The notes beneath the pieces are model-generated. The model saw nothing but the letters and a program-made list of their open reading frames with translations. It was not told the origin of the DNA and did no database searches. From NCBI GenBank assembly GCA_964348665.1, contig CAYGDP010000001.1, forward strand, positions 66,767-130,766: a stretch of DNA of 64,000 nt, read 5' to 3'. The stretch is from an uncultured Verrucomicrobiota bacterium. Lineage in GTDB: Bacteria > Verrucomicrobiota > Verrucomicrobiia > Palsa-1439 > CAYGDP01. The number at the start of each line of letters is the position of its first letter. The first letter of the stretch is position 1. Positions 1-64,000 of the stretch are shown here, one piece after another. Position numbers and translations under genes: made by a program.

Positions 1-26
1 TCGGTTGTTTTTTTATAATCGCGATA

Positions 27-1460
27 TTGTCGGCGGTATGCGCAAAAAACCGGTCTGCCAGCATGGCGGCGCTCTGGCCGTTGGCGGTGAATTTATTGCT
101 GGCGTATGCAGTTGCCACAAGTTTTGATCCCCGGGGAAACGAACGGCTGGTGAAACTTTGGATCGCCACGGCGACAATATTAAGCATATGGGCGATGATC
201 GTGCACTGGCGCGTGCCAAACTCGGCGGCGGAACCGGTGGCGACCTTTGGCAATCGCAATTTTCTGGCTGCATTTTTGGCGGCCTCCGTGTGGGTGGGCA
301 CGTCGCTGGCCCGCAATGAGGGTGCGGCAAAACGATCTCGAAAAAATTGGATTTATGGATTGTGGGGATTGTGGACGGTGTTGGTGATTGCGCTGGCGTG
401 CCGGTCTCGTGGCGCAATGCTGGCGCTGGCGACGGTCGGCGGAGCGATTCTTGTGATGTGGATATGGCGCGTGGTAAAAACTCTTCTCGCGCGGTTTGTG
501 TTGGTGGCAATCGCCGTGTTGATTGTTTTCATCGCGTTGGATTTGGCGCCAATAAAGTCGCGATTGGAAAAAATTTTCTCCGAAGATGTTCGTCCGGCAA
601 TCTGGCTGGGATCGTTGGGATTGATCTCGGAACGGCCGCTCGTGGGACACGGTTGGGGATCGTTCGAGTCGAACCTGGCGAGTCATCGTCCGATCCACTA
701 TTGGACAATCGGACGCGCGGCGCCCATCACCAAACACGCCCACAACGAATTCCTGGAAATCGGAGCGGAAGGAGGACTCTTGGCGGTGGCTGCGTTCGTT
801 GCGCTGCTGGTATTTGTTGCCTTGGAAGAGATGAAAGCGAATGTTCGCGGCAATCCATTTGCATTAGGGTTTGGCGCGGCACTGGCAACATGGCTGGTGC
901 ACAATCAATTGGATGTCAATCTACGGCATCTGCCTAACCAAACGCTATTCTGGGTGATGTTGGGATTGATTGTCGCACAGAATCGCGCGGACAACGTTAC
1001 GCGACCCTTGTCGGCGCGATCAGGTATGCCAATCCTCACCCTGTTGGGTGCCGGCGCCATTTTGCTGCAAGCGTTCGTGAGGCCGATTTGGGCAGATCTA
1101 CAGGTGATTCGAGGCGCTCGCGCGGTGGCGCAGCATAACTGGCAGGCTGCCGCATTGGCCTACCACGATGTATTGGAAATGGATGAACACCGCCTTGAGA
1201 TCCGCTATCGCCTAGGCATCGCACAAGCGCAAGCAAGACAACTTGACTCCGCTGCGGCGACATTCGAGGAATTGGACCGGCGAGCGCCCGACTATGGAGA
1301 GGTGAACGCGAATTTGGCACGAATCTATCTCGATCAAAATCAACCTCATCGCGCCATCGAACGTCTGCGCCGGGCGATCAAGGTCAATCCTCATCGGCTC
1401 GAATACCGTCAGCTTCTACAGGCAGCCGAGGCCATGGCGCGACCGGCAAAGCCGCGTTGA
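27..1460 (+). CDS. O-antigen ligase (Wzy_C)-like polytopic membrane protein with C-terminal TPR repeats
   Basis: Multiple hydrophobic segments. Motif HAHNEFLEIGAEGG resembles the Wzy_C/O-antigen ligase signature. C-terminal 150 aa has TPR-like repeat character (AALAYHDVLEM..., ARIYLDQNQPHRAIERLRRAI). Confidence 0.55.
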   Translation: MSAVCAKNRSASMAALWPLAVNLLLAYAVATSFDPRGNERLVKLWIATATILSIWAMIVHWRVPNSAAEPVATFGNRNFLAAFLAASVWVGTSLARNEGAAKRSRKNWIYGLWGLWTVLVIALACRSRGAMLALATVGGAILVMWIWRVVKTLLARFVLVAIAVLIVFIALDLAPIKSRLEKIFSEDVRPAIWLGSLGLISERPLVGHGWGSFESNLASHRPIHYWTIGRAAPITKHAHNEFLEIGAEGGLLAVAAFVALLVFVALEEMKANVRGNPFALGFGAALATWLVHNQLDVNLRHLPNQTLFWVMLGLIVAQNRADNVTRPLSARSGMPILTLLGAGAILLQAFVRPIWADLQVIRGARAVAQHNWQAAALAYHDVLEMDEHRLEIRYRLGIAQAQARQLDSAAATFEELDRRAPDYGEVNANLARIYLDQNQPHRAIERLRRAIKVNPHRLEYRQLLQAAEAMARPAKPR

Positions 1461-1490
1461 TTTTCACACGGCTCGTGATAGGCTGGACAC

Positions 1491-2255
1491 ATGACCATGA
1501 TCGTGGCCGCCAGTTCGAAAGATCCAACCATTCTCGCAGTATTTCTGTTCGGCGGCGGTTTGTTTGGATTTTTCTGGGGATTGCGCGCCTACTCGCGAAA
1601 ACGTCTGATGCAAAACACTCCCACGTCCACCGTGGCTTCCGTCGCTCTCGGCCCCGCTGAATTGCAAGGCCGCGCCATCCCCCACGGAACGCCGATGACC
1701 AGTCCCATCATGCAAGCGCCATGTGTCTATTGGCGCTATACCGTTGAGGAGTACCGCAAAGGCAAGAAAAGTGGGCGATGGGTCACGATCGCTCGCGATG
1801 AACGGCGCGTGCCGTTTTTTGTCGAGGACGATACCGGGAAAATTCTCGTGGACTCCATGGGCGCGGAGATTGACATTCCACAAGACCTGCGCGAGCAAAC
1901 AGGCATGTTCGGAGGATTATCGGCGAACGCGCAGGTGTTTTGCAACCGGCAGGGCTACGGCACGGGGTTTTTCAGCCGCGACAAGCGTTTTACCGAATGG
2001 CATATCGCGCCGGACGACACCCTGTATGTGTTCGGCGCGGTCGTCGCCCCGGAAGGTCAGATGGCGGGCGTGACCAAGGTGGAAGACCGGCTCGTGCGAA
2101 GCGATCGCTCGTGCAGTTTCTTCTACATCGCCGACAAATCGGCTAAGGAAGTCGAGAGCGCCTACGCGTGGAAAGCCGCGGGCGGCATTTTCGGAGGCGG
2201 GCTTGTGGTGTTGGTTGGCCTGGGTATTTTATTGAATAAGTTTGGGATATTGTAG
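1491..2255 (+). CDS. LemA-associated membrane protein, paralog 1 of 4 (possible GIDE-domain family)
   Basis: N-terminal TM. Shares NTPTSTVASVALGPAELQGRAIP, PCVYW, FFVEDDTGKILV, GAVVAPEGQMAGVTKVEDRLVRSD and a C-terminal TM with the three downstream paralogs. Confidence 0.5.
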   Translation: MTMIVAASSKDPTILAVFLFGGGLFGFFWGLRAYSRKRLMQNTPTSTVASVALGPAELQGRAIPHGTPMTSPIMQAPCVYWRYTVEEYRKGKKSGRWVTIARDERRVPFFVEDDTGKILVDSMGAEIDIPQDLREQTGMFGGLSANAQVFCNRQGYGTGFFSRDKRFTEWHIAPDDTLYVFGAVVAPEGQMAGVTKVEDRLVRSDRSCSFFYIADKSAKEVESAYAWKAAGGIFGGGLVVLVGLGILLNKFGIL

Positions 2256-2257
2256 CA

Positions 2258-3274
2258 ATGGAATTTTATTACACTCTCTATATCAGTTTCTATTTGCTCA
2301 TGGGGTTGTTGTTTTTCATCTGCGGCCTGCGCAACTACGCGCGCAGCAAGCTGATCGCGAACACGCCCACGGCAAAGATTGGTTCGGTTGCGCTCGGCCT
2401 CGCCGAGCTGCGCGGACGCATTGTGCCGCGAAGCGGGATGGGTTGCCCCATTACCCGGCAACCCTGTCTGGGATGGAAAATAAGCATCGGAGGATCAAAA
2501 CGAATTCCCGGAAGGATTATGTGGGAAGAATTCTATTTCTCCTTCTTTCTGGAGGACGAATCGGGACGCATCCTGGTGGAGGCGAAAGGATTACAAGGAC
2601 CCGAATCCATGACTCAAATGTTTATGGAATCGTTTTCGACTCCCTCGGCATTCAGTCGCAAGGGTGAAACTCGGCTCTTCAATCTCCGCTTTCCCGACGA
2701 CAAGATCTTTTGGGTGGAGGAATGGCAGATGATTGCCCGCGACCGACCGAATGACATATTTGCGCAAGTGGTCGAGTGGACAAAAGAGCGTGGCGTTGAC
2801 ATCGTTACATTAGAGAGCCATCGCTGGGTGTCATTGGTAATTTACAAGGCGCTAGATAAACCCGAGGCCGAGCTTTACGTTCTTGGCACAGTGACAGCCG
2901 TGCCGGAACAATTGGCAGGCAAAACCAAGACCGAAGATCGTGTCGCGCGTAGCGACCCGCGAGATCGCCTTTTGCTGGTTTCGACCGAATCGCCAAAGCG
3001 AACGGGGCAAGCGCATTTCCAAAGAGCGGTTGCCCAACTTATTGCGACCGCGCTTTGCCTGTTGATGGCGGTTGGCGTCTTTTTGCCGCTCTTATCTCTC
3101 CAGGCGGTAGGGGTTTCTACGATCGCGTTGGTTGTCGGTACAATCATTTTAGGGCTTTTGAAGCGCCAAATAGACCCGGTTGCGAACCTCGTCATCGCCG
3201 CTATGTTTATTTTGGCCATAATTGCTCTTTGGGCAATCACCATGCTCGAAGGAATCGGTCGGGTATTGCGCTAA
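2258..3274 (+). CDS. LemA-associated membrane protein, paralog 2 of 4
   Basis: Same motif set (NTPTAKIGSVALGLAELRGRIVP, PCLGW, FFLEDESGRILV, GTVTAVPEQLAGKTKTEDRVARSDP). Two C-terminal TMs. Starts 3 nt after paralog 1. Confidence 0.55.
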   Translation: MEFYYTLYISFYLLMGLLFFICGLRNYARSKLIANTPTAKIGSVALGLAELRGRIVPRSGMGCPITRQPCLGWKISIGGSKRIPGRIMWEEFYFSFFLEDESGRILVEAKGLQGPESMTQMFMESFSTPSAFSRKGETRLFNLRFPDDKIFWVEEWQMIARDRPNDIFAQVVEWTKERGVDIVTLESHRWVSLVIYKALDKPEAELYVLGTVTAVPEQLAGKTKTEDRVARSDPRDRLLLVSTESPKRTGQAHFQRAVAQLIATALCLLMAVGVFLPLLSLQAVGVSTIALVVGTIILGLLKRQIDPVANLVIAAMFILAIIALWAITMLEGIGRVLR

Positions 3275-3318
3275 CCGGCAAGCGGTGGATTATCATCAAT
3301 TAGTTTGGCATACTACGG

Positions 3319-4377
3319 GTGATGGAATACGCCATGGTCATCTTCATCGGCCTCTGGTTTTTGCTCGGCCTGCCGTTTTTTCTGTTCGGCCTGCGGTCGT
3401 TGCGCTGGGCTTCTCTGATCAAAAACACGCCCACCGCCAAGATCGGCTCTGTCGCGATTGGCTTGGCCGAGTTGCATGGACGCGTCATCCCCAAGGAAGG
3501 AATGGTCAGCCCGATCACGCAAAAGCCTTGCCTTGGCTGGGAAGTGAGCATTTGCGAGGAAGGTCGCAGCGACGGGCAAGCCACTAGTTTCAATACCCTT
3601 TGGAAAGAATTGCGGTTCGAGTTCTATCTCGAAGACGAGTCCGGGAAAATTCTGGTTCAACTCGACCAAACTCGCGATTTCAACGACCTCCAGCAAGTCC
3701 TCTGGCAAACGTCCCAATATAGCGAGTTTCTCGATAAGAATCGGAACTCGGTGCGTCGGGAAGACATGAGTCTATGGGGCAAGCCAGAGTACGCGAGTTC
3801 TGGTCGCCAATATGATGATTTTACTCCGCAAGTGCTAGAGTTCGCCCAGCGTCAGGGCTTCGACTTGCGTGGTGGGAAGAAACGCAGGTGCATTTCGGTG
3901 AAGATGTACGAGAAAATCGTTGGCACCGACAGCGTGCTGGGCAGAAATACTTCGGGCTATACGTCGCTGGATGGCAATTATTATATCATGGGCACAGTGT
4001 TGGCCGCGCCGGAACAACTGGCGGGAAAAAACAAAATTGAAGACCGTGTTGTCCGCCGCGACCCGCAGAATCGCGTATTCGTCTTTGCGCCAATTCCTCC
4101 TAAACGGATGGAACGCACGCAACGGAATAAAGCCATCGCCCAATTTTGCGGCGCGGCGTTTTGCGGTCTCATGGGGCTGGGGATCTTTGCGCCGCATGTA
4201 GCAGCCGTTGTGGCGCTCTCGTATATCATTATCTTCTTTGGATCTGCCCTTGTCGGCGCACTCATTTTGAAACGCCAGCCTGAACCGGGCGTGTTACTGA
4301 TTGCCTTCCTGGTGTGTTTTCTGGCATTCTTTGCGCTCTTCACGTTTCAGGGCGCGCTCAATCAACTACTTCGATGA
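3319..4377 (+). CDS. LemA-associated membrane protein, paralog 3 of 4
   Basis: NTPTAKIGSVAIGLAELHGRVIP, PCLGWEV, FYLEDESGKILV, GTVLAAPEQLAGKNKIEDRVVRRDP. N- and C-terminal TMs. Confidence 0.55.
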   Translation: MMEYAMVIFIGLWFLLGLPFFLFGLRSLRWASLIKNTPTAKIGSVAIGLAELHGRVIPKEGMVSPITQKPCLGWEVSICEEGRSDGQATSFNTLWKELRFEFYLEDESGKILVQLDQTRDFNDLQQVLWQTSQYSEFLDKNRNSVRREDMSLWGKPEYASSGRQYDDFTPQVLEFAQRQGFDLRGGKKRRCISVKMYEKIVGTDSVLGRNTSGYTSLDGNYYIMGTVLAAPEQLAGKNKIEDRVVRRDPQNRVFVFAPIPPKRMERTQRNKAIAQFCGAAFCGLMGLGIFAPHVAAVVALSYIIIFFGSALVGALILKRQPEPGVLLIAFLVCFLAFFALFTFQGALNQLLR

Positions 4378-5249
4378 ACTTTGGCATCAACCTCCTCCTC
4401 GGCGTTGCAACCGCTCCTACCACGAGCGATGTGGTTCAGGCATGGATGACCATCGTTTTCGCTGCTGTCGGCGTGCTTGCGCTCGGTGTGGGACTGATCT
4501 TGTTTAATGGGACGATCAAAGACATTCACAAAGTCCGGCTCATTGCGGGAACCCCAACATCCACCATCCGCGCCGCCGCGCTCGGCTTGGTGGAACTCCA
4601 TGGCCGCGTCACACCACTGGAAAGTTTGGTCGCGCCGATCTCGAAGCAGCCTTGTGCCGCGTGGCGCTATTCTCTCTGGATTGGCCCCAAAGGTAAGCAG
4701 TCCGTCTGGACAGTCTCCAGCGAGAAAACCAATGTGCACCCGTTCTATCTCGAAGACGACACAGGTCGAGTGCTCGTGGATCCGCGTGACGGAAATTCAT
4801 TCCTAAGCTACGATGGCCAGCATCAGGAAGAACATACCGAACCGGTCGAGCTTCCCTACGAATTTGTCGCTTGGGCAAAACACAACCACATCAATTACGG
4901 CGCCGAAATCAAGCAGCCGTGGAGTGTCAATGTGCAATGGATCACCATCGGCACGCCCGCCTATGTATTGGGAACACTGTGCGCGGTGGAGGATAAGTTT
5001 TCTGGATTAGCCAAATCCGAAGACCGAGTCGTGCGGCGCGATCCGAAGGACAAAATTTTCCTCCTTTCCCGCTGTTCTCCGCGCGAGATGGAACTGGGTT
5101 CGCATCAGTTTTCCCGCAACGGCATCGTCATCAGTGCCTTGATTGCCATCGGCGGACTGGGGATGATCCTGATCGTAAGCAAGATTGCGGCGCTTTTCTT
5201 TCTTGCGCTATTCGCTCTGTTTGTGATTCCTACCATGCGGAGGTTATGA
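4374..5249 (+). CDS. LemA-associated membrane protein, paralog 4 of 4
   Basis: GTPTSTIRAAALGLVELHGRVTP, PCAAWRY, FYLEDDTGRVLV, GTLCAVEDKFSGLAKSEDRVVRRDP. Start chosen at MNFGIN, which overlaps the paralog-3 stop as ATGA. The track start at 4314 is also possible. Confidence 0.5.
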   Translation: MNFGINLLLGVATAPTTSDVVQAWMTIVFAAVGVLALGVGLILFNGTIKDIHKVRLIAGTPTSTIRAAALGLVELHGRVTPLESLVAPISKQPCAAWRYSLWIGPKGKQSVWTVSSEKTNVHPFYLEDDTGRVLVDPRDGNSFLSYDGQHQEEHTEPVELPYEFVAWAKHNHINYGAEIKQPWSVNVQWITIGTPAYVLGTLCAVEDKFSGLAKSEDRVVRRDPKDKIFLLSRCSPREMELGSHQFSRNGIVISALIAIGGLGMILIVSKIAALFFLALFALFVIPTMRRL

Positions 5250-5845
5250 ACAACGGCATCATGATTATTGTGTTGTTTGGCGCTGCTCTGGCGGCGATTG
5301 CGCTGCTGGTGTACGCGGTCACGCTCTACAACGGCCTCATCTATCTGCGTAACCAGATGGACAAGGCGTGGGCCAACATTGACGTGCTGCTCAAGCAACG
5401 CCACGATCTTATCCCCAATCTTGTCGAGACCGTCAAAGGCTACGCCACACACGAGCGCACCGTGTTCGAGAACGTCACTCGCGCCCGCACCGAGGCCATT
5501 ACACTCCAAGCACACGGCCGAACTGACGCGCCCCAGCTCGCGCAAGCCGAGGATTACATCTCGCGCACGATCAAATCCATTTTCGCCGTTGCGGAGGCCT
5601 ATCCCGTCCTGAAAGCCAACCAAAACTTTCTCGCCTTGCAGGAATCGCTCGTGCGCGTCGAAAACGAAGTTGCCGAGCGCCGCGAATTTTTCAACAACGC
5701 CGTCAACCTCTACAACGTCGCCATCCAGCGTCTCCCCGATGTTTTCGTCGCCCGTTTCCTCAATTTCCAGCCCGCTCTTTATTTCCGAGCCGAAGATGCC
5801 GAGCGGACGACCATCAGTGTTTCCTTCACGCCGCCCGCGAATTGA
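5246..5845 (+). CDS. lemA: LemA family protein
   Basis: N-terminal TM followed by NGLIYLRNQMDKAWANIDVLLKQRHDLIPNLVETVKGYATHER, the canonical LemA signature. ATGA overlap with the upstream paralog. Confidence 0.85.
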   Translation: MNNGIMIIVLFGAALAAIALLVYAVTLYNGLIYLRNQMDKAWANIDVLLKQRHDLIPNLVETVKGYATHERTVFENVTRARTEAITLQAHGRTDAPQLAQAEDYISRTIKSIFAVAEAYPVLKANQNFLALQESLVRVENEVAERREFFNNAVNLYNVAIQRLPDVFVARFLNFQPALYFRAEDAERTTISVSFTPPAN

Positions 5846-5859
5846 CGGCATGATTTGTT

Positions 5860-7167
5860 TCACCGCTCGACCGTGAAGGCGATATCCGTTCCCGGCAAAC
5901 ACACGCCACCTTTTTCCGCTCCACCGTCGTCTTTGCCAACCATGCTCGGATCATCCTCATCGCTGATGCTATAGGTCACAAAACCTCGTGCCAATTTTCT
6001 GTAGCGAATCGGCTGGCCATCGAACGGATCCGTCGGAACTGCCGTTAGAAAACGCGGGACAAGTTCATCTAGTTTTTCGGGCAGCTTGCCATTCGCAAGT
6101 CGATACCGCTCGACGGCGATCCCAGCCTGCGCGGCGCGGGCTGTCGCGGATGCTCGCGCATCGCGCAGAGCCCAAGCGATTGTCATCTCGGCCGCCTTGC
6201 GCCACACATTAACCGCTGGAAGTGATTTCTTTAGCTTCGCTTCCGCCTTCAAAATCTCCTGCAAACTTTTGGGCAACGGCAGTTTACTGGCGGCGATGCA
6301 CTCTTCTATGAAAGTCAGAAAGATGATGTAATGCTCGTTCGAGTATTCGGGCATTGGACTGGAGGTTTTATCATGCGCCGAAATCGCTACCCACATCCCC
6401 TTCGCATACTCTCTTGGCTTGGAGATGATTTCGCAGCGATCGCTCACCAGTATTCGAATGACAGCCTCACGGTCGTCTGCAACCGCGACGACGTTAGCAA
6501 GTCTTTTTAGCTCCTCTTCGGAAACCTGCGTGCGATTCAAAAGCCGCTCAACACTGGAAATCATAATCCAGACACAAGCATTGTGGACGAGGCTCGGGAT
6601 CACTCCCGGCTCGTTGGCTAACGAGCGACTGACTGCCGCCGATGTCTGCACCGATTCCACCGCTGTGGAAGTTAGGCCTTGCTCGGCGAGCACGATGGTT
6701 TCAAGGCTAAGCAGTCTTGCGCAAGCGCGCACAGGCGGAAAGGGAGTGGGAATACCATTTACCATCACCCACGGGTAACGGCACTCGCTCTTTGTCGCCG
6801 CCTGACGCAGCAACGTGAGCGTCTGCCGGTGCGCGGTCAAGTAAGTGAAACACGCCTGCATCATTTCCGGAGGCAACCGCTCCGTGCGCGGCGGTAGTTT
6901 AACCCATCCGTCCACCGGAATGCGTTCCCGCAGTTTTTCGTCTCTCGGCGGAAAACTCGAAAACGCCGCCTTATACAGATCCGCGGCGTTATTTTCGGGT
7001 TTCACCTGCGGATACCACTGCTCCAATTCCGCCATCGTCACGGGATAACCCTCTTTCCGAATCGCATCCAGCTTGGATTGGATTTGCTCGTCAAGCGACT
7101 GGCTGCGGACGGCGCAAGCCGTAACCATCCACAAACACGCTGCGCCTATGAGCCGAACCTGCTGCAT
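5860..7167 (-). CDS. secreted hypothetical protein (signal peptide; C-terminal pseudopilin-like motif)
   Basis: N-terminal signal peptide MQQVRLIGAACLWMVTACAV. The C-terminus VPTDPFDGQPIRYRK...GGVCLPGTDIAF resembles the GspG-type pseudopilin C-terminal motif. Confidence 0.45.
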   Translation of the reverse strand: MQQVRLIGAACLWMVTACAVRSQSLDEQIQSKLDAIRKEGYPVTMAELEQWYPQVKPENNAADLYKAAFSSFPPRDEKLRERIPVDGWVKLPPRTERLPPEMMQACFTYLTAHRQTLTLLRQAATKSECRYPWVMVNGIPTPFPPVRACARLLSLETIVLAEQGLTSTAVESVQTSAAVSRSLANEPGVIPSLVHNACVWIMISSVERLLNRTQVSEEELKRLANVVAVADDREAVIRILVSDRCEIISKPREYAKGMWVAISAHDKTSSPMPEYSNEHYIIFLTFIEECIAASKLPLPKSLQEILKAEAKLKKSLPAVNVWRKAAEMTIAWALRDARASATARAAQAGIAVERYRLANGKLPEKLDELVPRFLTAVPTDPFDGQPIRYRKLARGFVTYSISDEDDPSMVGKDDGGAEKGGVCLPGTDIAFTVER

Positions 7168-7296
7168 GGCTACAGATTACTCCGTTTTTCTGCACGTGCC
7201 AGCGTAAATTCTGGACAAGTATGACCGCTACCACAGACGACGCTTACATCCGGATTTGGTGAGACTCTAACGTTCGCTTGCGATTTCGGGGCGTGC

Positions 7297-7512
7297 GTGT
7301 TAGCTTCGCGTAGAATGAGCAAGAACACAGCGCAATTGATTGTGGCATTTGAGAAGCTGCCGATGGTGGAGAAGCAAATCTTTGTAAAAGAGGTTTTTCG
7401 CCGGCTGCCTCCGATTGATTCGGGTGCGTTGAGCGAGGAGGAGATCGCGGCAGCGGGCGATCAACTCGCTGCGCTGATCGAACAGGAAGAGCATGATTCC
7501 CAAGCGCGGTGA
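7297..7512 (+). CDS. putative antitoxin of a degraded PemK/MazF-type TA pair
   Basis: 71-aa ORF whose 3' end overlaps by 20 nt the start of a PemK-like toxin fragment. Acidic C-terminus. Confidence 0.35.
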   Translation: MLASRRMSKNTAQLIVAFEKLPMVEKQIFVKEVFRRLPPIDSGALSEEEIAAAGDQLAALIEQEEHDSQAR

Positions 7513-7612
7513 GATCTGGCTTTTCGACTGCGGAATGGTCGAGAAAATTCGGCCTGTGCTGATTCTCACCAGAATCATTACCGATGAGTCCTTTCTCCGC
7601 ACATTTGGGTGA
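7493..7612 (+). pseudogene. truncated PemK/MazF-family toxin (39 codons)
   Basis: MIPKRGEIWLFDCGMVEKIRPVLILT matches the PemK/MazF N-terminus (RGEIWL...RPVLIVT) but terminates after 39 codons, against about 110 aa for an intact toxin. Confidence 0.45.
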
Positions 7613-7640
7613 AATTCAGGACAGACATTTTGCCGTTTAA

Positions 7641-7702
7641 TGTAGGCCGACTCTGCGAGTCGGCGCATCATTATTATCGCCGCTTCGCAGAAGCGGCCTA
7701 CA
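7641..7702. repeat. 62-bp nested palindromic element (two 8-bp-stem hairpins inside an 8-bp terminal inverted repeat)
   Basis: TGTAGGCC-GACTCtgcGAGTC-GGC...GCC-GCTTCgcaGAAGC-GGCCTACA. The outer TGTAGGCC/GGCCTACA arms are perfectly complementary. The two inner hairpins have 8-bp stems and 3-nt loops. Confidence 0.6.
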
Positions 7703-8080
7703 ATGTTGCAGTACCGACGGCATGACTATCATCGCTAATGGTTCAGAATTCTCAGCGGTAATCATAGACTACACCACGGCACGCTCGGCGCGGTTTTGCC
7801 CGGAGCGGCGGCGTTTGTTTTGTTGAGGATTTTTTTGCGGGAGCGCAAGTTTTTGGGTGTGGCTTCGACATGTTCACCCGCACCGACGCATACGATTGCG
7901 CGCTCGATGAACTTTCGAATGGGCGCCTTGAGAGAGATATCTTCGTTCCTCTGATTTTCCCAGACGATCATTCCTTCCTAAACTCCCTCGTCCGACAGGA
8001 ATCGCTCGTCGTCGGCGAGATTATTCATTTTCCAGCCCGTTGTTTATTTCCAATCTCCCCCGTGCTAATGTCATCCCCCG

Positions 8081-9097
8081 ATGAAAGACCGCTTATTGGA
8101 TTCGTCGTCCGTTCTCCCGCTGGTTGTAGAACCGGAGCGCGACACAGCAGAAGGGCGTGGACTGCCGGCATTATTGGAGTGGATTGCTTCGGAGAGGGAC
8201 TGGATCGAAACCAAGCTCCTATACCACGGTGGAATACTGCTCCGCGGATTTGCGGTGCGCGACATCGAAGATTTCGAGCGATTCTCGCTCGCCATTTCCC
8301 CGCAGCTTGGCGAATACATCCGGGGCAATTCTCCTCGCAGCAAGATTTCCGGAAAAGTGTACACCTCCACCGAATTTCCCTGTTTTTTTCCGCTACCACT
8401 TCACAACGAATTGTCCTACGTGCCCCGTCCGCCGTCCAAAGTGATGTTTTTTTGCGTTACGCCTCCCGCCATCGGAGGTCGCACCCCGATCGCAGACATG
8501 CGAAAAGTCTACCAACGAATTCGGCCAGAGGTTCGCCAGCGGTTTATCGAGAAACAAGTTCGCTATATCCAGAATGTTCCTGCGCGGGGCAGCGTTCCCT
8601 GGTTGAAAACCTGGCCGTCGATGTTCGAAACCGGAGACAAATTGCGCGTGGAAGAAGCCTGCCGACAACGATCGTTGGATTTTCGCTGGGATGCCAACAA
8701 CACTCTGCATCTAACAAACGTGCGCCCCAGCGTAATGGCGCATCCGAAAACAGGGGAGCAGGTCTGGTTCAATCAAGCGCATATTTTTCACAATTCTTGG
8801 TCGTCAGAATTCTGGCGGCATTACCAGGTTCCCATCGCGATCGGGGCAAAAATCCGTGAGTTGTATCATGCGACGCGGTTTCAACCGGAGGAATACCCGA
8901 CTCACTGTGTCCATGGCGATGGATCTATGATCTTGCCCGAAGATCTCCGGCACATCCGCGATGTGCTCTGGGATACCTCGACCAGTTTTCCATGGCAACA
9001 GGGAGACGTTCTATTGCTCGATAATATTTCAGTCTCGCACGCCCGCAGCCCGTTCCTTGGAAAGCGACGCATCGTCGTCACACTCTCGTATGATTGA
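8081..9097 (+). CDS. TauD/TfdA-family Fe(II)/2-oxoglutarate-dependent dioxygenase
   Basis: Clavaminate-synthase-like layout with an HxE facial-triad motif (PLHNELSY), a distal His and a C-terminal Arg (SHARSPFLGKRRIV). Confidence 0.65.
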   Translation: MKDRLLDSSSVLPLVVEPERDTAEGRGLPALLEWIASERDWIETKLLYHGGILLRGFAVRDIEDFERFSLAISPQLGEYIRGNSPRSKISGKVYTSTEFPCFFPLPLHNELSYVPRPPSKVMFFCVTPPAIGGRTPIADMRKVYQRIRPEVRQRFIEKQVRYIQNVPARGSVPWLKTWPSMFETGDKLRVEEACRQRSLDFRWDANNTLHLTNVRPSVMAHPKTGEQVWFNQAHIFHNSWSSEFWRHYQVPIAIGAKIRELYHATRFQPEEYPTHCVHGDGSMILPEDLRHIRDVLWDTSTSFPWQQGDVLLLDNISVSHARSPFLGKRRIVVTLSYD

Positions 9098-9135
9098 ATC
9101 GCCGCCGAGATGCACGGGGCTGCCCGTGCCGTTTC

Positions 9136-9804
9136 TTAAATCGGCACGATGCAGTCGGGAGCGTCGTGTTTGGGCGAGTTGACAGCGCGGCTCACAGGGA
9201 AATATTCCATCGCGTCGGCGGGATACGGCTTCAAGAGCGGCAGCAACGGCTCTGGCTCGGTGATCTTCGGGTCGAGCCACGTCGCTTCCGCTTCGCGCGG
9301 CAGGATGACGGGCATTCGATTGTGGACCGCCTTGAGCAGCTTATTGGCTTCCGTGGTGATGATGGCGCAACTTAAGATTGGGTCGGACTCGGCCGGTTTC
9401 CAGGTTTCCCACAATCCAGCGAACGCAAATGGTTCGCGGGTTTTAAGGACGATGCGAACAGGCTGTTTAACCGCGCCAACTTTCTGCCACTCGTAAAATC
9501 CGTCTGCCAAGATCAGGCACCGGCGTTTTCGCAACGCGGACCGGAACGACGGCTTTTCCGCCACGGTTTCGGCTCGCGCATTGATCAACCGACTGCCGAT
9601 GGTCGGGTCCTTCGCCCAGGACGGGATTAATCCCCACCGCATCCGCTCGACATACCGATGGCCGTCGTCGCTTACCACAATGACATTTTGCGTGGGCACC
9701 ACATTATAGCGGCTAGTCATCGAATCAAATCCCGCCGGCAACTTGATGCCAAACCTTGTTGCCAATGCCTTTTGTTCCACCGTAAGTGTAAATCGGCCGC
9801 ACAT
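9136..9804 (-). CDS. yedK: SOS response-associated peptidase (SRAP/YedK, abasic-site processing protein)
   Basis: Begins MCGRF (catalytic Cys2), contains WGLIPSWAKD and ADGFYEW. 222 aa. Confidence 0.85.
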   Translation of the reverse strand: MCGRFTLTVEQKALATRFGIKLPAGFDSMTSRYNVVPTQNVIVVSDDGHRYVERMRWGLIPSWAKDPTIGSRLINARAETVAEKPSFRSALRKRRCLILADGFYEWQKVGAVKQPVRIVLKTREPFAFAGLWETWKPAESDPILSCAIITTEANKLLKAVHNRMPVILPREAEATWLDPKITEPEPLLPLLKPYPADAMEYFPVSRAVNSPKHDAPDCIVPI

Positions 9805-9850
9805 GGAGACAGTCTCGACGACAGTCGCTCAAATTACTAGCCAGACTGCC

Positions 9851-11374
9851 TCACTTCATCAACGCTATCACATCGTCGTAAAGCGCCCGCGCGCCGAACA
9901 ACGTAAAAGCAATGCCGCAGAGGAGATTTAAGACCACCAGGAGCCAGCCCATCTGGAATGGTTTGGGCAGGAATTTGCGGTCGGCCCAGACCATCGCGAA
10001 ACACCACGGCCCGGCCAAAAATACCCCCGCAATGTGCAAGGGGATCGTCATGATGCTCAATGGTCCCCATTTCGTCGCATACGCAATCCACACCAACGCG
10101 ATGCCCGCCACACCCGTGTAGAGAAGTGTCCACCGACGAAAGACCGATAAATCCAATCCGCGCCATTTCGGCACGGAGGCGCGGATGCACTCGTACGCGG
10201 TGCGGACATAAATCTCATACGCTCCGTACACCGTGCCAGCAATCGCGCACCAGACGCCGAGTTGATAGAGCCACCGCAAGCAAGATTGCACCGTTGGATT
10301 TTGGTGCAATTGCGTCAGGAAAACGACTTGCTGCGTGTACAAATCCATCGCTTTATCCGTTGGAACAATCTTCTTTTCATGAAGCAGCACTGCTCCCAGG
10401 ATGAGAAACGTCATGCAAAAAAAAATCACGCTCCCAAACGAAACGACCACGTCCAGCGTTGGCGCCCGCAACCAGAGGCGACCGCGCCGCACATTCTCTT
10501 CATCGGCCGCGATTGGCGCGTGAGCGTTCACTTCCGTGCGCGCCCCGATCAATCCCCATTTTTTCTCACGCATCATCCCCACGTATCCCACGTAATCTTG
10601 CACCCCGCCGCCAATCACTCCCATATAAGCGACCAGCTCAATCCAAAGCGTTCTCCTTGCGATTTCCGGATATTGCACCTGCACCCATTCCTCGTAACGC
10701 GGCGCCGTTGGCACCACCGCGCCAAGAAAAGCCGCCAGCCAATTCGGTTTTGCTGCCAAGGTCGCGATCACCATCACCAACAGCATCAACAGGACAATCA
10801 CCGTTTGTGCTTTCTCAAAAAATCCATAGCTCTGCGCCAGCGTCAACCCAATAAACAACAAAATGAAGACCGTCGCCCAAACGTGCGGATGCCTGCCGGG
10901 ATCGCCTGTCACGATCCACGCCGTAATCGTGCCGAGCATGATTGGCAACGCCGAGAGAAACATCGGGAAAGTAATGATGACGAACAACCCCGTGAACCCC
11001 GGAAACCAGCCGCGCGGTCCGGGTAATTGTGCCCATCGTTCTGCGGGATGCTCGCCGGTCAGGGTGAAGTACCGCGCTGCCGTATAGACTTGTACGGCCT
11101 TCATCACGATCAAAACGGTGAAGGCCCAAAACAGTGTGTACCCAAAAATTGCGCCGCTCCGGCTCGCCCACACGGTTTCGCCGCTGCCAATGGTCACGCT
11201 GGCGATGATCGCGCCCGGCCCAAAATATTTCAGCGACAACCACCAGCGTGGCCGCTGCAAGTCCGTCGGCGGTTCGGGAAATTGTAGCGGCGCTCTGTGA
11301 GCGCCGATGGATTGGGCGTCGGCGGATTCAGCCATGCGGAAAGGATTTCTAACCGCGAATAGACTTTTCAGCAA
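9851..11374 (-). CDS. Nramp-family divalent metal cation transporter
   Basis: About 11 TMs. FGPGAIIASVTIGSGETVWASRSGAIFGYTLFWAFTVLIV resembles the Nramp consensus (GPGFL...DPGN...G..LLW). Confidence 0.55.
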   Translation of the reverse strand: MLKSLFAVRNPFRMAESADAQSIGAHRAPLQFPEPPTDLQRPRWWLSLKYFGPGAIIASVTIGSGETVWASRSGAIFGYTLFWAFTVLIVMKAVQVYTAARYFTLTGEHPAERWAQLPGPRGWFPGFTGLFVIITFPMFLSALPIMLGTITAWIVTGDPGRHPHVWATVFILLFIGLTLAQSYGFFEKAQTVIVLLMLLVMVIATLAAKPNWLAAFLGAVVPTAPRYEEWVQVQYPEIARRTLWIELVAYMGVIGGGVQDYVGYVGMMREKKWGLIGARTEVNAHAPIAADEENVRRGRLWLRAPTLDVVVSFGSVIFFCMTFLILGAVLLHEKKIVPTDKAMDLYTQQVVFLTQLHQNPTVQSCLRWLYQLGVWCAIAGTVYGAYEIYVRTAYECIRASVPKWRGLDLSVFRRWTLLYTGVAGIALVWIAYATKWGPLSIMTIPLHIAGVFLAGPWCFAMVWADRKFLPKPFQMGWLLVVLNLLCGIAFTLFGARALYDDVIALMK

Positions 11375-11399
11375 GCCTCAAAACAGCCGCGAATGCTTG

Positions 11400-11442
11400 C
11401 CCGCCGTGTCGTGTGGCAGGTTTACCCGCCGTGTCGTGTGGC
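11400..11442. repeat. 18-bp direct repeat x2 (CCCGCCGTGTCGTGTGGC) upstream of the Nramp gene
   Basis: Two identical 18-mers separated by 7 nt, 26-68 nt upstream of the Nramp start on the minus strand. Confidence 0.6.
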
Positions 11443-11804
11443 GGGCTTGCCCATCGTCAGTCAATTGAAGGATATGGCGGACACGCGATAAAGCGATCAC
11501 CTGATTCCTGGACGAAGCAGATTTGCCAGACTTTCCCAAACAAAGCTGGCCGAAACGACTTCAATTGAACAGGTGGATGCCGATCCCCAAATTTCACTTC
11601 CGCCCTCATCATACAACCCGGTCTCACAGGACTCATGTCGGCAGGGGAAAACTTCTTGTATCTTCTATGCCGGCCGCAGCACCGCCCTTTTTAGCAACAC
11701 CACACCTTGCAAGGTGTGGGGTTGAGTTGCCGAATAGTTTTGAAAAAAATGGATCGGTCCGCCGGGTTATTCGCGAACTCGTATCAAATCTCCGATTGGT
11801 CGGA

Positions 11805-12722
11805 TCACTCCTTCAAATACTCCGGCCAATCGTTGCAACCTTGCGGCAGGACTTTTGTGGCCTCCGCCTTCGGGTTGGCCAGGGTGAAAACGATGGCCAG
11901 CGTGAATTTTCCTCGCGGCGCATTCTCACCGGTGTATTGACCGTGCCCCCAGTACTGGCCGCGCGCAACGAGATCGAACCTCGTGAGTTTACCAGCCTTT
12001 GTCTCGACATAGCCGAATAAATCCGCGTCGTATCCGCGGTCGCCTTTGTTCGTCACGAGCGTCATTTGACTTTCCACTCGCAACGCTCCCCGATCCGGCG
12101 CGACTTTTGATTTCGACGCGCGCACTTCGTTCGACTTCCAAAATGGCGGTTCTCCGCGCGTGTTGTCGACTAAATGATACCGGCCGATTCTTCGGGCGAG
12201 ACTTTCCGGGAACTCGCCGCGCGCCAGTCGCGTGATTTCCGGCTGGGTAATCCAGAGATGGTCGCGTCCAGTGGATTCACGAAACATTTTGCCAAAACGC
12301 TCATCCCATTGGTCTCGATACGGCGGCCAGTCAGCCTGCGTGATTTTCGAGAAAACATCCACCACGACCGCGCCCGGCGGTAGGGTGCCGACAAATCGTC
12401 GGTCTTTCTCGCGTTTGAGGGTTTCCACTTGTGATGGTGACCGATAGGAAGCGAGCGATTGCTTGAGCAATCGTTTGACCTTGTCGGGATCGCGATTGTT
12501 CCAGCCTTCCACCATCTTGCCGTCGGGCGAAAAAATATAGAACCCCTGATGCGCGTTGCCCTTCTTCACGTCCGCCCGTTGAAACACCACTTTCCGATAA
12601 AATTCGCTCTCGTCATCTTTCAGCCATCCGTGATGCGATGCATTGGCGACAACGGGAACGTATTTGGTTTGAAGAAGCGCGATGATTTCGTCGTCGGCAA
12701 ACGTGGACGCACGGTCCAGCAC
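11805..12722 (-). CDS. hypothetical protein, in frame with the upstream 86-aa signal-peptide ORF across a single TGA
   Basis: GTG start only 9 nt downstream of an in-frame TGA that terminates the 12732..12992 ORF. No recognisable family. Confidence 0.4.
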   Translation of the reverse strand: MLDRASTFADDEIIALLQTKYVPVVANASHHGWLKDDESEFYRKVVFQRADVKKGNAHQGFYIFSPDGKMVEGWNNRDPDKVKRLLKQSLASYRSPSQVETLKREKDRRFVGTLPPGAVVVDVFSKITQADWPPYRDQWDERFGKMFRESTGRDHLWITQPEITRLARGEFPESLARRIGRYHLVDNTRGEPPFWKSNEVRASKSKVAPDRGALRVESQMTLVTNKGDRGYDADLFGYVETKAGKLTRFDLVARGQYWGHGQYTGENAPRGKFTLAIVFTLANPKAEATKVLPQGCNDWPEYLKE

Positions 12723-12731
12723 GCCGTTGTT

Positions 12732-12992
12732 TCAGGTGCATCCGAGAGGGTTTCCGTTCATGCTCCACATGAACAACGGTTTGCCTTCTTTCGCCGACCG
12801 GTCGCGCGCCGCCAACAAATCCGTCATCCAGGGAATCGTCTGCCATTTCTCGACTACTGGCGGGCGCACCGAATCAAAAAGTCTTTGAAATTCCGCCGGT
12901 GAAATTTCCCCGGCGCTCGCGCAGACCGAAAACATGGCGCACGTAAGGACGGCTTTGATCTCCCGTTTCATCGTCATGAACCTACCATACAC
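12732..12992 (-). CDS. signal-peptide-bearing N-terminal ORF ending ...GNPLGCT-TGA (possible selenoprotein N-terminus or pseudogene fragment)
   Basis: Signal peptide MKREIKAVLTCAMFSVCASA. Ends with Cys-Thr then TGA, in the same frame as the downstream 305-aa ORF. Confidence 0.35.
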   Translation of the reverse strand: MYGRFMTMKREIKAVLTCAMFSVCASAGEISPAEFQRLFDSVRPPVVEKWQTIPWMTDLLAARDRSAKEGKPLFMWSMNGNPLGCT

Positions 12993-13013
12993 GGCAAAAA
13001 ATCCAATGGGATA

Positions 13014-14168
13014 TTAGCTCGGCGGCGGCCAGTTTTTTAGAAAACCCGTTAGATCGGCAATGCTCGGGCTTTTGGCGTTGCGAACATAGAAGCCGCTGGT
13101 GGCAACGCCGAGCAGCAACGAAATGTCTTTTTCCAAACCCAACAACGCGCCAAGACAGTAACCCGCGTTGAAATTGTCACCCGCGCCCGTGGAGAGTTTC
13201 GGCGTAGCGGTAAAGGGACCGTCCACATGGGCGGTGGTAGCTTGAGCTGATCCCGTCGAAGCTTCGGCGGCGACAGCAAATCGAGTTGGATGAATGACGA
13301 CTTGCGCGGTGCCGACCTTGGCGCGCAGCGTGGCGGCGCGCTGCTGGAGACCGTCGGGACTTGATGCGCCCGCCTCGACCCCGAGGGACTCGCAAATCTC
13401 TCCCGATTCTTTTTCGTTCAGACCGAGAATGACGCGGAAATGGCGCGAGAATTGTCCGATGAGCTGCATGGCTTCGCGGATGTCATCGGCCGTCCGCTTT
13501 TCAGGATCGGCAAGGTCGAAAAACATCAGGCGTCCGGGATTCGGAACGAGTTTCGGGCAAACATCCGCGAGCAGATGTTTCCAGACATCGGACAAATGCG
13601 GGAGCATCGTCCAGTTGAGAAAACCGACGAGGGCAGCGTCGTCGATCAGTTTCACCAAATCCTCGCGCGAGACGGCGCGGATGAGATTGTCCCAGGTCAC
13701 ATCACGCAGGCTTTGGTGTTTGCCGAGCATCACTTTGCCGTCGCCAAATTCCAGCGCATCGGTGTGACCCGGATTGGCGATGGAGATGACGTGGGCGATC
13801 TTGGCAAAATCGGCGAAAACGGGATGAATCTGCGGATGACCGAGATTACCGAGGTAGGTCAGAGGCAAACCGAAACTACATAGCGCGTTGGCCATGTTCG
13901 GGCCGTTCCCGCCGAGCTTTACCTGGGTGGTCACCAATTCAAAATTCGAGCTTTTTCCGGCGGCCTGGGCGAGTTTCTCCGCCAACCGCGCGATGGTCGG
14001 CACGCGGCTGAATTGCGTCGGCGACTCGCGCTTGTCCACCACAGCGAGGATTTCATCCACGAACCCGTCTAGACCGAGCACGACCCGGAGTGCGTTGACT
14101 TTCGACGATGCACTGGCAAGCGCCTCCGCGGCGCGCGGGGCGAGTCGTTTGGTATCGGCCGTTGGCAA
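13014..14168 (-). CDS. PfkB-family carbohydrate/nucleoside kinase
   Basis: N-terminal VVLGLDGFVDEIL, C-terminal GAGDNFNAG (PfkB signature 2). The track ORF extends to 14351 with an implausible N-terminus. The start is likely a TTG near 14168, preceded by a GGAAAGAG ribosome-binding site. Confidence 0.6.
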   Translation of the reverse strand: MPTADTKRLAPRAAEALASASSKVNALRVVLGLDGFVDEILAVVDKRESPTQFSRVPTIARLAEKLAQAAGKSSNFELVTTQVKLGGNGPNMANALCSFGLPLTYLGNLGHPQIHPVFADFAKIAHVISIANPGHTDALEFGDGKVMLGKHQSLRDVTWDNLIRAVSREDLVKLIDDAALVGFLNWTMLPHLSDVWKHLLADVCPKLVPNPGRLMFFDLADPEKRTADDIREAMQLIGQFSRHFRVILGLNEKESGEICESLGVEAGASSPDGLQQRAATLRAKVGTAQVVIHPTRFAVAAEASTGSAQATTAHVDGPFTATPKLSTGAGDNFNAGYCLGALLGLEKDISLLLGVATSGFYVRNAKSPSIADLTGFLKNWPPPS

Positions 14169-14262
14169 CGAATTCTCCTTTCGGGCGCGGAGAGTAACAG
14201 AAACCGCTTTCCTCTTGCAATGGCTTTGCCGTCCGGCGAAAAACTGTATCGCAAAAGCAATT

Positions 14263-15363
14263 TCAGTATTTTTTCCAGATGAACCAGCAAACCAATCCCG
14301 TCGCCGCTCCGCCGAGGTGCGCCAAGGCGGAGACGTTCGTAAATCCGGCAATCTGATACAAGACGCCGATGGATTGCGTTACAATCCAAAACCCGACCCA
14401 CCACGTCACAGGGATGCTGATCCATCGCCACTTTATAAAAATTCGCCGGAAAAATCCCAATTCAGCATCGGGAAATTGCAAGGCGTAGAAGATGATGATG
14501 CCAGAAATCCCGCCACTGGCGCCGACACAGGGAATATCGGATCGCGGCTCAAAAACGATATGAGCGATATCTCCCACCAGCGCTGCGCCGAACAACAGCA
14601 GGAGAAATCGAAATTTGCCGAGATAATCTTCCACGTTATCAGCGAAGATGAGATAGAAATAGAGATTTCCGAGGAGATGGGCGATGCCGCCGTGCAAAAA
14701 GAACGACGTTAGAAATGTCAGGCCGTTGTGACGCCAGAGTTGGGAAGGGATCAAGCCATATTCCTTGCTCGCAGCTCCCCAAGTCGCATACATCCAAACT
14801 GTGCCCGCGACCATTCCCGCCCCGAGAAGCCATGTCATCCACGGAACTCGTTGTAAAGGGTTATCGTGTTCGATGGGCAAGCCAAGAAACGCAAGCCCCT
14901 GTTTCCAGGCGGAATCGGGCGGATCATCGTCCCACCGGGTCGCAGGATTGTTTGCAATCTCTTTCGCGTGCTCTTCCAGTTGCCGGGAAAATTCACGTGC
15001 CTGCACAGCTCGATCCCGTAAAAATGTTTCATCCGCCACTGGCGCGGGCTGTTCGCGCAGTTGCTCAAATTCACTTGGATCAAACCAAACAAATTTGCAA
15101 CTGCAACAGACATCCAGTTTCGGTTGCCCGGCTCGGGCTGGAGTTTCCTTCATCGGTTTTTGGCAGGCCGGACACGCGAACCGCGAAACCGTTGTCGACT
15201 TTTGGGCGGACTGGCGCAGTTCATTATCCCACTCCTTCGAAATGACCTTCTCCAAAAGCCCCATCCCCACCGCGCGCCCTTTGCATTGCGCGCACACCCA
15301 CATGATACCGTTCTTATTGAACGATCGGGTCAGGGAACAATGGCAATTCGGACAAAAGAACAT
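14263..15363 (-). CDS. rhomboid-family intramembrane serine protease with N-terminal zinc-ribbon domains
   Basis: CPNCHC...CAQC and CPACQ...CCSC zinc ribbons. The C-terminal polytopic core has GASGGISG (GxSG) and AHLGG (catalytic His). Confidence 0.7.
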   Translation of the reverse strand: MFFCPNCHCSLTRSFNKNGIMWVCAQCKGRAVGMGLLEKVISKEWDNELRQSAQKSTTVSRFACPACQKPMKETPARAGQPKLDVCCSCKFVWFDPSEFEQLREQPAPVADETFLRDRAVQAREFSRQLEEHAKEIANNPATRWDDDPPDSAWKQGLAFLGLPIEHDNPLQRVPWMTWLLGAGMVAGTVWMYATWGAASKEYGLIPSQLWRHNGLTFLTSFFLHGGIAHLLGNLYFYLIFADNVEDYLGKFRFLLLLFGAALVGDIAHIVFEPRSDIPCVGASGGISGIIIFYALQFPDAELGFFRRIFIKWRWISIPVTWWVGFWIVTQSIGVLYQIAGFTNVSALAHLGGAATGLVCWFIWKKY

Positions 15364-15369
15364 GCCTCC

Positions 15370-16980
15370 TTATTTCCCTTCGCCGATCGAGTCGCGCGTC
15401 CAATGACCATTGACCTGTCGCAATAGCTTTATAGGATTGGCGTTTTGCAACGCTACCGGGAGCATTTGGTCGGGCGTGTTTTGGTAACAGACCGGACGCG
15501 CAAAACGTCGAACGGCGGACGCGCCTACCGACGTGAACCCCGCGAACGTCGTCGCGGGATACGGTCCGCCATGCACCATCGCGGCGCAAACTTCCACGCC
15601 CGTGGGAAATCCATCGAAAATCACCCGACCCGCGTAGTCAACAAGTGCATTCACCAATCGGCGGACATCATCCGGATTGTCGGAAGCCCCCGTGTGGATC
15701 GCGCCGGTCAGATTACCTAGGGTTGCCGAAATTGTCGCGTGGACATCAGCTAAATCTTTGCAGCGCACGACGATGACCGATGGACCGAATGCCTCTTCTT
15801 GCAACCACGGCTCGGCGCGCCAAGTGGTAGCAGCGACTTCCAACAACATCGGTGTGATCGACGCGTAAGCCGAAGGTTGCGCGGCCAGATGAACTTTTAC
15901 ACCGCGCACATTTGCCATCCGCCCAGTCGTCTCACAAAACGTGCGTTGCATTTCTTGCGCCAACATCGGCGCGGGTGCCACTGCCGAAAGTTGCTGTTTC
16001 AATTGTCCGATCAATGTGTCCACCGGTGAATCTTCCAAAACCAACGCCATCGCCGGTTTGGTGCAGAACTGACCCACCCCCATCGTGACCGATTGCGCCA
16101 GGCCCGTGGCGATTTTTTCACTTCGCTCCACCATCGCCCCCGGCAAAATCACAAGCGGATTTAAACTGCCCATCTCGGCATACACAGGAATCGGCCATTC
16201 GCGCGCTGCAGCTAGGTCGAAGAGAGAGCGCCCCGCGCGTTCCGAACCTGTAAAACCAACGGCAGCGGTAGCAGGGTGTTTTACCAAAGCGGCGCCAAGC
16301 TCGTGACCGCTGCCATAGAGTACATTGACCAAGCCGAGCGGCATCCGCGTGTCTTGCAATGCAGCCAGCGCAGCGGCCGCAAACAGCTCGCTCGTCGCAG
16401 GATGATTCGAGTGCGCCTTGACGACAACGGGGTTGCCCGCGGCCAGCGCGCTCGCTGTGTCTCCCCCGCAAACACCGAACGCGAACGGGAAATTGCTCGG
16501 CCCAAAAACGACGACTGGACCGATCGGACGCAACATTCGTCGGACGTCGGGTTTGGGAATCGGCTGCCGTTGCGCGTCCGCCGTGTCGATTGTTGCATCC
16601 ACCCACGAACCTTCGCGGACCAGATCGGCAAACATCTTGAGCTGGCTGCAAGTGCGCGTCCGCTCACCGGTCATTCGCGCCAGGGGCAGACCCGTCTCGG
16701 CGTTGCCCGTTTGCAACAGCACATCACCCAAATCCTGAATCCGCTGCGCAATCGCTTCGAGCAGTTCCGCCCACCGTGTCGGCGGCATATTGCGACTCGC
16801 TTGAAACGATTCGCTCGCCGCCCGCAAGGCGGCATCCATTTCTGCGTCGCCGGCCATTGGATACGGCGGCTCCAGAGCGGTTCCCGTGGCGGGATTCACA
16901 CCGCGGAAAGTTTTGGTATTCGCCGCGACCCATTCGCCGCCAATCAGATGTTTTCCCGCGAGTGTATGGGTAATCGCCAC
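15370..16980 (-). CDS. NAD(P)-dependent aldehyde dehydrogenase (2,5-dioxovalerate/semialdehyde dehydrogenase-like)
   Basis: 536 aa with an ALDH-family layout: VGFTGSERAGR, EMGSLNP (catalytic Glu region), GQFCTKPAMALV (catalytic Cys). Confidence 0.75.
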   Translation of the reverse strand: MAITHTLAGKHLIGGEWVAANTKTFRGVNPATGTALEPPYPMAGDAEMDAALRAASESFQASRNMPPTRWAELLEAIAQRIQDLGDVLLQTGNAETGLPLARMTGERTRTCSQLKMFADLVREGSWVDATIDTADAQRQPIPKPDVRRMLRPIGPVVVFGPSNFPFAFGVCGGDTASALAAGNPVVVKAHSNHPATSELFAAAALAALQDTRMPLGLVNVLYGSGHELGAALVKHPATAAVGFTGSERAGRSLFDLAAAREWPIPVYAEMGSLNPLVILPGAMVERSEKIATGLAQSVTMGVGQFCTKPAMALVLEDSPVDTLIGQLKQQLSAVAPAPMLAQEMQRTFCETTGRMANVRGVKVHLAAQPSAYASITPMLLEVAATTWRAEPWLQEEAFGPSVIVVRCKDLADVHATISATLGNLTGAIHTGASDNPDDVRRLVNALVDYAGRVIFDGFPTGVEVCAAMVHGGPYPATTFAGFTSVGASAVRRFARPVCYQNTPDQMLPVALQNANPIKLLRQVNGHWTRDSIGEGK

Positions 16981-17066
16981 ACCGACAGAATAGTGAAAAA
17001 CCTCGAAAAATTGAAGCTGGAATCACGAAGGCAATACAATCCCTCCGCAACGCAGGATCAATACTG

Positions 17067-17798
17067 TCACCATCCACAAGCGGTACGCCGCCATTCGTAG
17101 CGCTGGCCTCGGTTCCATTGGTACGCGATCGGCTCGACTTCATAGCCGATTTCCGGCTGGACGTTCTTGTCATGAAAAAATTCCCAATAACAAGCCGGCG
17201 GTATTTCTATGAGTCGCGTGCGCCACGCCGATTCGTCACGCTCGATCTGGACGATATTAACCGATCCATCGGGACTGACAGAGATGCCGCGAGGTTTGTA
17301 TTGGAGGAATCTCGCCGCTTCGTCGAGCGTCGCAAACGCGGAATCCGGCGGCAGGCGAGTTGCTGTTTGCGGATGGAGCGATACCCAGGCTTGTCCACCG
17401 AGGCTGTCCACCAACAACTCGCTCGACCCATTCACACCCAAACACGCCATCGTTGCATTGTGAAACTGATAGTCGGTCAGCCAGTTTCCCGCCACGGTCA
17501 TCAGGGCACTGTCGCAATCGCTCCGCGCAAACCAGATTCCTTCGATGTCCCGAAACCGCGCATAGAGCCGGTACCCGATATGCCAGTAACTTACGCCGAC
17601 CAATGCCGGCAGTGGTTTGGGGCGCATCACACCCACGCGCGACATCACCACGCCCCAAAATGCGATGCCCTTGTGTGTGATCGGTTCCAACGGTGGCGGC
17701 AATATCCGCCGCGCCTCGTCCACCGGCGTGTGATAAATAAACTGCCAGCACCGGTCCAACCGCCCCACCATCGTCAATGGATTTTTCGCGATCATGGG
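17067..17798 (-). CDS. DUF2071 (COG2071)-like protein
   Basis: WQFIYHTPVDEARRIL, comparable to the DUF2071 N-terminal W..V.F.HW.VDP..L motif. Start taken at MIAKNPL. Confidence 0.4.
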   Translation of the reverse strand, partial: PMIAKNPLTMVGRLDRCWQFIYHTPVDEARRILPPPLEPITHKGIAFWGVVMSRVGVMRPKPLPALVGVSYWHIGYRLYARFRDIEGIWFARSDCDSALMTVAGNWLTDYQFHNATMACLGVNGSSELLVDSLGGQAWVSLHPQTATRLPPDSAFATLDEAARFLQYKPRGISVSPDGSVNIVQIERDESAWRTRLIEIPPACYWEFFHDKNVQPEIGYEVEPIAYQWNRGQRYEWRRTACGW

Positions 17799-18856
17799 AT
17801 ACCTCCTTTGAGTTGATTCGGTTTTCCAATCCAAACGTCGTGTACCCCTGGCGAATAATTCACACCGGCAACCCTTGCGTTTTTCATCCAAGGCCACTCC
17901 TGGAGCAGACTGGCGTCGTTGATCTCGATTTCAATCGGCGTCTGCTGCCACGGCGCGTGCCAGATGCGAAAAAACCGGCGTGCGCCATTGCGCTCCGTAA
18001 ACGCCGTGTATCGTTCCAACAGAAATTCGTCGAGGCTTGCAGTATGGCTAGATTGTAGCGGCGCTCTAGGAGCGCCAATTTCTTGTGCGCGAAATTTTAA
18101 CATGGGATTTATTTTTGGCCGACTGCTCGCAGTCGGCGTTGGGATTCCGCCGTTCTTTGGAGTGCGCCAGCTTGCTGGCGCTTTGGGTGGTGGCAGCTCG
18201 CTGCCACGGGGGAAGTTTTTCAGCGAAGCAAGCTTCACCGTCGAAAGCGGGAGCAAGCTCCCGCACTCCAAAGCGATTGCATCGCCGGAGATTTTTCTTT
18301 TCTGGTAATCAATCTGCCCCGCCCGATACGGAAACCCGTACATCCTCGGACCGAAAAATGGCGCGAGCCGGTTGTTCACCCACTCGGCAAGAAAATAAAT
18401 GCCGACTTCGTTTCCATGGCGAACATAGGTCCGAAAATTCAGAAACTCATGATTCGCCGCCAGCGCCCCCATCCAAGTCGTCAGGGATGGCACAGCTGCA
18501 AATCGCAATCGTTGTTGAGAAAACGCCACGAGACTTACAAAGGCGTGTCCACTGTGTAAATCCAATTCAAACGGCACGTCGCTTTGCAATGCCGCCGGGT
18601 CCACTTCGAAATGGATGAACACGACATTGCGCCAATCGGCCAAAAACAACGGACGCCGTTCGGTCACCAGAAACCGCTCGCGGGCAGAATTTGATGCAGC
18701 TGCAAATGACCGCGGATGAACGCTAAATTCTTGTGTTTGGAGTTCAAGCTTTTGCTTGAAAACGTTATCATCGATCACGCTAAAGCGTGAACTCCGAACA
18801 TTTTCATTCGCGTCTATTTGCGTCCATTCGCGGTTTATCAGGTTTTTTGTCTTCAT
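17792..18856 (-). CDS. DUF2071 (COG2071)-like protein, tandem paralog
   Basis: WRNVVFIHFEVDPAALQ motif. Start taken at MKTKNL. Overlaps the adjacent DCC gene by about 50 nt. Confidence 0.4.
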   Translation of the reverse strand: MKTKNLINREWTQIDANENVRSSRFSVIDDNVFKQKLELQTQEFSVHPRSFAAASNSARERFLVTERRPLFLADWRNVVFIHFEVDPAALQSDVPFELDLHSGHAFVSLVAFSQQRLRFAAVPSLTTWMGALAANHEFLNFRTYVRHGNEVGIYFLAEWVNNRLAPFFGPRMYGFPYRAGQIDYQKRKISGDAIALECGSLLPLSTVKLASLKNFPRGSELPPPKAPASWRTPKNGGIPTPTASSRPKINPMLKFRAQEIGAPRAPLQSSHTASLDEFLLERYTAFTERNGARRFFRIWHAPWQQTPIEIEINDASLLQEWPWMKNARVAGVNYSPGVHDVWIGKPNQLKGGIP

Positions 18857-19226
18857 GGAGTCTGACCTCGCATGATTCGCCGAGACTGTGACGGTGGGCG
18901 GCGACAACCCGGTAGCATCGCTGCGCCACCCACATCACGGGTGGGACGCAAAGTATCAGTCCCAACGGGCACGTCAGCGGCATCCGCAGGAAAACTTCCC
19001 GAAACGCCTCCGCTCCCGCAAAAGTTGATTGATTGGGCAAGACCGCATGCATCGCTTTCTCGCACTCCTCGCGCTTGAGTTGCGGGAACCGGGTATAAAC
19101 CGCGTCATCCTGAAAGGGCAGCGTCTCGAATTTTTTCAACCAATCCAACCGCCGGATCCATTTCAGGTTCTTCGCGCAAAACCCGCACGCGCCGTCGTAG
19201 ATGATGGCCGTTTTCATTTCGTTCAT
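18804..19226 (-). CDS. DCC-family thiol-disulfide oxidoreductase (DUF393), paralog 1
   Basis: IIYDGACGFCAKNLKWIRRLD matches the DCC N-terminal YDGxCxxC signature. ATGA-coupled to the upstream gene. Confidence 0.7.
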   Translation of the reverse strand: MNEMKTAIIYDGACGFCAKNLKWIRRLDWLKKFETLPFQDDAVYTRFPQLKREECEKAMHAVLPNQSTFAGAEAFREVFLRMPLTCPLGLILCVPPVMWVAQRCYRVVAAHRHSLGESCEVRLHEDKKPDKPRMDANRRE

Positions 19227-19975
19227 CGCCCACCTCCTTTCGTCTCGGGGTCAGGAGAGTAGAAGAGCCGTCCCGGCTCTTTATTGATTGCCTCTTGCGT
19301 TATTCTTATTTCACCGTCCCGCGTTGCGGGACCACCTGCAATTCCGCTCGTTGTAGGCCACGTGACCCCACGTGGCGATTTCGTTGCACCCTCGATCCCC
19401 GCCGCGTCAGTGACGCGGCCTACAATTACGTCTGTTGTAGGCCGAGCGCCCCCGCTCGGCGGATAATTCACCTGGTTATCAACCGGCGAGGACGTGAGTC
19501 CCGCGTTGCAGGACAACGTCCCGCTCACGCGGACGCCGCTTCTGTTCAGCTCCTTCAATACGCAGCCAATTGGTTCGCGCGCCTTTTGCAACTCACAGCT
19601 CAATTCCTCGTCGCTAGCTAGGCGAAACCAGCGCGAGAAGGTTTGACGATTCGATGAGACGGCGTGGAACGCTTGTCGCGCCAGCGGCAGCAACGCAGGC
19701 CGGGCAAGCCGAGTCGATAATTCGCGATACTCGGCCAACGCGTACAGACAAATGAGATACGCGCTCGTGTCGCGATAGACCGCGCCGTCGTCGCTGACCA
19801 CGACCAATTCTTCGGGCGTTGTCCCAAGCTTTACATCGTCGAACTGATGATTCAACCGCGCCCATTGTTGCGGGACGAATTCCAGCTCGATGAACTTCGG
19901 TTGGCGTTCGAACCAGCGACGACACTCGCCGCAGAACCCGCACGCGGCATCGTACAGGACGTAGAGTTTTTTCAT
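19223..19975 (-). CDS. DCC-family thiol-disulfide oxidoreductase (DUF393), paralog 2 with low-complexity C-terminal extension
   Basis: VLYDAACGFCGECRRWFERQ. About 130-aa DCC domain followed by about 120 aa of Gly/Thr/Pro-rich sequence. ATGA coupling on both sides. Confidence 0.6.
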   Translation of the reverse strand: MKKLYVLYDAACGFCGECRRWFERQPKFIELEFVPQQWARLNHQFDDVKLGTTPEELVVVSDDGAVYRDTSAYLICLYALAEYRELSTRLARPALLPLARQAFHAVSSNRQTFSRWFRLASDEELSCELQKAREPIGCVLKELNRSGVRVSGTLSCNAGLTSSPVDNQVNYPPSGGARPTTDVIVGRVTDAAGIEGATKSPRGVTWPTTSGIAGGPATRDGEIRITQEAINKEPGRLFYSPDPETKGGGR

Positions 19976-20394
19976 TGCGACCTCCTTCCGAAAAACTCCC
20001 GCGGCAGAGGCCGCAACAGGGTGCGCTCTTCATCTTCGGTCAATCCGATCCAATGCGACAATCGCCAACGATTCCGCGAGAGCCAGTCGAAGGCGCGCCG
20101 CGAGTACGGCATCCAGTTCGGTTTCGCGAGCCGGAACGAAAGCTCGCGGTAGTGTTCGAGCGCGTAAAGGCAGAGGAGATAGGCGCGTTCGTGGCGATAC
20201 ACCCCACCGTCGTCGCCAACCACGACAAACTCGTTGTCGTGGTCGAGTTTCAGCCCCGGAAAACAACGGTCGAGTTCCGCCCATGTTTTCGGGACGAAGA
20301 CCAGCTCGAGATACGCGGGCTGGTCTTCCATCCATGCGCGGCAGCGCTCGCAGAAGCCGCAGATCGGGTCGTAGAATACGTAGAGCGTTTTCAT
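19972..20394 (-). CDS. DCC-family thiol-disulfide oxidoreductase (DUF393), paralog 3
   Basis: VFYDPICGFCERCRAWMEDQ. Conserved ...AYLLCLYALEHYRELS shared with paralog 2. Confidence 0.7.
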   Translation of the reverse strand: MKTLYVFYDPICGFCERCRAWMEDQPAYLELVFVPKTWAELDRCFPGLKLDHDNEFVVVGDDGGVYRHERAYLLCLYALEHYRELSFRLAKPNWMPYSRRAFDWLSRNRWRLSHWIGLTEDEERTLLRPLPREFFGRRSQ

Positions 20395-20798
20395 CGGACG
20401 ACCGGTGGTTGGACGAATTCAGTCGGCGCGACCGGCGGCGGTGCGTGCTTCAGCAACGCCCGGCGACGCATTTTGTTGAACACATAGATGTTGAACAGGT
20501 GCATCCCGCCCAACACCAGCAACACCCGACCGATCCGAGTGCTCAACGTCTCAAAAACTCCCGGCACATCGTTAGGTTTCGTCCCGTATTGGAGCGCGAA
20601 GAAGACGAACCCGAAGTTGATCAGGTAGAACCCGACTACGAGCAGGTGATTGACCGAATCGGCCAGCGCTTCGTTCCCGAGGAAACTATCGACCAGAAAG
20701 ATGCGCCCGTTCTTGTGCAACGTCCGCGCCACCCAGATGGTAAACGCGATGCTGATAACCAAATACAACGCATACGTCCAGACCGTTAGCTCGTTCAT
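20391..20798 (-). CDS. small polytopic membrane protein, first gene of the DCC operon
   Basis: Three predicted TMs. ATGA overlap with DCC paralog 3. Confidence 0.45.
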   Translation of the reverse strand: MNELTVWTYALYLVISIAFTIWVARTLHKNGRIFLVDSFLGNEALADSVNHLLVVGFYLINFGFVFFALQYGTKPNDVPGVFETLSTRIGRVLLVLGGMHLFNIYVFNKMRRRALLKHAPPPVAPTEFVQPPVVR

Positions 20799-20839
20799 GG
20801 CAGTGTTCCTTTCTTGGTTTCGGTTGCTGTATTCATCGC

Positions 20840-20998
20840 TTCACTCCAGCCAGCGCACCCGCGCCAGTTTTTTGCCCATGCGTTTGAACCAGGCCGGCCA
20901 GCTCGCAATGTCGTCGCCGTACAATGCGGCGATCGGCGGGTGACGATGTCCGTTGGCGTGATGACGGCGATGTTTGGGTTTGCTGTGATTTGTTTTCA
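20840..20998 (-). CDS. small His/Arg-rich ORF (52 aa), below the ORF-track length cutoff
   Basis: ATG...MKTNHSKPKHRRHHANGHRHPPIAALYGDDIASWPAWFKRMGKKLARVRWLE, found by manual translation about 40 nt upstream of the membrane protein gene. Confidence 0.2.
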
Positions 20999-21033
20999 TG
21001 GTGTCTCCTCTCTTTGTTTTGGTTTCATCATTT

Positions 21034-21540
21034 TCATCCTAATAACTTGATGAGCAACGGAAGGACCTGGCTCTTTTCCTGCCGGGCAGCTTTGCCCAGA
21101 AGCAGGTCGGCGGTCTTGACAAAATCCAACAGCGAAGCGACTTGGTTGCGGAAGGTTACAGAGCCTTTTTCTTTTTCGGCGAGGTTGAGACATTCCTGCA
21201 ACGAGACGATGACCGGCTCGATCTCACGTTTCTTTCGTTCGCGGGCAATGATACAGGCCATTTTCCAGACATCCTTTTCGCAGACGAAATATTCCTTGCG
21301 ATCCCCCTTCTGGAAAACGCGCCGGACGAGTCCCCAGTCCACGAGCGCGCGCAGGTTGGTATTGGCGTGTCCGCGGCTGATGTCGAGCGCCTCCATGACG
21401 TCGTCGGTGGAAATCGGGCTTTCGCTGGCCATCAAGAGGGCGTGGATCTGCGCCATAACCTTGTTGATACCCCACTGATACCCCATTTCGCCCCAAGCTT
21501 CGATGAACCGTTCTTTGGCTTGACTAGGTTGTGTTTTCAT
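21034..21540 (-). CDS. GbsR/MarR-type winged-helix transcriptional regulator
   Basis: KERFIEAWGEMGYQWGINKVMAQIHALLMAS...DISRGHANTNLRALVDWGLVRR matches the GbsR-family N-terminal HTH. Start taken at MKTQPSQ. Confidence 0.65.
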   Translation of the reverse strand: MKTQPSQAKERFIEAWGEMGYQWGINKVMAQIHALLMASESPISTDDVMEALDISRGHANTNLRALVDWGLVRRVFQKGDRKEYFVCEKDVWKMACIIARERKKREIEPVIVSLQECLNLAEKEKGSVTFRNQVASLLDFVKTADLLLGKAARQEKSQVLPLLIKLLG

Positions 21541-21714
21541 AGTTTTCAGTCTTTCCTGAAACAATAATAACTTCGATTTGTGATTTGTCAAGGGGTGATT
21601 GTGATTTTATTCACAAGCGGCTGGACTAGGCGAAATGTTTGAAACACAGCGAGCACGGTTTAACAAGGTGGAAGAGGCCACAAGGCGACAGGAGGATTAA
21701 ATGTTTGAAAAGGG

Positions 21715-23241
21715 TTAGGAGGCGGCGCCGTTGGCGGAAAACGCGGTTAAGGCATCAGAAATTAGAGCGGCGACCCTTTCAGGATGCCAGTCAGGATAGA
21801 AGGCGCGAATCTTTCCTTCGAGGTCAGCGGGGGAGGTGCTGGCCAAAATCATTTGACGCACAGGCGCAAGGCTTCCGCGGAAGGCTCGCGCCAGCTCTGC
21901 CTTACCAGCGCGAGCTATTTCATCGTTCGCCTTCAAAGCTGGCGGTAAAGCTGCGCTCAAAGGCATCATTCCGGCGAACGGAATTTGTGGGACCGGAGCC
22001 TTCCTCTGAAGCGGGAACCCGACACGCTCACTCAAGGTTGGCAGAGCTTCATCGGTAGGCTCGATTCCCGCCGCTGAAATTTTTGCCAATAAATCCCCGG
22101 TCGCCGCTGCCTGTTTGGCAGACTCCGCACCCCAAACAGCCCGGGGCGCACGCCCGATACCCCCATTGATTTTTACCAGTTGATCGAAGAGCTGGTCTTT
22201 CAAAGTCTCGCCAAGCATCTTCCCATCAAACTGGCGAATATCCTCTCGCACGTTCTCCTGTCCAGTCGCGACGCCACTACCAAGTCCGGTACTTTGCGCC
22301 TCACTGGAAAGTGTTTGGCCAACGATCAACTTGGATTTCTCCCTATTACAGATCGAGTGGAATTTCTCGAACGCCTCACCGCTTGATGCGGCCAATGCCT
22401 GCATGATCTCGATTTCGGTTTCGTTCGTTACAACCAAGCCACCGATCCTAGTGGACAAAGCAAACGCACGCTCCAACGTCGTGCGGCTCGCATCATCGGC
22501 CGCGTCATATTTCCCCACCATGAACGGTGCGCCGTACCTTTCCAGAAACCGACCCCACCAATCGCGATCCATCGCCGACAACAGCCACCAAAACAAAATG
22601 GATCGCATCGGTCCACCCCAATTATCCGCCGTAGTGAGCAAATGCCCGCGATGGATGATGTACCGATTGGGATCCGGCTCGTGTTTCGTCGCCAGAATAC
22701 GCCCCTCGGCATCCGTATCACGAATCATCATCACGCCGGATGTGTAATCGAGAAGATCGTAAGGCACTGGCACAAGCTCGCCGATCTCATACTTCACGCC
22801 CTTCATCGTGCTGGGACGAAACACCTTCTCCAAAAGCGCCGATGGCCACAACGTCGAATCCAATAAATGAGAACATGCCTTTATCCAGCCCGACGAATTG
22901 CCCACCAAATTCGTCACCAAACTGCCCGCCTTCACGTCATCATCGTTCTCCTTGTCATGCGGCACGATTGCCATTGGATCACCCAACACCGCAAGCTTAC
23001 GCTTGGCAAATTCCCCCTGGGTGTGGGCATCACTCAAAATTACGTCTCGATACAAAGCGAACAACTGCTGCGTATCGCCCGACTCCGCAGCCCGCAAAAT
23101 TCCGTGCAACCGATCCGCCGTAATCGTCGGCGCCACCGCGCTCAGTTGGTAGCGCTGATTAAAAGTTGTCACCCGCGTCGTCGGCACCTGTGCCGCCGCG
23201 ATCCGCTTCACCGATTCATTCACTTCATTATCTTCAGACAT
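21715..23241 (-). CDS. phage portal protein (Mu gp29-like, DUF935)
   Basis: 508 aa. Sits immediately downstream of the terminase genes. Size and overall character match Mu gp29. Confidence 0.7.
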   Translation of the reverse strand: MSEDNEVNESVKRIAAAQVPTTRVTTFNQRYQLSAVAPTITADRLHGILRAAESGDTQQLFALYRDVILSDAHTQGEFAKRKLAVLGDPMAIVPHDKENDDDVKAGSLVTNLVGNSSGWIKACSHLLDSTLWPSALLEKVFRPSTMKGVKYEIGELVPVPYDLLDYTSGVMMIRDTDAEGRILATKHEPDPNRYIIHRGHLLTTADNWGGPMRSILFWWLLSAMDRDWWGRFLERYGAPFMVGKYDAADDASRTTLERAFALSTRIGGLVVTNETEIEIMQALAASSGEAFEKFHSICNREKSKLIVGQTLSSEAQSTGLGSGVATGQENVREDIRQFDGKMLGETLKDQLFDQLVKINGGIGRAPRAVWGAESAKQAAATGDLLAKISAAGIEPTDEALPTLSERVGFPLQRKAPVPQIPFAGMMPLSAALPPALKANDEIARAGKAELARAFRGSLAPVRQMILASTSPADLEGKIRAFYPDWHPERVAALISDALTAFSANGAAS

Positions 23242-23944
23242 TCAACACCTCCGATGATTCTCGATTTGCCAAAGGATTTTTTACCGACCGGCCCGCCATC
23301 TCTCCGCCGTAGCCCCCCACACGGGCAGCCCGAGCTGACACAGGGCCGCCACCACGCCGTAACGCATGGATACTCAACTTTATTGCCTCAAAACAATCCG
23401 CGTGATTCCCCATCTCATCCACGTCCGCCTCAAACCCACCCTCCACACGCTTCACGCTCCGCAGATCATCCCGCAGCCAAGCCGCTTGCGGCAACAACAC
23501 ACGTCCATCATCCATCAACCCAACGAACTGATTCCCCAAAAACGTCTTCGTCTTCATCTCCTCACCCATGTACTTGACATTCTCGCTGGCGATCACCAGC
23601 TCCACCACAACCTTACCCGCCAATTTACTCCGTAGCGCAGCCGCAAAAAACCGCTCGCTCGTCGCCTCAAGACAAACTCTCCGCACGCGCTTGTTGTCGG
23701 GCAAATCCAGCGCGTACCGCAGAACCTCCTCATAGACCTCGGGCTTGTTTGTCTTGAACCGTACCACGCACCGCACTATGTAATCCCCCCCCACCAACTC
23801 CGTCACCGCGATCGCCGACGGGTTCGACTTTTCCTTCGCCGTCGTCCCGATGTCCCCGCCGATACCGATCAAGCCATTCGTCAATAGACTTTTCCAGCCA
23901 ATCGGCCAAACCTCAGCAGGCGTTATGCGACGATCCGGTTTCAT
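23234..23944 (-). CDS. terminase large subunit, C-terminal nuclease domain (separate ORF)
   Basis: LIGIGGDIGTTAKEKSNPSAIAV matches the TerL nuclease motif (hhGhDxGxxxDxSAhhV). ATGA-coupled to the upstream methyltransferase gene. Confidence 0.6.
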   Translation of the reverse strand: MKPDRRITPAEVWPIGWKSLLTNGLIGIGGDIGTTAKEKSNPSAIAVTELVGGDYIVRCVVRFKTNKPEVYEEVLRYALDLPDNKRVRRVCLEATSERFFAAALRSKLAGKVVVELVIASENVKYMGEEMKTKTFLGNQFVGLMDDGRVLLPQAAWLRDDLRSVKRVEGGFEADVDEMGNHADCFEAIKLSIHALRRGGGPVSARAARVGGYGGEMAGRSVKNPLANRESSEVLNV

Positions 23945-25110
23945 GGATTCAACTCGCGGTACAAAGTGACAAAGGCTTTTGCGGCGACGGCCGGCACGAC
24001 TCCGTTGCCAGCCAATCGCAGTTCATCCACTCGAAAGACACGCCCATGAGCCACGCCACAAAGCGCGGGTTCAAGCGTCGGGTCGTGCGTAAGGACTTTG
24101 CCCCAAGCGTCGAGATCGTTTGGCCGTGGGGGAAATTCAGGCAAGCAACATTCAAAGGTTGTTTGTGGCGACGATGTTGTGATGGGCCTGCATTGTTGCT
24201 CGCATCTTGAACTGTCTCGGTCGGCCAAGTCACTGCATCTCTCGCCAGATACGCATTCCCCGCCTTGCTGCATGGCTTTTGACCGCTGCCCCTCATCGTT
24301 ACATCGTGGGCTTGTGGCGTTGTCCACATCTTTGCCATCCGATCCAGCCCAGCTTCCATCACTCTTTTCCCACCCCGACTCCGAAAGTTTTCCGCTGCCG
24401 GTGACGGCCACATTTTCGCCGCCGTTTGTAGTCCGTCGCCCGCCTTCTCGCTGATCCCTGATCGGTTGTTGTTGCCGTTCACCGATGGCGTCGGCCACTG
24501 AATTGCTTTCCCCAGCAAAGTTGGATTCGATGGGCCATGATGATTGTGCAATCGGCCCCCCGACCCATCCGCCTTGATTGGTGTCGGCCAATTGTCCGAG
24601 GATGAAGACTCGTTTTCGCACATGGCTTGCGCCGACTTCAGCCGCGCTGAATATGCCCCACGCGCGCCGATAACCATCCGCTTCCAAGTCCGCCAGCACT
24701 TTACGGAGGCCGTTGTTGATGTGACCCTCGACATTCTCGAAGAAAACCCAGCGCGGTCGCATCGTTTGATAGCCACGACGGACGGCTGGCCACAAGTTTC
24801 TCTCATCACGGAAGCCGCGCCGCTTTCCCGCGCTGCTGAACGGCTGACACGGATAGCTCGCAATGAAGATGTCCACGATGCCGCGAAAATCTTCTCCTGG
24901 GAAGGTCTTACAATCCGACCAAATAGGCGCTGCGTCCAGGAATCCCTGCTCCATTTTCGCAACCATGTTCGCAACTGCATACGCTTCGATCTCACAGCCA
25001 GCGATAAGCCGCATAGTTGGCAAGACTCGTTTGAGTCCGAGATACATACCGCCGTAGCCGAAGCACCATTCAACGCAATTAAGTTGTTGGGCAGAATCCA
25101 CATGGCTCAC
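23941..25110 (-). CDS. DNA (cytosine-5)-methyltransferase
   Basis: Motif I CFGYGGMYLG (FxGxGG), motif IV SYPCQPFSSAGKRRG, motif VI FENV, motif VIII HVRKRVF. Long Gly/Ser/Asp-rich variable region. C-terminal LAGNGVVPAV (motif X). Confidence 0.8.
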   Translation of the reverse strand: MSHVDSAQQLNCVEWCFGYGGMYLGLKRVLPTMRLIAGCEIEAYAVANMVAKMEQGFLDAAPIWSDCKTFPGEDFRGIVDIFIASYPCQPFSSAGKRRGFRDERNLWPAVRRGYQTMRPRWVFFENVEGHINNGLRKVLADLEADGYRRAWGIFSAAEVGASHVRKRVFILGQLADTNQGGWVGGPIAQSSWPIESNFAGESNSVADAIGERQQQPIRDQREGGRRTTNGGENVAVTGSGKLSESGWEKSDGSWAGSDGKDVDNATSPRCNDEGQRSKAMQQGGECVSGERCSDLADRDSSRCEQQCRPITTSSPQTTFECCLPEFPPRPNDLDAWGKVLTHDPTLEPALCGVAHGRVFRVDELRLAGNGVVPAVAAKAFVTLYRELNP

Positions 25111-25271
25111 GCCGCCTCCTGTTTTTTCAACCCATAGAACCGCTCGACCAAACGCCGGGCATAATCGGACAGCGGCACAAACCCGCGCTCGCTCTCGATC
25201 ACTTGGCCTTGCTTGGCCAACTCGTGAAGCCGATCCCGAATTTGATCGCGGTTCATGCTGTTAATTTTCAT
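25107..25271 (-). CDS. small hypothetical protein (54 aa) in the methyltransferase insertion cassette
   Basis: MKINSMNRDQIRDRLHELAKQGQVIESERGFVPLSDYARRLVERFYGLKKQEAA. ATGA-coupled on both sides. Confidence 0.3.
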   Translation of the reverse strand: MKINSMNRDQIRDRLHELAKQGQVIESERGFVPLSDYARRLVERFYGLKKQEAA

Positions 25272-25471
25272 AGTCTCATGCCATTGATCTCTTCTATGCA
25301 CTTCTGGACTTCCTTCAGGCAACCCATCATCACAGGCGATTTCCCATGAGGTTTGATGACATATCCAACCACAAACCCATTGTCATCACGCACGAATAGC
25401 TCCCAATCAGGCAAGACGGCGAACTCAACCCGATTTGGCTGTTGAATGTTGAGTGTTGGATTCGTTTTCAC
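25268..25471 (-). CDS. small hypothetical protein (67 aa) in the methyltransferase insertion cassette
   Basis: Start overlaps the TerL ATPase-domain stop as ATGA. Confidence 0.3.
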   Translation of the reverse strand: MKTNPTLNIQQPNRVEFAVLPDWELFVRDDNGFVVGYVIKPHGKSPVMMGCLKEVQKCIEEINGMRL

Positions 25472-26418
25472 GCGACGGCGATCTCCTCGGTTACGGCATT
25501 ACACATGCCTTTGTCTTTGCCGCGCTCCATCGCGAGGAAAATGCTTTGCAGCGACAGTGCCGCGACGCCGCCGCGAATAAATCGCAGCCCATAGTTTCTG
25601 TCCCATGCCGCTTTGTCGAACTCACGGGCGCGATGTTCATCGGGGTTGAGTGCATCCCCGCTCTCGCGGTCGTAACAGAGAAGCCCCGCAGCATAGCAGT
25701 CATACACATCGGCGCGATGCACCAATATCCCCGCCTGGCTTCGGTACCAGTTGCCCTCTCGGTTCACGGGAAATTCTTCTTGAGGCGGCACTAACATTTC
25801 CCACGAATAATGCGCATCATCGGGCGGCGGCGTAGTTGCCATCCGCAGGATAAAATTGGGGTTGTTATCAATGAACGGATACACCGCCTCCAAAACATCT
25901 TGTAGTTCCGGGATGCGTCCAAATTCATCCAGAAAAATATCACCTGTCCAACCAACTGCCGTATCGGGATTCGCCGCCACAACTACGCTGCGGCTGTAGC
26001 TGGTGTGCCCGTGAAAAATTTTCGTCTCAAGTTTTTGGTGCTCGAACAGATCGCACACCGCATCAAAATCTAAACCATCCGCGTTGCTCTCAAGCTTCAA
26101 CCCGCTGGCTGAAGCCGCCCCGCGATACCAGTCCAAAAGCTTCATCCACAGACGCGATTCTTTCCGCACGAACTCCACGCCAAGCCGCACGCTCGCGCTC
26201 GCGAAGATGCACTCGTGATCCGGCCGCGACATCATCCGCCGCAAAGCGATCCCCGCCAGCGTCGTTGATTTTCCCGCCTGCCGTCGCCACAACAGACCCG
26301 CACGCCGAAGATCATCGCGCCAAAAAAAAGGCTGTTGATACGCCCGCAACGCGATCAGCGGCGCCGCCTCGATCTGCTCGGCATTTTTTTTCGTTTTCAC
26401 CATCGCGACATTCCTCAA
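25468..26418 (-). CDS. terminase large subunit, N-terminal ATPase domain (separate ORF)
   Basis: Walker A RRQAGKSTT, Walker B IFLDEFGRIP. 316 aa. Confidence 0.7.
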   Translation of the reverse strand: MRNVAMVKTKKNAEQIEAAPLIALRAYQQPFFWRDDLRRAGLLWRRQAGKSTTLAGIALRRMMSRPDHECIFASASVRLGVEFVRKESRLWMKLLDWYRGAASASGLKLESNADGLDFDAVCDLFEHQKLETKIFHGHTSYSRSVVVAANPDTAVGWTGDIFLDEFGRIPELQDVLEAVYPFIDNNPNFILRMATTPPPDDAHYSWEMLVPPQEEFPVNREGNWYRSQAGILVHRADVYDCYAAGLLCYDRESGDALNPDEHRAREFDKAAWDRNYGLRFIRGGVAALSLQSIFLAMERGKDKGMCNAVTEEIAVA

Positions 26419-26420
26419 AT

Positions 26421-26497
26421 TGGTAGCGGGAGTCGGATTTGAACCGACGATCTTTAGGTTATGGGCCTAACGAGATTCCAGGCTTCTCCATCCCGCA
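26421..26497 (-). tRNA. tRNA with CAU anticodon (Met/Ile2-like), phage-encoded
   Basis: Cloverleaf: acceptor 6 bp plus a U1xU72 mismatch, D-stem GAGA/UCUC with GG in the loop, anticodon stem UUAGG/CCUAA, loop CCCAUAA (C33 instead of U33), T-stem GUCGG/CCGAC with loop UUCAAAU, discriminator A and encoded CCA. Confidence 0.6.
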
Positions 26498-26510
26498 AAA
26501 AAATTCGTGT

Positions 26511-27161
26511 TCATCGGCGGCCCTCCGTGGCTGGCTTTTCCCCGAACATCAGCTTGATCAAACGCTCCAGCTTGATCTCGCGGTCCGCGCCGCTCGCCAC
26601 AATCTCCCGCGCCTTCTTGTCGTTAAAGAATTTTTCGAGCAACTCCGCCGTCTCGCGCTGGAACCGTGCTTCCTCGATCGCCAGCTTGCGGCTGGCCTGT
26701 TTGATTTTTTCCAAATCGCCCAAGGCACGCAGAATCGAGGCGTACGCAGCCGGATCTTTGCGCTGAAGCTTCTTGAAGTCCGTCACCGAGAACGAACTCA
26801 GAATATCAACCAGATGCGCCGCCGCCATCGCGCTCCCCGCATCCGACGCCAGATTCGGCAACCCGCTCGACAACGCCTCACGTGAAAGCTCGATGATCCG
26901 CTCCGTCACCTCACGCTTACTCAACCAATCCTGATAGCCGTCTTTCCGCCACTTCGATAGATTCTGGTAGCTGATCTTCTGACCGTCGAACTCCTCGCGC
27001 ATCACGCGCTTTACATCCGGCTGATCGTTGAGCCATTCGAGTATCCGGCGATCCGATTGGCCGTCGCGAATCCGGCGATTGATTTCAGACCGGGTGCTAT
27101 GCGGCAGCCGCCCAATCTTACCGCGGCGCACGCGGCTCTGTAGTGCGAGTCGAGTCGTCAT
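26511..27161 (-). CDS. terminase small subunit-like (Mu gp27-like, DUF3486)
   Basis: RRGKIGRLPHSTRSEINRRIRDGQSDRRILEWLN resembles the Mu gp27 N-terminus (RRSKIDLLPPELR...DG.LTQDEIL..IN). Sits immediately upstream of TerL. Confidence 0.5.
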   Translation of the reverse strand: MTTRLALQSRVRRGKIGRLPHSTRSEINRRIRDGQSDRRILEWLNDQPDVKRVMREEFDGQKISYQNLSKWRKDGYQDWLSKREVTERIIELSREALSSGLPNLASDAGSAMAAAHLVDILSSFSVTDFKKLQRKDPAAYASILRALGDLEKIKQASRKLAIEEARFQRETAELLEKFFNDKKAREIVASGADREIKLERLIKLMFGEKPATEGRR

Positions 27162-27568
27162 CGGAATCGTTCGTTGCGAAGCTGGCGTAGTTCAGTTTCG
27201 AGTTGATCAATCTTACGGTGTAGATCCAACTCGATTGTCTCAACCTCCTCGATCCAGGCGGGCGATACGATCTGAAGCGGCTTACCCAAAACCACCGTCT
27301 TCGCGTCCCCGCCTGAATACCGGGAAATTTCATTGAGCGCCACCGCGCGAAACCGTTCCGCCGCGGCTGCGTCGCGGAACACCAGCCGCGTACCGGCGGG
27401 CAACCCCAATCGAAACGCATTACCCGTTGCCGTTGGGAGGGCGCTTACCGTGGGGCGCGTGAAGTTCGCGCAACCGCCGCCGCAAAGCATCAGCGGCAGC
27501 ATAATCGCCAGCGCGCTCAAAATCCCGAATCTGTTTTTGAAGAGCCGCATATTTTGCATCGTTATCAT
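27158..27568 (-). CDS. lipoprotein with C-terminal coiled coil (lysis cassette; possible spanin component)
   Basis: Signal peptide with a lipobox-like LMLCGGGCA, and a C-terminal LDLHRKIDQLETELRQLRNERFR coiled coil. Confidence 0.35.
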   Translation of the reverse strand: MITMQNMRLFKNRFGILSALAIMLPLMLCGGGCANFTRPTVSALPTATGNAFRLGLPAGTRLVFRDAAAAERFRAVALNEISRYSGGDAKTVVLGKPLQIVSPAWIEEVETIELDLHRKIDQLETELRQLRNERFR

Positions 27569-27674
27569 CCTCCCGCTGCATCGGGGTTGGATTGTATTTG
27601 CGCTTGAACCACTCGGCCCAACCGCTTACCAGCCCCGACAACAGCTTTAAGATTGAACCAATCCAGCCCATCAC
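27420..27674 (-). CDS. small single-TM protein (lysis cassette)
   Basis: N-terminal TM MMGWIGSILKLLSGLVSGWAEWF followed by a charged C-terminus. Overlaps the neighbouring ORFs. Confidence 0.3.
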   Translation of the reverse strand: MMGWIGSILKLLSGLVSGWAEWFKRKYNPTPMQREDDNDAKYAALQKQIRDFERAGDYAAADALRRRLRELHAPHGKRPPNGNG

Positions 27675-28069
27675 GTTTTACCCATCAGATTTTTTTGAGC
27701 TTGATCCGCCAACTCTCGAAGGCCGACACCCGCGCTGCCGAGAATCGCCCCCAGTAAAGTCCCCTGACCGAAACTCTGCGACATCGCGAAATCAGCGGCC
27801 GCGCCGAGCAGCGGCGCCAGGATTGGCAACAGCCAGCCCGGAAACTTCGGCAGAAAAATTTTCAGCAAACCGAGCACGACTGGCACGATAATCGGCACCA
27901 ACAAAAGAAAAGTGCTATTCACCGGCGCCGCCGCACTCGGCGTAGCGACGATCGGCGCGGCCCCCGCCGTAGCCGCAGCACCCGCCGCCGCATCATCACC
28001 AAAACCAAACATCACCAACGCGCCCAGCGCGCAGGTCAGGCACATCACGAACAATGTAAAACGCTTCAT
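27671..28069 (-). CDS. holin-like polytopic membrane protein
   Basis: 132 aa with 3-4 TMs. Position upstream of the terminase genes is the same as the Mu lysis module. Confidence 0.4.
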   Translation of the reverse strand: MKRFTLFVMCLTCALGALVMFGFGDDAAAGAAATAGAAPIVATPSAAAPVNSTFLLLVPIIVPVVLGLLKIFLPKFPGWLLPILAPLLGAAADFAMSQSFGQGTLLGAILGSAGVGLRELADQAQKNLMGKT

Positions 28070-28422
28070 TTTGAATCTCCTTTTTGGGTTGATCCCTGCA
28101 ATTGGCCAATCGCAAGGAAGAGTTGATTGAAACTCGCCTGATTGGATCGCGTCATCTCGTCCAGTTTCTTATCCATCGCCCGATCGTGGGCGTCTCGGGC
28201 ATTTTGAAACTCGGCGATCCTGGCATTCAGGTCCGACTCGGTTTTCGCCAGCGCCGCCTTCGTGGCAAAATCGTCGGACTTACCGCGGAGCCGATGCACC
28301 ACGTTCAGGATTCCGGCGAAGAGGTTTACCAGCAGCAGCAACGACACCAGCACACCGCCCACCAGTGCCCACGATGGCGGATCCGATGGTAAGTTTGTTT
28401 CCGCAAACAGGGGCGCGTACAT
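28066..28422 (-). CDS. type-II membrane protein with periplasmic coiled coil (i-spanin/Rz-like)
   Basis: N-terminal TM WALVGGVLVSLLLLVNLFAGIL followed by a helical charged domain. Confidence 0.4.
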   Translation of the reverse strand: MYAPLFAETNLPSDPPSWALVGGVLVSLLLLVNLFAGILNVVHRLRGKSDDFATKAALAKTESDLNARIAEFQNARDAHDRAMDKKLDEMTRSNQASFNQLFLAIGQLQGSTQKGDSK

Positions 28423-28460
28423 GCTCCGCAGTGTGCTACGGAAACTGCGGGGGGTCTAAC

Positions 28461-28487
28461 TGCCCTGCGCGCCCTGCGCGCCCTGCG
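28461..28487. repeat. 9-bp tandem repeat (CCCTGCGCG x3)
   Basis: Three perfect tandem copies in the intergenic region. Near-palindromic GC-rich flanks. Confidence 0.5.
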
Positions 28488-28554
28488 CGCGGCAGGCCAG
28501 CGTTACGATTGAAGTTGGAACAAGCTCCGTTGGTCTGGTTGGCAAGGAGAAGAA

Positions 28555-28830
28555 TCAGCCTAATGGTAGACCAAAATCTTCCGTTGGAAGTTGAAGGGCG
28601 GCGCAGATTGAGCGGATAGTATCAGGCAATAGCCTCTCTTCATCTTCAATGCAGACAAGGCAGACAAGCGACTCACCATGGAACTCACGCTGGAGGTATT
28701 GAACCAAATCTTGACCATCTGGACCCTCGATGGAAATTTCCGAGTGTTTCAACTGAACATCGTGATTTTCTTCAACGAAGGCGACAAATTCTCGCCACGT
28801 CGGGAATTGCGCCATCGGGTATGCGCTCAT
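28555..28830 (-). CDS. hypothetical protein
   Basis: 91-aa ORF, ATGA-coupled to 28827..29231. Confidence 0.3.
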   Translation of the reverse strand: MSAYPMAQFPTWREFVAFVEENHDVQLKHSEISIEGPDGQDLVQYLQREFHGESLVCLVCIEDEERLLPDTIRSICAALQLPTEDFGLPLG

Positions 28831-29231
28831 TCACACTGTTGTGCTTCCGCCACATGGACGGGCGCAGCCCCACGCGGCAACTCATTAGTCGGAAACCGTT
28901 TTGGCACAAGCTCACTGGGAGGCGCTAAAGAAAAAGGCTGCTCCAAGGCGCGGCCGCTTTGATAAGTTTCCCAAAATCTCTTTGGGGCTGGCTTGATTCC
29001 GTTGAGCACCGGCGTTTTCGTCTCGAAGGCATATACGAAATACCCCAGCACCGTTCGCATGAACCGATTTTCCAAGCGCTCCAACGTTGGGGCTTGAGCT
29101 ACAATGTCGTATTCCAGCCCTTGCGCCACCCAGACTTCTTTCCCTTTGATTGCCCGTGGGAACACCAAGACTTGAATTTTGAACTCACTGCCTTTCGGCG
29201 AGAGACGATTCATGGGGATCTCCATTTTCAT
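28827..29231 (-). CDS. hypothetical protein
   Basis: 134-aa ORF in the prophage left arm. Confidence 0.3.
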   Translation of the reverse strand: MKMEIPMNRLSPKGSEFKIQVLVFPRAIKGKEVWVAQGLEYDIVAQAPTLERLENRFMRTVLGYFVYAFETKTPVLNGIKPAPKRFWETYQSGRALEQPFSLAPPSELVPKRFPTNELPRGAAPVHVAEAQQCE

Positions 29232-29382
29232 TTCGGGGGCAACGACACTCAGAAATATCAGAAGTCGTGCATCTCCCGATGCTTCAAAACTACCACACCT
29301 ACCCCAAGCCTGTCAACAACCCCGCTCAGAACTCGCCCAGGAAAAACCCGACTGAAATGTTCCGCGCCATCTTCCCTTGCGC

Positions 29383-30231
29383 TCATGGTTTGGCCGACGC
29401 GGTTTTGTGCCGAAGCCAAAGAAAAATAAGAAAACCACCGACAGCGATTATGTTTAGAGCAATGGTTGTCCACCAGAAAACACTTTCCCTCCGCTGCTTG
29501 GCGCGCTTCTCTTCCAGTATGGGATAAAATGCGCTGAGACCGCTGTCATAGAACTCCGCCCGTCCAACTTCCTGAATTTTTTTCGCCCGCTTTATCGCCA
29601 CCCGCACTGCCTCACGGATACGTTCCGACTGTGTATTGTCAGCATAGATTTTTTGTAATGCCTCGACAGCCCGTGGCTGGGCGGAATCGCCTACGGCACG
29701 AATTGCACCTACAAGAACATCCTCCCGCTCTATTTTATGACCGGATGCATTCCGATGTGGGAATGTTGTGCCTTTGACTCTATAGGTTTCTGGCTCAATG
29801 GTCGCCAGCAAATAGGTTAATGCTTTTTCGCTGCCCTTGCCAGCGATATTCACTATTGCGTTTGAGCAGCCTGGGCAAGCCCAGCGGCCCGGTTCGGTCC
29901 CTTGGCGCTCAAGTCGCTCAATGATGGGTTTAACCGCCCGCTCATCGCCGATAATACCCAGAACTTCAATCACATTGTCCCACCATTGTTCCTCTTTTGG
30001 ATCATTTAGCATTTCCAGCAGCGTCGGTACGACACTCGAGTCAAGTTTTGTCGTTTCCCCGTAGTTAACCCCATGGTGCATCGAGGCAATGGGGGGATTG
30101 CGTACGAAGTCTTTTATGTCCCGCCCTTGCCCCAAGCTCGTAGAAAACGAGACAGCCGTTAATCCCAAAATGGACACCAACCGGCAAAGGTTTGAGACTC
30201 GCTTTTCAGTTTTCATGTTGCCATACCTCAC
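29383..30231 (-). CDS. secreted/membrane-anchored HEAT-repeat protein
   Basis: Signal peptide, PBS-lyase/HEAT-like repeats (PTLLEMLNDP...AVKPIIERL...AVEALQKIY) and a C-terminal TM. Lower-GC segment. Confidence 0.45.
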   Translation of the reverse strand: MRYGNMKTEKRVSNLCRLVSILGLTAVSFSTSLGQGRDIKDFVRNPPIASMHHGVNYGETTKLDSSVVPTLLEMLNDPKEEQWWDNVIEVLGIIGDERAVKPIIERLERQGTEPGRWACPGCSNAIVNIAGKGSEKALTYLLATIEPETYRVKGTTFPHRNASGHKIEREDVLVGAIRAVGDSAQPRAVEALQKIYADNTQSERIREAVRVAIKRAKKIQEVGRAEFYDSGLSAFYPILEEKRAKQRRESVFWWTTIALNIIAVGGFLIFLWLRHKTASAKP

Positions 30232-32147
30232 TTCATTCTGAACTTATCACACTCGCTTTGATCCAGTGTGTTCCGTCCCGGCCCGCCTTCGAACATAATT
30301 CTGTGAGTCGGTTTTCCAGAGGCAGAACCGTAATGGGGAAGCCCCTTTTGGTGTCCAAACTCATGCGCCCAATCCGAGGGTGGAGCATTTTGGTCCAGAA
30401 TACTCTGTTTCGCCAAAGTGCAACCATCAATTGCGGGATCGTATTGAAGACCGCACGCCTGTATATCTGTAACAATCATGATATTTGCTTTGCTGGCTAG
30501 GAAGACATCTGCTTGTTCATTTACCCTCTTGTCTGCATTTATGTCTTTGCCATCAACGATTTGCGGGGGAAAATCGCCGACGATGTCATGCCCGTCATTC
30601 AACTCCCCGAATGTTCCGACACTTCCCTTGAGCTTGAGCACGACGCAGCAACGCACATCGTCCTCAATGTCCTTGCGTTTCAGTAGGAGTGTTGCCCTCG
30701 CAAACTTGTCAATGACGTAGTTATTTAATATCTTTTGGTCATTGTTGAACCCGATCTGGAAAGACTTTTTATGAATGGCGACGGTGACTTCATGGGTAAC
30801 CACCTCCACCGCCTCAAACTCGCTGGTCGAAACACCTTGCTCAGTTCCATCGAGCCGCAGGTTGCCATCATCCGCCCAGAAAGTTACCTTATACGTTCCC
30901 TTAACCGGCAACTGTGTTTTGAAGGTCACTCCCTTGCCGCTCTTCACGGGCACGATCGTCACAATGGTCTGGCCGCCCATGGTCTTGGTCTCTTTCCGCT
31001 CCAGTTTCCAAGCCACCCCCGGTGGATTGTCCACTTCCGGGTCGGTGGATACGCGAGCACGGATGGAATCCCCGACGCAGAAATTCTCCGGATCGGAAGA
31101 ATAGATCTCGTCGTCTTCGCCCACAGCTTTCACCTCTGGCTCGACGAGCTTGAAAACCGCGAGATTCACGCCATCTTCACGGTGGGTCGTTGCTTCCTGT
31201 GCGAAGGGAACCGAAATGGCCGGTCTCAAAATCTGCATCGTCAAATTTCCCGTACCCCCGCTGATCCCTTCCACATAGACGGGGTTGGGCAAGTGACCTC
31301 GGCCAACCTCGAACGTTTGGTTTGTAATGTCATTCCCACCAACGGCTGCGTCCCAGACACGGATATTACCCAGCGCACGCAGACGGATCTGCCATGGTCC
31401 CTCGAAATCCACCGTCCTGAGCACCGGCAGAGCGGCCCCATAATCAATATACTGATAACTCGATGGAAATTGAGTCGGCAAAGTCATCTTCGCGGCAGCT
31501 CGCAGACCCACGCCCAAGAGCTTGCCGGGGCCATCCTCCACCAGATCATCAGTGGCCGGATCCAAAACCCCGTCATTGTTGGAGTCGGTATCCAGACTGA
31601 CCACGAATACCTCCAATGATGCGCTGCTCACCGAGTTGCTGGCCGTCACCGTGATGGTTTGGCCCGGCTCGGCGTTTGGAAAGGCAATGACAGCGTTGCC
31701 TATAATCTGGAGGGAACAGTCAGGCTCGACGGGAATAGGCGGTGGAAGATGTGACCAAACAACGGGTTCATGGTAGCTAACAGAAAGAAACTGATTGATC
31801 GCGTTGAAAGCGCCAGATCCGCCGTGCGGCGTAATAAAAACGGGGTTTATCGTGGAGGGAGTTGGGATGAAATATTCCCAGATGCCGATGATTGGCGGCC
31901 CCGGACAGGTCGCCTCAGCCGCGGCTGCCGTTTCGGATGGCGGCGGGTCTACGCCGGGGACGGTGGTCGCACCACCGCAGCAAATCCCGCTGCTGGGACT
32001 GGTACCAATACTGATCAACGTCGCCGCCATCACAACGGCACAAAGTAACACCACCAACACTTTTGCGCTAGTCCTGCCGCCTTGGTTATTGGTTTGCATG
32101 TATTCCCTCCTTGTGGGGCAACTATCTAGCCACATTGCGACCACCAT
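30228..32147 (-). CDS. secreted zinc-metalloprotease-like protein (HEFGH motif)
   Basis: Signal peptide. Long beta-rich N-terminal region. C-terminal HExxH (AHEFGHQKGLPH). ATGA-coupled to the downstream HEAT-repeat gene. Confidence 0.5.
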   Translation of the reverse strand: MVVAMWLDSCPTRREYMQTNNQGGRTSAKVLVVLLCAVVMAATLISIGTSPSSGICCGGATTVPGVDPPPSETAAAAEATCPGPPIIGIWEYFIPTPSTINPVFITPHGGSGAFNAINQFLSVSYHEPVVWSHLPPPIPVEPDCSLQIIGNAVIAFPNAEPGQTITVTASNSVSSASLEVFVVSLDTDSNNDGVLDPATDDLVEDGPGKLLGVGLRAAAKMTLPTQFPSSYQYIDYGAALPVLRTVDFEGPWQIRLRALGNIRVWDAAVGGNDITNQTFEVGRGHLPNPVYVEGISGGTGNLTMQILRPAISVPFAQEATTHREDGVNLAVFKLVEPEVKAVGEDDEIYSSDPENFCVGDSIRARVSTDPEVDNPPGVAWKLERKETKTMGGQTIVTIVPVKSGKGVTFKTQLPVKGTYKVTFWADDGNLRLDGTEQGVSTSEFEAVEVVTHEVTVAIHKKSFQIGFNNDQKILNNYVIDKFARATLLLKRKDIEDDVRCCVVLKLKGSVGTFGELNDGHDIVGDFPPQIVDGKDINADKRVNEQADVFLASKANIMIVTDIQACGLQYDPAIDGCTLAKQSILDQNAPPSDWAHEFGHQKGLPHYGSASGKPTHRIMFEGGPGRNTLDQSECDKFRMK

Positions 32148-32195
32148 GTCACGCCCAAAGAATCAAGCACGCTGCCCGCATAACCCTCCACGCAA

Positions 32196-32810
32196 TCATT
32201 CAGCAGAGAGACATTCCCACTTTTCAATTGTGGCCTTCGAACCAAGCACGGTGACATAGCTAAAAATCCCAACCTTCTTTGCCCTGAAGATTAACACTTT
32301 CCCATCGGTCATCCCTTCTTGATTTGGATGACCGACAAGCAATACTTTTGTCTGCCCACGATCAGATGGTCCCGGTTGAACCAACAAGCCGTCCGAAATT
32401 ACCTGAATGACTTCGCCGTACCCGTTAAAAATCCCGACCTTCTCATCTTCTTTGCGCTGAGCTTCACGCCTGGCGTTTACCAAATTTCGCGCCTCAACCT
32501 CTTTGCGCTTTTGTTCGGCCTCGACTTTCGCTTTTGCCGAAGCTTCACGGACTTGCTTGGGATCGAGCCGTAAATCATTCTTCAAAACCGTGTCAGTCAG
32601 AGAATCCAATGGGATATACGCCAGCCCCTTTTTATGGCTCATGGAAACTGTCAAGCCATCAACCCGAATCCACTTGGCGTTTTCGTAGACCTTGCCATCA
32701 ATAATCATCCGCTTTCCTGCTGGTTCGGCAGACAGACCGGATGCGCAAAACACCGCTGAACCTATCATCGCCAATATTAGCTTGTGCATTTTCCCTCCCC
32801 TATGGTTCAA
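32196..32810 (-). CDS. secreted hypothetical protein with a charged helical segment
   Basis: Signal peptide MHKLILAMIGSAVFCASGLSA. KAKVEAEQKRKEVEARNLVNARREAQRKEDEK coiled coil. Confidence 0.4.
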   Translation of the reverse strand: MNHRGGKMHKLILAMIGSAVFCASGLSAEPAGKRMIIDGKVYENAKWIRVDGLTVSMSHKKGLAYIPLDSLTDTVLKNDLRLDPKQVREASAKAKVEAEQKRKEVEARNLVNARREAQRKEDEKVGIFNGYGEVIQVISDGLLVQPGPSDRGQTKVLLVGHPNQEGMTDGKVLIFRAKKVGIFSYVTVLGSKATIEKWECLSAE

Positions 32811-33489
32811 ACTTCGTGATCACCGGGCAAGCCTTTAGGATGTCCGCCTTGTCCAGCGTGATCGGTTTATATTTTTCGTTCCGGCTGGTCAAAACGATCT
32901 TGCCAGCGCGCTCGTGGTAGATCTTCAACATCGTCTCTCGCGCTTTCGTCTTCACCACCGCCGCCTGCCCAGAGTGCGGGCGCAAATCCGTCGCGATGAT
33001 CACCCGATCCCCCTCGTTGTAACTCGGCTCCATGCTGTCGCCCTTCACGATGATCCCCACCAAATCATCGCGGCTGCTCTCCACTTTGCGATACTCATCA
33101 ATATGCCAACCCGGATCCGAAAAAATCTCGCCCTGCCCGGCTTGCGCCCACGTTACAACCGGAACCAATTGAACCTTCTTCGATATTAAATAATGCCCGC
33201 GCGATTCGCGGATCACGGATGACGGAAGCGAATCGGTATCGTGTGGGGCTGCTACCTCGCGGGGATTTTTCCCACTCAATAACCATTCTTCCCGGACGCC
33301 GAGCGCCAGCGAAATTCCACCCAAGATGCTGGGATGATAGCTTTTCCCCTTTTCGACGCGCGCGATCGTCTGTTGTTTTTGACTAACCAGCTCTGCGAGC
33401 TTTGCCTGCGAAAGACCCGCGGCCATACGAGCCTCGGCGGCGCGCCCGCCGATTTGCTCTCGAAGCGCCTGTGAAATGCCCCTACTCAT
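32800..33489 (-). CDS. prophage repressor: XRE-type HTH fused to an S24 LexA-like autopeptidase domain
   Basis: N-terminal HTH (LSQAKLAELVSQKQQTIARVEKG). C-terminal GDSMEP (S24 Ser motif) with the downstream Lys (ETMLKIY). Divergent from the Cro/Ner-like gene. Confidence 0.8.
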   Translation of the reverse strand: MSRGISQALREQIGGRAAEARMAAGLSQAKLAELVSQKQQTIARVEKGKSYHPSILGGISLALGVREEWLLSGKNPREVAAPHDTDSLPSSVIRESRGHYLISKKVQLVPVVTWAQAGQGEIFSDPGWHIDEYRKVESSRDDLVGIIVKGDSMEPSYNEGDRVIIATDLRPHSGQAAVVKTKARETMLKIYHERAGKIVLTSRNEKYKPITLDKADILKACPVITKFEP

Positions 33490-33503
33490 TTTTTACAAAA
33501 AAA

Positions 33504-33535
33504 TGTGTTGACTCAACACAAAAACGTGTTAGATT
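33504..33535. promoter_or_regulatory. operator/promoter region between the repressor and Cro/Ner-like genes
   Basis: Perfect palindrome TGTGTTGAcTCAACACA (33504-33520), overlapping palindrome AACACaaaaacGTGTT (33515-33530). Sigma-70-like -35 TTGACT and -10 TAGATT with a 16-nt spacer. Confidence 0.5.
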
Positions 33536-33541
33536 CCTTGC

Positions 33542-33802
33542 GTGCAAACAATGAACCGGAACCATGAGAGTTGCAAGCCCCAAATTTCCCAGCGCGCCGC
33601 CGCGGAGCTACTCGGTACAACCGAGAGTCATTTTTGCCGCGTGTTGCGCGGGGAACGTCGCAGCCAGCGGCTTAGCCGCGCACTCAATCAATTACGTCGC
33701 AGCTACCGGATCGTTTATTACACCCGTCAACTCAAGGAGAAAACACCATCAAGGAGAATCCATGAAAAAACCAGGAGCAAGGAGTCAGTCCGAAACCAGT
33801 AA
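33542..33802 (+). CDS. Cro/Ner-like small HTH DNA-binding protein
   Basis: ISQRAAAELLGTTESHFCRVLRGER HTH. Position divergent from the repressor. The 3' end is uncertain because of an overlapping 59-codon ORF at 33762..33941 that has its own ribosome-binding site. Confidence 0.4.
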   Translation: MQTMNRNHESCKPQISQRAAAELLGTTESHFCRVLRGERRSQRLSRALNQLRRSYRIVYYTRQLKEKTPSRRIHEKTRSKESVRNQ

Positions 33803-34340
33803 ACCCGCCGCCAACATCATTCGCTTTCCCTCGCGCTATCGCGGCAGTTTCAGCACGAGTCAGGCACGCGAGCGCCGCCGTGCACAGGCCGATTTCTTAC
33901 GCGCCAGCGCCAACCTTCACGAGGAAGCTGCGCGCGCATGATCAACGCCCCGATCAATGGGGATTCCGGGGTTAAATCCACGCGAGCACCGCGCGCACGG
34001 CGAGCAACGCTCCTCGATTCGCGCCGCCAATCCCGGCACGCTCCCCACTCGCCATGCGGGTCAACCCAAAACTTTTTCTGCGCCCCATGACACCCACACC
34101 AACGCCCCCATCTCATTTCCGTCGCGGCCCAGCCCTGTTGGTGCAGGATGTATCCATCAACGATTGCACCTGTGGCAACTGTGTTTTGCATCGGTGTGTT
34201 TTGCTTGTGGATTACGCGCCGATGGTAATCGAGGTGTTAGGCAACCGCCAACGGCCACCCACGCTCGGGCGCATCCTGCATCTTTTCATTCACCGGCCAA
34301 ACCTATTTCGACAACTCGTAGTTACCAAGGAGACAAAACC

Positions 34341-34586
34341 ATGAGTTACTTAACCGAGATTTTAGATCGCCGCCTGCTACCGATCAGCACGGCAAATCGC
34401 AATCTGAAAACCGCCCTGTATCGGCTGCGAAAGCTTCGTGGTATTCGCGCGACGATGCGGCGCGGCGCATCATTTGGCGTCGCCTGTAGCCTGAATCAGA
34501 CGAATCGCCGCAACGCGCTGATCTGGATCAGGGCTTACAACAAATTCGGCATGGCTGGCCTCGTCGGAAAACATGGAGGAAAATGA
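34341..34586 (+). CDS. small HTH protein (IS3-OrfA/HTH_28-like)
   Basis: ACSLNQTNRRNALIWIRAYNKFGMAGLV resembles the transposase-type HTH. Ribosome-binding site AAGGAGA. ATGA-coupled downstream. Confidence 0.4.
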   Translation: MSYLTEILDRRLLPISTANRNLKTALYRLRKLRGIRATMRRGASFGVACSLNQTNRRNALIWIRAYNKFGMAGLVGKHGGK

Positions 34587-35395
34587 ACGCCAACGGAAAA
34601 ATTCAACACATCAACCCAGAACTTCTTGTTCCGCATCCTTTGACTGAACTCGTACCGATGACGGCGGAGGATGAATCCCAAAATGTCGCGTTAATCGAGA
34701 GCATTCGGGAGCGCGGAATTGACCAGGCAATCTTGGCGGACGCCAGCTATAAAATCCTCGATGGCCGCCATCGGCATCGCGCGGCGAAGACTCTAAAACT
34801 CGCCACTGTGCCGGTTGTAATCCGAGAGGAAACCGAGGCCGCGAGCATCATCTTGGATTCCCTTCTTGCCCGCCGTCACTTTACCAAAAGCGCGCTGGCC
34901 TACATCGCGTTACCGCTCTACGACAAAGCCGCCGCTGAGGGGCGACAGCGTAGGACGGGAGCTAAGCCGAGTGGCTCGGCTTTCGCTATGAAAGCGAGTG
35001 ATTTTTCAACCCGTTTAGGCATCTCAAAAGACACCTTTGAACAAGCTCGCGATGTTCGAGAATTGTTCGCCAAACGCCCTGATTTGAAGGCTGAATTTGA
35101 GCCCAAAATTTTTAGCGGGGATATGAGCCTCTGGAATGTTCGTAGCGCAGCGGGCGGTCGCGACAAAACCAAAGGCGTCGCCCGCAAAGACAGCCAGCGC
35201 ACCTTTGAAGATCTGGTCGGCGATTGGATCGAGCTAGGCGTTCATCGCCTCAAACATTGGGAGAAAATCGGCAGTAAAGCCGATCGGCTCAAACTAACCC
35301 ACAAAGCTGCCGATGCGCTTGTTGGCGCTTTCCCCGACGAATGGTTGCCGGCATTGGAACGCGCGATCCGTGCGCGAAAAGGAGAGACGCGATGA
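34583..35395 (+). CDS. ParB-like nuclease domain protein
   Basis: ILDGRHRHRAA (ParB/sulfiredoxin DGxHR motif). Confidence 0.6.
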   Translation: MNANGKIQHINPELLVPHPLTELVPMTAEDESQNVALIESIRERGIDQAILADASYKILDGRHRHRAAKTLKLATVPVVIREETEAASIILDSLLARRHFTKSALAYIALPLYDKAAAEGRQRRTGAKPSGSAFAMKASDFSTRLGISKDTFEQARDVRELFAKRPDLKAEFEPKIFSGDMSLWNVRSAAGGRDKTKGVARKDSQRTFEDLVGDWIELGVHRLKHWEKIGSKADRLKLTHKAADALVGAFPDEWLPALERAIRARKGETR

Positions 35396-37194
35396 CTGAT
35401 ACACAAACCCGCGAACTGACGCGACGCAATCAAATCGTGTGCGCCGCCATCCCTCTGTTGAATCAGGGCGGCAGCTATGCAGCCGTCGCGCGCAGGCTCG
35501 GCGAGAATAAAGTCTCGCTATATCGGTGGGTATCGGTATTTCGAAAAGGCGGCGATGCGGCGCTTATCCCTCAATCCACCAACAGCGGGCGCAAAGCGGA
35601 CTTCAATCTGACCGACGACGAAGCCGCCGCTCTGCGATATTGGCGGCTGGTGCGCGGCAGCCTGGCCTCGGCGATTCCCGATTTCACGCAGTCGCGCGAG
35701 TGCCGCCCCGAGACGCGCGCGAAAATCCTCGCCATCCAGGACCGTGCCGCGCGCGATCGCCGTATTCCCAACTGGCCGATGTCGCTCCGGCGCGCGGGTC
35801 ATGTAACCGCCGATGATGAAGCCTTGTTCCGCGGCTGCAAACATTTTCAGGAGGTCGAGTTTTGCCAGCGGCGCGGCAACTTCATCGTGGATGAAGCGGG
35901 CAACCAGATCGAACTCGCCCCAAACACGATTTGGGAATCGGACGATATGTCCGTCAACGAACCGTTTTCCTACGTGGATGCCGACACCGGCGAGACCAAA
36001 CTCGGTCGCCAAACTCTTTGGACGCAGGATGTCTATAGCGCCAAATGGATCGGCACGACTCCATTGGGCCGCGCCAAGGACGCCTATCGCGTCGAGGATA
36101 TCGCTGACCACATTTTCAACTGCGTGCTTCAATTCGGGCTGCCGACCATCTGGCGTATCGAGCGCGGCGTGTGGGACAACAACTGGGTGGACGGCTTTGA
36201 GCTGCCCGATGGCTCCCGTTGGGGCGGCCTCGATGCGCTGATGCGCATCCAAAAGGTTTTCAAATCACGCGGCAAAGGCGGCATCGAATCTAACTTCAAT
36301 CTCCTCCAAACCATCAACGCCCACAAATCCACCAGCATTGGTCGCAGCCGGAGCGAGTTCGAGGCCGCCACAAAACTTTTCCTGTCCGCCCAAAAAGGAA
36401 ACACGGAGGCCGCCGCGAAATTCTGGAACATTGCCGAGTGTGCCGATGGCCTGCTCGAAACCGCTCGCGCGGCGGATGCCCGCGCCAAACAACGCCGTGC
36501 CTTCGGACGCGATGTCGTAGTTCCCAACGATCTTTACGCCGCGGCAACCAAACGGGAAATTCCAGCCGATCAATTGTGGCGATTCTGCCCCATCAAGCGC
36601 TCGGCCACTGTGCGCGGAGGTCACGTCGAGGTCAGCGTCAATCATTATCCCCTGCCGTTCCGATTTCGCGTCAACGGCGTTGAGGATCTGCACCTAGAAC
36701 AAGGCTATGCGGTGTTGATTGCGTTCCATCCCGGGCGCGCCCACGAGGGCTGCCACGTTTTCAGCGCCGAGACCGGCAGCCGGAACCGATTCGGTCTCAA
36801 ATTTAGCGAGAAGATTTTGCTCGCCCCGATGGCCGAGGATGCCCCGCAGATTTCCATGAGCCGTGATGAGCAGCAATTTCTGGCCCGGCGCAAAGCCAAC
36901 GCGGCGGCGCGCACCGAGTTCCGCGCCATCGTAGCGGCAGGTACGCGCGGCCGACGCGAATCCATCGCGCGCGATTCCTACGGCAACACGCAGCGGATCG
37001 AGACCCAACAGATTTCGGGGGCGAGCGGGCCGCAAACTGACCGTTTGCAAAATGCGCCCACAAGTGCCGCCCCCGTTATTTCCGCGCCACGCCGCCGCGC
37101 GACGCCAGAATACGACGAGGCGGAGACGCGCAATCGCATCAAGGAAAACGAAGACGCCCTGCGCGAGCAAGGTGTCGTGATCGAAGAATCGTAA
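35392..37194 (+). CDS. Mu-type DDE transposase (MuA-like)
   Basis: 600 aa. N-terminal HTH region, central DDE core (WESDDMS...), Mu-transposase-like C-terminal domain. Follows the repressor and Cro/Ner-like gene, as in Mu. Confidence 0.7.
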   Translation: MTDTQTRELTRRNQIVCAAIPLLNQGGSYAAVARRLGENKVSLYRWVSVFRKGGDAALIPQSTNSGRKADFNLTDDEAAALRYWRLVRGSLASAIPDFTQSRECRPETRAKILAIQDRAARDRRIPNWPMSLRRAGHVTADDEALFRGCKHFQEVEFCQRRGNFIVDEAGNQIELAPNTIWESDDMSVNEPFSYVDADTGETKLGRQTLWTQDVYSAKWIGTTPLGRAKDAYRVEDIADHIFNCVLQFGLPTIWRIERGVWDNNWVDGFELPDGSRWGGLDALMRIQKVFKSRGKGGIESNFNLLQTINAHKSTSIGRSRSEFEAATKLFLSAQKGNTEAAAKFWNIAECADGLLETARAADARAKQRRAFGRDVVVPNDLYAAATKREIPADQLWRFCPIKRSATVRGGHVEVSVNHYPLPFRFRVNGVEDLHLEQGYAVLIAFHPGRAHEGCHVFSAETGSRNRFGLKFSEKILLAPMAEDAPQISMSRDEQQFLARRKANAAARTEFRAIVAAGTRGRRESIARDSYGNTQRIETQQISGASGPQTDRLQNAPTSAAPVISAPRRRATPEYDEAETRNRIKENEDALREQGVVIEES

Positions 37195-37213
37195 ACACAA
37201 AATCAAGGAGACC

Positions 37214-38419
37214 ATGAGCAAGACAACTGAAGCAGTGAAGATGGGCTGGTGGATGCCGACCAAAATGGCTGGCGTTCGCGCTGTACATCATTACGCGACG
37301 GCAGATCGCGGAGCGGCCTGCGGGAAATGGATTTACCACGGCGATGGCGGTGATCTAGTGGCAGACCAACCCGATAAAGCCTGCCCTAATTGCCTAACAG
37401 CATTGAGTCGCGATAAAAAACCGAACCTCCCAATGCCGCCCACCGAAGGCGAGTATGGCGATCTCGATACCGAGATCCGGGAGTTGACACAATTCATCTA
37501 CGCTTATCAAACGACCGAAGACCTCAGCGACAACGCGTTGGTGAAAAAGTTCCCCGGACTCGGCAGCACGAAGACGTGGACAAAGTTCCTGTCTGGAAAC
37601 ATCGTCGAACTCAACGTCCCTAAATGGATCGTCGAGTATCGCCAAGTTCGCGAGCAGATTGTCGCGCTCCAAACGCGCAGCAAAGACAACGAACCGATTT
37701 ACGACGATCTCAGCGGCTTCATGCGGTTACGCGGCGCCTTCACCGAGGCGCTCCGCGAAGACGGTAACAATCGCCTGATCATCGTTCAAGGACCATCGGG
37801 CAGCGGCAAGACGACGGCGGTGAAGTTGTTGGCGCAGAAATTTGGGCGGCGGATTATTTTCTGCGAGGCCGACGAGACTTGGAAAGAATCGCTGCGCGCC
37901 ATGATGGGCGGCATCCTCAACGCCGTCGGCATCGAGCAGACGCCGCTACAACTCCGCGACTGTGAACGCAAAGTCATCGAGCGATTGTCGGCGCCGCGCG
38001 TTTGTCTGGTGATTGACGAAGCCCATCACCTCGGCCCGCGCACGCTGAACCTCGTCAAGACGATCATCAACCAAACGCCAGGCGAAATCATTTTGCTGGC
38101 GATGGACACGCTTCAGGCGCGTCTCGAATCGAGCGCGTATTTCGAGGCAATGCAGTTGGTCCACAACCGTCTGCTCGAACGCATCCGCCTCGACCGCCTC
38201 GAAGCCGACGACGTGGAGAAAATTCTCAAGCGCCGCCTCACGTGGGAAAATGGAGATTTACACAAAGCCGCCACCGCGTTGCGCGATCAAGCCGTGCGGC
38301 GCGGCCATCTGGCCTTCGTCAAACTCGTCGTGCGCCGCGCCGCACGCCTGGCCGATGGCGACCCGATGACACTCGAAGTTTTTGTGAAGGCCATGAGCCA
38401 GACTATTGATAAACGCTAA
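37214..38419 (+). CDS. MuB-like AAA+ transposition ATPase with N-terminal zinc ribbon
   Basis: Walker A GPSGSGKTT, Walker B LVIDEAHHL. N-terminal C-x5-C...CPNC zinc ribbon. Directly downstream of the transposase. Confidence 0.7.
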   Translation: MSKTTEAVKMGWWMPTKMAGVRAVHHYATADRGAACGKWIYHGDGGDLVADQPDKACPNCLTALSRDKKPNLPMPPTEGEYGDLDTEIRELTQFIYAYQTTEDLSDNALVKKFPGLGSTKTWTKFLSGNIVELNVPKWIVEYRQVREQIVALQTRSKDNEPIYDDLSGFMRLRGAFTEALREDGNNRLIIVQGPSGSGKTTAVKLLAQKFGRRIIFCEADETWKESLRAMMGGILNAVGIEQTPLQLRDCERKVIERLSAPRVCLVIDEAHHLGPRTLNLVKTIINQTPGEIILLAMDTLQARLESSAYFEAMQLVHNRLLERIRLDRLEADDVEKILKRRLTWENGDLHKAATALRDQAVRRGHLAFVKLVVRRAARLADGDPMTLEVFVKAMSQTIDKR

Positions 38420-38434
38420 CCCAAGGAGACCGCG

Positions 38435-38645
38435 AATGACTTTTGACGCCCGAAAAAAAATGCAAATGATGGACCCGCGCCACCAGGATCGTCTGGTTGC
38501 CAACCTCAAACATGCCGACCTCGGCAGTGAATATTTTCTCCGCATCATCGCGGAGCGTGGAATCGAGGAGGGAATTGAGGTTTTGCGAAACGTGATCACT
38601 GCCGAATGGCACAAAACCGCCAGGGATATTGACAAGGAACGATGA
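38435..38645 (+). CDS. hypothetical early protein
   Basis: Ribosome-binding site AAGGAGA 7 nt upstream. 70 aa. Confidence 0.3.
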
Positions 38646-39103
38646 ACCCGATCACCGAAACAAATCTCCCGTCCCCCACGCGTGGGCGGGATGAACACGA
38701 CGCAGCGGCGGCGGGGATCGTGCGCCCCGCGCCGCTCGCGTCGCGTCGCCACGCCCGGTGGCGGCGACGTATGATCACGGCGGGCCGCTGCGCCGATTGC
38801 GGCGACGTGCGGAATCTCTATACGATTCATTGCGACGATTGTCAGGATAAGCGGAACCGCTGGCGCCAACGCAACCGCGGTGGCGATGCATGGCAGCCCG
38901 GTGGCCCCGGGCGCCCACCCAAATGGGCTTGCCTCGCCAAAGTCACGCGACAGCGGGACGAAGGCCGGGCGACACTCAAACGACTTTTGCGAGCTGGGCC
39001 GGAGCCAGCCTTTACCTCCTTGAAGGCCACGGTGGACGCCAGTTCATCGGCAACGACTCAGCTCGCTTCTAATCAACCAAAACAAGAAAGGAAAGCAGCA
39101 TGA
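38642..39103 (+). CDS. hypothetical early protein with CxxC...CxxC zinc finger
   Basis: CADCG...CDDCQ. Arg-rich. Confidence 0.3.
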   Translation: MNPITETNLPSPTRGRDEHDAAAAGIVRPAPLASRRHARWRRRMITAGRCADCGDVRNLYTIHCDDCQDKRNRWRQRNRGGDAWQPGGPGRPPKWACLAKVTRQRDEGRATLKRLLRAGPEPAFTSLKATVDASSSATTQLASNQPKQERKAA

Positions 39104-39651
39104 ACAAGACACGCATCACAATCAAACCCGTCGAGCAACGCGAGGACATGGAGGCATGTCTAGGCGAGCTGGCGAGACATACCATCCAGCGCGACGGACT
39201 CAACGCGGAGATGGAGTTGCGAATCAACGAGATCCGCAAAAAGTACGAAGGCAAAATCGAATCTTTCAGCGAGAAGATCGAAGTCTGCACCGAAGTCCTC
39301 AAAGATTGGGCGGAACGCCATCCCGATCAATTCGGGAAAAAGAAATCCATCGAGACAGTCCACGGCTCTGTGGGATTCCGATTCGGCCAACCGCAAGTCA
39401 AGACCAAGCTCAAGCTGACCTGGGCGATCGTGCTCGAAAAAATCAAGGCGCTATCCCTCAACGCAAAGTACGTCCGCGTCAAAGAAGAAGCCAACAAGGA
39501 AGCCATCCTCGCCGACCGCGACAAGAAACTCAATGGACCGCACGGCGAATACACGATCGAAGATCTCGGCGTCCGCATTGTTCAGGACGAAGCTTTCTTC
39601 ATCGAAATCAAACGGGAGCCAGTCGGCGAACCCGTCGCCAAAGCCGCATAA
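39100..39651 (+). CDS. gam: host-nuclease inhibitor Gam (Mu Gam family)
   Basis: C-terminal KEEANKEAILADRDKKLNGPHGEYTIEDLGVRIVQDEAFFIEIKRE aligns with Mu Gam KQEINKEAILLEPKAVAGV...IEDFSIIPFEQE. Confidence 0.6.
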   Translation: MNKTRITIKPVEQREDMEACLGELARHTIQRDGLNAEMELRINEIRKKYEGKIESFSEKIEVCTEVLKDWAERHPDQFGKKKSIETVHGSVGFRFGQPQVKTKLKLTWAIVLEKIKALSLNAKYVRVKEEANKEAILADRDKKLNGPHGEYTIEDLGVRIVQDEAFFIEIKREPVGEPVAKAA

Positions 39652-39668
39652 CCAGAAAGGAACGCACC

Positions 39669-39881
39669 ATGCCAGAAGAAAAAACAGAAGTCACCGATTC
39701 AGCGCCAACCGTAAAAACGGAGGGCTGGATCACCACGAAGATGCCAGCAGGTCGGCACTACTATCGTTGGTCATTGAGCCTCTGCCGCCAATGGCAGAGA
39801 CCCACGGCGCCGCACGACGAAGACCAGACGCCGAAGGAAAACGACTGCCCGGCCTGCGCTGAGCAACTCAAGGTGAAATAA
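39669..39881 (+). CDS. small Cys-containing protein
   Basis: 70 aa, C...C...CPACAEQ. Lies inside the track ORF 39156..39881. Confidence 0.3.
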   Translation: MPEEKTEVTDSAPTVKTEGWITTKMPAGRHYYRWSLSLCRQWQRPTAPHDEDQTPKENDCPACAEQLKVK

Positions 39882-40123
39882 TGGAAACCACCGCGCCGCT
39901 TGACCGCATTACCGCTAATGCGAACATTCGGTATCAAGCTGAGTGTCCGTACTGCGGCAAGCTGCGCGGTGGGGACGACCGCGGCGAGTTGGTGCGCTGG
40001 ATCCAGCATCACAGCGATGTAATCCACAACGAACGAATCCATAGGATTCAGGCGCGCCGGTGTATTTCCCGCGCGCCATTCAATTTAACGCCTCAACCAT
40101 TTAACGGTTCAACGATTCCCTAA
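39881..40123 (+). CDS. small zinc-finger protein
   Basis: CPYCGK...HH...H. Confidence 0.3.
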   Translation: METTAPLDRITANANIRYQAECPYCGKLRGGDDRGELVRWIQHHSDVIHNERIHRIQARRCISRAPFNLTPQPFNGSTIP

Positions 40124-40602
40124 TGAGCGCCCCGCTATCCAACTCGCAAAAGGCGACAATCGCCATGCTCGCGCGTCGCGCGTGGGATAGCATCGGCCAG
40201 AAAGAAGCCAGCGCGTTGGGGTTGTCTGGCTTCGACGAGTGGCGGCGATTTCAAACGGAAGTTGCCGTGGGAAAAGACAGCCTTCGGATCGCCACGCAGG
40301 AAGATTTCTTACCGATCCAGGCGCATTTCTTCTCGCTCCTGGGCGAATCAAAACGCGCGCAGGCGGCAATGGACCGGCACCAAACCAATCCACGCCGCAT
40401 CGCTTTTGCCAATTTGGAAAAAAACTGCCGGGAGCGCGGCCTAACACTTAATTACCCCGGCGCGATCTGTCGCCGTCAATATAACTGTGCGCTCCACGAA
40501 GCCACCGAAAAACAAATCTGGGCGCTGGTCTATACCGTTCGCAACCGAAGGAAAGCTTTACCCGCCGCGCCGTTTGGCGGGCAACACAGGGAGGCTGCGT
40601 GA
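40123..40602 (+). CDS. GemA-like protein (Mu gp16/DUF1018-like)
   Basis: SQKATIAMLARRAWDSIG...LGLSGFDEWRRFQTEVAVGKDSL resembles the DUF1018 N-terminal pattern. Positioned after gam, as in Mu. Confidence 0.35.
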   Translation: MSAPLSNSQKATIAMLARRAWDSIGQKEASALGLSGFDEWRRFQTEVAVGKDSLRIATQEDFLPIQAHFFSLLGESKRAQAAMDRHQTNPRRIAFANLEKNCRERGLTLNYPGAICRRQYNCALHEATEKQIWALVYTVRNRRKALPAAPFGGQHREAA

Positions 40603-40919
40603 GCGAGCAATCCAAATGCCCCGCGTGTAACGGCAGCGGCACGATTCGCATGTCTGCTACCGAGACGATCACCTGTGATGATTGTTGTGGGAGCGGCAAA
40701 GCCGACCTCCAACCCGCCACCATGCCTAAGCTTGAAATCACACCCGGCGCGAATTGTATCCGCTGTCGTGGCAGCGGCTTTGAGCCGAAAGGTTTCAGGC
40801 GGAAGCCTTGTCGCTGCGTAATGAAAGCGATCCAGAAATATCGAGCGGCCAACAGTTACACAGGGCCGTTGAAATACAGTATTGAATTTCCAAGTGCATG
40901 TCCCGTGGGGCAACCATGA
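40599..40919 (+). CDS. DnaJ-type CxxCxGxG zinc-finger protein
   Basis: CPACNGSG, CDDCCGSG, CIRCRGSG repeats. Confidence 0.4.
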   Translation: MSEQSKCPACNGSGTIRMSATETITCDDCCGSGKADLQPATMPKLEITPGANCIRCRGSGFEPKGFRRKPCRCVMKAIQKYRAANSYTGPLKYSIEFPSACPVGQP

Positions 40920-41236
40920 AACCCATTGATCTACGCAATGAAACGTGGGCGTCGCTACAGGCGCGAGTGAGTGGTCAGCGCTTGGCGGTGCTCAATGCCT
41001 GGAGACAATTCGGCGATGGCACAACCGAACAGCTCGCCGCTCTGTCGGGCATTTCAATTCTCACAGTGCGGCCACGAACGACCGAATTGGTTGATCTCGG
41101 CTTGGTGGAGTTGGTCGGGCGAGTAGCCACAGGCGGAGTTTATAGCGCAATTTCGGAAGAGAAGGCCATCGAACAATTTGAGCGGCATAAGCGCGAGGCG
41201 CTCACGCCGCAACTACCATTAAAAATCTGTGCTTAA
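40916..41236 (+). CDS. winged-helix DNA-binding protein (possible middle/late transcription activator)
   Basis: MarR-like wHTH (TTEQLAALSGISILTVRPRTTELVDLGLVE). ATGA-coupled. Confidence 0.35.
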   Translation: MKPIDLRNETWASLQARVSGQRLAVLNAWRQFGDGTTEQLAALSGISILTVRPRTTELVDLGLVELVGRVATGGVYSAISEEKAIEQFERHKREALTPQLPLKICA

Positions 41237-41253
41237 AAGGAGACCATTAGACC

Positions 41254-41667
41254 ATGCCAAAAGAGAAAACGCCCGACCCTAAAAACAATGTAACCATCTG
41301 GCCGATCAGGAAAAAGGTGGAGATCGCCCCCGGAAAAAACTTCGTGACGATCCCGCCTGAAAACGTGCCCACGATCGCCATCGCCAAACTCGTTCCGCAG
41401 GGCGATGGAACGTACAAAGCCATCGCCAGCATTCAGCGCCGATACGTGCGCCTCACGCGCGATCTGCCCAGCAATCTCGGCATTGGGGTGGATTACAACA
41501 CGCTCAAGCGTCTGATCATTTCGGGTTTCGTGCGCGGCGGCAAGGTAAGCCCCAGCGCGTACTATGTGGACATCATAAGCGTATTCGAGCACGTCGAGAA
41601 ATGCTTCAACGACCCAGAATATTGGACCAAACAAAGGTTGCTCTCGTACAAGCGCGCCATTGGCTAA
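41254..41667 (+). CDS. hypothetical protein
   Basis: 137 aa, ribosome-binding site AAAGGAGACC upstream. Confidence 0.35.
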   Translation: MPKEKTPDPKNNVTIWPIRKKVEIAPGKNFVTIPPENVPTIAIAKLVPQGDGTYKAIASIQRRYVRLTRDLPSNLGIGVDYNTLKRLIISGFVRGGKVSPSAYYVDIISVFEHVEKCFNDPEYWTKQRLLSYKRAIG

Positions 41668-41791
41668 ACACGCGACCATGAAAAAACCTCGTAAAACGCC
41701 GAAATTCGCGTCGCCGCTCGCAAACGCACAAAGCCGCGATGGGGTGATAAAAGTCAATTCGCCGCACACCGCGATACCATGTGGTTGAAAT

Positions 41792-42007
41792 TTGAGACCA
41801 TATATGAATGACGTGGATACATTTTTGATGCCGTTTGGCAAACACAAGGGAAAGACGCTCGGATGGATCGCCGAGAATGACGTGCTCTACCTCGATTGGC
41901 TCGTCGGTTCGCCGGATCTGCGCGGCCCGCTGCGCGATGCCGTCGAGCAGATGTGCGAGACGTGGGCGCGGGAAATTGACCTCGAACTAGAAAGGCACGG
42001 ACGATGA
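41792..42007 (+). CDS. DUF3820-like small protein
   Basis: LMPFGKHKGKTLGWIAENDVLYLDWL matches the DUF3820 signature (MPFGKYKG...YL.WL). Confidence 0.4.
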   Translation: MRPYMNDVDTFLMPFGKHKGKTLGWIAENDVLYLDWLVGSPDLRGPLRDAVEQMCETWAREIDLELERHGR

Positions 42008-42165
42008 ACATAAAAGACTGTGTGATCTTGAGCTTGGTGGCCGGAATGATCGCCGCGGCGCTCTTGGCGATCTGGGTGGATTGGCGCATCGGCGCGACAA
42101 TCGTAGTTGCCATCGTAAGCGCGCTAACGGTGATGGCCTATTTGGATTGGCCGCGCGAAGGATAA
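42004..42165 (+). CDS. small membrane protein (53 aa)
   Basis: Two TMs, ATGA-coupled. Confidence 0.25.
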   Translation: MNIKDCVILSLVAGMIAAALLAIWVDWRIGATIVVAIVSALTVMAYLDWPREG

Positions 42166-42168
42166 CAA

Positions 42169-42807
42169 ATGGCAGAGACCAAACAACGCATTCCGTTGGC
42201 CGAAGCGCGCAGGCTCGCCGCGAAAATCCTCAATGTGCTCTCGCCATTCTGCGAACGCATCGAGATCGCGGGTAGCATCCGGCGCGCGCGGCCAACGGTT
42301 GGCGATGTTGATCTCGTGGCTCTGCCCAAGGATGTCGCCGGACTAAAAGCCCGGTGCGCGCAGAATTGTACGGTCATCACAGACGGCGATCAAAATTTCG
42401 GCGTGCAACTTGGCGGGAGCGGCACACAGATAGATATATGGCTGGCGCAATACATTGAGGCCGGGCTATTCACGCCGCGCACCCACAATTTCGGCAGCTT
42501 GTTGGTCTGTCGCACCGGCAGCAAGGACCACAACATACATTTGTGTGAGTACGCCAAAAAACTCGGCCTTAAATGGTCGCCATACACCGGCGTCTTTCGC
42601 GGCAGCGATCTTATCGCCAGCGAGACCGAAATCGACATCTTTAAGGCGCTCGGTCTGCCATACATCAAACCCGAATCGCGCGAACTCGAATGGGGCTTGC
42701 CGGTATGGTCGCGTCAGGCGCAGGAATCAAAGGCGACAATGGAAAACATCGAGCGAATCGGGCGGCAAGCCAAAGCCAACATCACAAAGGAACAGAGTGA
42801 AAATTAA
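42169..42807 (+). CDS. PolX (DNA polymerase beta)-like nucleotidyltransferase
   Basis: IAGSIRRARPTVGDVDLVAL matches the Pol-beta palm motif GSxRRGxxxxGDhDhLh. Confidence 0.5.
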   Translation: MAETKQRIPLAEARRLAAKILNVLSPFCERIEIAGSIRRARPTVGDVDLVALPKDVAGLKARCAQNCTVITDGDQNFGVQLGGSGTQIDIWLAQYIEAGLFTPRTHNFGSLLVCRTGSKDHNIHLCEYAKKLGLKWSPYTGVFRGSDLIASETEIDIFKALGLPYIKPESRELEWGLPVWSRQAQESKATMENIERIGRQAKANITKEQSEN

Positions 42808-43017
42808 CCTAATCGAACGCGAATACGGTTACGAGATTGATATTGAAGCCGAGACGGTCGCCGAAGCCGCGCTTCTGTTAAGGCTCCCAAAACAATCAAA
42901 AGCCAAAGCGCCAACGATTGTCACCAGATTTTATGACAAGAACATCTCGATGAATATCGTTTTACAGCGGGTCGGTCCGATGCGTCGTGAAGGCTTCATC
43001 CTAAAGGAGGGCGGGAA

Positions 43018-43251
43018 ATGAGCGATATTCAACGCGAAAAAATGCTGAACCAATCCAAACGCCTTGCGGTTGCCTATGGCATCCCGAACGAATTTCTAAT
43101 GAGTGTTTTCGACGCATCGGGATTTACGGTCTCGATGATCAAGTACGACGGTAAACAGGTGGTCATCATGGGTGACGAAAAATCCGCCCGCGAAGTCATC
43201 AAGGGAATTGGGATGATGGCAGACGCACTCGAATCCAAGAAAGCGGAATGA
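43018..43251 (+). CDS. hypothetical protein
   Basis: 77 aa. Confidence 0.3.
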   Translation: MSDIQREKMLNQSKRLAVAYGIPNEFLMSVFDASGFTVSMIKYDGKQVVIMGDEKSAREVIKGIGMMADALESKKAE

Positions 43252-43955
43252 ACATCGAGGAGAAAATCAAAAAATTGTTACGGATCGAGCGCGGCGGATC
43301 TCCCGCCGAAATCGCAACCGCTTTGAGGATGGCCCAGAAGCTTGCCGATCAACACGATATAGACCTCGCGCAACTCAATCCCAACGAGGAACAAACCCAC
43401 AAAACAATCGCCCACATCAAAATAGCGATCGGCTTACGCAAAGGCTATAGCCATAGTTGGGGCGCGACAATTCTCAAGAATTATTTCGACGTGGACGTTT
43501 TCTTCAGCCAACGACGAAGTTCATTCGCTTTCGATGGAATGATTTTGCCGGGCGGAATCGAATATGTCCTCGTCGTGGTTGGTTTGCCGCACCGCATCGA
43601 GCTTGCCAGGCACGTATTCATCTTCGTGATCCGCGAGTTCGGAGTTGCCTGGCGTACTCGTCGCGGGCGCTGTCGCAACAACAGGAATTTCATTTTCGGA
43701 ATGGCTTCGGGCATTATGGCGCAACTCGACGAGGACCGCGCCGCCAAACAAACTATGTCGCAACACAACGCGTTGGTCTGCTCGCGGCAAAATTACATCG
43801 CCAAAAACTTCGGCGAGCTGAAACAGAAAAAACATCGCGCCGTAAAAGTCACCGCCGCCACCATGCGCGGCTACGCCATCGGTCGCGAAACGCGGATCCA
43901 TCTGCCAATGGAATCCAACGACGAACCCAAACTCCAACTCACGGAGGGACGATGA
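43248..43955 (+). CDS. DUF2786-like protein
   Basis: N-terminal IEEKIKKLLRIERGGSPAEIATALRMAQKLADQHDIDLAQL is typical of DUF2786. Confidence 0.4.
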   Translation: MNIEEKIKKLLRIERGGSPAEIATALRMAQKLADQHDIDLAQLNPNEEQTHKTIAHIKIAIGLRKGYSHSWGATILKNYFDVDVFFSQRRSSFAFDGMILPGGIEYVLVVVGLPHRIELARHVFIFVIREFGVAWRTRRGRCRNNRNFIFGMASGIMAQLDEDRAAKQTMSQHNALVCSRQNYIAKNFGELKQKKHRAVKVTAATMRGYAIGRETRIHLPMESNDEPKLQLTEGR

Positions 43956-44203
43956 GCGAATCAAAAACAGGCTGGTGGAACCCGACGCCTTTTCGGGACA
44001 ACCCACGATTCCATTATGTAACTGATGATGGCCGAACGCTTTGCGGCAAATGGGCATACATTGGCATGGGCGATGTCGAGGAGGGACGCGACGGTCACTC
44101 CGAAAATTGTGTCGCCTGCAAAAAGAAAAAGCTGGCGCTGAATGCCCGCGCCAAAAACCCCCGCCACGTGGAACTACCGGTCAAGGAATTAACCAATGGC
44201 TGA
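43952..44203 (+). CDS. zinc-ribbon protein paralogous to the MuB N-terminal domain
   Basis: TGWWNPTPF...DGRTLCGKWAYIG...ENCVACKKK versus MuB MGWWMPTKM...RGAACGKWIYHGD...KACPNC. Confidence 0.4.
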   Translation: MSESKTGWWNPTPFRDNPRFHYVTDDGRTLCGKWAYIGMGDVEEGRDGHSENCVACKKKKLALNARAKNPRHVELPVKELTNG

Positions 44204-45767
44204 ATTTCTTTTCGGACCTGTGCCGCACGAAGAGGCGATCAAGTTCATCGCCGATAAACCCGTTGTCTCGCGCGAGGTTTTCAACAAGCTTCTACCCGAG
44301 CTGAAGGCGCGGGCGTTTACCATCAGCGGCATCGAGGGCGCGAACGCGATGCAGAGTATCCGCGACAAGATCGCCGAGCTGCCCGCAGGCGGCGATTGGG
44401 ACACGATCAAGCAACAAATCGCCGATGACCTCGCCAATGAAGGTCTATTCGATAATCCTGATGCCGACGAGGAATCGCGTGCGGCCAGCGCCGAGGCCGC
44501 CGAGCGCCGTGCCGAAATTCTTTTGCGCACCCACGGATTCCAAGCCTACAGCGCCGCGCGATTCAACGTGATGAATCGGCAGAAAGATGCCCTGCCGTTT
44601 TGGAAATATCAAACCGTTGGTGATGAACATGTGCGCGATGAACACGCCGCGCTCGATGGCGTCATTCTTCCCGCCGATTCGCCCTTTTGGAACGATCATT
44701 ATCCGCCATGGGATTGGGGCTGCCGATGTTTGGTCGTGCCGCTCGATGCCGAGGAAGTCGCCGAGATTCGCGAGGCGGAAAAGGATTTGGATGGCGACAA
44801 GCGATCGCTACTCGAAGGCGAGTTACAGCGCCAGCTAGAAGTCAACGGGCGAATCGCGCGCGGTCCTACGCAAGTCGTTGACGTGCGCAGTCCGCGCGAC
44901 AAAGGCGTGGAAGCGCCATTTGTTTGGCAGCCAGGCAATTTGCGCGTGCCGATCCAAAAGCTTCGCGGCCAATGGGATGCCCCTGTTTTTGATAGCTTCG
45001 AGCAGTGGGCTAAACGTCAGATCGTAAATGAACGCGATCAAACCGTTTGGAATTGGCTGAATCAAAAGCAACGCCCGCCGCTGGCAACGCGCGATTCATT
45101 GCGCAGCGAGGATGTGAAGCGTAAACATCGCGGGGCAATCTCCCAGGGAGTATCGCGCTCGGACAAGATCACATTGGAAGATGGTACTGTCGCTGTCCGA
45201 AAACCAATCGAAGGTTTGGGGTACGAAGATTTTTTGGAGGGGCCTCTATTTCATAAAGATTCCAGCAGAAACGGGGCTGCCTTTCAAATCGCCGCCGATG
45301 ATATTTCGCGCGCGCTGGGCTGGGAGGTTGTGGCGCCAGCATCCATCAATAAGGATGGATCTGAATTACGAACGGCTTTTACCGAAGGTGTGGCACTCCA
45401 TTCGTCACCGCGATCTGAAATCGATCGTCAACAATGGGAGCGGGTGGCGTTCATTGATTATGTAATCGGACAGCAGGATGGCCATAGCGGAAATTACTTG
45501 GTCACTGCGGATGGCAAGTTGGTTGGGTTCGATCTGAATATCGCCGGTGGTGAGCGATTCCGCAGTACGGCGTTGGAAGAGATCAGTCGTGAGACAGACG
45601 AGGGTGGCGTCGCTAAATTTAGCAGGAAAACCGTGAATGAGGTCGAGCGCAAGCTTGACAAGATCGCATTTCGAGAGGAAGTTTCTACGGAGCTTCAGGA
45701 CAAACTTTTGGGGCGGATCAAGGAGTTTTTAGATTCCGATGGTGAGATAAACTGGGAGTTCAAATGA
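44196..45767 (+). CDS. Mu F-like minor head protein (gp30) fused to a C-terminal PI3K/PI4K-like kinase motif
   Basis: Phage_Mu_F motif KYQTVGDEHVRDEHAALDGVI. The C-terminal VIGQQDGHSGNYLVTADGKLVGFDLN matches the lipid-kinase catalytic loop GDRHxxN and the DFG-like activation segment. Confidence 0.65.
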   Translation: MAEFLFGPVPHEEAIKFIADKPVVSREVFNKLLPELKARAFTISGIEGANAMQSIRDKIAELPAGGDWDTIKQQIADDLANEGLFDNPDADEESRAASAEAAERRAEILLRTHGFQAYSAARFNVMNRQKDALPFWKYQTVGDEHVRDEHAALDGVILPADSPFWNDHYPPWDWGCRCLVVPLDAEEVAEIREAEKDLDGDKRSLLEGELQRQLEVNGRIARGPTQVVDVRSPRDKGVEAPFVWQPGNLRVPIQKLRGQWDAPVFDSFEQWAKRQIVNERDQTVWNWLNQKQRPPLATRDSLRSEDVKRKHRGAISQGVSRSDKITLEDGTVAVRKPIEGLGYEDFLEGPLFHKDSSRNGAAFQIAADDISRALGWEVVAPASINKDGSELRTAFTEGVALHSSPRSEIDRQQWERVAFIDYVIGQQDGHSGNYLVTADGKLVGFDLNIAGGERFRSTALEEISRETDEGGVAKFSRKTVNEVERKLDKIAFREEVSTELQDKLLGRIKEFLDSDGEINWEFK

Positions 45768-46015
45768 AGAGCACAGTACAATTTTTCAACCCAGGTGAGG
45801 ATAAGCCGGAAATCACCGGCTTCCTGACCTTCGATGATACCGATGGTTGGTCGCAGGAAGGCGTCGGCGGAGCCATTTTGAAAATGATCCGCGATCGCCA
45901 GTTATCCATTCGCCGCCAAAATCTTGCCGAGATGAATCCGCACGAAGCTTTGCGCGCGCTCGAAGCGATTCTCGACAACCCCTACAACCAAGCGACGCCA
46001 GTACGAAGCTCTTAG
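45764..46015 (+). CDS. hypothetical head-module protein
   Basis: 83 aa, ATGA-coupled. Confidence 0.3.
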   Translation: MKSTVQFFNPGEDKPEITGFLTFDDTDGWSQEGVGGAILKMIRDRQLSIRRQNLAEMNPHEALRALEAILDNPYNQATPVRSS

Positions 46016-46041
46016 TCCCGAAATAGAAAACGTAAAAACCA

Positions 46042-46527
46042 ATGAGCATCCAAATTAAAGACACGTTGAGTCCGCACTTGGCGGCGATGGCGCGCCGGTT
46101 TCGAGACCGCAAACCAATTCTCGAAGCGATGGGCGCGTCATTGGTGGCCACTACCGCGCGCTCGTTTCGGGAGGCGAATCTTCGCGCGGCGCCGTGGCCG
46201 CCCAAGCGAGACGGTAGCCCAGCCACTCTCTATAAGAATGGTCCGCTGAAACAATCCATCCGCATCACGTCCGTGTCGAATGATTCTGTGACGGTCGGCA
46301 GCGATCGCAAATACGCCGCGATCCATCAACTCGGTGGCGTGATACGACCGAAGAGTGCGAAGGTGTTGCGGTTCATCAGCGGCGGTCAAGTTTTCTTTCG
46401 CAAAAAAGTCACGATCCCGGCCCGGCCGTTTTTTCCCTTCATCGGAAATCGCATGACGGATTTCGCACAGCGGCGCATCGAGGCGGCCGTAAAGGCGAAA
46501 GTCGCCGCGCTGATGCGCCGTCCCTGA
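46042..46527 (+). CDS. virion morphogenesis protein (Mu G-like, Phage_tail_S family)
   Basis: KYAAIHQLGG motif. Position after F. Confidence 0.55.
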   Translation: MSIQIKDTLSPHLAAMARRFRDRKPILEAMGASLVATTARSFREANLRAAPWPPKRDGSPATLYKNGPLKQSIRITSVSNDSVTVGSDRKYAAIHQLGGVIRPKSAKVLRFISGGQVFFRKKVTIPARPFFPFIGNRMTDFAQRRIEAAVKAKVAALMRRP

Positions 46528-46599
46528 CGGTTTCCCCGCACAAACACTCGCGCGCGCATCGGGAGCATCGCGCGCACGGCGATTAGACCATCGCCGCCA

Positions 46600-47484
46600 T
46601 TGCGCGTAGTCTCGCGCGCGATGAACGACAAACAGAGCGACAAAGTTTTGATGGCGAGTGCGATTCATGCAAACCCTTTTTCCGTCAAGCTCACCGTCGT
46701 TCATCCCGCCGACGACAAGAAATCCTTTGAGATGGTCTCCGCCATAGTTGATACCGGCGCGACCCTCTCGGTTCTTCCAAAAAGGCTTCTTGAAGATATT
46801 GGTATCACCGCGCGCCGGACGGTCGAGATGTTGACGGCCGCTGGCGAAACCATAAAACGGAAAGTCGGCAGCGCGATTCTTCGCACTGGGGATCACGAAG
46901 CGACTGTGGATGTCGTCTTTGGTGAAGAGAACGATTTGACCCTTTTGGGCAACAACGCCCTGGTCGGTATGGCGGTAAAGGTGGATCCGGCCAAACAGCA
47001 ACTTGTTGCGGCGCTTCACACGCTCGCAGCAAAAAACACGGAGAATCCCATGGATCACAAGACCCTTTTGATCGGCCTGCTCAAACTCAATGCCAACGCG
47101 ACGGACGCGGAGATCGAAGCGGCCGTCAAAGCCGCGAATCTCGGCGACGTAAAGGTTTTTGCCGGCGCGGTTGAAGTCGCCCTCAAGCCGCTCACCGACA
47201 AGATCGCCGCACTGGAAGCGCGCGACGATCAACGTGAGCGCGAAGTCATTCTCGCCGCGGCGCTGGCCGAGGGCAAAGTCGTGCCCGACGAGGCTTCGAA
47301 GTTGCCAATGGCTGACTTCAAGGCGCTGGTCGGTAAACTCCCCGTCACTGTGCCGGTCGGTCGCCGCACGCCGGAGCACGTAAAGGCGCTGGCATCAACG
47401 CTCGGCGCAACCGGCCTGAGTGCAGAGGTGCAAAAGAATTTGGGAATCTCAGATGAGGCATGGAAAAAGCACGCACAGAATTAA
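46600..47484 (+). CDS. head protease-scaffold protein: retropepsin-like aspartic protease (DTG) N-terminal domain plus Mu I-like scaffold C-terminus
   Basis: AIVDTGATLSVLP (aspartyl protease D-T/S-G-A signature), ...GNNALVG. C-terminal helical region (TDAEIEAAVKAANL...IAALEAR). Position between G and the capsid gene. Confidence 0.5.
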   Translation: MRVVSRAMNDKQSDKVLMASAIHANPFSVKLTVVHPADDKKSFEMVSAIVDTGATLSVLPKRLLEDIGITARRTVEMLTAAGETIKRKVGSAILRTGDHEATVDVVFGEENDLTLLGNNALVGMAVKVDPAKQQLVAALHTLAAKNTENPMDHKTLLIGLLKLNANATDAEIEAAVKAANLGDVKVFAGAVEVALKPLTDKIAALEARDDQREREVILAAALAEGKVVPDEASKLPMADFKALVGKLPVTVPVGRRTPEHVKALASTLGATGLSAEVQKNLGISDEAWKKHAQN

Positions 47485-47513
47485 CACAGAAACCAGAAAG
47501 GAATTGAACAAAC

Positions 47514-48095
47514 ATGGCTGCTGCAACCGCTGACATCAACACACCCGAGCGCGCAGGCGAAGTCGTAAATCTACCTGTCGCCGCTTCAACAAAAATTTAC
47601 GCGGGCACGATGGTCGCCATTGACGCCAGCGGAAACGCAAAGCCAGCAGCCGATACGGCTGGCTTGACCGTCATTGGCCGCGCTGAGGAGTTCATTGATA
47701 ACTCCAGTGGAGCGGCTGGCGATTTGACGATCAACGTCAAGCGCGGGGTGTTCAAATATAACAATAGCGGCACGAATGCCGTGGATGCCGATGATAAGGC
47801 CAAGGTGTGTTATATCGAGGATGACAATACCGTCCAGGAAGCGATCGGCACGAATGCGATTGTCGCGGGTTTGGTTCTTGAAGTCGCTGACGGCGGAGTT
47901 TGGGTTGACCAAAGCTTGAACGGTGTTCGCGGGACAGTCGTGACGCTCGGTAATGCCGACAACGAAATTGGAGCGTTGGCGATCGGCGGAACATATACTC
48001 AAGCAGAAGTCGTCGCGCTTCGGGACAAGGCCGAAGAACTCGCGGATGATGTCCGCAATATGCACGCCGCCTTGCGGCTGCGCGGTTTAGTGTAA
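47514..48095 (+). CDS. hypothetical head protein (decoration/Z-position)
   Basis: Gly/Ala-rich, beta-type. Sits between the scaffold and the major capsid gene. Confidence 0.3.
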   Translation: MAAATADINTPERAGEVVNLPVAASTKIYAGTMVAIDASGNAKPAADTAGLTVIGRAEEFIDNSSGAAGDLTINVKRGVFKYNNSGTNAVDADDKAKVCYIEDDNTVQEAIGTNAIVAGLVLEVADGGVWVDQSLNGVRGTVVTLGNADNEIGALAIGGTYTQAEVVALRDKAEELADDVRNMHAALRLRGLV

Positions 48096-48123
48096 CTCAC
48101 GAATCTGAAAGGAAATCACCACC

Positions 48124-49035
48124 ATGCTTGTCACCAAAGAAAACGTCAAAGAGATCTTCAAAGGGTATCGGGTCATCTTCGAGGAAGCCTTCCAGGGAAT
48201 CCGCGAGTTGACATGGCGGCGCATCGCCATGGAGACCCAATCTTCTGGCGATAGTGAAGACTACGCCTTTCTCTCCGCCATACCCGGTGTGCGGGAATTG
48301 ATTGGTGAGATTCAAGTCAAGAACTTGAGCACGCAGAAATTTACCATCACCAATAAGGAGTGGGAAGTCACGATCGGCCTGCCAGTCAAGCTCGTCGAGC
48401 GCGATACCTACGGCTTGTTGAAGCCGCAGATTCAAATGATGGCGCAGGTCACAGCGCAACATCCCGATGACTTGGTTTCAGATCTACTGATCAATGGCTT
48501 CACGACCAAGTGCTATACGGGCAAAAATTTCTTCGATACCGACCACGAGCCAGTCAAAGGCGGCACGAAGTTCACCAATAAGGACACGAAGAAATTGTCC
48601 GCCGGCAACTGGGAGGCCGCGCGCGCCGCGCTGCGTGGTATCAAGAACAGCGAAGGTCGCCCGATGAATCTTGGTCGGGACTTGGCTTTGTGTGTGAGTC
48701 CTGAGAACGAAGGCTTGGCGAAGCGCATTCTTGAGGCCGAGTTTCAAAATGGCGGCGACTCGAATGTCAACAAAGGTACAGGAAAGGTGCTTGTACTGCC
48801 GAAACTTGGCGGGGCAACCCACAAGGAAAAATGGTTTGTGATCGAGGCTGGCTACCCTGTCCGCGCGTTGATCGTCCAGATCGAGCGGCAGCCGACAGCG
48901 CTCGCTGTTACCGACCCGGAAGACAGCTACGTCGTGCTGAAAAAACAATTCATCAACCAAGGCTACTACCGCGGTAATGCAGGCTACGGATTGCCTGAGT
49001 TCGCCTGGGGTTCAGACGGCACGACCGGGCCGTAA
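48124..49035 (+). CDS. major capsid protein (Mu gpT-like)
   Basis: MLVTKENVKEIF...RRIAMETQSSGDSEDYAFLSAIP aligns with Mu T MIVTPA...NKIAMVVNSSTRSNTYGWLGKFP. Confidence 0.7.
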   Translation: MLVTKENVKEIFKGYRVIFEEAFQGIRELTWRRIAMETQSSGDSEDYAFLSAIPGVRELIGEIQVKNLSTQKFTITNKEWEVTIGLPVKLVERDTYGLLKPQIQMMAQVTAQHPDDLVSDLLINGFTTKCYTGKNFFDTDHEPVKGGTKFTNKDTKKLSAGNWEAARAALRGIKNSEGRPMNLGRDLALCVSPENEGLAKRILEAEFQNGGDSNVNKGTGKVLVLPKLGGATHKEKWFVIEAGYPVRALIVQIERQPTALAVTDPEDSYVVLKKQFINQGYYRGNAGYGLPEFAWGSDGTTGP

Positions 49036-49124
49036 TCGGTTTTTGGGAATGCCCAAATGAGTCGGGGCGGTTGCCGTGGTCAGAGCGACCGCAGTAACCG
49101 CCCCAAAACTTTAGAGCAAAAAAC

Positions 49125-49550
49125 ATGGCCTACGTCGAACAAAGCGACATCTACAGCGAGATTCCGCAGACGCTCGCCACCCAAGCCCTCGACGATAATG
49201 AGGACGGCGCCGTGGACGCATCCGTCTGGACGACGATCCAGACACAGGTGCAAAATGAAATTGACGGTTTGATGGCGGGACGGTATGCCGTGCCGTTTGT
49301 CTCCCCAATCCCGCCGCTGATCCTGCACGCCGCGTTGATTTTCGCCTGCGAAAAAGTGATCAGCCGACGCCTGGGTAAAGGCGAAAAAAATCCATTTACC
49401 AAACAGGCCGACGAGCTGCGCGGTTTGCTCAAAAAAATTGCGATCGGCGAGGCCGCGCTGGCTGTGGATATTCCGCGCGCCAAACCGCCGATCTCGATCA
49501 TTTCCGAAGACTCCCGACTGCATAGCGCGTCGGGCTACGCGATGGTGTAA
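49125..49550 (+). CDS. Mu gp36-like protein (DUF1320)
   Basis: LDDNEDGAVD...EIDGLMAGRYAVPF pattern typical of DUF1320. Confidence 0.5.
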   Translation: MAYVEQSDIYSEIPQTLATQALDDNEDGAVDASVWTTIQTQVQNEIDGLMAGRYAVPFVSPIPPLILHAALIFACEKVISRRLGKGEKNPFTKQADELRGLLKKIAIGEAALAVDIPRAKPPISIISEDSRLHSASGYAMV

Positions 49551-49552
49551 TC

Positions 49553-50029
49553 ATGCCACTACGACCCGACGAAATTCTAACGACGCTGGAAACGCATCTA
49601 CGCGCCTACGTGGAGGCGAAAAAAGGCGCTCTCTCGATTGCCGAGGATCCGTTCCACGTCTATGAAATTCTAGCCGATGGGCCGGGTGGGTTCCACGTGA
49701 TCATCGCTTGGGGCGGCGATAAGGAGGTCAGCGGCCACGCCACCGTTGGCATCGTCGAGAATCGCATCAAAGTCATCATCAGCTACAATCGCGGGCTGGC
49801 GATCAAACAAGGCGCGCATCTGACGATCGCCCGCGGTACCCAGGGGCCGCTCTACAAGCTTCTTAGCGAGGTGCGCGCCAAATGCCGCGAGCTGACTTAC
49901 GCAGCGGACGATACGGACGTGAATTTGGAATACCAGGGCGCCGATGAATTTGCGGTACCGGGCGATCTGCCGCTCGACGCCTACGAAATGAATTTCACGC
50001 TGCACAGTAATCTGCCGCAAACAACCTAG
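49553..50029 (+). CDS. head-tail completion/gp37-like hypothetical protein
   Basis: Positional only. ATGA-coupled. Confidence 0.3.
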   Translation: MPLRPDEILTTLETHLRAYVEAKKGALSIAEDPFHVYEILADGPGGFHVIIAWGGDKEVSGHATVGIVENRIKVIISYNRGLAIKQGAHLTIARGTQGPLYKLLSEVRAKCRELTYAADDTDVNLEYQGADEFAVPGDLPLDAYEMNFTLHSNLPQTT

Positions 50030-50042
50030 AAAGGATAACACT

Positions 50043-50420
50043 ATGGGCACACCCACAATCAAAGGTTTACCGAGCGACGTTGAATGGTCCAGCGCTGGGG
50101 CGCGAAAAGATTCCGCAGGCGTCGCTGGTACCTACGGCACCGCGATGGTTCTCTCCGCTTCCCGGCAACATACCGGCAAGAAAAAGGAATATAACGGTAC
50201 TGACGGCTACACCAAGATCGCGGTGTATTACGACGAGCAGGATAAGTGCGAGATCGAACTCTTGATGCAGGCCGCGATTTCCCCGCCCGCGCGCGGCACC
50301 CTCATCAAGATTTGCGGCGTGGACGTCGTGATCGTGGACGACATCAATCACGTTTGGGCGAATGAAGAGCTGCGCATTCTGCGCGTCAGCGGCACCAAGT
50401 ATCCTGACATAACGAGCTGA
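50043..50420 (+). CDS. hypothetical tail protein
   Basis: 125 aa. Confidence 0.3.
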   Translation: MGTPTIKGLPSDVEWSSAGARKDSAGVAGTYGTAMVLSASRQHTGKKKEYNGTDGYTKIAVYYDEQDKCEIELLMQAAISPPARGTLIKICGVDVVIVDDINHVWANEELRILRVSGTKYPDITS

Positions 50421-50428
50421 GTACGTTT

Positions 50429-50902
50429 ATGCCCGAAGAACCAAACCAAGAGGCCATACCCACCACCGGGGCAGTCGTGGCTTCGGCGGCGGTCAACACG
50501 CCCAAGGTTGTACTCAATGGATTCTTCCCGAAGGCTATCAAGGTTGGGGACTTGAATCTTTTTCCGCTTTCGGCGGCGAGAGTTATGATTCTGCAAAAGC
50601 TCAACTCGCCCTACCTAAAGATGCAGCCAGATGGAAAATACGCTGATGTCACGGACATCGATGTCGCCCGCGCAGCATTCGTTTTCGCGATGCCCCTCAA
50701 GGAAATCCGAACAGCCATGGGGCGAGGCGATTTACAATTCGATGACGCCGTATGGGGATTTATGGATCGGGTGCCGGTTTCTGATCTACCAACACTCGGC
50801 AAAAAAATCCAGGAGGCGATTTCCCAAGGACTTTCAACAATCCTGAGTGGCGAGGGGGGCCGAGGCCCTTTAGCGGGGCCCCAGGGCGAAGCCCTGGGGT
50901 AG
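50429..50902 (+). CDS. putative tail assembly chaperone
   Basis: Positioned immediately before the tape-measure gene. Confidence 0.3.
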   Translation: MPEEPNQEAIPTTGAVVASAAVNTPKVVLNGFFPKAIKVGDLNLFPLSAARVMILQKLNSPYLKMQPDGKYADVTDIDVARAAFVFAMPLKEIRTAMGRGDLQFDDAVWGFMDRVPVSDLPTLGKKIQEAISQGLSTILSGEGGRGPLAGPQGEALG

Positions 50903-50910
50903 GTTGGGCA

Positions 50911-51093
50911 TTGGTGCTTATTGATACGGTGTGCAGTGAATATGGTTGGTCGCTGGAGGTCGTCATGGAGATGCCGCTGGCAATAGTATTTGCGCTATAT
51001 GCAGCAATCAACGAGCGGTACGGCAATAAGCCCAGGGGGCTTTCGTACACACAAGCGGAATTAGTGGAAATATTTACAGGTGATCCACCATGA
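50911..51093 (+). CDS. small ORF preceding the tape measure (possible chaperone frameshift partner)
   Basis: 60 aa, ATGA-coupled to the tape-measure gene. Confidence 0.25.
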   Translation: MVLIDTVCSEYGWSLEVVMEMPLAIVFALYAAINERYGNKPRGLSYTQAELVEIFTGDPP

Positions 51094-52439
51094 GCGTGAC
51101 GCTTCAAGCCATCATGCATTTGAGTACGGCGAATTTCACCGCGCCTCTACAGCGCGCGCAGAGCCAGCTACAAAGTTTTGTCGGGCAACTCGCCCCACTC
51201 AGCACGTCAATTGCCACGGCGTTCTCCGTTGGGGCTGTCATCGATTTTGCCAGGAGAATTATCAACACAGGGGACGAAATCGCAAATCTATCTGCGCGGT
51301 TGGGAATTTCGTCGGATTCGTTACAACGCCTCGGTTTTGCGGCGAGCCAATCGGGATCAAGCATGCAAAGCCTGACGGGTGGCATCCAACACTTGATCCG
51401 TAGTATTGCTGATGCGCGCGGGGGATCGGAAGAGACAACTTCCGCCTTCAATCGTTTAGGGATCTCCGCTGAGATGATCCAACAGGCGTCTCCCGAGGAA
51501 ATGTTTCTGGCGATCGCGGATGGACTGGCCCGGTCTGAAAATAAAACCCAAGCCATGGCGGATGTATTCCAGGTTCTTGGTCGTGGCGCGGGAGATTTGA
51601 TTCCGCTTCTACGCGAAGGCCGCGCGGAAATCGAAAGGCTTGGGTCGAGTGCCCCAATTATCAGCGCGGAGAGCATCCAGTCCATAAAGGATGCCAATGA
51701 CGAATTTGAGCGACTTTCTCTCGATCTGAAATCATCATTCGCCCCGGCCGTAGCTGGCGTGGCATCAGTTCTCTCTGATACCGTAAAGGGCTTCAAGGCG
51801 ATAGGAGCTGCAATTGGCGCCTGGTCAATAGCGCCAGAGGTCGGATGGGAGAATGCGATGGTTGGCTTTAACGAGCAGATAAACGAAATTGCAGGGAAAC
51901 CAGCTAAACCCTTCAAAAGCACAACGGAAAGCGCGATGGCCGCTGTCGTCGCGCTTGAAAAACTGAATCGAGAACTTCAGCCAATTCGCGATCGAATCTC
52001 CTCGCTCGATCAACAGATTTCCCTATTCGATGCGACACCAGGGCAGAGGATTGATGCGCTCGATGAAAAACTCGCGTCCCTGCGCGGGCAGCAAAATGTC
52101 GTTGGAAATAAGGAGAGTAAAGAGTTTCTCGAACTGGAAGAAAAAATCAAGCGTGCGCTTCTCGAACGGCTTGAGTTGCAAAAGCAAATCAATTCACAAG
52201 ACACGAGGTTAGAACAGCACGCGGAGGACGTGGTGGACGAACTGACGACCCCATTAAACCAACGCGAACAACGTCAACGAGGTTCGCCCGATGAATTTCA
52301 GAGAGTTGGTCTCTTCATTGGCGGCGGGGCGCGGCCCGAGTTAGATTTGCAACGGCGTACGGCAGCCGCGACTGAGAAAGCTTTACCAATTCTGGAAAAG
52401 ATCGCGGATACGGAAGATCCAAATTTTGGAAATATATAA
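51090..52439 (+). CDS. tail tape-measure-like protein
   Basis: Ala/Gly/Ser-rich helical protein with coiled-coil segments. Position. Confidence 0.45.
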   Translation: MSVTLQAIMHLSTANFTAPLQRAQSQLQSFVGQLAPLSTSIATAFSVGAVIDFARRIINTGDEIANLSARLGISSDSLQRLGFAASQSGSSMQSLTGGIQHLIRSIADARGGSEETTSAFNRLGISAEMIQQASPEEMFLAIADGLARSENKTQAMADVFQVLGRGAGDLIPLLREGRAEIERLGSSAPIISAESIQSIKDANDEFERLSLDLKSSFAPAVAGVASVLSDTVKGFKAIGAAIGAWSIAPEVGWENAMVGFNEQINEIAGKPAKPFKSTTESAMAAVVALEKLNRELQPIRDRISSLDQQISLFDATPGQRIDALDEKLASLRGQQNVVGNKESKEFLELEEKIKRALLERLELQKQINSQDTRLEQHAEDVVDELTTPLNQREQRQRGSPDEFQRVGLFIGGGARPELDLQRRTAAATEKALPILEKIADTEDPNFGNI

Positions 52440-52441
52440 CC

Positions 52442-53185
52442 ATGGGAACACCAGTTTGGAAAGGGGCTACGGGGATTACATTGTTGGCTGGATACCCGAA
52501 GATCCAAGGCCAATTGAGCAAGCGCACGGCCGTGGCGAAATACGCTGCCCCATGGCAGACAATTCTATCAAGCGTGCCCATTATCGGCGCGCAGAGTCCC
52601 GATCTGCCGCCCGATCTCGAAATCGAGACTTACGATCAGGAGCGTGGCGACACGACTGATGGGATACTGACCGTTCATTTCAAGACCGCCGATGGCGTCG
52701 CGCCATCAACGCCGCCCGTCTTGCCGCGCACGGAAATTTTAGTGCGTTGGGAACGAGTCCAAAAACGCTTGAAGGAACATCCACGCTACAATTCCGCACC
52801 CTTGGCACTGACAGCAGAACAATTCGCTAAAATCGAGAATGCGCTCAACGAGCGCGATGACGGCAAGCGCGCCGCGATCGTCGCCGCCTTCACTGGCGCA
52901 CAACCCGAACTCTACGCATCCTTGGAGAGCGGTAACGACAGCTATTGGATCTCCATTCCGATCGTTACTCGAATCACGCATAGCTACACCAAGCCTACCT
53001 CTGGTGTCGCGTTGAACTTACGGCAGCTTCCACCGGACTACCCTGGATACGCGACGCGTTGGCTTAAGACGCAGGACGAAGCTCGCCCGAATGGGCAAAT
53101 CTGGCAGCGGGTCGAGGAATGGACTGGTGTGGATCGAATCAATGAAAATGTTTACGCCGAGGCGGTCCCGCCAACTGCGCCATGA
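52442..53185 (+). CDS. hypothetical tail protein
   Basis: Positional. Confidence 0.3.
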   Translation: MGTPVWKGATGITLLAGYPKIQGQLSKRTAVAKYAAPWQTILSSVPIIGAQSPDLPPDLEIETYDQERGDTTDGILTVHFKTADGVAPSTPPVLPRTEILVRWERVQKRLKEHPRYNSAPLALTAEQFAKIENALNERDDGKRAAIVAAFTGAQPELYASLESGNDSYWISIPIVTRITHSYTKPTSGVALNLRQLPPDYPGYATRWLKTQDEARPNGQIWQRVEEWTGVDRINENVYAEAVPPTAP

Positions 53186-53730
53186 GACCGCCGCGATACG
53201 CCCGCAAAGGTGAAGACGCGAGGACCCTGTGGATCCTATTCAATGAACTCAAAGACTTTTGTATCTCGTTCACGCCGCTGCCATCGGGCGATATTCTAGG
53301 GGAAAGAACTTCGACGGGAACATCGTATCGGCTGGCCAAAGATCGGCGCGGCGGTGCGAAATCTGGCACTGATTACTTTCCGCGATTCCACATCGTAGCC
53401 AAGAGCGGACTGACCGTAACGATGAAGTTTGGAGATCGAGTTTTTCCACTGCGCGGCGTAGGCGGTCAACCATTAAAACTCACTCTAGCGGAAGGCGATA
53501 TGACACTGCCGGATAACTCGACACAGCAAATTTACATCGCTGTGAATCCCGATCCATTTGTGCCAACGTCGCTGACCAGGCATTCTGCCACAGTTACCCC
53601 TGATCAACCGGCGCCGTTGGCTTTGAGGTATTTGCACAAGGCAACAGTGGTTACTTCGAGCGGCATTGTAACGAGCATATTGAACTACGACATGGACCAA
53701 GTGGATTGGTCGTTCAGTTTCTACGAGTAG
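53182..53730 (+). CDS. hypothetical tail protein
   Basis: Positional, ATGA-coupled. Confidence 0.3.
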   Translation: MRPPRYARKGEDARTLWILFNELKDFCISFTPLPSGDILGERTSTGTSYRLAKDRRGGAKSGTDYFPRFHIVAKSGLTVTMKFGDRVFPLRGVGGQPLKLTLAEGDMTLPDNSTQQIYIAVNPDPFVPTSLTRHSATVTPDQPAPLALRYLHKATVVTSSGIVTSILNYDMDQVDWSFSFYE

Positions 53731-53734
53731 AGCC

Positions 53735-54814
53735 ATGCCATTCACCCAATTTCCCGTTTATTCCGCGCGACTGTCAACCTTGGCGAAAAACAAGGATGTT
53801 ACGGAACTCAATGAATTGTTTGCTGGCCTTGATGAGAGGCAAGCTGCGAAGACGTGCGCCGCGTTAAATCCCACGGTGCTTCCCGACTATCACCCTTCAC
53901 ATCACCGGCACGTGGCAGATATTCAACGATCAATCCAGTTACTTCTGTCGAGTCCAGCACCGTACCTCGTTCCGACCCTATGTCGTCCCTACGATCACGC
54001 CAGTCCAGTCTACCAGGACTTGCTCGATGGCTTCTGCATAGAAGCCGGAATTGGCGGGAGCATCAGCGGGGCAAAGAAATGGACTACGCATCCTCAACGC
54101 GGAACCGCGTTGGGCGCGCCAGAGCAATACGACTCGCGCGCGCCGAATCCGCCACCCTTTACTCAGCGGGCTTTTGCAGAACATCTTAACGAAACGTGGA
54201 ATGCGTTGAAGGAATTGCGGTGGTTGGATCGGAGCGACATGTTCACCTTCACCGAGGTGAAGTATAAGGGTGCGACGGTTCAGGGGGCGGAGCATTTTGG
54301 GGATACGCCAGCATCGATCTACGCGATGGCCGTAGCGGCGGCGGAGTCATTCGGCTGGGTTGACGCCAGTAGCGTCCAAGCCTGTCCACACGAACATAGG
54401 ACGTTGTTTTCCAGAACTAGCATTCCAGCGTTGGGTCAATCCTTCATTCGAGTGGACGTCGTGCGAGCGAGGATCACCTACCAGATAGACTATGGAGACT
54501 GTAACATTCAAGAAGCCAAGTTTTTCGGCTATGCCAGTTCACAGGTACCAGCGGCGTTCATTCCGAACTGCAACGCCTCTTTACTGGCGGACGCTCATTC
54601 TTTCTCGAATCCATCCGAGCCGTTCGGACTTCCGCACAACGAGTCCCCATCCACGTCAGACTCTTTCTGTGGGGCAAGTGCCGCCGAGGGAACATTCATC
54701 TTCGAGTTTACTTTCGCACCCCTACCTGGGTTGGTTGGCGACGGTTCGTCGTCCGCCGGATGGCAGAAGCACTTGCTCGGCCTGGCTGTAAAACCGAATT
54801 TCTCGTACATCTAA
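53735..54814 (+). CDS. hypothetical tail protein
   Basis: Positional. Confidence 0.3.
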   Translation: MPFTQFPVYSARLSTLAKNKDVTELNELFAGLDERQAAKTCAALNPTVLPDYHPSHHRHVADIQRSIQLLLSSPAPYLVPTLCRPYDHASPVYQDLLDGFCIEAGIGGSISGAKKWTTHPQRGTALGAPEQYDSRAPNPPPFTQRAFAEHLNETWNALKELRWLDRSDMFTFTEVKYKGATVQGAEHFGDTPASIYAMAVAAAESFGWVDASSVQACPHEHRTLFSRTSIPALGQSFIRVDVVRARITYQIDYGDCNIQEAKFFGYASSQVPAAFIPNCNASLLADAHSFSNPSEPFGLPHNESPSTSDSFCGASAAEGTFIFEFTFAPLPGLVGDGSSSAGWQKHLLGLAVKPNFSYI

Positions 54815-54888
54815 TCCCGCGCGCACCGCGCGCAGGGCGAGCAGGGTTTTTTGCTATGGGCGGGTGTCTACGGTAGCTTACGGCTGCT

Positions 54889-55830
54889 GTGGCGAGCTTC
54901 CTTAATATTTTCTTCGACGTTCAGAATGGACGGATGTATAGCTCGCTGGCGACGGCGCTTCCCCTCGATCGTTTGAAGTTCAAGCAAAACACCCAGGTCA
55001 AAATGCGACTGTATCCTGTCGAGCGCGGGAGCAATCTCGCTTTGCAATACGTGGACTTGACCGGCAACACAATCAGGGTCGGGGTTTGCGGTGGCACCGG
55101 GAAACCCACCGGCACGGCCAGTGATCCAACACCACAGACCATCGCGCTGGCGACGAATTTCAACGCGATCGCCAATGGTTTCGAGACGGCCACAAACCTT
55201 GATTTCAACAATACTGATGTTGCTACTTTTTTGGGATCGCTGGCGGCCAAGGAGAGCACATTCGAGATCGAGGCGACGGATCCAAGCGGCTATCGGACCA
55301 AGTACGTCCAAGAGGGTTGCGATGTTTTGGCCGCGGTGATCGAGAGCACGCCGAGCGGACCTTCGCCTGGCCAGACCTATTATACAAAGGAGGAAGCGGA
55401 CGGACTTTTTAAGCGTGGGTTCGTCAAAATTCTTGCCGCCGATGAGACGTACACGACGACGACTTTAGCGGATTCGGCTGGTCTAACCGGGGCGTTGGTG
55501 AACGATGAACTGTACGAGTTTGAGGGGGAGTTTATCTTTACTTGTGCTGGCGACCCAGGGGGGATCAAGTATTCGGTCAGCGGTCCAACCACCCCTGTCT
55601 TTGTGAGGTTTACGGATGAGTTCAATGATCCAACCGAGAAAACCGCCTACGACCAAACTTTTGAAACTCAATCTGATGGTGTTAATACGTGGCGGATTCG
55701 ATTGAGTGGATCCATCAAGACTGCGGCATCGGGCAATCTCAAACCTCGATTCGCGCAATTGCTCTCCAACGCTACGCCGGTCACGATCAAAAAGGGTAGC
55801 TGGTTTCGCGCAGGCAGGAAGCTTGGATAA
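54889..55830 (+). CDS. hypothetical tail/baseplate protein
   Basis: Positional. Gly/Thr-rich beta character. Confidence 0.3.
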   Translation: MASFLNIFFDVQNGRMYSSLATALPLDRLKFKQNTQVKMRLYPVERGSNLALQYVDLTGNTIRVGVCGGTGKPTGTASDPTPQTIALATNFNAIANGFETATNLDFNNTDVATFLGSLAAKESTFEIEATDPSGYRTKYVQEGCDVLAAVIESTPSGPSPGQTYYTKEEADGLFKRGFVKILAADETYTTTTLADSAGLTGALVNDELYEFEGEFIFTCAGDPGGIKYSVSGPTTPVFVRFTDEFNDPTEKTAYDQTFETQSDGVNTWRIRLSGSIKTAASGNLKPRFAQLLSNATPVTIKKGSWFRAGRKLG

Positions 55831-55833
55831 AAA

Positions 55834-58449
55834 ATGAACCGTTTTACTTCATACATTCAAGGCCGACATGTAAGCGCGACGGCGCCGAAGGATGGGCACA
55901 GCTTTGTTTTCAACAAAGCAACGGGTGAGTACGATGTAAAATTCGATGGTCAACGCGTCTTGTTGCCGGTCAGGCTGGTCAGAGAATCGGCGCTGCCAGC
56001 GTTCACGCACTCAAACGGTGTGTTGACCGCATCGGCAAACGGGGCATTCCCGTCAACGGATAGCGTTACTCCAGCGCTCAACGACGAAATCGTGGTGGTG
56101 GGTGAGACTGGAGCCAACAAAAAATACAACGGCCCATATAAGTTGACCGACGCCGGAAGCGCGGGAACACCATGGGTGCTAACGCGGCGGTCGGACGCTA
56201 ACGAGAATCACGAGTTTCAGCCAGGCATGTTGATCGGCGTGATGGAGGGCACTCTAAACGCCGGAACGGTTTGGCAATTCTCGAATACGACCGAGCCTGT
56301 ATTGGGCACGACTGATCTTGGTTTCCGAAAGGCGAGCGGTTCCGGCGGCGTTCCTGGTGGAGCCAACCGAGAGATTCAGTATAACAATAATGGCGTCTTC
56401 GGCGGCAGTGCTCGCTACAAATTTCTCGACGACGGCGTTACGTTCGTATTATTTGATCACGCTGATCAAGTCACACTGGATCGGTGGACCGTGGATGGTT
56501 TGGCGCATGGTTTTACCGATCAAGCTCCCACCGACACATTCTTTTTGATCGGTGTCTACAACTTAGCTACTGCTGGCGGTGTCTGGCTGGCAGGCTTGGC
56601 AGCGGATACCAATCCCGCATGGGGTCAATATGGTGCAAACATCGGCGCGAGCGCTACGCTCCCTGTGCAGCGTTTTAGCGCGTCCAAAAAGAGTGGAGCG
56701 GATTTTGCCGCGTGCGCAGCCACAGACTTGATGTATGAGTTTGCAAATAACGAGAGCACGCCACGGCTACGGATCTTCGGCGATGGGATGGTTGATTTCA
56801 TAAAGCCTGATGCCAGCGCCGCGATGTTTCGATTTCGGATGACGGGGTTAGACCATGGGATTACGGGCATTGCCCCCACGGATGTTTGGGGTGTAATACA
56901 GCAATCAGCGGCCGCTGGCGGGGTTTATGTGCTTGGCTTGGGGTCTAATACCGGCCAGGTGCTATATTTCGATGCGATAAACACTGGCGCAAGCACAACT
57001 GTCGCTCCAGTTCATTTCAACATCGCGAAAAAATCCGGCACCGGATCAGCGGCATGTGCGGCAGGCGATCTCATTTTCAAGATACAAAACTACGCGACGA
57101 GCGCGCTTCAATTGTATGGCGATGGCAGCATGACGTTGGCGGGTGCATTGACCGTTCAGGGTAATCTGACGATCAATGGAACGACGACAACCATTGATTC
57201 GACGACCCTCGATGTCGAGGACCGGGTGATACACGTCAACCATACCACCGGGGCCGACACCCCCGTCCCTACCGCAATTTGCGGGGTGGGCGTCCACCGC
57301 GGTGCTTCCGCGGGAGTTGCTCGCGATCACGCTGCGTTTCTGTGGGACGAGGCAAACACCAGGTTTATCCTCGCATGGAATACTGGTGGTGATGATTCCA
57401 CGATCGGTGCGCAACTTGCGCTGCACGCACTTTCGTTCACAGGTTCCGGCGCTGGTCTTACATCACTCAACGCTGGTTCATTGTCGTCGGGCACGGTCCC
57501 AACCGCTCGTCTTGGAAGCGGCACGGCAGATAGCACTACAGTTTTGCGCGGCGACTCAACATGGGCAACTTTCACCAGTCCGCCGTTCTCGGATGGTTCA
57601 GCAATTCTGAAAGGCAGCGCCGATGCCACGAAGCTTTTGCGGTTCGAGATTGATGGATTTACGACGGGAACGACGCGAGAGATCATCGTGCCAAATGCGG
57701 ACGATACGATGGCGGTGTTGGCAGCCGCGCAGACATTCACCAATAAAACCCTCACAAGCCCAAAGATCGGCACGGGAATTTATGACACAAACGGAAATGA
57801 ATTGTTTTTGCTTACCGCTACGGCCAGCGCGGTGAATGAATTGACTTATAACAACGCTGCAACGGGCGCAAATCCTACGTGGGCGTCCACTGGTGGTGAT
57901 GCCAATATTGGCCAAGACTTCAAGATGAAGGGGACCGGAGCGGTCAGGATACTAAACGCTACCGGTGATGATGTGCTTCATTTTCAGGCGTCCAATGCTA
58001 CGTTGCGCGTTGGGAAATCAGGGGTAACGGGTGGAATCATCACAATTGATTCTGGCGGCTCAATGCGTAATTGGGCAGCGCAGGGTGGCATTGAGTTTAT
58101 CAACTCGGGCGCCGGGGCGTACAAGCCGATCGCGGCGGATTTCTTCGAGTCTGTAAGCGCAGGGACTTTGACGGCCCCAGCCTATCGCTTCAGGGATGAA
58201 ACGGCTTTAGGCTTCTATCGGGTTGGATCCAGCGAAATCGGGGCGACAGGGGAAATTTTCACTGTCGGGAAAACGAATGCGCTCGCTAGAATCCGCGGGC
58301 GGGGGTTTTACACGGCCAATCCATCTGATCCGCCAGATGATCAATGGGATTTGCAGGTTATTGACACTGGTGCAACGGTCGTTTTGCGTTGTCGTTACAG
58401 AGACGTCAGCGCAGCCTCAACAAAAACCGGAGATATTCCATTGGCGTAA
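55834..58449 (+). CDS. tail fibre/host-specificity protein
   Basis: 871 aa, Gly/Thr/Ala-rich with repetitive beta-helix-like segments. Last large structural gene. Confidence 0.5.
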   Translation: MNRFTSYIQGRHVSATAPKDGHSFVFNKATGEYDVKFDGQRVLLPVRLVRESALPAFTHSNGVLTASANGAFPSTDSVTPALNDEIVVVGETGANKKYNGPYKLTDAGSAGTPWVLTRRSDANENHEFQPGMLIGVMEGTLNAGTVWQFSNTTEPVLGTTDLGFRKASGSGGVPGGANREIQYNNNGVFGGSARYKFLDDGVTFVLFDHADQVTLDRWTVDGLAHGFTDQAPTDTFFLIGVYNLATAGGVWLAGLAADTNPAWGQYGANIGASATLPVQRFSASKKSGADFAACAATDLMYEFANNESTPRLRIFGDGMVDFIKPDASAAMFRFRMTGLDHGITGIAPTDVWGVIQQSAAAGGVYVLGLGSNTGQVLYFDAINTGASTTVAPVHFNIAKKSGTGSAACAAGDLIFKIQNYATSALQLYGDGSMTLAGALTVQGNLTINGTTTTIDSTTLDVEDRVIHVNHTTGADTPVPTAICGVGVHRGASAGVARDHAAFLWDEANTRFILAWNTGGDDSTIGAQLALHALSFTGSGAGLTSLNAGSLSSGTVPTARLGSGTADSTTVLRGDSTWATFTSPPFSDGSAILKGSADATKLLRFEIDGFTTGTTREIIVPNADDTMAVLAAAQTFTNKTLTSPKIGTGIYDTNGNELFLLTATASAVNELTYNNAATGANPTWASTGGDANIGQDFKMKGTGAVRILNATGDDVLHFQASNATLRVGKSGVTGGIITIDSGGSMRNWAAQGGIEFINSGAGAYKPIAADFFESVSAGTLTAPAYRFRDETALGFYRVGSSEIGATGEIFTVGKTNALARIRGRGFYTANPSDPPDDQWDLQVIDTGATVVLRCRYRDVSAASTKTGDIPLA

Positions 58450-58478
58450 TATGTCCACCCATTTCGAGAAAGGAAACC

Positions 58479-58673
58479 ATGAAGATTGAACTCCAGAAGA
58501 TTCCCAAAGACGACCCGGCAGCGATGCAGAATGAAAAACTGTCGGATTATCACGCGGACTTAAAGAAACGATTGGCCAAGGCTGTGGCCGACAATGACGC
58601 CACCTACGCCGTGGTAGTGGCGCTACAACAAAAGAAAAAGGACTGCGAGGCAGTGATGCTCGCCAGATTTTAA
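58479..58673 (+). CDS. small hypothetical protein
   Basis: Ribosome-binding site AAGGAAACC. 64 aa. Confidence 0.3.
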   Translation: MKIELQKIPKDDPAAMQNEKLSDYHADLKKRLAKAVADNDATYAVVVALQQKKKDCEAVMLARF

Positions 58674-58675
58674 CC

Positions 58676-59152
58676 ATGAAAAAATCAGACCTATTGCGAT
58701 TCCATGATGGCCTGGTGGATGTCATGCATCTCGGGGGTGTAGAGTTCAGTTACGCCGTCAACCTGAACTACTTTGCCATTCGTGACCAAGTGGCCGCGTT
58801 ACGCAAATCAATCGAGCCGGGTGAGGATTACGAGGCTTTCGAGAGAGAGAGGCTTGAGCTTTGCAAGAAGCACGCGAAAAAAGACGACAAGGGTAAGCCC
58901 ATGACAATCCCGATACCGGGTGGGATCCGGTACGTGTTTGGCGATTGCGTCGACCTCTTCGAGAAGCAACTTACCGTCCTCCGCAAGAAGCACAAATCCG
59001 CGATCGAGGCGCAAGAAAAGCGCGAGAAGGATTACGCGGAAATCCTGAAACAGGATTTCCAGTTTGCGGTCTCCATGGTCAAGCCGGAGAAATGCCCCAA
59101 GGAGATCACCGGGGCGAAAATGATGGCGATTTGGGAGATGGTTGAAAAGTAA
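58676..59152 (+). CDS. hypothetical protein (last prophage gene)
   Basis: 158 aa, Lys/Glu-rich. Confidence 0.35.
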   Translation: MKKSDLLRFHDGLVDVMHLGGVEFSYAVNLNYFAIRDQVAALRKSIEPGEDYEAFERERLELCKKHAKKDDKGKPMTIPIPGGIRYVFGDCVDLFEKQLTVLRKKHKSAIEAQEKREKDYAEILKQDFQFAVSMVKPEKCPKEITGAKMMAIWEMVEK

Positions 59153-59638
59153 TATGCGGAAGCTCCGCGCCAACCCCGCGACGATCCTGCGAACCTCCCG
59201 CCACCCTTCTCCAAGGCTAAATCCATCCAGCGTCCCGCACCCTTTTCGGGTCAAAAATTGACCCTTTTCAAACTTTTTGGCGGGTTACAGCGGGGAAGGT
59301 GGAATGGTAGCCGAGCTTGGATTCGAATTGTCGCCGCGCGCTCAAAACGCCAGCGTTGTTTCCGAGTTTCAGCGCGCTATTCTTGGCAGCCAGTTGAATG
59401 GCTTCTTTTTTTAAAGTGGCGCAGATCCAACGATTGCTGTACTGCCGCCAGCGTTAACGATAGACAAACTCGTTCCTATTTCATAGGACCCTTCCACGTT
59501 CATCCACTCTCATAGCGCCTGCGCCCAGACTATCATCCCAGCCCCTCACCTTTAACGTGCCGCTCGCTCGTCCGCAGCACGAAAAACGGGAATCGGACGA
59601 GTCGGGGGGCTCGTCTCTACCTCTTTTTAGAGGTTGCT

Positions 59639-61930
59639 TCACTTCATCGCAAGGGCGCGGGCGGGGCATTCGACTTTCACGCCGTCGCTGAAGGTGACCG
59701 TGCGCGGCTTGGCGCCGAGGTTCCACGCGACGTGAGTACGTTTGCCGTTTTTCGTGAAAACCGCGGCGAAGGGCGCGTCGGCTGTCACGGTGCGGTCCAC
59801 TTCGCCTAAGTCGTGCAGGGCGGTGATCCACGCGTACGTTTGCGCGAGCGAGTTGCCGGCTTCGGGTTTGAATGCGGCGGAGCGCGCGTCCCAAAACCGC
59901 TGGGCTTCGACAGGGTCGGTAAGGGCGCGATACATCCAGATGATATCCGCCCATTGGTCGAGCATGGTTCCGTCGTGGGTGGGCGGCGGTTGTTTCTTTT
60001 GTGTGGCTTCTTTAGTGTCGACCTCCAGATTTTCCTTCAAAAGCGCCGCGTAGTTTTTTCGCGCGTATTCTGGCCAGCGTCCGAGGTAGAGCGAGGCGCC
60101 GGTGATGGGCAGAAAATTGATGCCGTGGACGAGTTCGGGATTGCCGCTGAACCAGGTGCCGTTCGCGCCTTTGCCGCCCCAGATCATTGTGACGACCGAT
60201 ACGGGATAATTTTTGGGATGCAGTTCGTCCCGCACGTCGAACCAATAATCCTCGATGGCAGAAATTTCCGTGGCGAACAGCCACGCGCCGAGATCGCGCA
60301 GCGATTTGTCGCCGGTGGCCTCGCCGAGCAGCATCAGGCCGAACCATGCGTTCACGGCTTCGCTGGATGATTCGTTGTTGTTGCCATCGCCAAATTTCGC
60401 GTGACCGCTCGCCCACGAGTGACCCGCGTAGGGATCGAAGCAGCGCAGGAACGGAAACATCGCATCGTTGCGGTCGGTACTGGCAATATCACGCACAAGC
60501 AACCGCAGCATCTCGCCCCATTTCGTCGCCCATTCCGGATCGCGTCGCGCCAATTCGCCTGCCGCGCGAAGAAAATAGCCGTAGTGAAAGTGGTGATCGT
60601 TGAGTTGATCGTCGCTGCCGTAGCTCGGTGGATATCCGATGAGCGTGCCCCATTGGAGATCATAGGCAAAGACGCCAGCGCCTTTGCCTTTGGGCGCGCC
60701 CGAGGCGTTGGTGGCTGTCAAAAAATTCTCCAGCGCGGTTCGGATCCGTCTGTCGCACTCGGCGACCGCCTCGGCGTCACCGGCTTGCTCCGCCAGCGGA
60801 AGCATCGTCGCCCATTTGCCGAGCTGTTTGCCGAGCCAATAGGTATCACCATGAAGCTGTGGTTTAGCAGCAAGATCAGCGGCGAGCAATTCGCGCAGCT
60901 TCGCGCGGTCGGCGCTCGCCGTAAGGGGCAGGGAAGGCAATACCGACGGCAGGTTCGTAGTCGTGGTGAACTCGCGACCCCGCGCCAGTTTCATCGGCCC
61001 GCGCACGCTCCCATAAGCGTGTCCGGTCAAGTCCGTCGTCGTGGAGCGCCATTGATGCGGATACAGCGCGAACAGAGTTGCCGTTTCCGAACCCTCGTGG
61101 GCTTTGGCGCTGAACGTGAACGTCGTTTTTACCATCGCGGTTTTTTCGTCGTAACTCCACGCCACCCGCGAATCGGTGACATGCGTGTAGGCATGTTTGC
61201 GGAAAAGCGCGAGTGTCTCGGGTTTTTCATCCGGCAATAGTGCGATCGAGAAATAGGTCTTGCCGTTCGTCTTCGGCGTGAGCCGAGCGGTGCCCAGGCC
61301 GCTCCACGTCGAACCCGCCGGCGCAAAGAGCGCATAGCTGCATTTGCCGATGCGAACCCCTAGCACCGCGTCGGTCTCGCCACCGGCAAAAACTTCCGGC
61401 GCCCTCGTGAACGCTACCACCGGTTCACCGCCCGCGAACTGCGCAAACACAAACGGCGACCCGTGCCCGAACGTCAGCCGCATCCCACGCGCGGCATCGC
61501 CCATCTGCGCCGTCACAAACCAATCGCTCCAGCCCGCGACGCGCGCCTCGCTGAATTTTTCCACCGCGGAATGCCGGAGAAATAATTCGTCGCCGCCACT
61601 ACCCATGATCGCCGCCTGGTTCGCCGTGATGGTCGCGCCGGGATACGACACGCGCAGCCCGCCCTCGACGGCTCGGATGGCGAGCGGATGCGGATACATC
61701 ACGTCCGACAACGGCATCCAGGCGAGCGAACTCCACCAGTCATTCGTCGGCATCGCGCCGCGAACGTCCTCCGTCTTATAAATGGTTGCCGGCGGCCCGT
61801 TAGCGCCCTCCGGCAACCCGCGCAAATACGAACCCGCACCCGCTTTCACGATCTCGGCGGGATTCGCCGTATTCCAGGACCAAAGGCCAACGACGGCTGC
61901 AACTCCGAGAATAAGGCGGCGTGTCTTCAT
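59639..61930 (-). CDS. secreted glycoside hydrolase, GH81 (endo-1,3-beta-glucanase)-like
   Basis: Signal peptide MKTRRLILGVAAVVGLWSW. NDHHFHYGYFLRAAGE resembles the conserved GH81 DHHFH.GY motif. The track ORF extends upstream with an implausible Arg-rich N-terminus. Confidence 0.45.
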   Translation of the reverse strand: MKTRRLILGVAAVVGLWSWNTANPAEIVKAGAGSYLRGLPEGANGPPATIYKTEDVRGAMPTNDWWSSLAWMPLSDVMYPHPLAIRAVEGGLRVSYPGATITANQAAIMGSGGDELFLRHSAVEKFSEARVAGWSDWFVTAQMGDAARGMRLTFGHGSPFVFAQFAGGEPVVAFTRAPEVFAGGETDAVLGVRIGKCSYALFAPAGSTWSGLGTARLTPKTNGKTYFSIALLPDEKPETLALFRKHAYTHVTDSRVAWSYDEKTAMVKTTFTFSAKAHEGSETATLFALYPHQWRSTTTDLTGHAYGSVRGPMKLARGREFTTTTNLPSVLPSLPLTASADRAKLRELLAADLAAKPQLHGDTYWLGKQLGKWATMLPLAEQAGDAEAVAECDRRIRTALENFLTATNASGAPKGKGAGVFAYDLQWGTLIGYPPSYGSDDQLNDHHFHYGYFLRAAGELARRDPEWATKWGEMLRLLVRDIASTDRNDAMFPFLRCFDPYAGHSWASGHAKFGDGNNNESSSEAVNAWFGLMLLGEATGDKSLRDLGAWLFATEISAIEDYWFDVRDELHPKNYPVSVVTMIWGGKGANGTWFSGNPELVHGINFLPITGASLYLGRWPEYARKNYAALLKENLEVDTKEATQKKQPPPTHDGTMLDQWADIIWMYRALTDPVEAQRFWDARSAAFKPEAGNSLAQTYAWITALHDLGEVDRTVTADAPFAAVFTKNGKRTHVAWNLGAKPRTVTFSDGVKVECPARALAMK

Positions 61931-63306
61931 TTTTTCTTTTTTTGCTTCGCGGCGCCGCCTCGGCCCTGCCACATGGGTTTCGCCAGTTCGCCATTCCATT
62001 TTTCCCAAAGCGTCTGGAGAGACTTGGCGCGGTCCGATTCTTGCGCGACCAGATTGGTTTGTTCGCCGATGTCGCGGGCGAGATGGTAGAGTTGCCAGTC
62101 TTCGGTCGCACTCGGCTTGACCAGCTTCCAACCCCCCTGCCGAATCGCGCCCTGTGCGCCAAAACGCCAGTAGAGCGCCTCGTGCGGCGCGGCTTTGTTC
62201 CCGCCGGTGACGAACGGCAACAGGTTCACGCCGTCGAGTTTCCAATCCGGCTTGATCTCGCCACCTGCGGCGGCAACGGCGGTCGGATAAATGTCGAGCG
62301 CGATGACCGGGCGGTCGTCGGTGACGCCGGCGGGGACGTGGCCTTTCCATTGCATCATCCAAACGACGCGGACGCCGCCGTCATAGACGCTTCCTTTTTT
62401 GGCGCGAAGCGCGCCGTTGGTGCTGGTGTCGCGCGCGTTCGAGCCGCCGTTGTCGCTGATGAAGAAGACGAGCGTGTTTTCTTCCAACTTCGTTTCGCGC
62501 AATTTGCCGAGCACGGCGCCGACCCCGTCATCGAGCGCGGCGATCATGGCGCAATATGTTCGGCGGGAAGGCGCGAGACCCTCCCGGACGCGCCCATAAT
62601 ACTTTTCCGGCGCTTGCGCGGGCATATGAACGGCGTTGAACGGCAAATACAGCAGGAATGGTTTGGTCTTGTTCGATTCGATGAACGCGCATGCCTCACT
62701 CGCAAGGGTCTCGGTAAGATAGCCGTCGGATTTTTCGAGTGATTTGTCGCCGCGAACGAGCGCATTGTTGCCCGCGCCCACCGCGAAATAATCGTGCGCG
62801 CCGCCCAAAAAACCGAAGAATTGATCGAACCCGCGCTTCTGCGGTAGATAATCTTCCCGATTTCCCAGGTGCGATTTTCCGATCCAGCCGGTCGTGTAGC
62901 CGAGCGCTTTCATGCGGTCGCCAATGGTTTTCTCCGTCAACGGGAGGCCGAAGTTTTGCGGCGCGAGCGGGCCGGGATTGAACTCGTGGCCGAACCGCTG
63001 CTGATAACGTCCCGTCATCAACCCCGCCCGCGTCGGACTGCAAACGGGGCACGAGACGTAACCGCTGGTGAACCGCAAGCCGTTCCCGGCAATGGAATCG
63101 ATGTGCGGCGTCGGCACATCTTTATTGCCTTGCACACCGACATCGCTGTAGCCGAGGTCGTCGGCGACGATGACCACCACGTTAGGACGCTCCGCGCCGA
63201 ACACGGAAACTCCAAATCCCGAATTCCAAACTCCAAGGAAACCCCAGGCTCCAAATACGAAAGAGAAAAGGAAACGGAAGGAATGTTTTGACCGGCCATC
63301 CCTCAT
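61927..63306 (-). CDS. sulfatase (formylglycine-dependent arylsulfatase family)
   Basis: SCPVCSPTRAGLMTGRY (C-x-P-x-R sulfatase signature), VVIVADDLGYSD. Signal peptide. Start taken at MRDGRSKHSF. Confidence 0.75.
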   Translation of the reverse strand: MRDGRSKHSFRFLFSFVFGAWGFLGVWNSGFGVSVFGAERPNVVVIVADDLGYSDVGVQGNKDVPTPHIDSIAGNGLRFTSGYVSCPVCSPTRAGLMTGRYQQRFGHEFNPGPLAPQNFGLPLTEKTIGDRMKALGYTTGWIGKSHLGNREDYLPQKRGFDQFFGFLGGAHDYFAVGAGNNALVRGDKSLEKSDGYLTETLASEACAFIESNKTKPFLLYLPFNAVHMPAQAPEKYYGRVREGLAPSRRTYCAMIAALDDGVGAVLGKLRETKLEENTLVFFISDNGGSNARDTSTNGALRAKKGSVYDGGVRVVWMMQWKGHVPAGVTDDRPVIALDIYPTAVAAAGGEIKPDWKLDGVNLLPFVTGGNKAAPHEALYWRFGAQGAIRQGGWKLVKPSATEDWQLYHLARDIGEQTNLVAQESDRAKSLQTLWEKWNGELAKPMWQGRGGAAKQKKKK

Positions 63307-63350
63307 TCGAGTTTCCAATCTCCCGTCACCGCCATTTTTTGTTTTCATAA

Positions 63351-63425
63351 TGGATTGATTGTCACTTCCGACTGTGTCCTTCGTCGCGGAGTTGTTGGAG
63401 AAGGGTTTTCATTTCGGCGGCGAAT
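63351..63425. repeat. conserved roughly 70-bp repeat, copy 1, encoding the 16-aa ORF MKTLLQQLRDEGHSRK (minus strand)
   Basis: About 94% identical to 63925-64000. Contains the stop of the upstream gene, an ATGA-coupled 16-codon ORF and a spacer preceding the sulfatase gene. Confidence 0.6.
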
Positions 63426-63864
63426 TAAAATCGACCGGCGCTTTGCTTCGGGCGATGTCTCGAAGCATAAAATAGACGCATGCATGCAGAATCAGGATAA
63501 GAGGCAAAGTAATTGCCAAAAAAATTTCGACTGCATCGAAGCGCAGTTCGCGGTGGAAAACAAATCGTGAGAGCGCGTCCTGGATCATTCCTTGACCGTA
63601 AAGGGCCATGAGTGGGCCGCCGAGCAAACCGATGATCAATGCTGAGACTTTCGCGGGCTGCACGAGTGACATTTCGTTACGCAACAACGCTCGGGCGACG
63701 AAATAAAACCATACCGCTATCACCCATCCGCAGATCAGAAACGGTGGAAAAGGGAGTACGTATCCTCCCACAGCAAAATACATAGCTGCTAAAACACGCA
63801 AAAGATTAGCCGCGTGACGGCATTGCTTGGCTTGTTGGTCGCTTTTAGGTGCTGCATGACTCAT
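63409..63864 (-). CDS. polytopic membrane protein, hypothetical
   Basis: 151 aa, 4 TMs. Its stop overlaps the start of a conserved 16-codon ORF (ATGA). Confidence 0.4.
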   Translation of the reverse strand: MSHAAPKSDQQAKQCRHAANLLRVLAAMYFAVGGYVLPFPPFLICGWVIAVWFYFVARALLRNEMSLVQPAKVSALIIGLLGGPLMALYGQGMIQDALSRFVFHRELRFDAVEIFLAITLPLILILHACVYFMLRDIARSKAPVDFNSPPK

Positions 63865-63924
63865 CGCTGCGAGTTTACGCGAGAGTCAGCTCTCGTACAA
63901 GCATCGTAGTTACGAAAACTGAAC

Positions 63925-64000
63925 GGATTGGTTGTCACTTCCGACTGCGTCCTTCGTCGCGGAGTCGTTGGAGAATGGTTTTCATTTCGGCGACTTTGTC
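63925..64000. repeat. conserved roughly 70-bp repeat, copy 2, encoding MKTILQRLRDEGRSRK (minus strand)
   Basis: Same unit upstream of the 151-aa membrane protein gene. Runs to the window edge. Confidence 0.6.

Follow-up and report, generated by a model that had tools for sequence, protein, structure and literature searches.

The early operon of a Mu-like prophage in an uncultured Verrucomicrobiota bacterium encodes a stand-alone DNA polymerase of family X (PolX) with an intact predicted active site, and its most likely role is to fill short gaps in phage DNA or in joint phage-host DNA. The identity of the protein, its fold, its conserved active site, its operon context and its recurrent association with Mu-like phages are plain from the comparisons presented here, and we regard the gap-filling role as probable. 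The gene lies in a window of 64,000 nucleotides, from whose first letter all coordinates are counted (Table 1).

Table 1. Features of the prophage early region and of the PolX gene in the window
Feature	Coordinates	Strand	Evidence or detail
Prophage repressor (HTH + S24 peptidase)	32800..33489	-	Peptidase_S24 1.2e-17, HTH_3 1.1e-7 (Pfam)
Promoter-like site	33508-33535	+	Promoter scan
Mu A-type transposase	35341..37194	+	PHROG 310 'transposase' 8.5e-11
MuB-like AAA+ DNA transposition protein	37214..38419	+	PHROG 296 2e-25; AAA_22/AAA_16
Mu Gam-like (Ku-like) DNA-end-binding protein	39100..39651	+	PF07352; PHROG 491 1.4e-32
71-aa ORF with ExoX-like C-terminal motif (FGKHKG...YLDWL)	41792..42007	+	Pfam PF20600 6.5e-8
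53-aa hydrophobic ORF adjoining PolX upstream	42004..42165	+	No family match
RBS-like AAGGA	42158..42162	+	6 nt 5' of ATG; read from sequence
Stand-alone family X DNA polymerase core gene	42169..42807	+	212 aa, ATG start; palm, C-terminal nucleotide-selection subdomain and one extra C-terminal helix
Triphosphate-binding G35-S36-x-R38-R39 and catalytic D46-x-D48	42271..42318	+	aa 35-50, peptide GSIRRARPTVGDVDLV
Third catalytic aspartate D89 (QIDIW)	42433..42435	+	
Insertion of ~10 residues after the third Asp	42448..42477	+	aa 94-103; specific to the Mu-phage clade
PolX C-terminal subdomain (Pfam 'thumb', nascent-base-pair-binding)	42502..42684	+	aa 112-172
Predicted single long charged alpha-helix	42703..42801	+	aa 179-211; AF2 secondary structure
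DUF2786/DUF7168 protein (PHROG 421), 3' of PolX	43248..43955	+	
Mu F-like head morphogenesis protein	44196..45767	+	PF04233 1.9e-17, aa 64-180 only

Several independent comparisons place the protein in family X. The Pfam model DNA_pol_B_thumb (PF14791) matches the C-terminal subdomain at E 5.1e-16 (58.7 bits for a cut-off of 25), and the Pfam palm model falls slightly below its cut-off of 25 (22.7 bits, E 1.2e-4). A phmmer comparison with Thermus thermophilus PolX (3au2) gave E 5.6e-17 over aa 6-173, and the NCBIfam PolX equivalog matches at E 1e-15, covering core positions 148-316 of 571 only and scoring 57 bits for a cut-off of 426. Judged by sequence, these matches to PolX families lie far above chance level. 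The AlphaFold (AF2) model is confident (pLDDT 93.6); in Foldseek it matches the ternary complexes of T. thermophilus PolX at E 8e-15, and the top 50 PDB matches are all PolX. The palm nucleotidyltransferase (NTase) fold is thus followed by a PolX-specific C-terminal subdomain, the two-subdomain layout of minimal enzymes of the African swine fever virus (ASFV) Pol X type. The initial annotation had read a Pol-beta palm signature with both Asp residues of the DxD motif in this 212-aa protein, which it described as lacking the lyase and fingers domains. Both readings are borne out: a third acidic residue, D89, completes the triad, and Pfam finds neither the 8-kDa lyase nor the HhH 'fingers' (no match to PF14716, PF10391 or HHH) in an ORF that begins about 25 residues ahead of the GS motif. 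The Pfam scan also finds no PHP exonuclease/AP-endonuclease domain, the C-terminal hallmark of bacterial PolX1 (PolX-PHP). A PHROGs search with the protein returned no family and a PADLOC scan no match, so that it corresponds neither to a named phage family nor to a known defence component.

The predicted catalytic residues are those expected of an active polymerase. The peptide GSIRRARPTVGDVDLV, exactly as given in the initial annotation, has its counterparts in GSARRYKDTVGDLDFL of T. thermophilus PolX and GSYRRGKATCGDVDVLI of Pol lambda, and G35-S36-I-R38-R39, D46-V-D48 and D89 follow these two enzymes column for column, D89 facing the D of GLQVDLR in the former and of RLDII in the latter. 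Eleven positions are invariant in 62 homologs (A34, G35, S36, R38, R39, D46, D89, T116, G117, E154 and P168), and G35, S36, R38, R39 and D46 are also invariant in 156 homologs. Position 48 is D in all 21 members of the closest clade and D or E elsewhere, and D89 is likewise D in 21/21. The invariance of the catalytic residues in the 62 homologs points to selection on catalysis. The C-terminal subdomain carries C114-R115-T116-G117-S118...N122...C126 and a tail of E154...L161...P168-E-x-R171, in which T116-G117-S118 and N122 of the nucleotide-selection helix are conserved.

Three positions of this subdomain depart from the canonical pattern. The equivalents of Y271, F272 and R283 of Pol beta are C114, R115 and C126. 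In the Mu clade the first is C (or A/S/T), the second is R in 21/21 and the third is C/A/V; in the whole stand-alone class they are replaced by C/I/V, R and C/A/V/L, respectively, whereas at least 50 of the 56 full-length PolX have Y, F and R. These residues are important in Pol beta and Pol lambda, and their replacement counts against the gap-filling explanation, since the enzyme could differ in sugar selectivity, in fidelity or even in its substrate. Two other features are additions. The insertion after the third Asp bears a D/G-L-F motif (here G99-L100-F101), stands opposite a gap in the alignments to T. thermophilus PolX and Pol lambda, and lengthens the spacing between D89 and T116 to 26 residues, against 16; it is present in 21/21 clade members and absent from 78 of the 79 other stand-alone homologs and from 56/56 full-length PolX. 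The C-terminal helix follows a drop in model confidence at aa 171-190, has itself a pLDDT of about 96 and is missing from most relatives, and most homologs stop near aa 173.

The best sequence and Foldseek match is the core of T. thermophilus TTHA1150 PolX (POLXc; PDB 3au2, 3auo), with a profile E of 1.1e-28 and 35-38% identity over aa 6-173. Both proteins share the GS-RR, DxD, third Asp and TGSK-H motifs, but the T. thermophilus enzyme has 575 aa with 8-kDa, HhH and C-terminal PHP domains, all three absent here, and its Y271 and R283 positions are occupied by Y and R (Y-L-T-G-S...R), as opposed to C and C in the phage protein. ASFV Pol X (pO174L, 174 aa; PDB 1jaj, 5hr9, 5hrb) has the same palm plus C-terminal nucleotide-selection layout, also without the 8-kDa lyase and HhH DNA-binding subdomains, which shows that a protein can belong to the family and be active without them. 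The family profile covers this enzyme over its whole length (E 7e-14), but identity to our protein is only about 20% and the single-sequence E 0.01-0.03. The viral enzyme is a repair polymerase of a virus with a eukaryotic host, and the phage protein has in addition the 10-aa insertion and the C-terminal helix. ASFV Pol X keeps Phe at the F272 position, where Arg is invariant in the stand-alone class. Full-length prokaryotic PolX cores are nearer relatives of the phage protein than ASFV Pol X is, so the two domain reductions were probably independent events.

Two further comparisons concern phages and small PolX proteins. The only phage PolX with biochemistry that we found in the literature is gp158 of Yersinia phage YerA41, which shows gap filling and AP-site incision in vitro and has a phage ligase as partner (bioRxiv 10.1101/2025.03.26.645540). 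It is 27% identical to our protein over the palm-thumb region, but it is longer (298 aa, with an N-terminal region of about 150 aa, against 212 aa) and keeps the canonical Y-F-T-G-P...R. It also works with a UDG-fused PolA in a 145-kb virulent phage with hypermodified DNA rather than in a transposable prophage. We therefore rejected this longer, canonical-motif subtype as a close functional model; its own relatives are found in SP15-like phages and in Cobetia phage Carin-5. The recently described PolX2 group, for which no member has been studied experimentally so far, lacks the N-terminal 8-kDa and the PHP domains, conserves the polymerase active site, has members in bacteria, archaea and eukaryotes as well as in viruses, and has been proposed to originate from bacterial PolX1; the survey does not mention Mu-like phages (NAR 2026, PMC12926913). 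Compared by description only, our protein shares these absences and this conservation; it differs in that most of its relatives end directly after the core and it has itself only one extra helix.

The genetic context is that of a Mu-like transposable phage, with a DDE transposase A, MuB, Gam and Mu-type head genes. The window also encodes Phage_Mu_F, Mu-like gpT, Mu gp36, a Mu-like protease and a Mu portal protein (Portal_Mu 1.7e-61). The assignment of the gene to a prophage early region is therefore upheld, with repressor, transposase, MuB and Gam in the same neighbourhood. The repressor gene is divergent from the early operon, which continues with ParB-like, transposase A, MuB and Gam genes and then PolX, all in one same-strand array; the plus strand shows no terminator-like site from about 35.0 to 44.9 kb. 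The transposase, identified through PHROG 310 and unmatched among PDB sequences, has N-terminal HTH domains and directly precedes the MuB-like ATPase. The PolX stop lies inside the next ORF, which begins at 42797, so that the gene is part of tightly packed coding sequence. The Shine-Dalgarno-like AAGGA is located inside the 3' end of the upstream 53-aa ORF (stop 42163-42165). The first late gene past this block, encoding the Mu F-like protein, has an uncharacterised C-terminal extension of about 320 aa, of which aa 201-523 gave no PDB or PADLOC match.

Partner domains in the neighbouring small ORFs, which the initial annotation had suggested looking for, did not turn up. In the ORFs from 40.1 to 45.8 kb, Pfam and PHROG searches found no lyase, HhH, ligase or nuclease partner; the only families were the ExoX-like_C motif, a DnaJ-type zinc finger, DUF2786/DUF7168 and Mu F. 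A related small protein with the ExoX-like motif lies near PolX in only three other loci and is not a conserved partner. Clustering of neighbours across 100 loci recovered ASCH-domain proteins (12 loci), DNA methyltransferases and Mu early genes, and no ligase, AP endonuclease, lyase or HhH protein.

The protein belongs to a large family, of which at least 1,125 cluster representatives (50% identity) reach E 1e-30 or better. Lengths are 139-251 aa for all of the best 150, and about 160-210 aa is typical of the stand-alone palm-thumb class. In a neighbor-joining tree, the 21-terminal clade that contains our protein occurs entirely (100%) in loci with Mu hallmark genes. MuA/MuB/Gam genes were found upstream of 16 of the 17 homologs at least 45% identical to the query, of 4/7 at 40-45%, of 8/15 at 35-40%, of 3/33 at 30-35%, and of none of the four below 30%. 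Mu context also occurs in 11 homologs outside the clade, and related stand-alone PolX genes adjoin DNA methylases and ASCH-domain genes in non-Mu phages. The position in the operon varies: PolX follows Gam in most loci, but lies ahead of ParB-like, MuA and MuB genes in one relative (L094), and in another (L167) its stop overlaps the beginning of the transposase gene (MuA HMM E 6e-122), with MuB and Gam next in line.

Deposited phage genomes give a different picture. A tblastn search returned 12 weak PolX matches, none among the listed Gam-bearing Mu-like records; there were 35 Gam-bearing against 12 PolX-bearing records, and organisms and hosts differ among the matches listed. The claim that such proteins are uncommon in Mu-like phages thus holds for deposited genomes and fails for metagenomes, where every member of the closest clade sits in a Mu-like early operon. 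Because cultured Mu-like phages do without the gene in the deposited records, PolX is accessory in these phages. The MuB alignments lack a stretch of sufficient conservation for a search of related loci, and the Gam alignment is too divergent for one. Searching IMG/VR with a single MuB protein found nothing, and a search there for the portal protein, aimed at the packaging genes on the relatives' contigs, gave one irrelevant match.

From these features we infer polymerase activity, a preference for gaps and a substrate in vivo. D46, D48 and D89 would bind two divalent metals, G35-S36-R38-R39 would hold the triphosphate of the incoming nucleotide, and the helix of T116-G117-S118...N122 would close on the nascent base pair. 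The enzyme would then extend a 3'-OH over a short gap, distributively, with neither proofreading nor dRP-lyase activity, and a host ligase would seal the nick. Presumably co-transcribed with the early transposition and replication genes, it could meet two kinds of substrates: the 5-nt gaps on either side of every fresh Mu-type insertion, or intermediates of base-excision and nick repair. That the enzyme mends DNA ends after transposition, as first suggested for this gene, or gaps is plausible, and the recurrence of PolX in uncultured Mu-like phages makes it a candidate for filling the short transposition gaps, which are possibly its substrate. Mu integration leaves 5-bp gaps whose filling by a gap-filling polymerase has been "widely assumed", but the E. 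coli host repairs them by way of PriA-DnaT and RecABC instead of a dedicated gap-filling polymerase, and the route remains an acknowledged open question (PMC3325207). The E. coli pathway counts against our explanation, as do the lack of the gene in cultured Mu-like phages and the absence of the 8-kDa and HhH DNA-binding domains together with any nearby partner supplying either. Precedents are the phage YerA41 enzyme and ASFV Pol X, which is described as a minimal repair polymerase (PMC11646218). The association with Mu could also partly reflect vertical inheritance in one phage lineage, and the non-Mu relatives beside DNA methylases and ASCH genes suggest a general repair role rather than one specific to transposition.

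A specific and stronger form of gap filling, to which we give perhaps a minor share of the probability, is that the polymerase is recruited to the strand-transfer complex, directly or via MuA/MuB, to fill the two 5-nt target gaps (3'-OH, and 5'-phosphate after flap removal); integration would then no longer need host recombination/restart repair. This would fit the confinement of the 21-member clade to Mu-like early operons, the constant presence of PolX in the same operon as A and B, including the overlap with the transposase gene in L167, and the clade's 10-aa insertion, whose D-L-F motif could be an interaction or DNA-contact element. Short gaps are the substrate favoured by PolX enzymes, as seen in the preference of Pol beta and Pol lambda, but enzymes of the ASFV Pol X type favour 1-nt gaps. 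Any interaction with transposition proteins is purely putative, the gene is absent from the cultured Mu-like phages on deposit, 11 homologs with Mu context are not members of the clade, and non-Mu phages carry many relatives. That Mu gap repair is still an acknowledged open question leaves room for such an enzyme (PMC3325207). At its fullest, the proposal is that one Mu-like lineage encodes its own gap-filling polymerase within the transposition operon, makes integration independent of PriA/RecABC and uses the D-L-F insertion to dock the enzyme on the transpososome or the gapped joint, with PolX translationally coupled to the transposase gene in one relative; we think this rather unlikely.

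Other activities would depart further from short-gap filling. The altered residues raise the idea of a non-canonical transferase that adds ribonucleotides or untemplated nucleotides to DNA or RNA 3' ends in the manner of TdT and Pol mu; tails of this kind could shield or label the ends of phage DNA or disturb a host system. The Y271 (steric-gate region), F272 and R283 equivalents are indeed replaced systematically across the stand-alone class, Pol mu and TdT have Gly-Trp at the Y271/F272 position, tied to relaxed sugar and template dependence, and the family profile recovers both enzymes (E 1e-9 to 4e-14). We nonetheless give this little credence: N122, equivalent to the incoming-base contact N279 of Pol beta, is invariant in the clade, the clade insertion comes after the third Asp with no Loop1-like insertion between DxD and that residue, and the closest sequence relatives are templated bacterial PolX cores. 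The presence of Gam, annotated as 'Mu Gam-like, Ku ortholog' (PF07352) in deposited phages, recalls Pol lambda and Pol mu, which fill short gaps with Ku in eukaryotic NHEJ. Gam would bind linear phage or broken DNA ends, PolX would fill in or add nucleotides as Pol lambda, Pol mu and Pol4 do with Ku, and a host ligase would join the ends. The Gam gene is 2.5 kb upstream on the same strand here and 0.7-6.4 kb upstream in most clade members, but Gam is general to Mu-like phages and its co-occurrence with PolX is therefore not specific. The BRCT, 8-kDa and HhH domains of Pol lambda and Pol mu are absent, as is any other Ku-interaction domain, the neighbourhoods encode no ligase, and non-Mu relatives carry PolX without Gam; a functional link of the two proteins is purely putative, and end joining very unlikely. 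Finally, a minimal MNT-type antitoxin, an antibiotic NTase and a CD-NTase-type signalling enzyme all share the Pol beta-type NTase fold with GS...DxD, so this motif alone cannot tell PolX from them. The PolX-specific C-terminal subdomain (E 5e-16), the exclusively PolX top 50 Foldseek matches and the silence of PADLOC effectively refute such an identity, whose chances we consider negligible. The Pfam thumb, the T. thermophilus match and the confident model remove the prospect that the best structural match would be an MNT protein; the fold also disfavours the nucleotide-signalling role once entertained, and an anti-defence role finds no support in PADLOC.

Even for Mu, the repair of the short gaps that DDE transposition leaves is not settled (PMC3325207), and a phage PolX encoded together with transposase, MuB and Gam in one operon by many uncultured Mu-like phages offers a concrete candidate for gap repair that can be cloned and tested. 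If these phages do carry their own polymerase for the purpose, their integration would be independent of the PriA/RecABC pathway required by E. coli Mu; if the protein is an ordinary repair polymerase, the result is a useful annotation and little beyond. The stand-alone palm-thumb class is in either case large and made of small proteins. Its steric-gate and fidelity positions are systematically altered, and these changes give the class interest for polymerase enzymology and enzymatic DNA synthesis.

As for the element itself, a search for a target-site duplication and for the exact prophage termini found nothing convincing. A 13-bp inverted match, GTTTGAAAAGGGT, is present at 21703-21715 and 59261-59273, with second copies at 21634 (AATGTTTGAAA) and 59239 (GAAAAGGGT). 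The closest named homologs of an aldehyde dehydrogenase flanking the prophage come from Phycisphaeraceae, Pirellulales and Tepidisphaeraceae (54-59% identity), which places the host only approximately. The most similar prophage resides in a Verrucomicrobiae MAG (L010), and contigs from metagenomes and NCBI, up to 321 kb long, carry an identical PolX protein within the same gene context.

The initial annotation named a minimal family X DNA polymerase (PolX) in the prophage, and the name is correct: the gene is real, as confirmed by ORF reading, Pfam, phmmer and NCBIfam. A 53-aa ORF ends 3 nt ahead of PolX and the following ORF, from 42797, overlaps its stop, so PolX is a single gene within a tight same-strand array. 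The peptide first quoted is aa 35-50 of the protein. In Pfam, aa 112-172 match the C-terminal 'thumb' domain above the cut-off (E 5.1e-16) and the palm (aa 7-57) lies slightly under it (E 1.2e-4). The best phmmer match among PDB sequences is the T. thermophilus PolX core (E 5.6e-17, aa 6-173), followed in order by Pol lambda, ASFV Pol X (the textbook minimal PolX; PMC11646218) and Pol mu. The match to the NCBIfam PolX equivalog is confined to model positions 148-316 of 571.

The gene resides in the early operon of a Mu-like prophage. The bacterial host probably belongs to the PVC group; an aldehyde dehydrogenase encoded in the flank has its nearest named homologs in Phycisphaeraceae, Pirellulales and Tepidisphaeraceae. 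On the + strand, a ParB-like protein, the transposase, a MuB-like ATPase, the Ku-like DNA-end-binding protein Gam and ~10 small ORFs precede PolX, which is followed by two small ORFs, DUF2786/DUF7168, the head morphogenesis protein Mu F, a Mu-like protease, the gpT major head protein, gp36 and tail genes. Our scan found no + strand terminator-like site between ~35.0 and 44.9 kb. The small neighbouring ORFs, initially proposed as a place to look for partner domains, supply no lyase, HhH or nuclease domain in Pfam or PHROG; the sole DNA-related match near PolX is a 71-aa ORF with an ExoX-like C-terminal motif. Elsewhere in the early region, a 106-aa ORF (40599-40919, +) has repeated CxxCxGxG zinc-finger motifs and matches the DnaJ central domain (9.6e-5) and Anti-TRAP (4e-3), both under thresholds.

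The prophage layout is unusual, with 21715-33489 on the - strand and 33564-59152 on the + strand. Since the packaging genes lie left of the repressor (-), and Mu F and the capsid and tail genes right of the early operon (+), the portal is ~21 kb from Mu F. This split layout is heritable and no assembly error, because Mu F likewise lies ~2 kb past the PolX start in three relatives (L010, L089, L092). The large terminase is seemingly split by a DNA methylase gene (23234-26418, -). Within the putative prophage, the stretch that separates the lysis/packaging block from the repressor (29383-32147, -) holds a 638-aa ORF without family match and a HEAT-repeat protein gene (PF13646 6e-9), which may be accessory or moron genes.

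Features of the prophage and its PolX gene
Feature	Position	Strand	Remarks
Mu-type portal	21715-23241	-	PF06074 1.7e-61; left of repressor
TerL nuclease part	23234-23944	-	Terminase_6C 3.4e-5
C5 cytosine methyltransferase	23941-25110	-	PF00145 1.4e-29; between TerL parts; stop overlaps nuclease ORF start
TerL ATPase-like part	25468-26418	-	PHROG 2 TerL 1.3e-9; weak Terminase_6N
TerS	26511-27161	-	left of repressor
Holin-like	27671-28069	-	left of repressor
S24/HTH repressor	32800-33489	-	promoter-like site just past repressor
Transposase		+	PHROG 310, 8.5e-11
MuB-like ATPase		+	PHROG 296, 2e-25
Gam		+	PHROG 491, 1.4e-32
PolX ORF	42169-42807	+	ATG start, 6 nt 3' of AAGGA

The gene falls in a large, uncharacterised class of stand-alone PolX. 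A search of 5.8 billion proteins gave 129 matches, nearly all of 155-245 aa, and a profile search run exhaustively over 1.84 billion cluster representatives yielded 16,317 proteins with E <=1e-3, of which 1,125 reach E <=1e-30; the best 150 all have 139-251 aa. The counts and short lengths from the profile search thus show that stand-alone palm-thumb PolX are a large family. It may overlap the 'PolX2' of a 2026 survey, which have no 8-kDa or PHP domain but an extra helical C-terminal domain, and are known from viruses and every domain of life, 'none ... studied experimentally' (PMC12926913).

A clade of this family, which includes the window protein, is confined to Mu-like phages. GTDB genomes and IMG/VR each supplied 80 loci, whose ORFs we called and scanned with iterated HMMs derived from the window's MuA (transposase), MuB, Gam and Mu F. 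Of the stand-alone homologs whose upstream sequence covers 5 kb or more, those with MuA, MuB or Gam upstream on the same strand number 16/17 at >=45% identity (the remaining one has Mu F), 4/7 at 40-45%, 8/15 at 35-40%, 3/33 at 30-35% and 0/4 below 30%; the share in Mu context declines as divergence grows. A neighbour-joining tree built from 156 core sequences places the window protein in a 21-terminal clade that contains no full-length PolX and whose members all have Mu hallmark genes; 11 more Mu-context homologs lie outside it. Member hosts are Burkholderiales, Desulfobacteraceae, Sulfuricella, Acidobacteriota and Verrucomicrobiota, the most similar prophage being within a Verrucomicrobiae MAG. 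Precomputed Pfam annotation of independent contigs again gives the order AAA_22 ... Phage_Mu_Gam ... PolX. In L167, an NCBI MAG contig with a 47% identical PolX, the genes run ParB-like ... PolX, MuA, MuB, Gam, and the PolX stop overlaps the MuA start (MuA HMM E 6e-122). Contigs of the clade end 0.75-3.5 kb downstream of PolX in 13/22 cases (L002-L006, L008, L085, L087-L089, L093, L095, L096) and <=4 kb upstream in 1/22, against 13/85 and 24/85 for other homologs; in many relatives, either PolX is near the genome terminus or a variable region right after it interrupts assembly.

Such enzymes had been called uncommon in Mu-like phages. This stands for cultured phages only, because the clade, all in Mu context, occurs in metagenomes, whereas the 50,697 genomes of deposited phages gave only 12 weak tblastn matches (26-30% identity), in Listeria phage contigs, a Vibrio jumbo phage, YerA41/GN1, Carin-5 and two ~115-kb coliphages. 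The 35 deposited Gam-matching records (Mu, SfMu, RcapMu-type and Porphyromonas phages) are from other organisms and hosts than the PolX carriers, among the matches listed. A review of phage DNA polymerases has no family X enzyme in its list (PMC8775771), our literature search returned no paper tying PolX to Mu-like phages, and we did not find a description of the clade-level link to transposable phages. More distant stand-alone homologs are in non-Mu phages, often adjoining DNA methyltransferases and ASCH-domain genes, and some in defence-island-like regions. An ASCH-domain protein (representative PF04266 4.7e-6) is the commonest conserved neighbour of stand-alone PolX, mostly directly downstream (L009, L042, L056, L089, L098, L118, L119, L123, L127, L132, L144, L150; also L006, L115, L164), and DNA methyltransferases recur within 4 kb; neither adjoins PolX in the window. 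In a setting that is not Mu-like (L169, 17011-20377), a 42% identical homolog, P0088, has a Pycsar-like pair (guanylate cyclase domain and PycTM) and other defence-island-type genes at a distance of ~7 kb.

The PolX core is conserved and its active site intact. Across 62 homologs, A34, G35, S36, R38, R39, D46, D89, T116, G117, E154 and P168 are invariant and position 48 is D or E; that the catalytic residues are so conserved suggests that the enzyme is active. An AlphaFold2 model from the 62-sequence alignment (A1) has mean pLDDT 93.6 and pTM 0.81, and its best 50 Foldseek matches to the PDB are family X polymerases without exception, led by T. thermophilus PolX ternary complexes (E 8e-15). 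A clear drop follows the PolX structures (LnuA 8.9, Cid1 8.1, MenT 7.7, CD-NTases <=6.9, kanamycin NTase 6.2), and matches in a viral structure library are PolX proteins from Vibrio phages and giant viruses. The minimal MNT-type best match, considered initially as the alternative, did not arise, and on this predicted fold we reject a non-polymerase nucleotidyltransferase. A further comparison covered the 21 clade members, 79 stand-alone homologs from outside the clade and 56 cores of full-length PolX. T-G-S is retained in the stand-alone proteins, as mostly is N122 (Pol beta N279 equivalent), but three positions are systematically replaced: C, I or V stands at the Pol beta Y271 position, a nearly invariant Arg (R115) at F272 and C, A, V or L at R283. 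In the full-length cores these are Y, F and R in at least 50/56. With this altered selection helix, fidelity and sugar selectivity are not to be assumed. A relaxed-specificity or untemplated transferase seems improbable to us. The Mu-associated clade has a ~10-residue insertion past the third Asp (aa 94-103, conserved D/G-L-F), missing from 78/79 other stand-alone proteins and all full-length PolX. The window protein has a predicted C-terminal helix (aa 179-211), which most relatives do not have.

PolX is probably an active, distributive short-gap filler on phage DNA, without proofreading or lyase activity. A more specific and less probable proposal is that it would fill the 5-nt gaps at insertions. 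In Mu, the 5-bp gaps at each insertion end were 'widely assumed' to be substrates of a host gap-filling polymerase, but genetically they need PriA-DnaT and RecABC (PMC3325207). A role at transposition gaps agrees with the substrates that PolX enzymes prefer, with the operon placement and with the coupling of PolX to the transposase gene in L167. Yet the gene is accessory, non-transposable phages also harbour relatives, and part of the Mu association could come from lineage inheritance. That PolX acts with the Ku-like Gam in an NHEJ-like way appears very improbable, slightly more so than the transferase. For comparison, the PolX of YerA41 (gp158) acts in AP-site incision and gap filling with a phage ligase (2025 preprint, 10.1101/2025.03.26.645540); it has 298 aa and retains Y-F...R, whereas the 212-aa window protein has those positions replaced.

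The Mu F homolog has a ~320-aa C-terminal extension (aa 201-523; 44796-45767, +) without match in Pfam, PDB sequences or PADLOC. By eye, its D-G-H-S-G-N ... G-F-D-L-N stretch recalls a kinase catalytic loop. MuF proteins with fused toxin domains are known, and by analogy the extension could be a cargo domain. At the candidate left end (21634-21715), AATGTTTGAAA occurs twice, at 21634 and 21700; its inverted partner GTTTGAAAAGGGT is at the candidate right end (59261-59273), with a second copy, GAAAAGGGT, at 59239-59247. The chance expectation for such 13-mers in the compared regions is ~0.02. We found no exact termini or clear 5-bp target duplication at these ends, which are flanked by host-like genes: DCC1-like on the left, GH81 and sulfatase on the right.

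Follow-up and report, generated by a model that had tools for sequence, protein, structure and literature searches.

The closest described counterparts of the gene considered here are the protease/scaffold genes of Mu-like phages, namely gpI/gpZ of Mu (gp32/gp33) and gp28/gp29 of KS10, which occupy the same position in the head module, after F and G and before T. A scaffold gene nested in frame has been described for KS10 gp28/gp29, and removal of the scaffold is believed to be carried out by the protease (PMC2628397); in Mu the loss of the portal C-terminus has been attributed to protease I (PMC11915804). The slot beside the scaffold and major capsid genes can be refilled by an unrelated protease, and for this principle the prohead proteases of tailed phages offer a parallel. 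Liu and Mushegian, writing in J Bacteriol in 2004, reportedly described such non-orthologous displacement between assemblin-like enzymes (HK97 gp4/T4 gp21) and ClpP/S49-like ones. To our knowledge, the characterised capsid-maturation proteases of tailed phages and herpesviruses are all serine enzymes, and our full-text search of the literature returned nothing on a phage head protease of the aspartic or retropepsin-like kind. Aspartic proteases with a single-lobe fold (MEROPS A2) are instead familiar from retroviruses, in which a low-abundance protease fused to the particle protein (Gag-Pro or Gag-Pro-Pol) is made by frameshifting or readthrough alongside an abundant protease-less form. Bacteria encode their own 'predicted aspartyl proteases' (PF13975/PF13650, near TIGR03698), which are single-domain proteins of 110-200 aa whose chromosomal surroundings vary and which are linked to neither phages nor scaffolds.

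We analysed a window of 64,000 nucleotides from an uncultured Verrucomicrobiota bacterium, in which a Mu-like transposable prophage carries a chimeric gene at the position of gpI. The genes that define this setting are as follows.

44196..45767, + strand: Mu F-like minor head protein (PF04233, E=2e-17).
46042..46527, + strand: Mu G-like virion morphogenesis protein, the upstream neighbour (PF05069, E=9e-15; phrog_26).
46621..47484, + strand: chimeric gene at the gpI position, complete, 287 aa (P0001); public gene calls start at ATG 46621.
47514..48095, + strand: 193-aa virion structural protein (phrog_1731), decoration-like, the downstream neighbour (46% identity to the homologue in the related phage L006).
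48124..49035, + strand: major head protein gpT, 303 aa (PF10124, E=4e-62, matched from residue 9 at profile position 2).
21715..23241, - strand: Mu-type portal protein, 508 aa (PF06074, E=2e-61, over aa 62-399).

The head module reads F, an 83-aa ORF, G, the chimeric gene, the phrog_1731 gene, gpT and gp36, and the locus shares with systems of the gpI/gpZ type a homologous scaffold half, an internal methionine at the protease/scaffold boundary, and the same neighbours, namely gpT, gp36 and a Mu-type portal. The phage encoding the canonical Mu-I protein P0004 has counterparts of the decoration-like protein and gpT at 46-47% identity, so that it is only the protease domain that differs. The Mu F-like protein bears a C-terminal extension of about 220 aa that appears kinase-like, its match to PI3_PI4_kinase being weak. 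The frame of the chimeric gene runs uninterrupted on the + strand from TTG 46600 to the stop at 47484, with TTG 46600 and ATG 46651 as alternative in-frame starts; no Shine-Dalgarno-like sequence precedes ATG 46621, and a promoter/terminator scan around the gene gave nothing above background.

The N-terminal half of the encoded protein contains the following features.

46678..47010, + strand: retropepsin-like (clan AA) aspartic protease domain, aa ~20-130 of P0001 (Pfam, AF2, Foldseek and family HMM).
46750..46758, + strand: catalytic-type motif D44-T45-G46 (GAT ACC GGC) inside IVDTGA, read from the sequence AIVDTGATLSVLP.
46942..46950, + strand: second retropepsin hallmark L108-L109-G110, within LLGNNALVG (sequence and family alignment).

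An earlier note made from the sequence alone had proposed a retropepsin-like DTG domain here, and this identification is confirmed: both of its motif strings are present, and aa 46-121 of the TTG-start translation match PF13975 at 39.3 bits (gathering 28.2) and PF13650 at 35.6 bits (gathering 24.3), with the match to the retroviral family PF00077 (RVP) falling slightly below its cut-off (20.4 against 20.7 bits). With the NCBIfam model TIGR03698 (clan_AA_DTGF) the protein scores 40.5 bits, below the curated cut-off of 57.35, and is hence related to that family and a non-member by the NCBI criterion; its closest relatives, P0006 and P0007, likewise fall below the cut-off at 38.4 and 44.3 bits. 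The stretch I-V-D44-T-G-A conforms to the clan AA motif of two hydrophobic residues followed by D-T/S-G-A, and the LLG is the counterpart of the IIG/LLG of retroviral proteases. In an alignment of 116 family members the D, T and G of the first motif and the glycine of the second (G110) are invariant, while L108 and L109 are at least 97% conserved; the occurrence of DTG in this protein is far beyond chance. The two outcomes that the earlier note had named as refuting its reading, no aspartyl-protease HMM hit and a DTG that varies among homologues, are thus both contradicted. The domain scores 125 bits with the family HMM; it keeps every one of the six invariant positions, and of the 22 columns that are at least 95% conserved it keeps 18. 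Two of the four mismatched columns just reflect the Met-Gly with which the standalone proteins begin, and one residue of this conservation class has undergone a non-conservative change, E115 to V. Given that the invariant residues are all intact despite an identity of at most 43% to any relative, the domain shows no decay after its presumed capture, nor is a recent donor in evidence.

Structure prediction agrees with these assignments. The AF2 model of the domain (pLDDT 88.4) is beta-rich with a core above 94, and its best Foldseek matches in the PDB are the proteases of HIV-1, FIV and XMRV (probability 1.0, TM (target) 0.64-0.77), so that model and comparison alike return the single-lobe retropepsin beta-barrel, with a helix at 111-116 directly following the LLG motif. 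In the full-length model this beta domain is joined by a flexible linker to a helical tail. Queried by sequence, the solved structures gave no match to the single protein, and to the family profile weak matches only, to retroviral proteases (HTLV-1, foamy virus PR) and DDI1. Retroviral proteases and the present domain thus have in common the fold and the DTGA and hydrophobic-hydrophobic-Gly motifs, with a sequence identity of only 14-20%; nothing that we found points to a shared ancestry with retroviruses, and it is among bacterial chromosomal proteins that the closest relatives occur. The standalone bacterial predicted aspartyl proteases are the true sequence family of the domain, relative to which the chimeric protein has an extra N-terminal extension of 16 aa and 157 C-terminal residues of linker plus scaffold.

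Downstream of the protease-like domain we delineated three further features.

47011..47049, + strand: 13-residue interdomain linker (AALHTLAAKNTEN-P), with a pLDDT of ~62 and no secondary structure in the model.
47040..47052, + strand: GGAG at 47040-47043, then 6 nt, then internal ATG 47050, as read from the sequence.
47050..47484, + strand: scaffold half, 144 aa, all-helical with a long helix at aa 177-216 (PF10123; phrog_328, positions 177-335; P0004; AF2).

The earlier note had also judged the C-terminus to be scaffold-like, and this is confirmed by the matches of the C-terminal half to PF10123 and phrog_328. PF10123 (Mu-like prophage I protein) scores 28.4 bits (gathering 25.2), and only its profile positions 163-330 are aligned, positions 1-162, which represent the N-terminal Mu-I protease domain, being unmatched anywhere in the chimeric protein. 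Likewise, phrog_328 ('head maturation protease') is matched at positions 147-335 of 339. In BLASTP the similarity to P0004 begins at Met144 of the chimeric protein and Met176 of P0004, with 41% identity onward, and for all four nearest Mu-I proteins (P0002-P0005) the homology starts exactly at the internal methionine, the N-domains being unrelated. That methionine aligns with the invariant one at the protease/scaffold boundary of these and other Mu-I proteins. The canonical N-domain of the relatives has conserved D[YF][NE]H (His) and [LF]SP (Ser) motifs, and these are what the relatives show for the serine type that the earlier note ascribes to Mu I-position proteins. This N-domain is present in all other scaffold relatives recovered with complete N-termini, none of which matches the retropepsin HMM. 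The ~175-aa N-terminal protease domain of Mu gpI is entirely absent from the present protein, an unrelated retropepsin-fold domain of ~110 aa with DTG standing in its stead. In a gene of the nested protease/scaffold type, one domain has thus been exchanged exactly at its boundary and the scaffold half retained. The proposal that the mechanism has been swapped within a conserved gene position accordingly holds for the replacement of the domain at the gpI position and the retention of the scaffold; the swap of mechanism itself would be a deduction from a fusion that is a singleton.

A nested product consisting of the scaffold alone, equivalent to gpZ, putatively starts at ATG 47050; the GGAG ahead of this codon is weak evidence, since in the related phage L006 the internal methionine has no Shine-Dalgarno sequence. 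The sequence across the junction, AALHTLAAKNTENP-MDH, places the linker immediately before this start, and we regard the linker as a candidate region for autoprocessing.

We then asked what other protease the prophage might use, and detected none in its scanned genes with Pfam or PHROGs. No HMM of the serine prohead proteases (HK97 S78, T4 S77 and ClpP/S49 types) matched the N-domain or the other scanned prophage ORFs, and the 'protease' labels of phrog_595 and phrog_133 arose from matches to MuF and capsid domains only. With four Mu-I N-domains as tblastn queries, neither a remnant nor a displaced copy of the canonical domain was recovered from the window. A weak tblastn match at 7460-7540 was considered as a second retropepsin-like gene and rejected, as this is an out-of-frame stretch with no HMM match.

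As regards substrates, the earlier note had suggested searching the N-terminus of gpT for a cleavage site. This is not an apt test because gpT has no N-terminal propeptide, as judged from its Pfam alignment from residue 9 and its end-to-end alignment with the 311-aa homologue from L006 (47% identity), and the documented gpI-dependent processing in Mu is that of the portal C-terminus (PMC11915804). The portal of the present prophage has a tail of ~109 aa C-terminal to its Pfam domain, which by analogy with Mu gp29 is a candidate substrate.

To place the fusion in a wider context we surveyed several large sequence collections, and in every one of them it is a singleton. No second instance was found in 1.84 billion representative proteins, IMG/VR, JGI metagenomes, GTDB genomes or BFVD, where a Foldseek search with the full-length model gave no two-domain match. 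When 5.8 billion proteins were searched through a word index, the full chimeric protein recovered only itself and four canonical Mu-I proteins, and the N-domain recovered a single standalone protein, 140 aa long, whose gene surroundings are not those of a phage. Searches of IMG/VR with the chimeric protein, a small N-domain alignment and a scaffold alignment returned canonical Mu-I genes only, and tblastn with the N-domain against 50,697 phage genomes gave no match. Exhaustive phmmer with the N-domain against the 1.84 billion representatives yielded 1175 matches at E<=1e-3, including 74 at E<=1e-10; the best 150 of the 1175 are short proteins without a scaffold tail, and the longer ones have tandem protease domains, a response-regulator fusion in one case, or unannotated tails. 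The family profile extended this to 3733 matches, the best 120 of which are all standalone, and three standalone Gemmatimonadales genes in GTDB genomes and two standalone genes in JGI metagenomes conform to the same picture. The relatives of the N-domain are small standalone chromosomal proteins with ~35-43% identity in heterogeneous contexts; the cluster of the chimeric protein at 90% identity has one member, the best other match to its N-domain being 43% identical. The only other contig that could be read is 100% identical over 20.9 kb, and hence does not represent an independent lineage. Since the fusion is a singleton, comparison provides no evidence of selection on it.

Based on the sequence features above, we favor, on balance, the interpretation that the gene encodes a functional aspartic prohead protease with the scaffold tail as its means of delivery, i.e. 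a chimeric head protease-scaffold in a Mu-like phage. Somewhat more tentatively, a tailed phage of the HK97 lineage may here mature its head with a scaffold-fused retropepsin that is activated by assembly-driven dimerisation in the procapsid, and this capture of a cellular gene may amount to an independent reinvention of Gag-Pro by a bacterial virus. Under the favored interpretation, a Mu-like transposable phage would have captured a standalone cellular retropepsin-like gene, and the captured domain would have taken the place of the N-terminal protease domain in a nested gpI/gpZ gene, with the reading frame kept. The full-length protease-scaffold fusion would then be a rare product from ATG 46621, which lacks a ribosome-binding site, and the scaffold-only protein an abundant one from the internal ATG 47050 with its upstream GGAG. 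The helical scaffold tail common to both might co-assemble with gpT, carrying the protease domain into the procapsid. Each retropepsin chain supplies half an active site, and for this reason it may be the pairing of fusion chains crowded within the shell that forms the two-aspartate dimer, switching the enzyme on only after assembly, as with retroviral Gag-Pro(-Pol). The enzyme could then cut the linker and the scaffold, and probably the portal C-terminal tail, leaving the head cleared for DNA packaging. The predicted logic, with a scarce protease fused to a particle protein and an abundant form devoid of it, would be that of retroviruses, although the fusion partner here is the scaffold of an HK97-lineage capsid rather than Gag, and the short form would come from an internal start rather than from frameshifting or readthrough.

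Of the alternatives, the one that survives best, albeit an unlikely one, is that the chimera is an evolutionary accident in a defective prophage: illegitimate recombination would have put a host fragment in frame, no particles would be made, and the chimera would be neutral or have its scaffold part alone in use. The lack of any relative with the fusion, and of any sign of spread given that the only other readable contig is identical, would fit such an origin, as would the start of the long form with no Shine-Dalgarno sequence; yet the junction falls precisely at the domain boundary with the nested scaffold start preserved, and the invariant residues of the family are all intact at no more than 43% identity to any relative. 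Similarly, the prophage has no recognisable transposon-end repeats (no convincing terminal (inverted) repeats were found), and its TerL is divided between an ATPase ORF at 25468-26418 and a nuclease ORF at 23234-23944 with a methyltransferase gene between them, the terminase relatives being too divergent for judging whether this is normal. Against this, the flanking head and tail ORFs are all open and tightly packed, and a divided capsid module is also found in the viable phage KS10 (PMC2628397). Nor is the composition foreign, the GC of 0.536 and GC3 of 0.615 for the N-domain lying inside the range of the adjacent phage genes.

Quite unlikely, too, is that the domain is active in a role other than maturation, as a cargo effector that the scaffold tail directs into the capsid. 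Its targets would be proteins of the host or of its defences, cleaved either after delivery with the DNA or within the cell that produces the phage, and the scaffold would exit without proteolysis as in P22. We know of no precedent for the fusion of an effector to a gpI/gpZ-type scaffold, and the domain fills the exact slot of the canonical protease domain. Phage enzymes are nevertheless commonly delivered as fusions to head components such as MuF and the portal (PMC5512222), and the MuF protein of this very prophage has its kinase-like C-terminal extension. Standalone retropepsin-like proteins exist, moreover, in crAss-like and other uncultured phages, although at the sensitivity of our searches neither the 50,697 phage genomes nor IMG/VR contain relatives of the present domain, and no other protease was detected that could serve maturation or release such a cargo from the scaffold. 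Finally, it is very improbable that the domain is a pseudo-protease, as some RVP domains are, whose sole and non-catalytic role is to bring scaffold chains together in pairs: retropepsin domains are indeed obligate dimers, the highly conserved E115 has become V, and no activity is known for the subfamily, but pseudo-enzymes usually lose catalytic residues, here D-T-G-A, LLG and the other invariant positions are all kept, and the phage would remain without a maturation protease.

If the preferred interpretation of a scaffold-delivered aspartic prohead protease is correct and the enzyme works, it would be the first aspartic, HIV-protease-like enzyme in the head maturation of a tailed phage, and the protease module of such heads would be interchangeable across catalytic classes. 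It would also offer a compact bacterial model for the assembly-triggered activation of retropepsins, and would furnish the first concrete role and substrate context for a very large family of small bacterial retropepsin-like proteins, which by profile search has at least 3733 members.

The ORF at the gpI position of the Mu-like prophage runs uninterrupted on the + strand from a TTG at 46600 to a TAA at 47482-47484, and public gene calls place the start at ATG 46621, giving a 287-aa product (P0001) whose residue numbering we follow. The earlier note had described an aspartyl protease joined to a scaffold-like C-terminus, and both halves are borne out: the motif AIVDTGATLSVLP places D44-T45-G46 at nt 46750-46758, the downstream LLGNNALVG places L108-L109-G110 at nt 46942-46950, and the aspartyl protease profiles PF13975 and PF13650 score 39.3 and 35.6 bits (gathering thresholds 28.2 and 24.3), while PF10123 ('Mu-like prophage I protein'; 28.4 bits, gathering 25.2) matches solely through the C-terminal half of the profile, positions 163-330. 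The C-terminal half of P0001 also matches phrog_328 'head maturation protease' (positions 147-335 of 339). RVP (PF00077) falls just below its cut-off (20.4 against 20.7 bits), and NCBIfam TIGR03698 is matched along its whole length (profile positions 3-107 of 107) at 40.5 bits, below its curated cut-off of 57.35, as are the scores of the closest relatives. Judged from sequence, the aspartyl protease assignment of the N-domain is well beyond chance.

An AF2 model of residues 1-143, built from a 116-sequence alignment, is all-beta with two short helices (mean pLDDT 88.4, core above 94); its best PDB matches in Foldseek are the HIV-1, FIV and XMRV proteases (probability 1.0, target-normalised TM 0.64-0.77), and sequence searches with the family profile also retrieve HTLV-1 and foamy-virus proteases and the RVP domains of DDI1. 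The full-length model (pLDDT 85.8) comprises a beta domain (residues 21-130), a low-confidence linker (about 131-145) and an all-helical tail that includes a 40-residue helix (146-286), a tail that is scaffold-like as modelled.

An exhaustive phmmer search of 1.84 billion representatives recovered 1175 matches to the N-domain at E<=1e-3 and 74 at E<=1e-10, with P0001 alone below 1e-30 and all others 33-46% identical. The matches listed are mostly of 105-200 aa; those exceeding this length have tandem protease domains, a fused receiver domain or unannotated tails, and none carries a phage domain. Profile searches gathered 3733 proteins, the best 120 of which are all standalone 'predicted aspartyl proteases'. 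Their genomic contexts are ordinary and mutually unrelated, with adjoining genes for PGK and Mrr, DapB-like proteins, a multicopper oxidase, or radical SAM and HepT/MNT proteins. Across 116 sequences, neither the three DTG residues nor the glycine of LLG varies. P0001 retains 18 of the 22 family columns conserved at >=95%, the mismatches being the Met-Gly with which the standalone proteins begin (two columns), an L->I and an E115->V. This, together with a score of 125 bits against the family HMM (family range 125.5-191), marks the N-domain as a divergent but undecayed member. As no relative exceeds 43% identity, it was not recently acquired from any sampled genome; its GC (0.536) and GC3 (0.615) lie inside the range of neighboring phage genes.

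We then compared P0001 with its four closest full-length relatives (P0002-P0005, 324-339 aa), retrieved through its C-terminal half. These gpI-family proteins share an N-domain of about 175 aa with LDYNHNT and DLSPAIK motifs, followed by an invariant Met and MDPKKLLL.ILGLADDASD.EIQAA. BLASTP aligns P0001 with P0004 at 41% identity (E=2e-23) starting exactly at Met144 and Met176, respectively, and detects no similarity upstream of these residues. Met144 corresponds to ATG 47050, preceded by GGAG at 47040-47043, and no GGAG-type site lies ahead of ATG 46621. In phage KS10, a 148-aa scaffold gene (gp29) is annotated as nested in frame inside the protease gene gp28 (PMC2628397). What was replaced thus coincides exactly with the protease domain, and what was kept with the putative nested scaffold. 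More distant IMG/VR Mu-I genes share the layout (IDYEH.T, YFSPVF, then internal Met and scaffold), and none has a retropepsin HMM match. The domain replacement proposed earlier for this conserved position is demonstrated. No remnant of the original domain was found across the 64-kb window by tblastn with four Mu-I N-domains, and the prophage ORFs scanned gave no match to any other protease family.

The gene lies in a Mu-like transposable prophage with the following features:

21715-23241, -, Mu-type portal, left of the repressor
23234-23944, -, large terminase (TerL) nuclease half (Terminase_6C)
23941-25110, -, C5-cytosine methyltransferase-like gene, about 1.2 kb (CFGYGG, PCQPFS, ENV, GNGVVP)
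25468-26418, -, TerL ATPase half (Walker A RQAGKST, Walker B DEFG)
32800-33489, -, CI-like repressor
34583-35395, +, ParB-like
35341-37194, +, transposase
37214-38419, +, MuB-like ATPase
39100-39651, +, Gam
44196-45767, +, Mu F
46042-46527, +, Mu G
46621-47484, +, chimeric gpI-position gene (P0001)
47514-48095, +, phrog_1731 structural protein
48124-49035, +, gpT (major head protein)
49125-49550, +, gp36 adaptor
51090-52439, +, tape measure

The head genes form two separate blocks. F-G-I-T come after the early genes on the + strand (within 33564-58449), and the terminase and portal sit on the - strand (within 21715-28069), with the repressor to their right. A divided capsid module has been described in the viable phage KS10, and was called unique to it in 2008 (PMC2628397). 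On the related 38-kb contig encoding P0004, I-deco-T-gp36 directly adjoin the early region, a likewise unconventional layout; identity to the counterparts here is 46% for the decoration-like protein and 47% for gpT. The 193-aa phrog_1731 'virion structural protein' between the chimeric gene and gpT, conserved at the same position on that contig (the 46% just given), has no Pfam match and could serve as a decoration or auxiliary head protein. The Mu F-like protein has a C-terminal extension of about 220 aa (aa ~300-523) with kinase-like motifs (DGHSGNYLV ... GFDLN) and a weak PI3_PI4_kinase match (E=0.07). Just upstream of the head genes, the middle region encodes a polymerase-beta-like nucleotidyltransferase (42169-42807, +; DNA_pol_B_thumb/palm) and a DUF2786/DUF7168 protein (43248-43955, +). 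In the region separating the terminase arm from the repressor are two large ORFs (29383-32147, -): one of 639 aa lacks both Pfam and PHROG matches, and one of 282 aa contains HEAT repeats. They may be moron or defense cargo of the prophage.

By analogy with Mu and KS10, we propose as the likeliest scheme that the scaffold tail would bring P0001 into the assembling procapsid, and that the internal start would yield a scaffold-only product serving as bulk scaffold. Because each retropepsin chain supplies a single Asp, activity would need two fusion molecules to pair, which may be favored only at high local concentration within the shell; retroviral protease is held in check within Gag-Pro(-Pol) by the same logic. 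The enzyme would probably cut the 13-residue linker, the scaffold and the portal tail of ~109 residues that follows the Pfam domain; Mu virions lack the final 124 residues of their portal, a loss attributed to protease I (PMC11915804). The check suggested earlier, a cleavage site in the gpT N-terminus, is not a suitable one: gpT aligns to its family model from residue 9 and to a homolog from residue 1, indicating no propeptide and making it a poor candidate, and an intact N-arm is described in the Mu virion structure. The change of catalytic mechanism that the earlier note also asserted is plausible, the evidence being this single sequence.

No second retropepsin-scaffold fusion was found in a 5.8-billion-protein collection, the 1.84 billion representatives, 50,697 phage genomes, IMG/VR, JGI metagenomes, GTDB genomes or BFVD structures; one other contig compared matches with 100% identity over 20.9 kb, which makes it probable that all copies come from a single genome. 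TerL is encoded in two ORFs (within 23234-26418, -) separated by the methyltransferase-like gene, whose stop overlaps the nuclease start, and this could be either a functional two-piece enzyme or a sign of a defective prophage. The 1.15 kb of the methyltransferase-like gene holds two ORFs in different frames of the same strand (23941-25110 and 23949-25103, -; 389 and 384 codons), one with the C5-methyltransferase motifs and the other with repeated WPTP-type motifs and a phrog_1008 'DNA methyltransferase' match (E=1.5e-24); a frameshifted gene, a recoded gene or truly overlapping genes are possible. The singleton status of the fusion, the split terminase and the lack of recognizable prophage ends would fit a neutral chimera in a dead prophage, which we nevertheless consider unlikely given a junction exactly at the domain boundary, intact motifs and intact neighboring genes. 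Somewhat less probable still is a head-packaged effector in place of a maturation enzyme: effector fusions to head proteins are common (PMC5512222) and the MuF of this phage bears a kinase-like tail, but the phage would then be without a protease in the slot taken by the N-domain. A non-catalytic dimerizer is highly improbable, as every catalytic-site residue is retained.

Standalone retropepsin-fold proteins occur in uncultured phages in BFVD (crAss-like cr111_1 and ctDAq1, Siphoviridae sp. ct3o911 and marine phages), so that phages were already known to contain this fold; phrog_4921 weakly matches the DTG region (E=0.02). In full-text literature searches, no phage head-maturation protease of aspartic or retropepsin-like type came up. 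That unrelated enzymes can take the place of prohead proteases is reportedly an established theme, as set out by Liu and Mushegian in 2004, and P0001 would thus represent a known protease-scaffold design with a new, predicted catalytic class.
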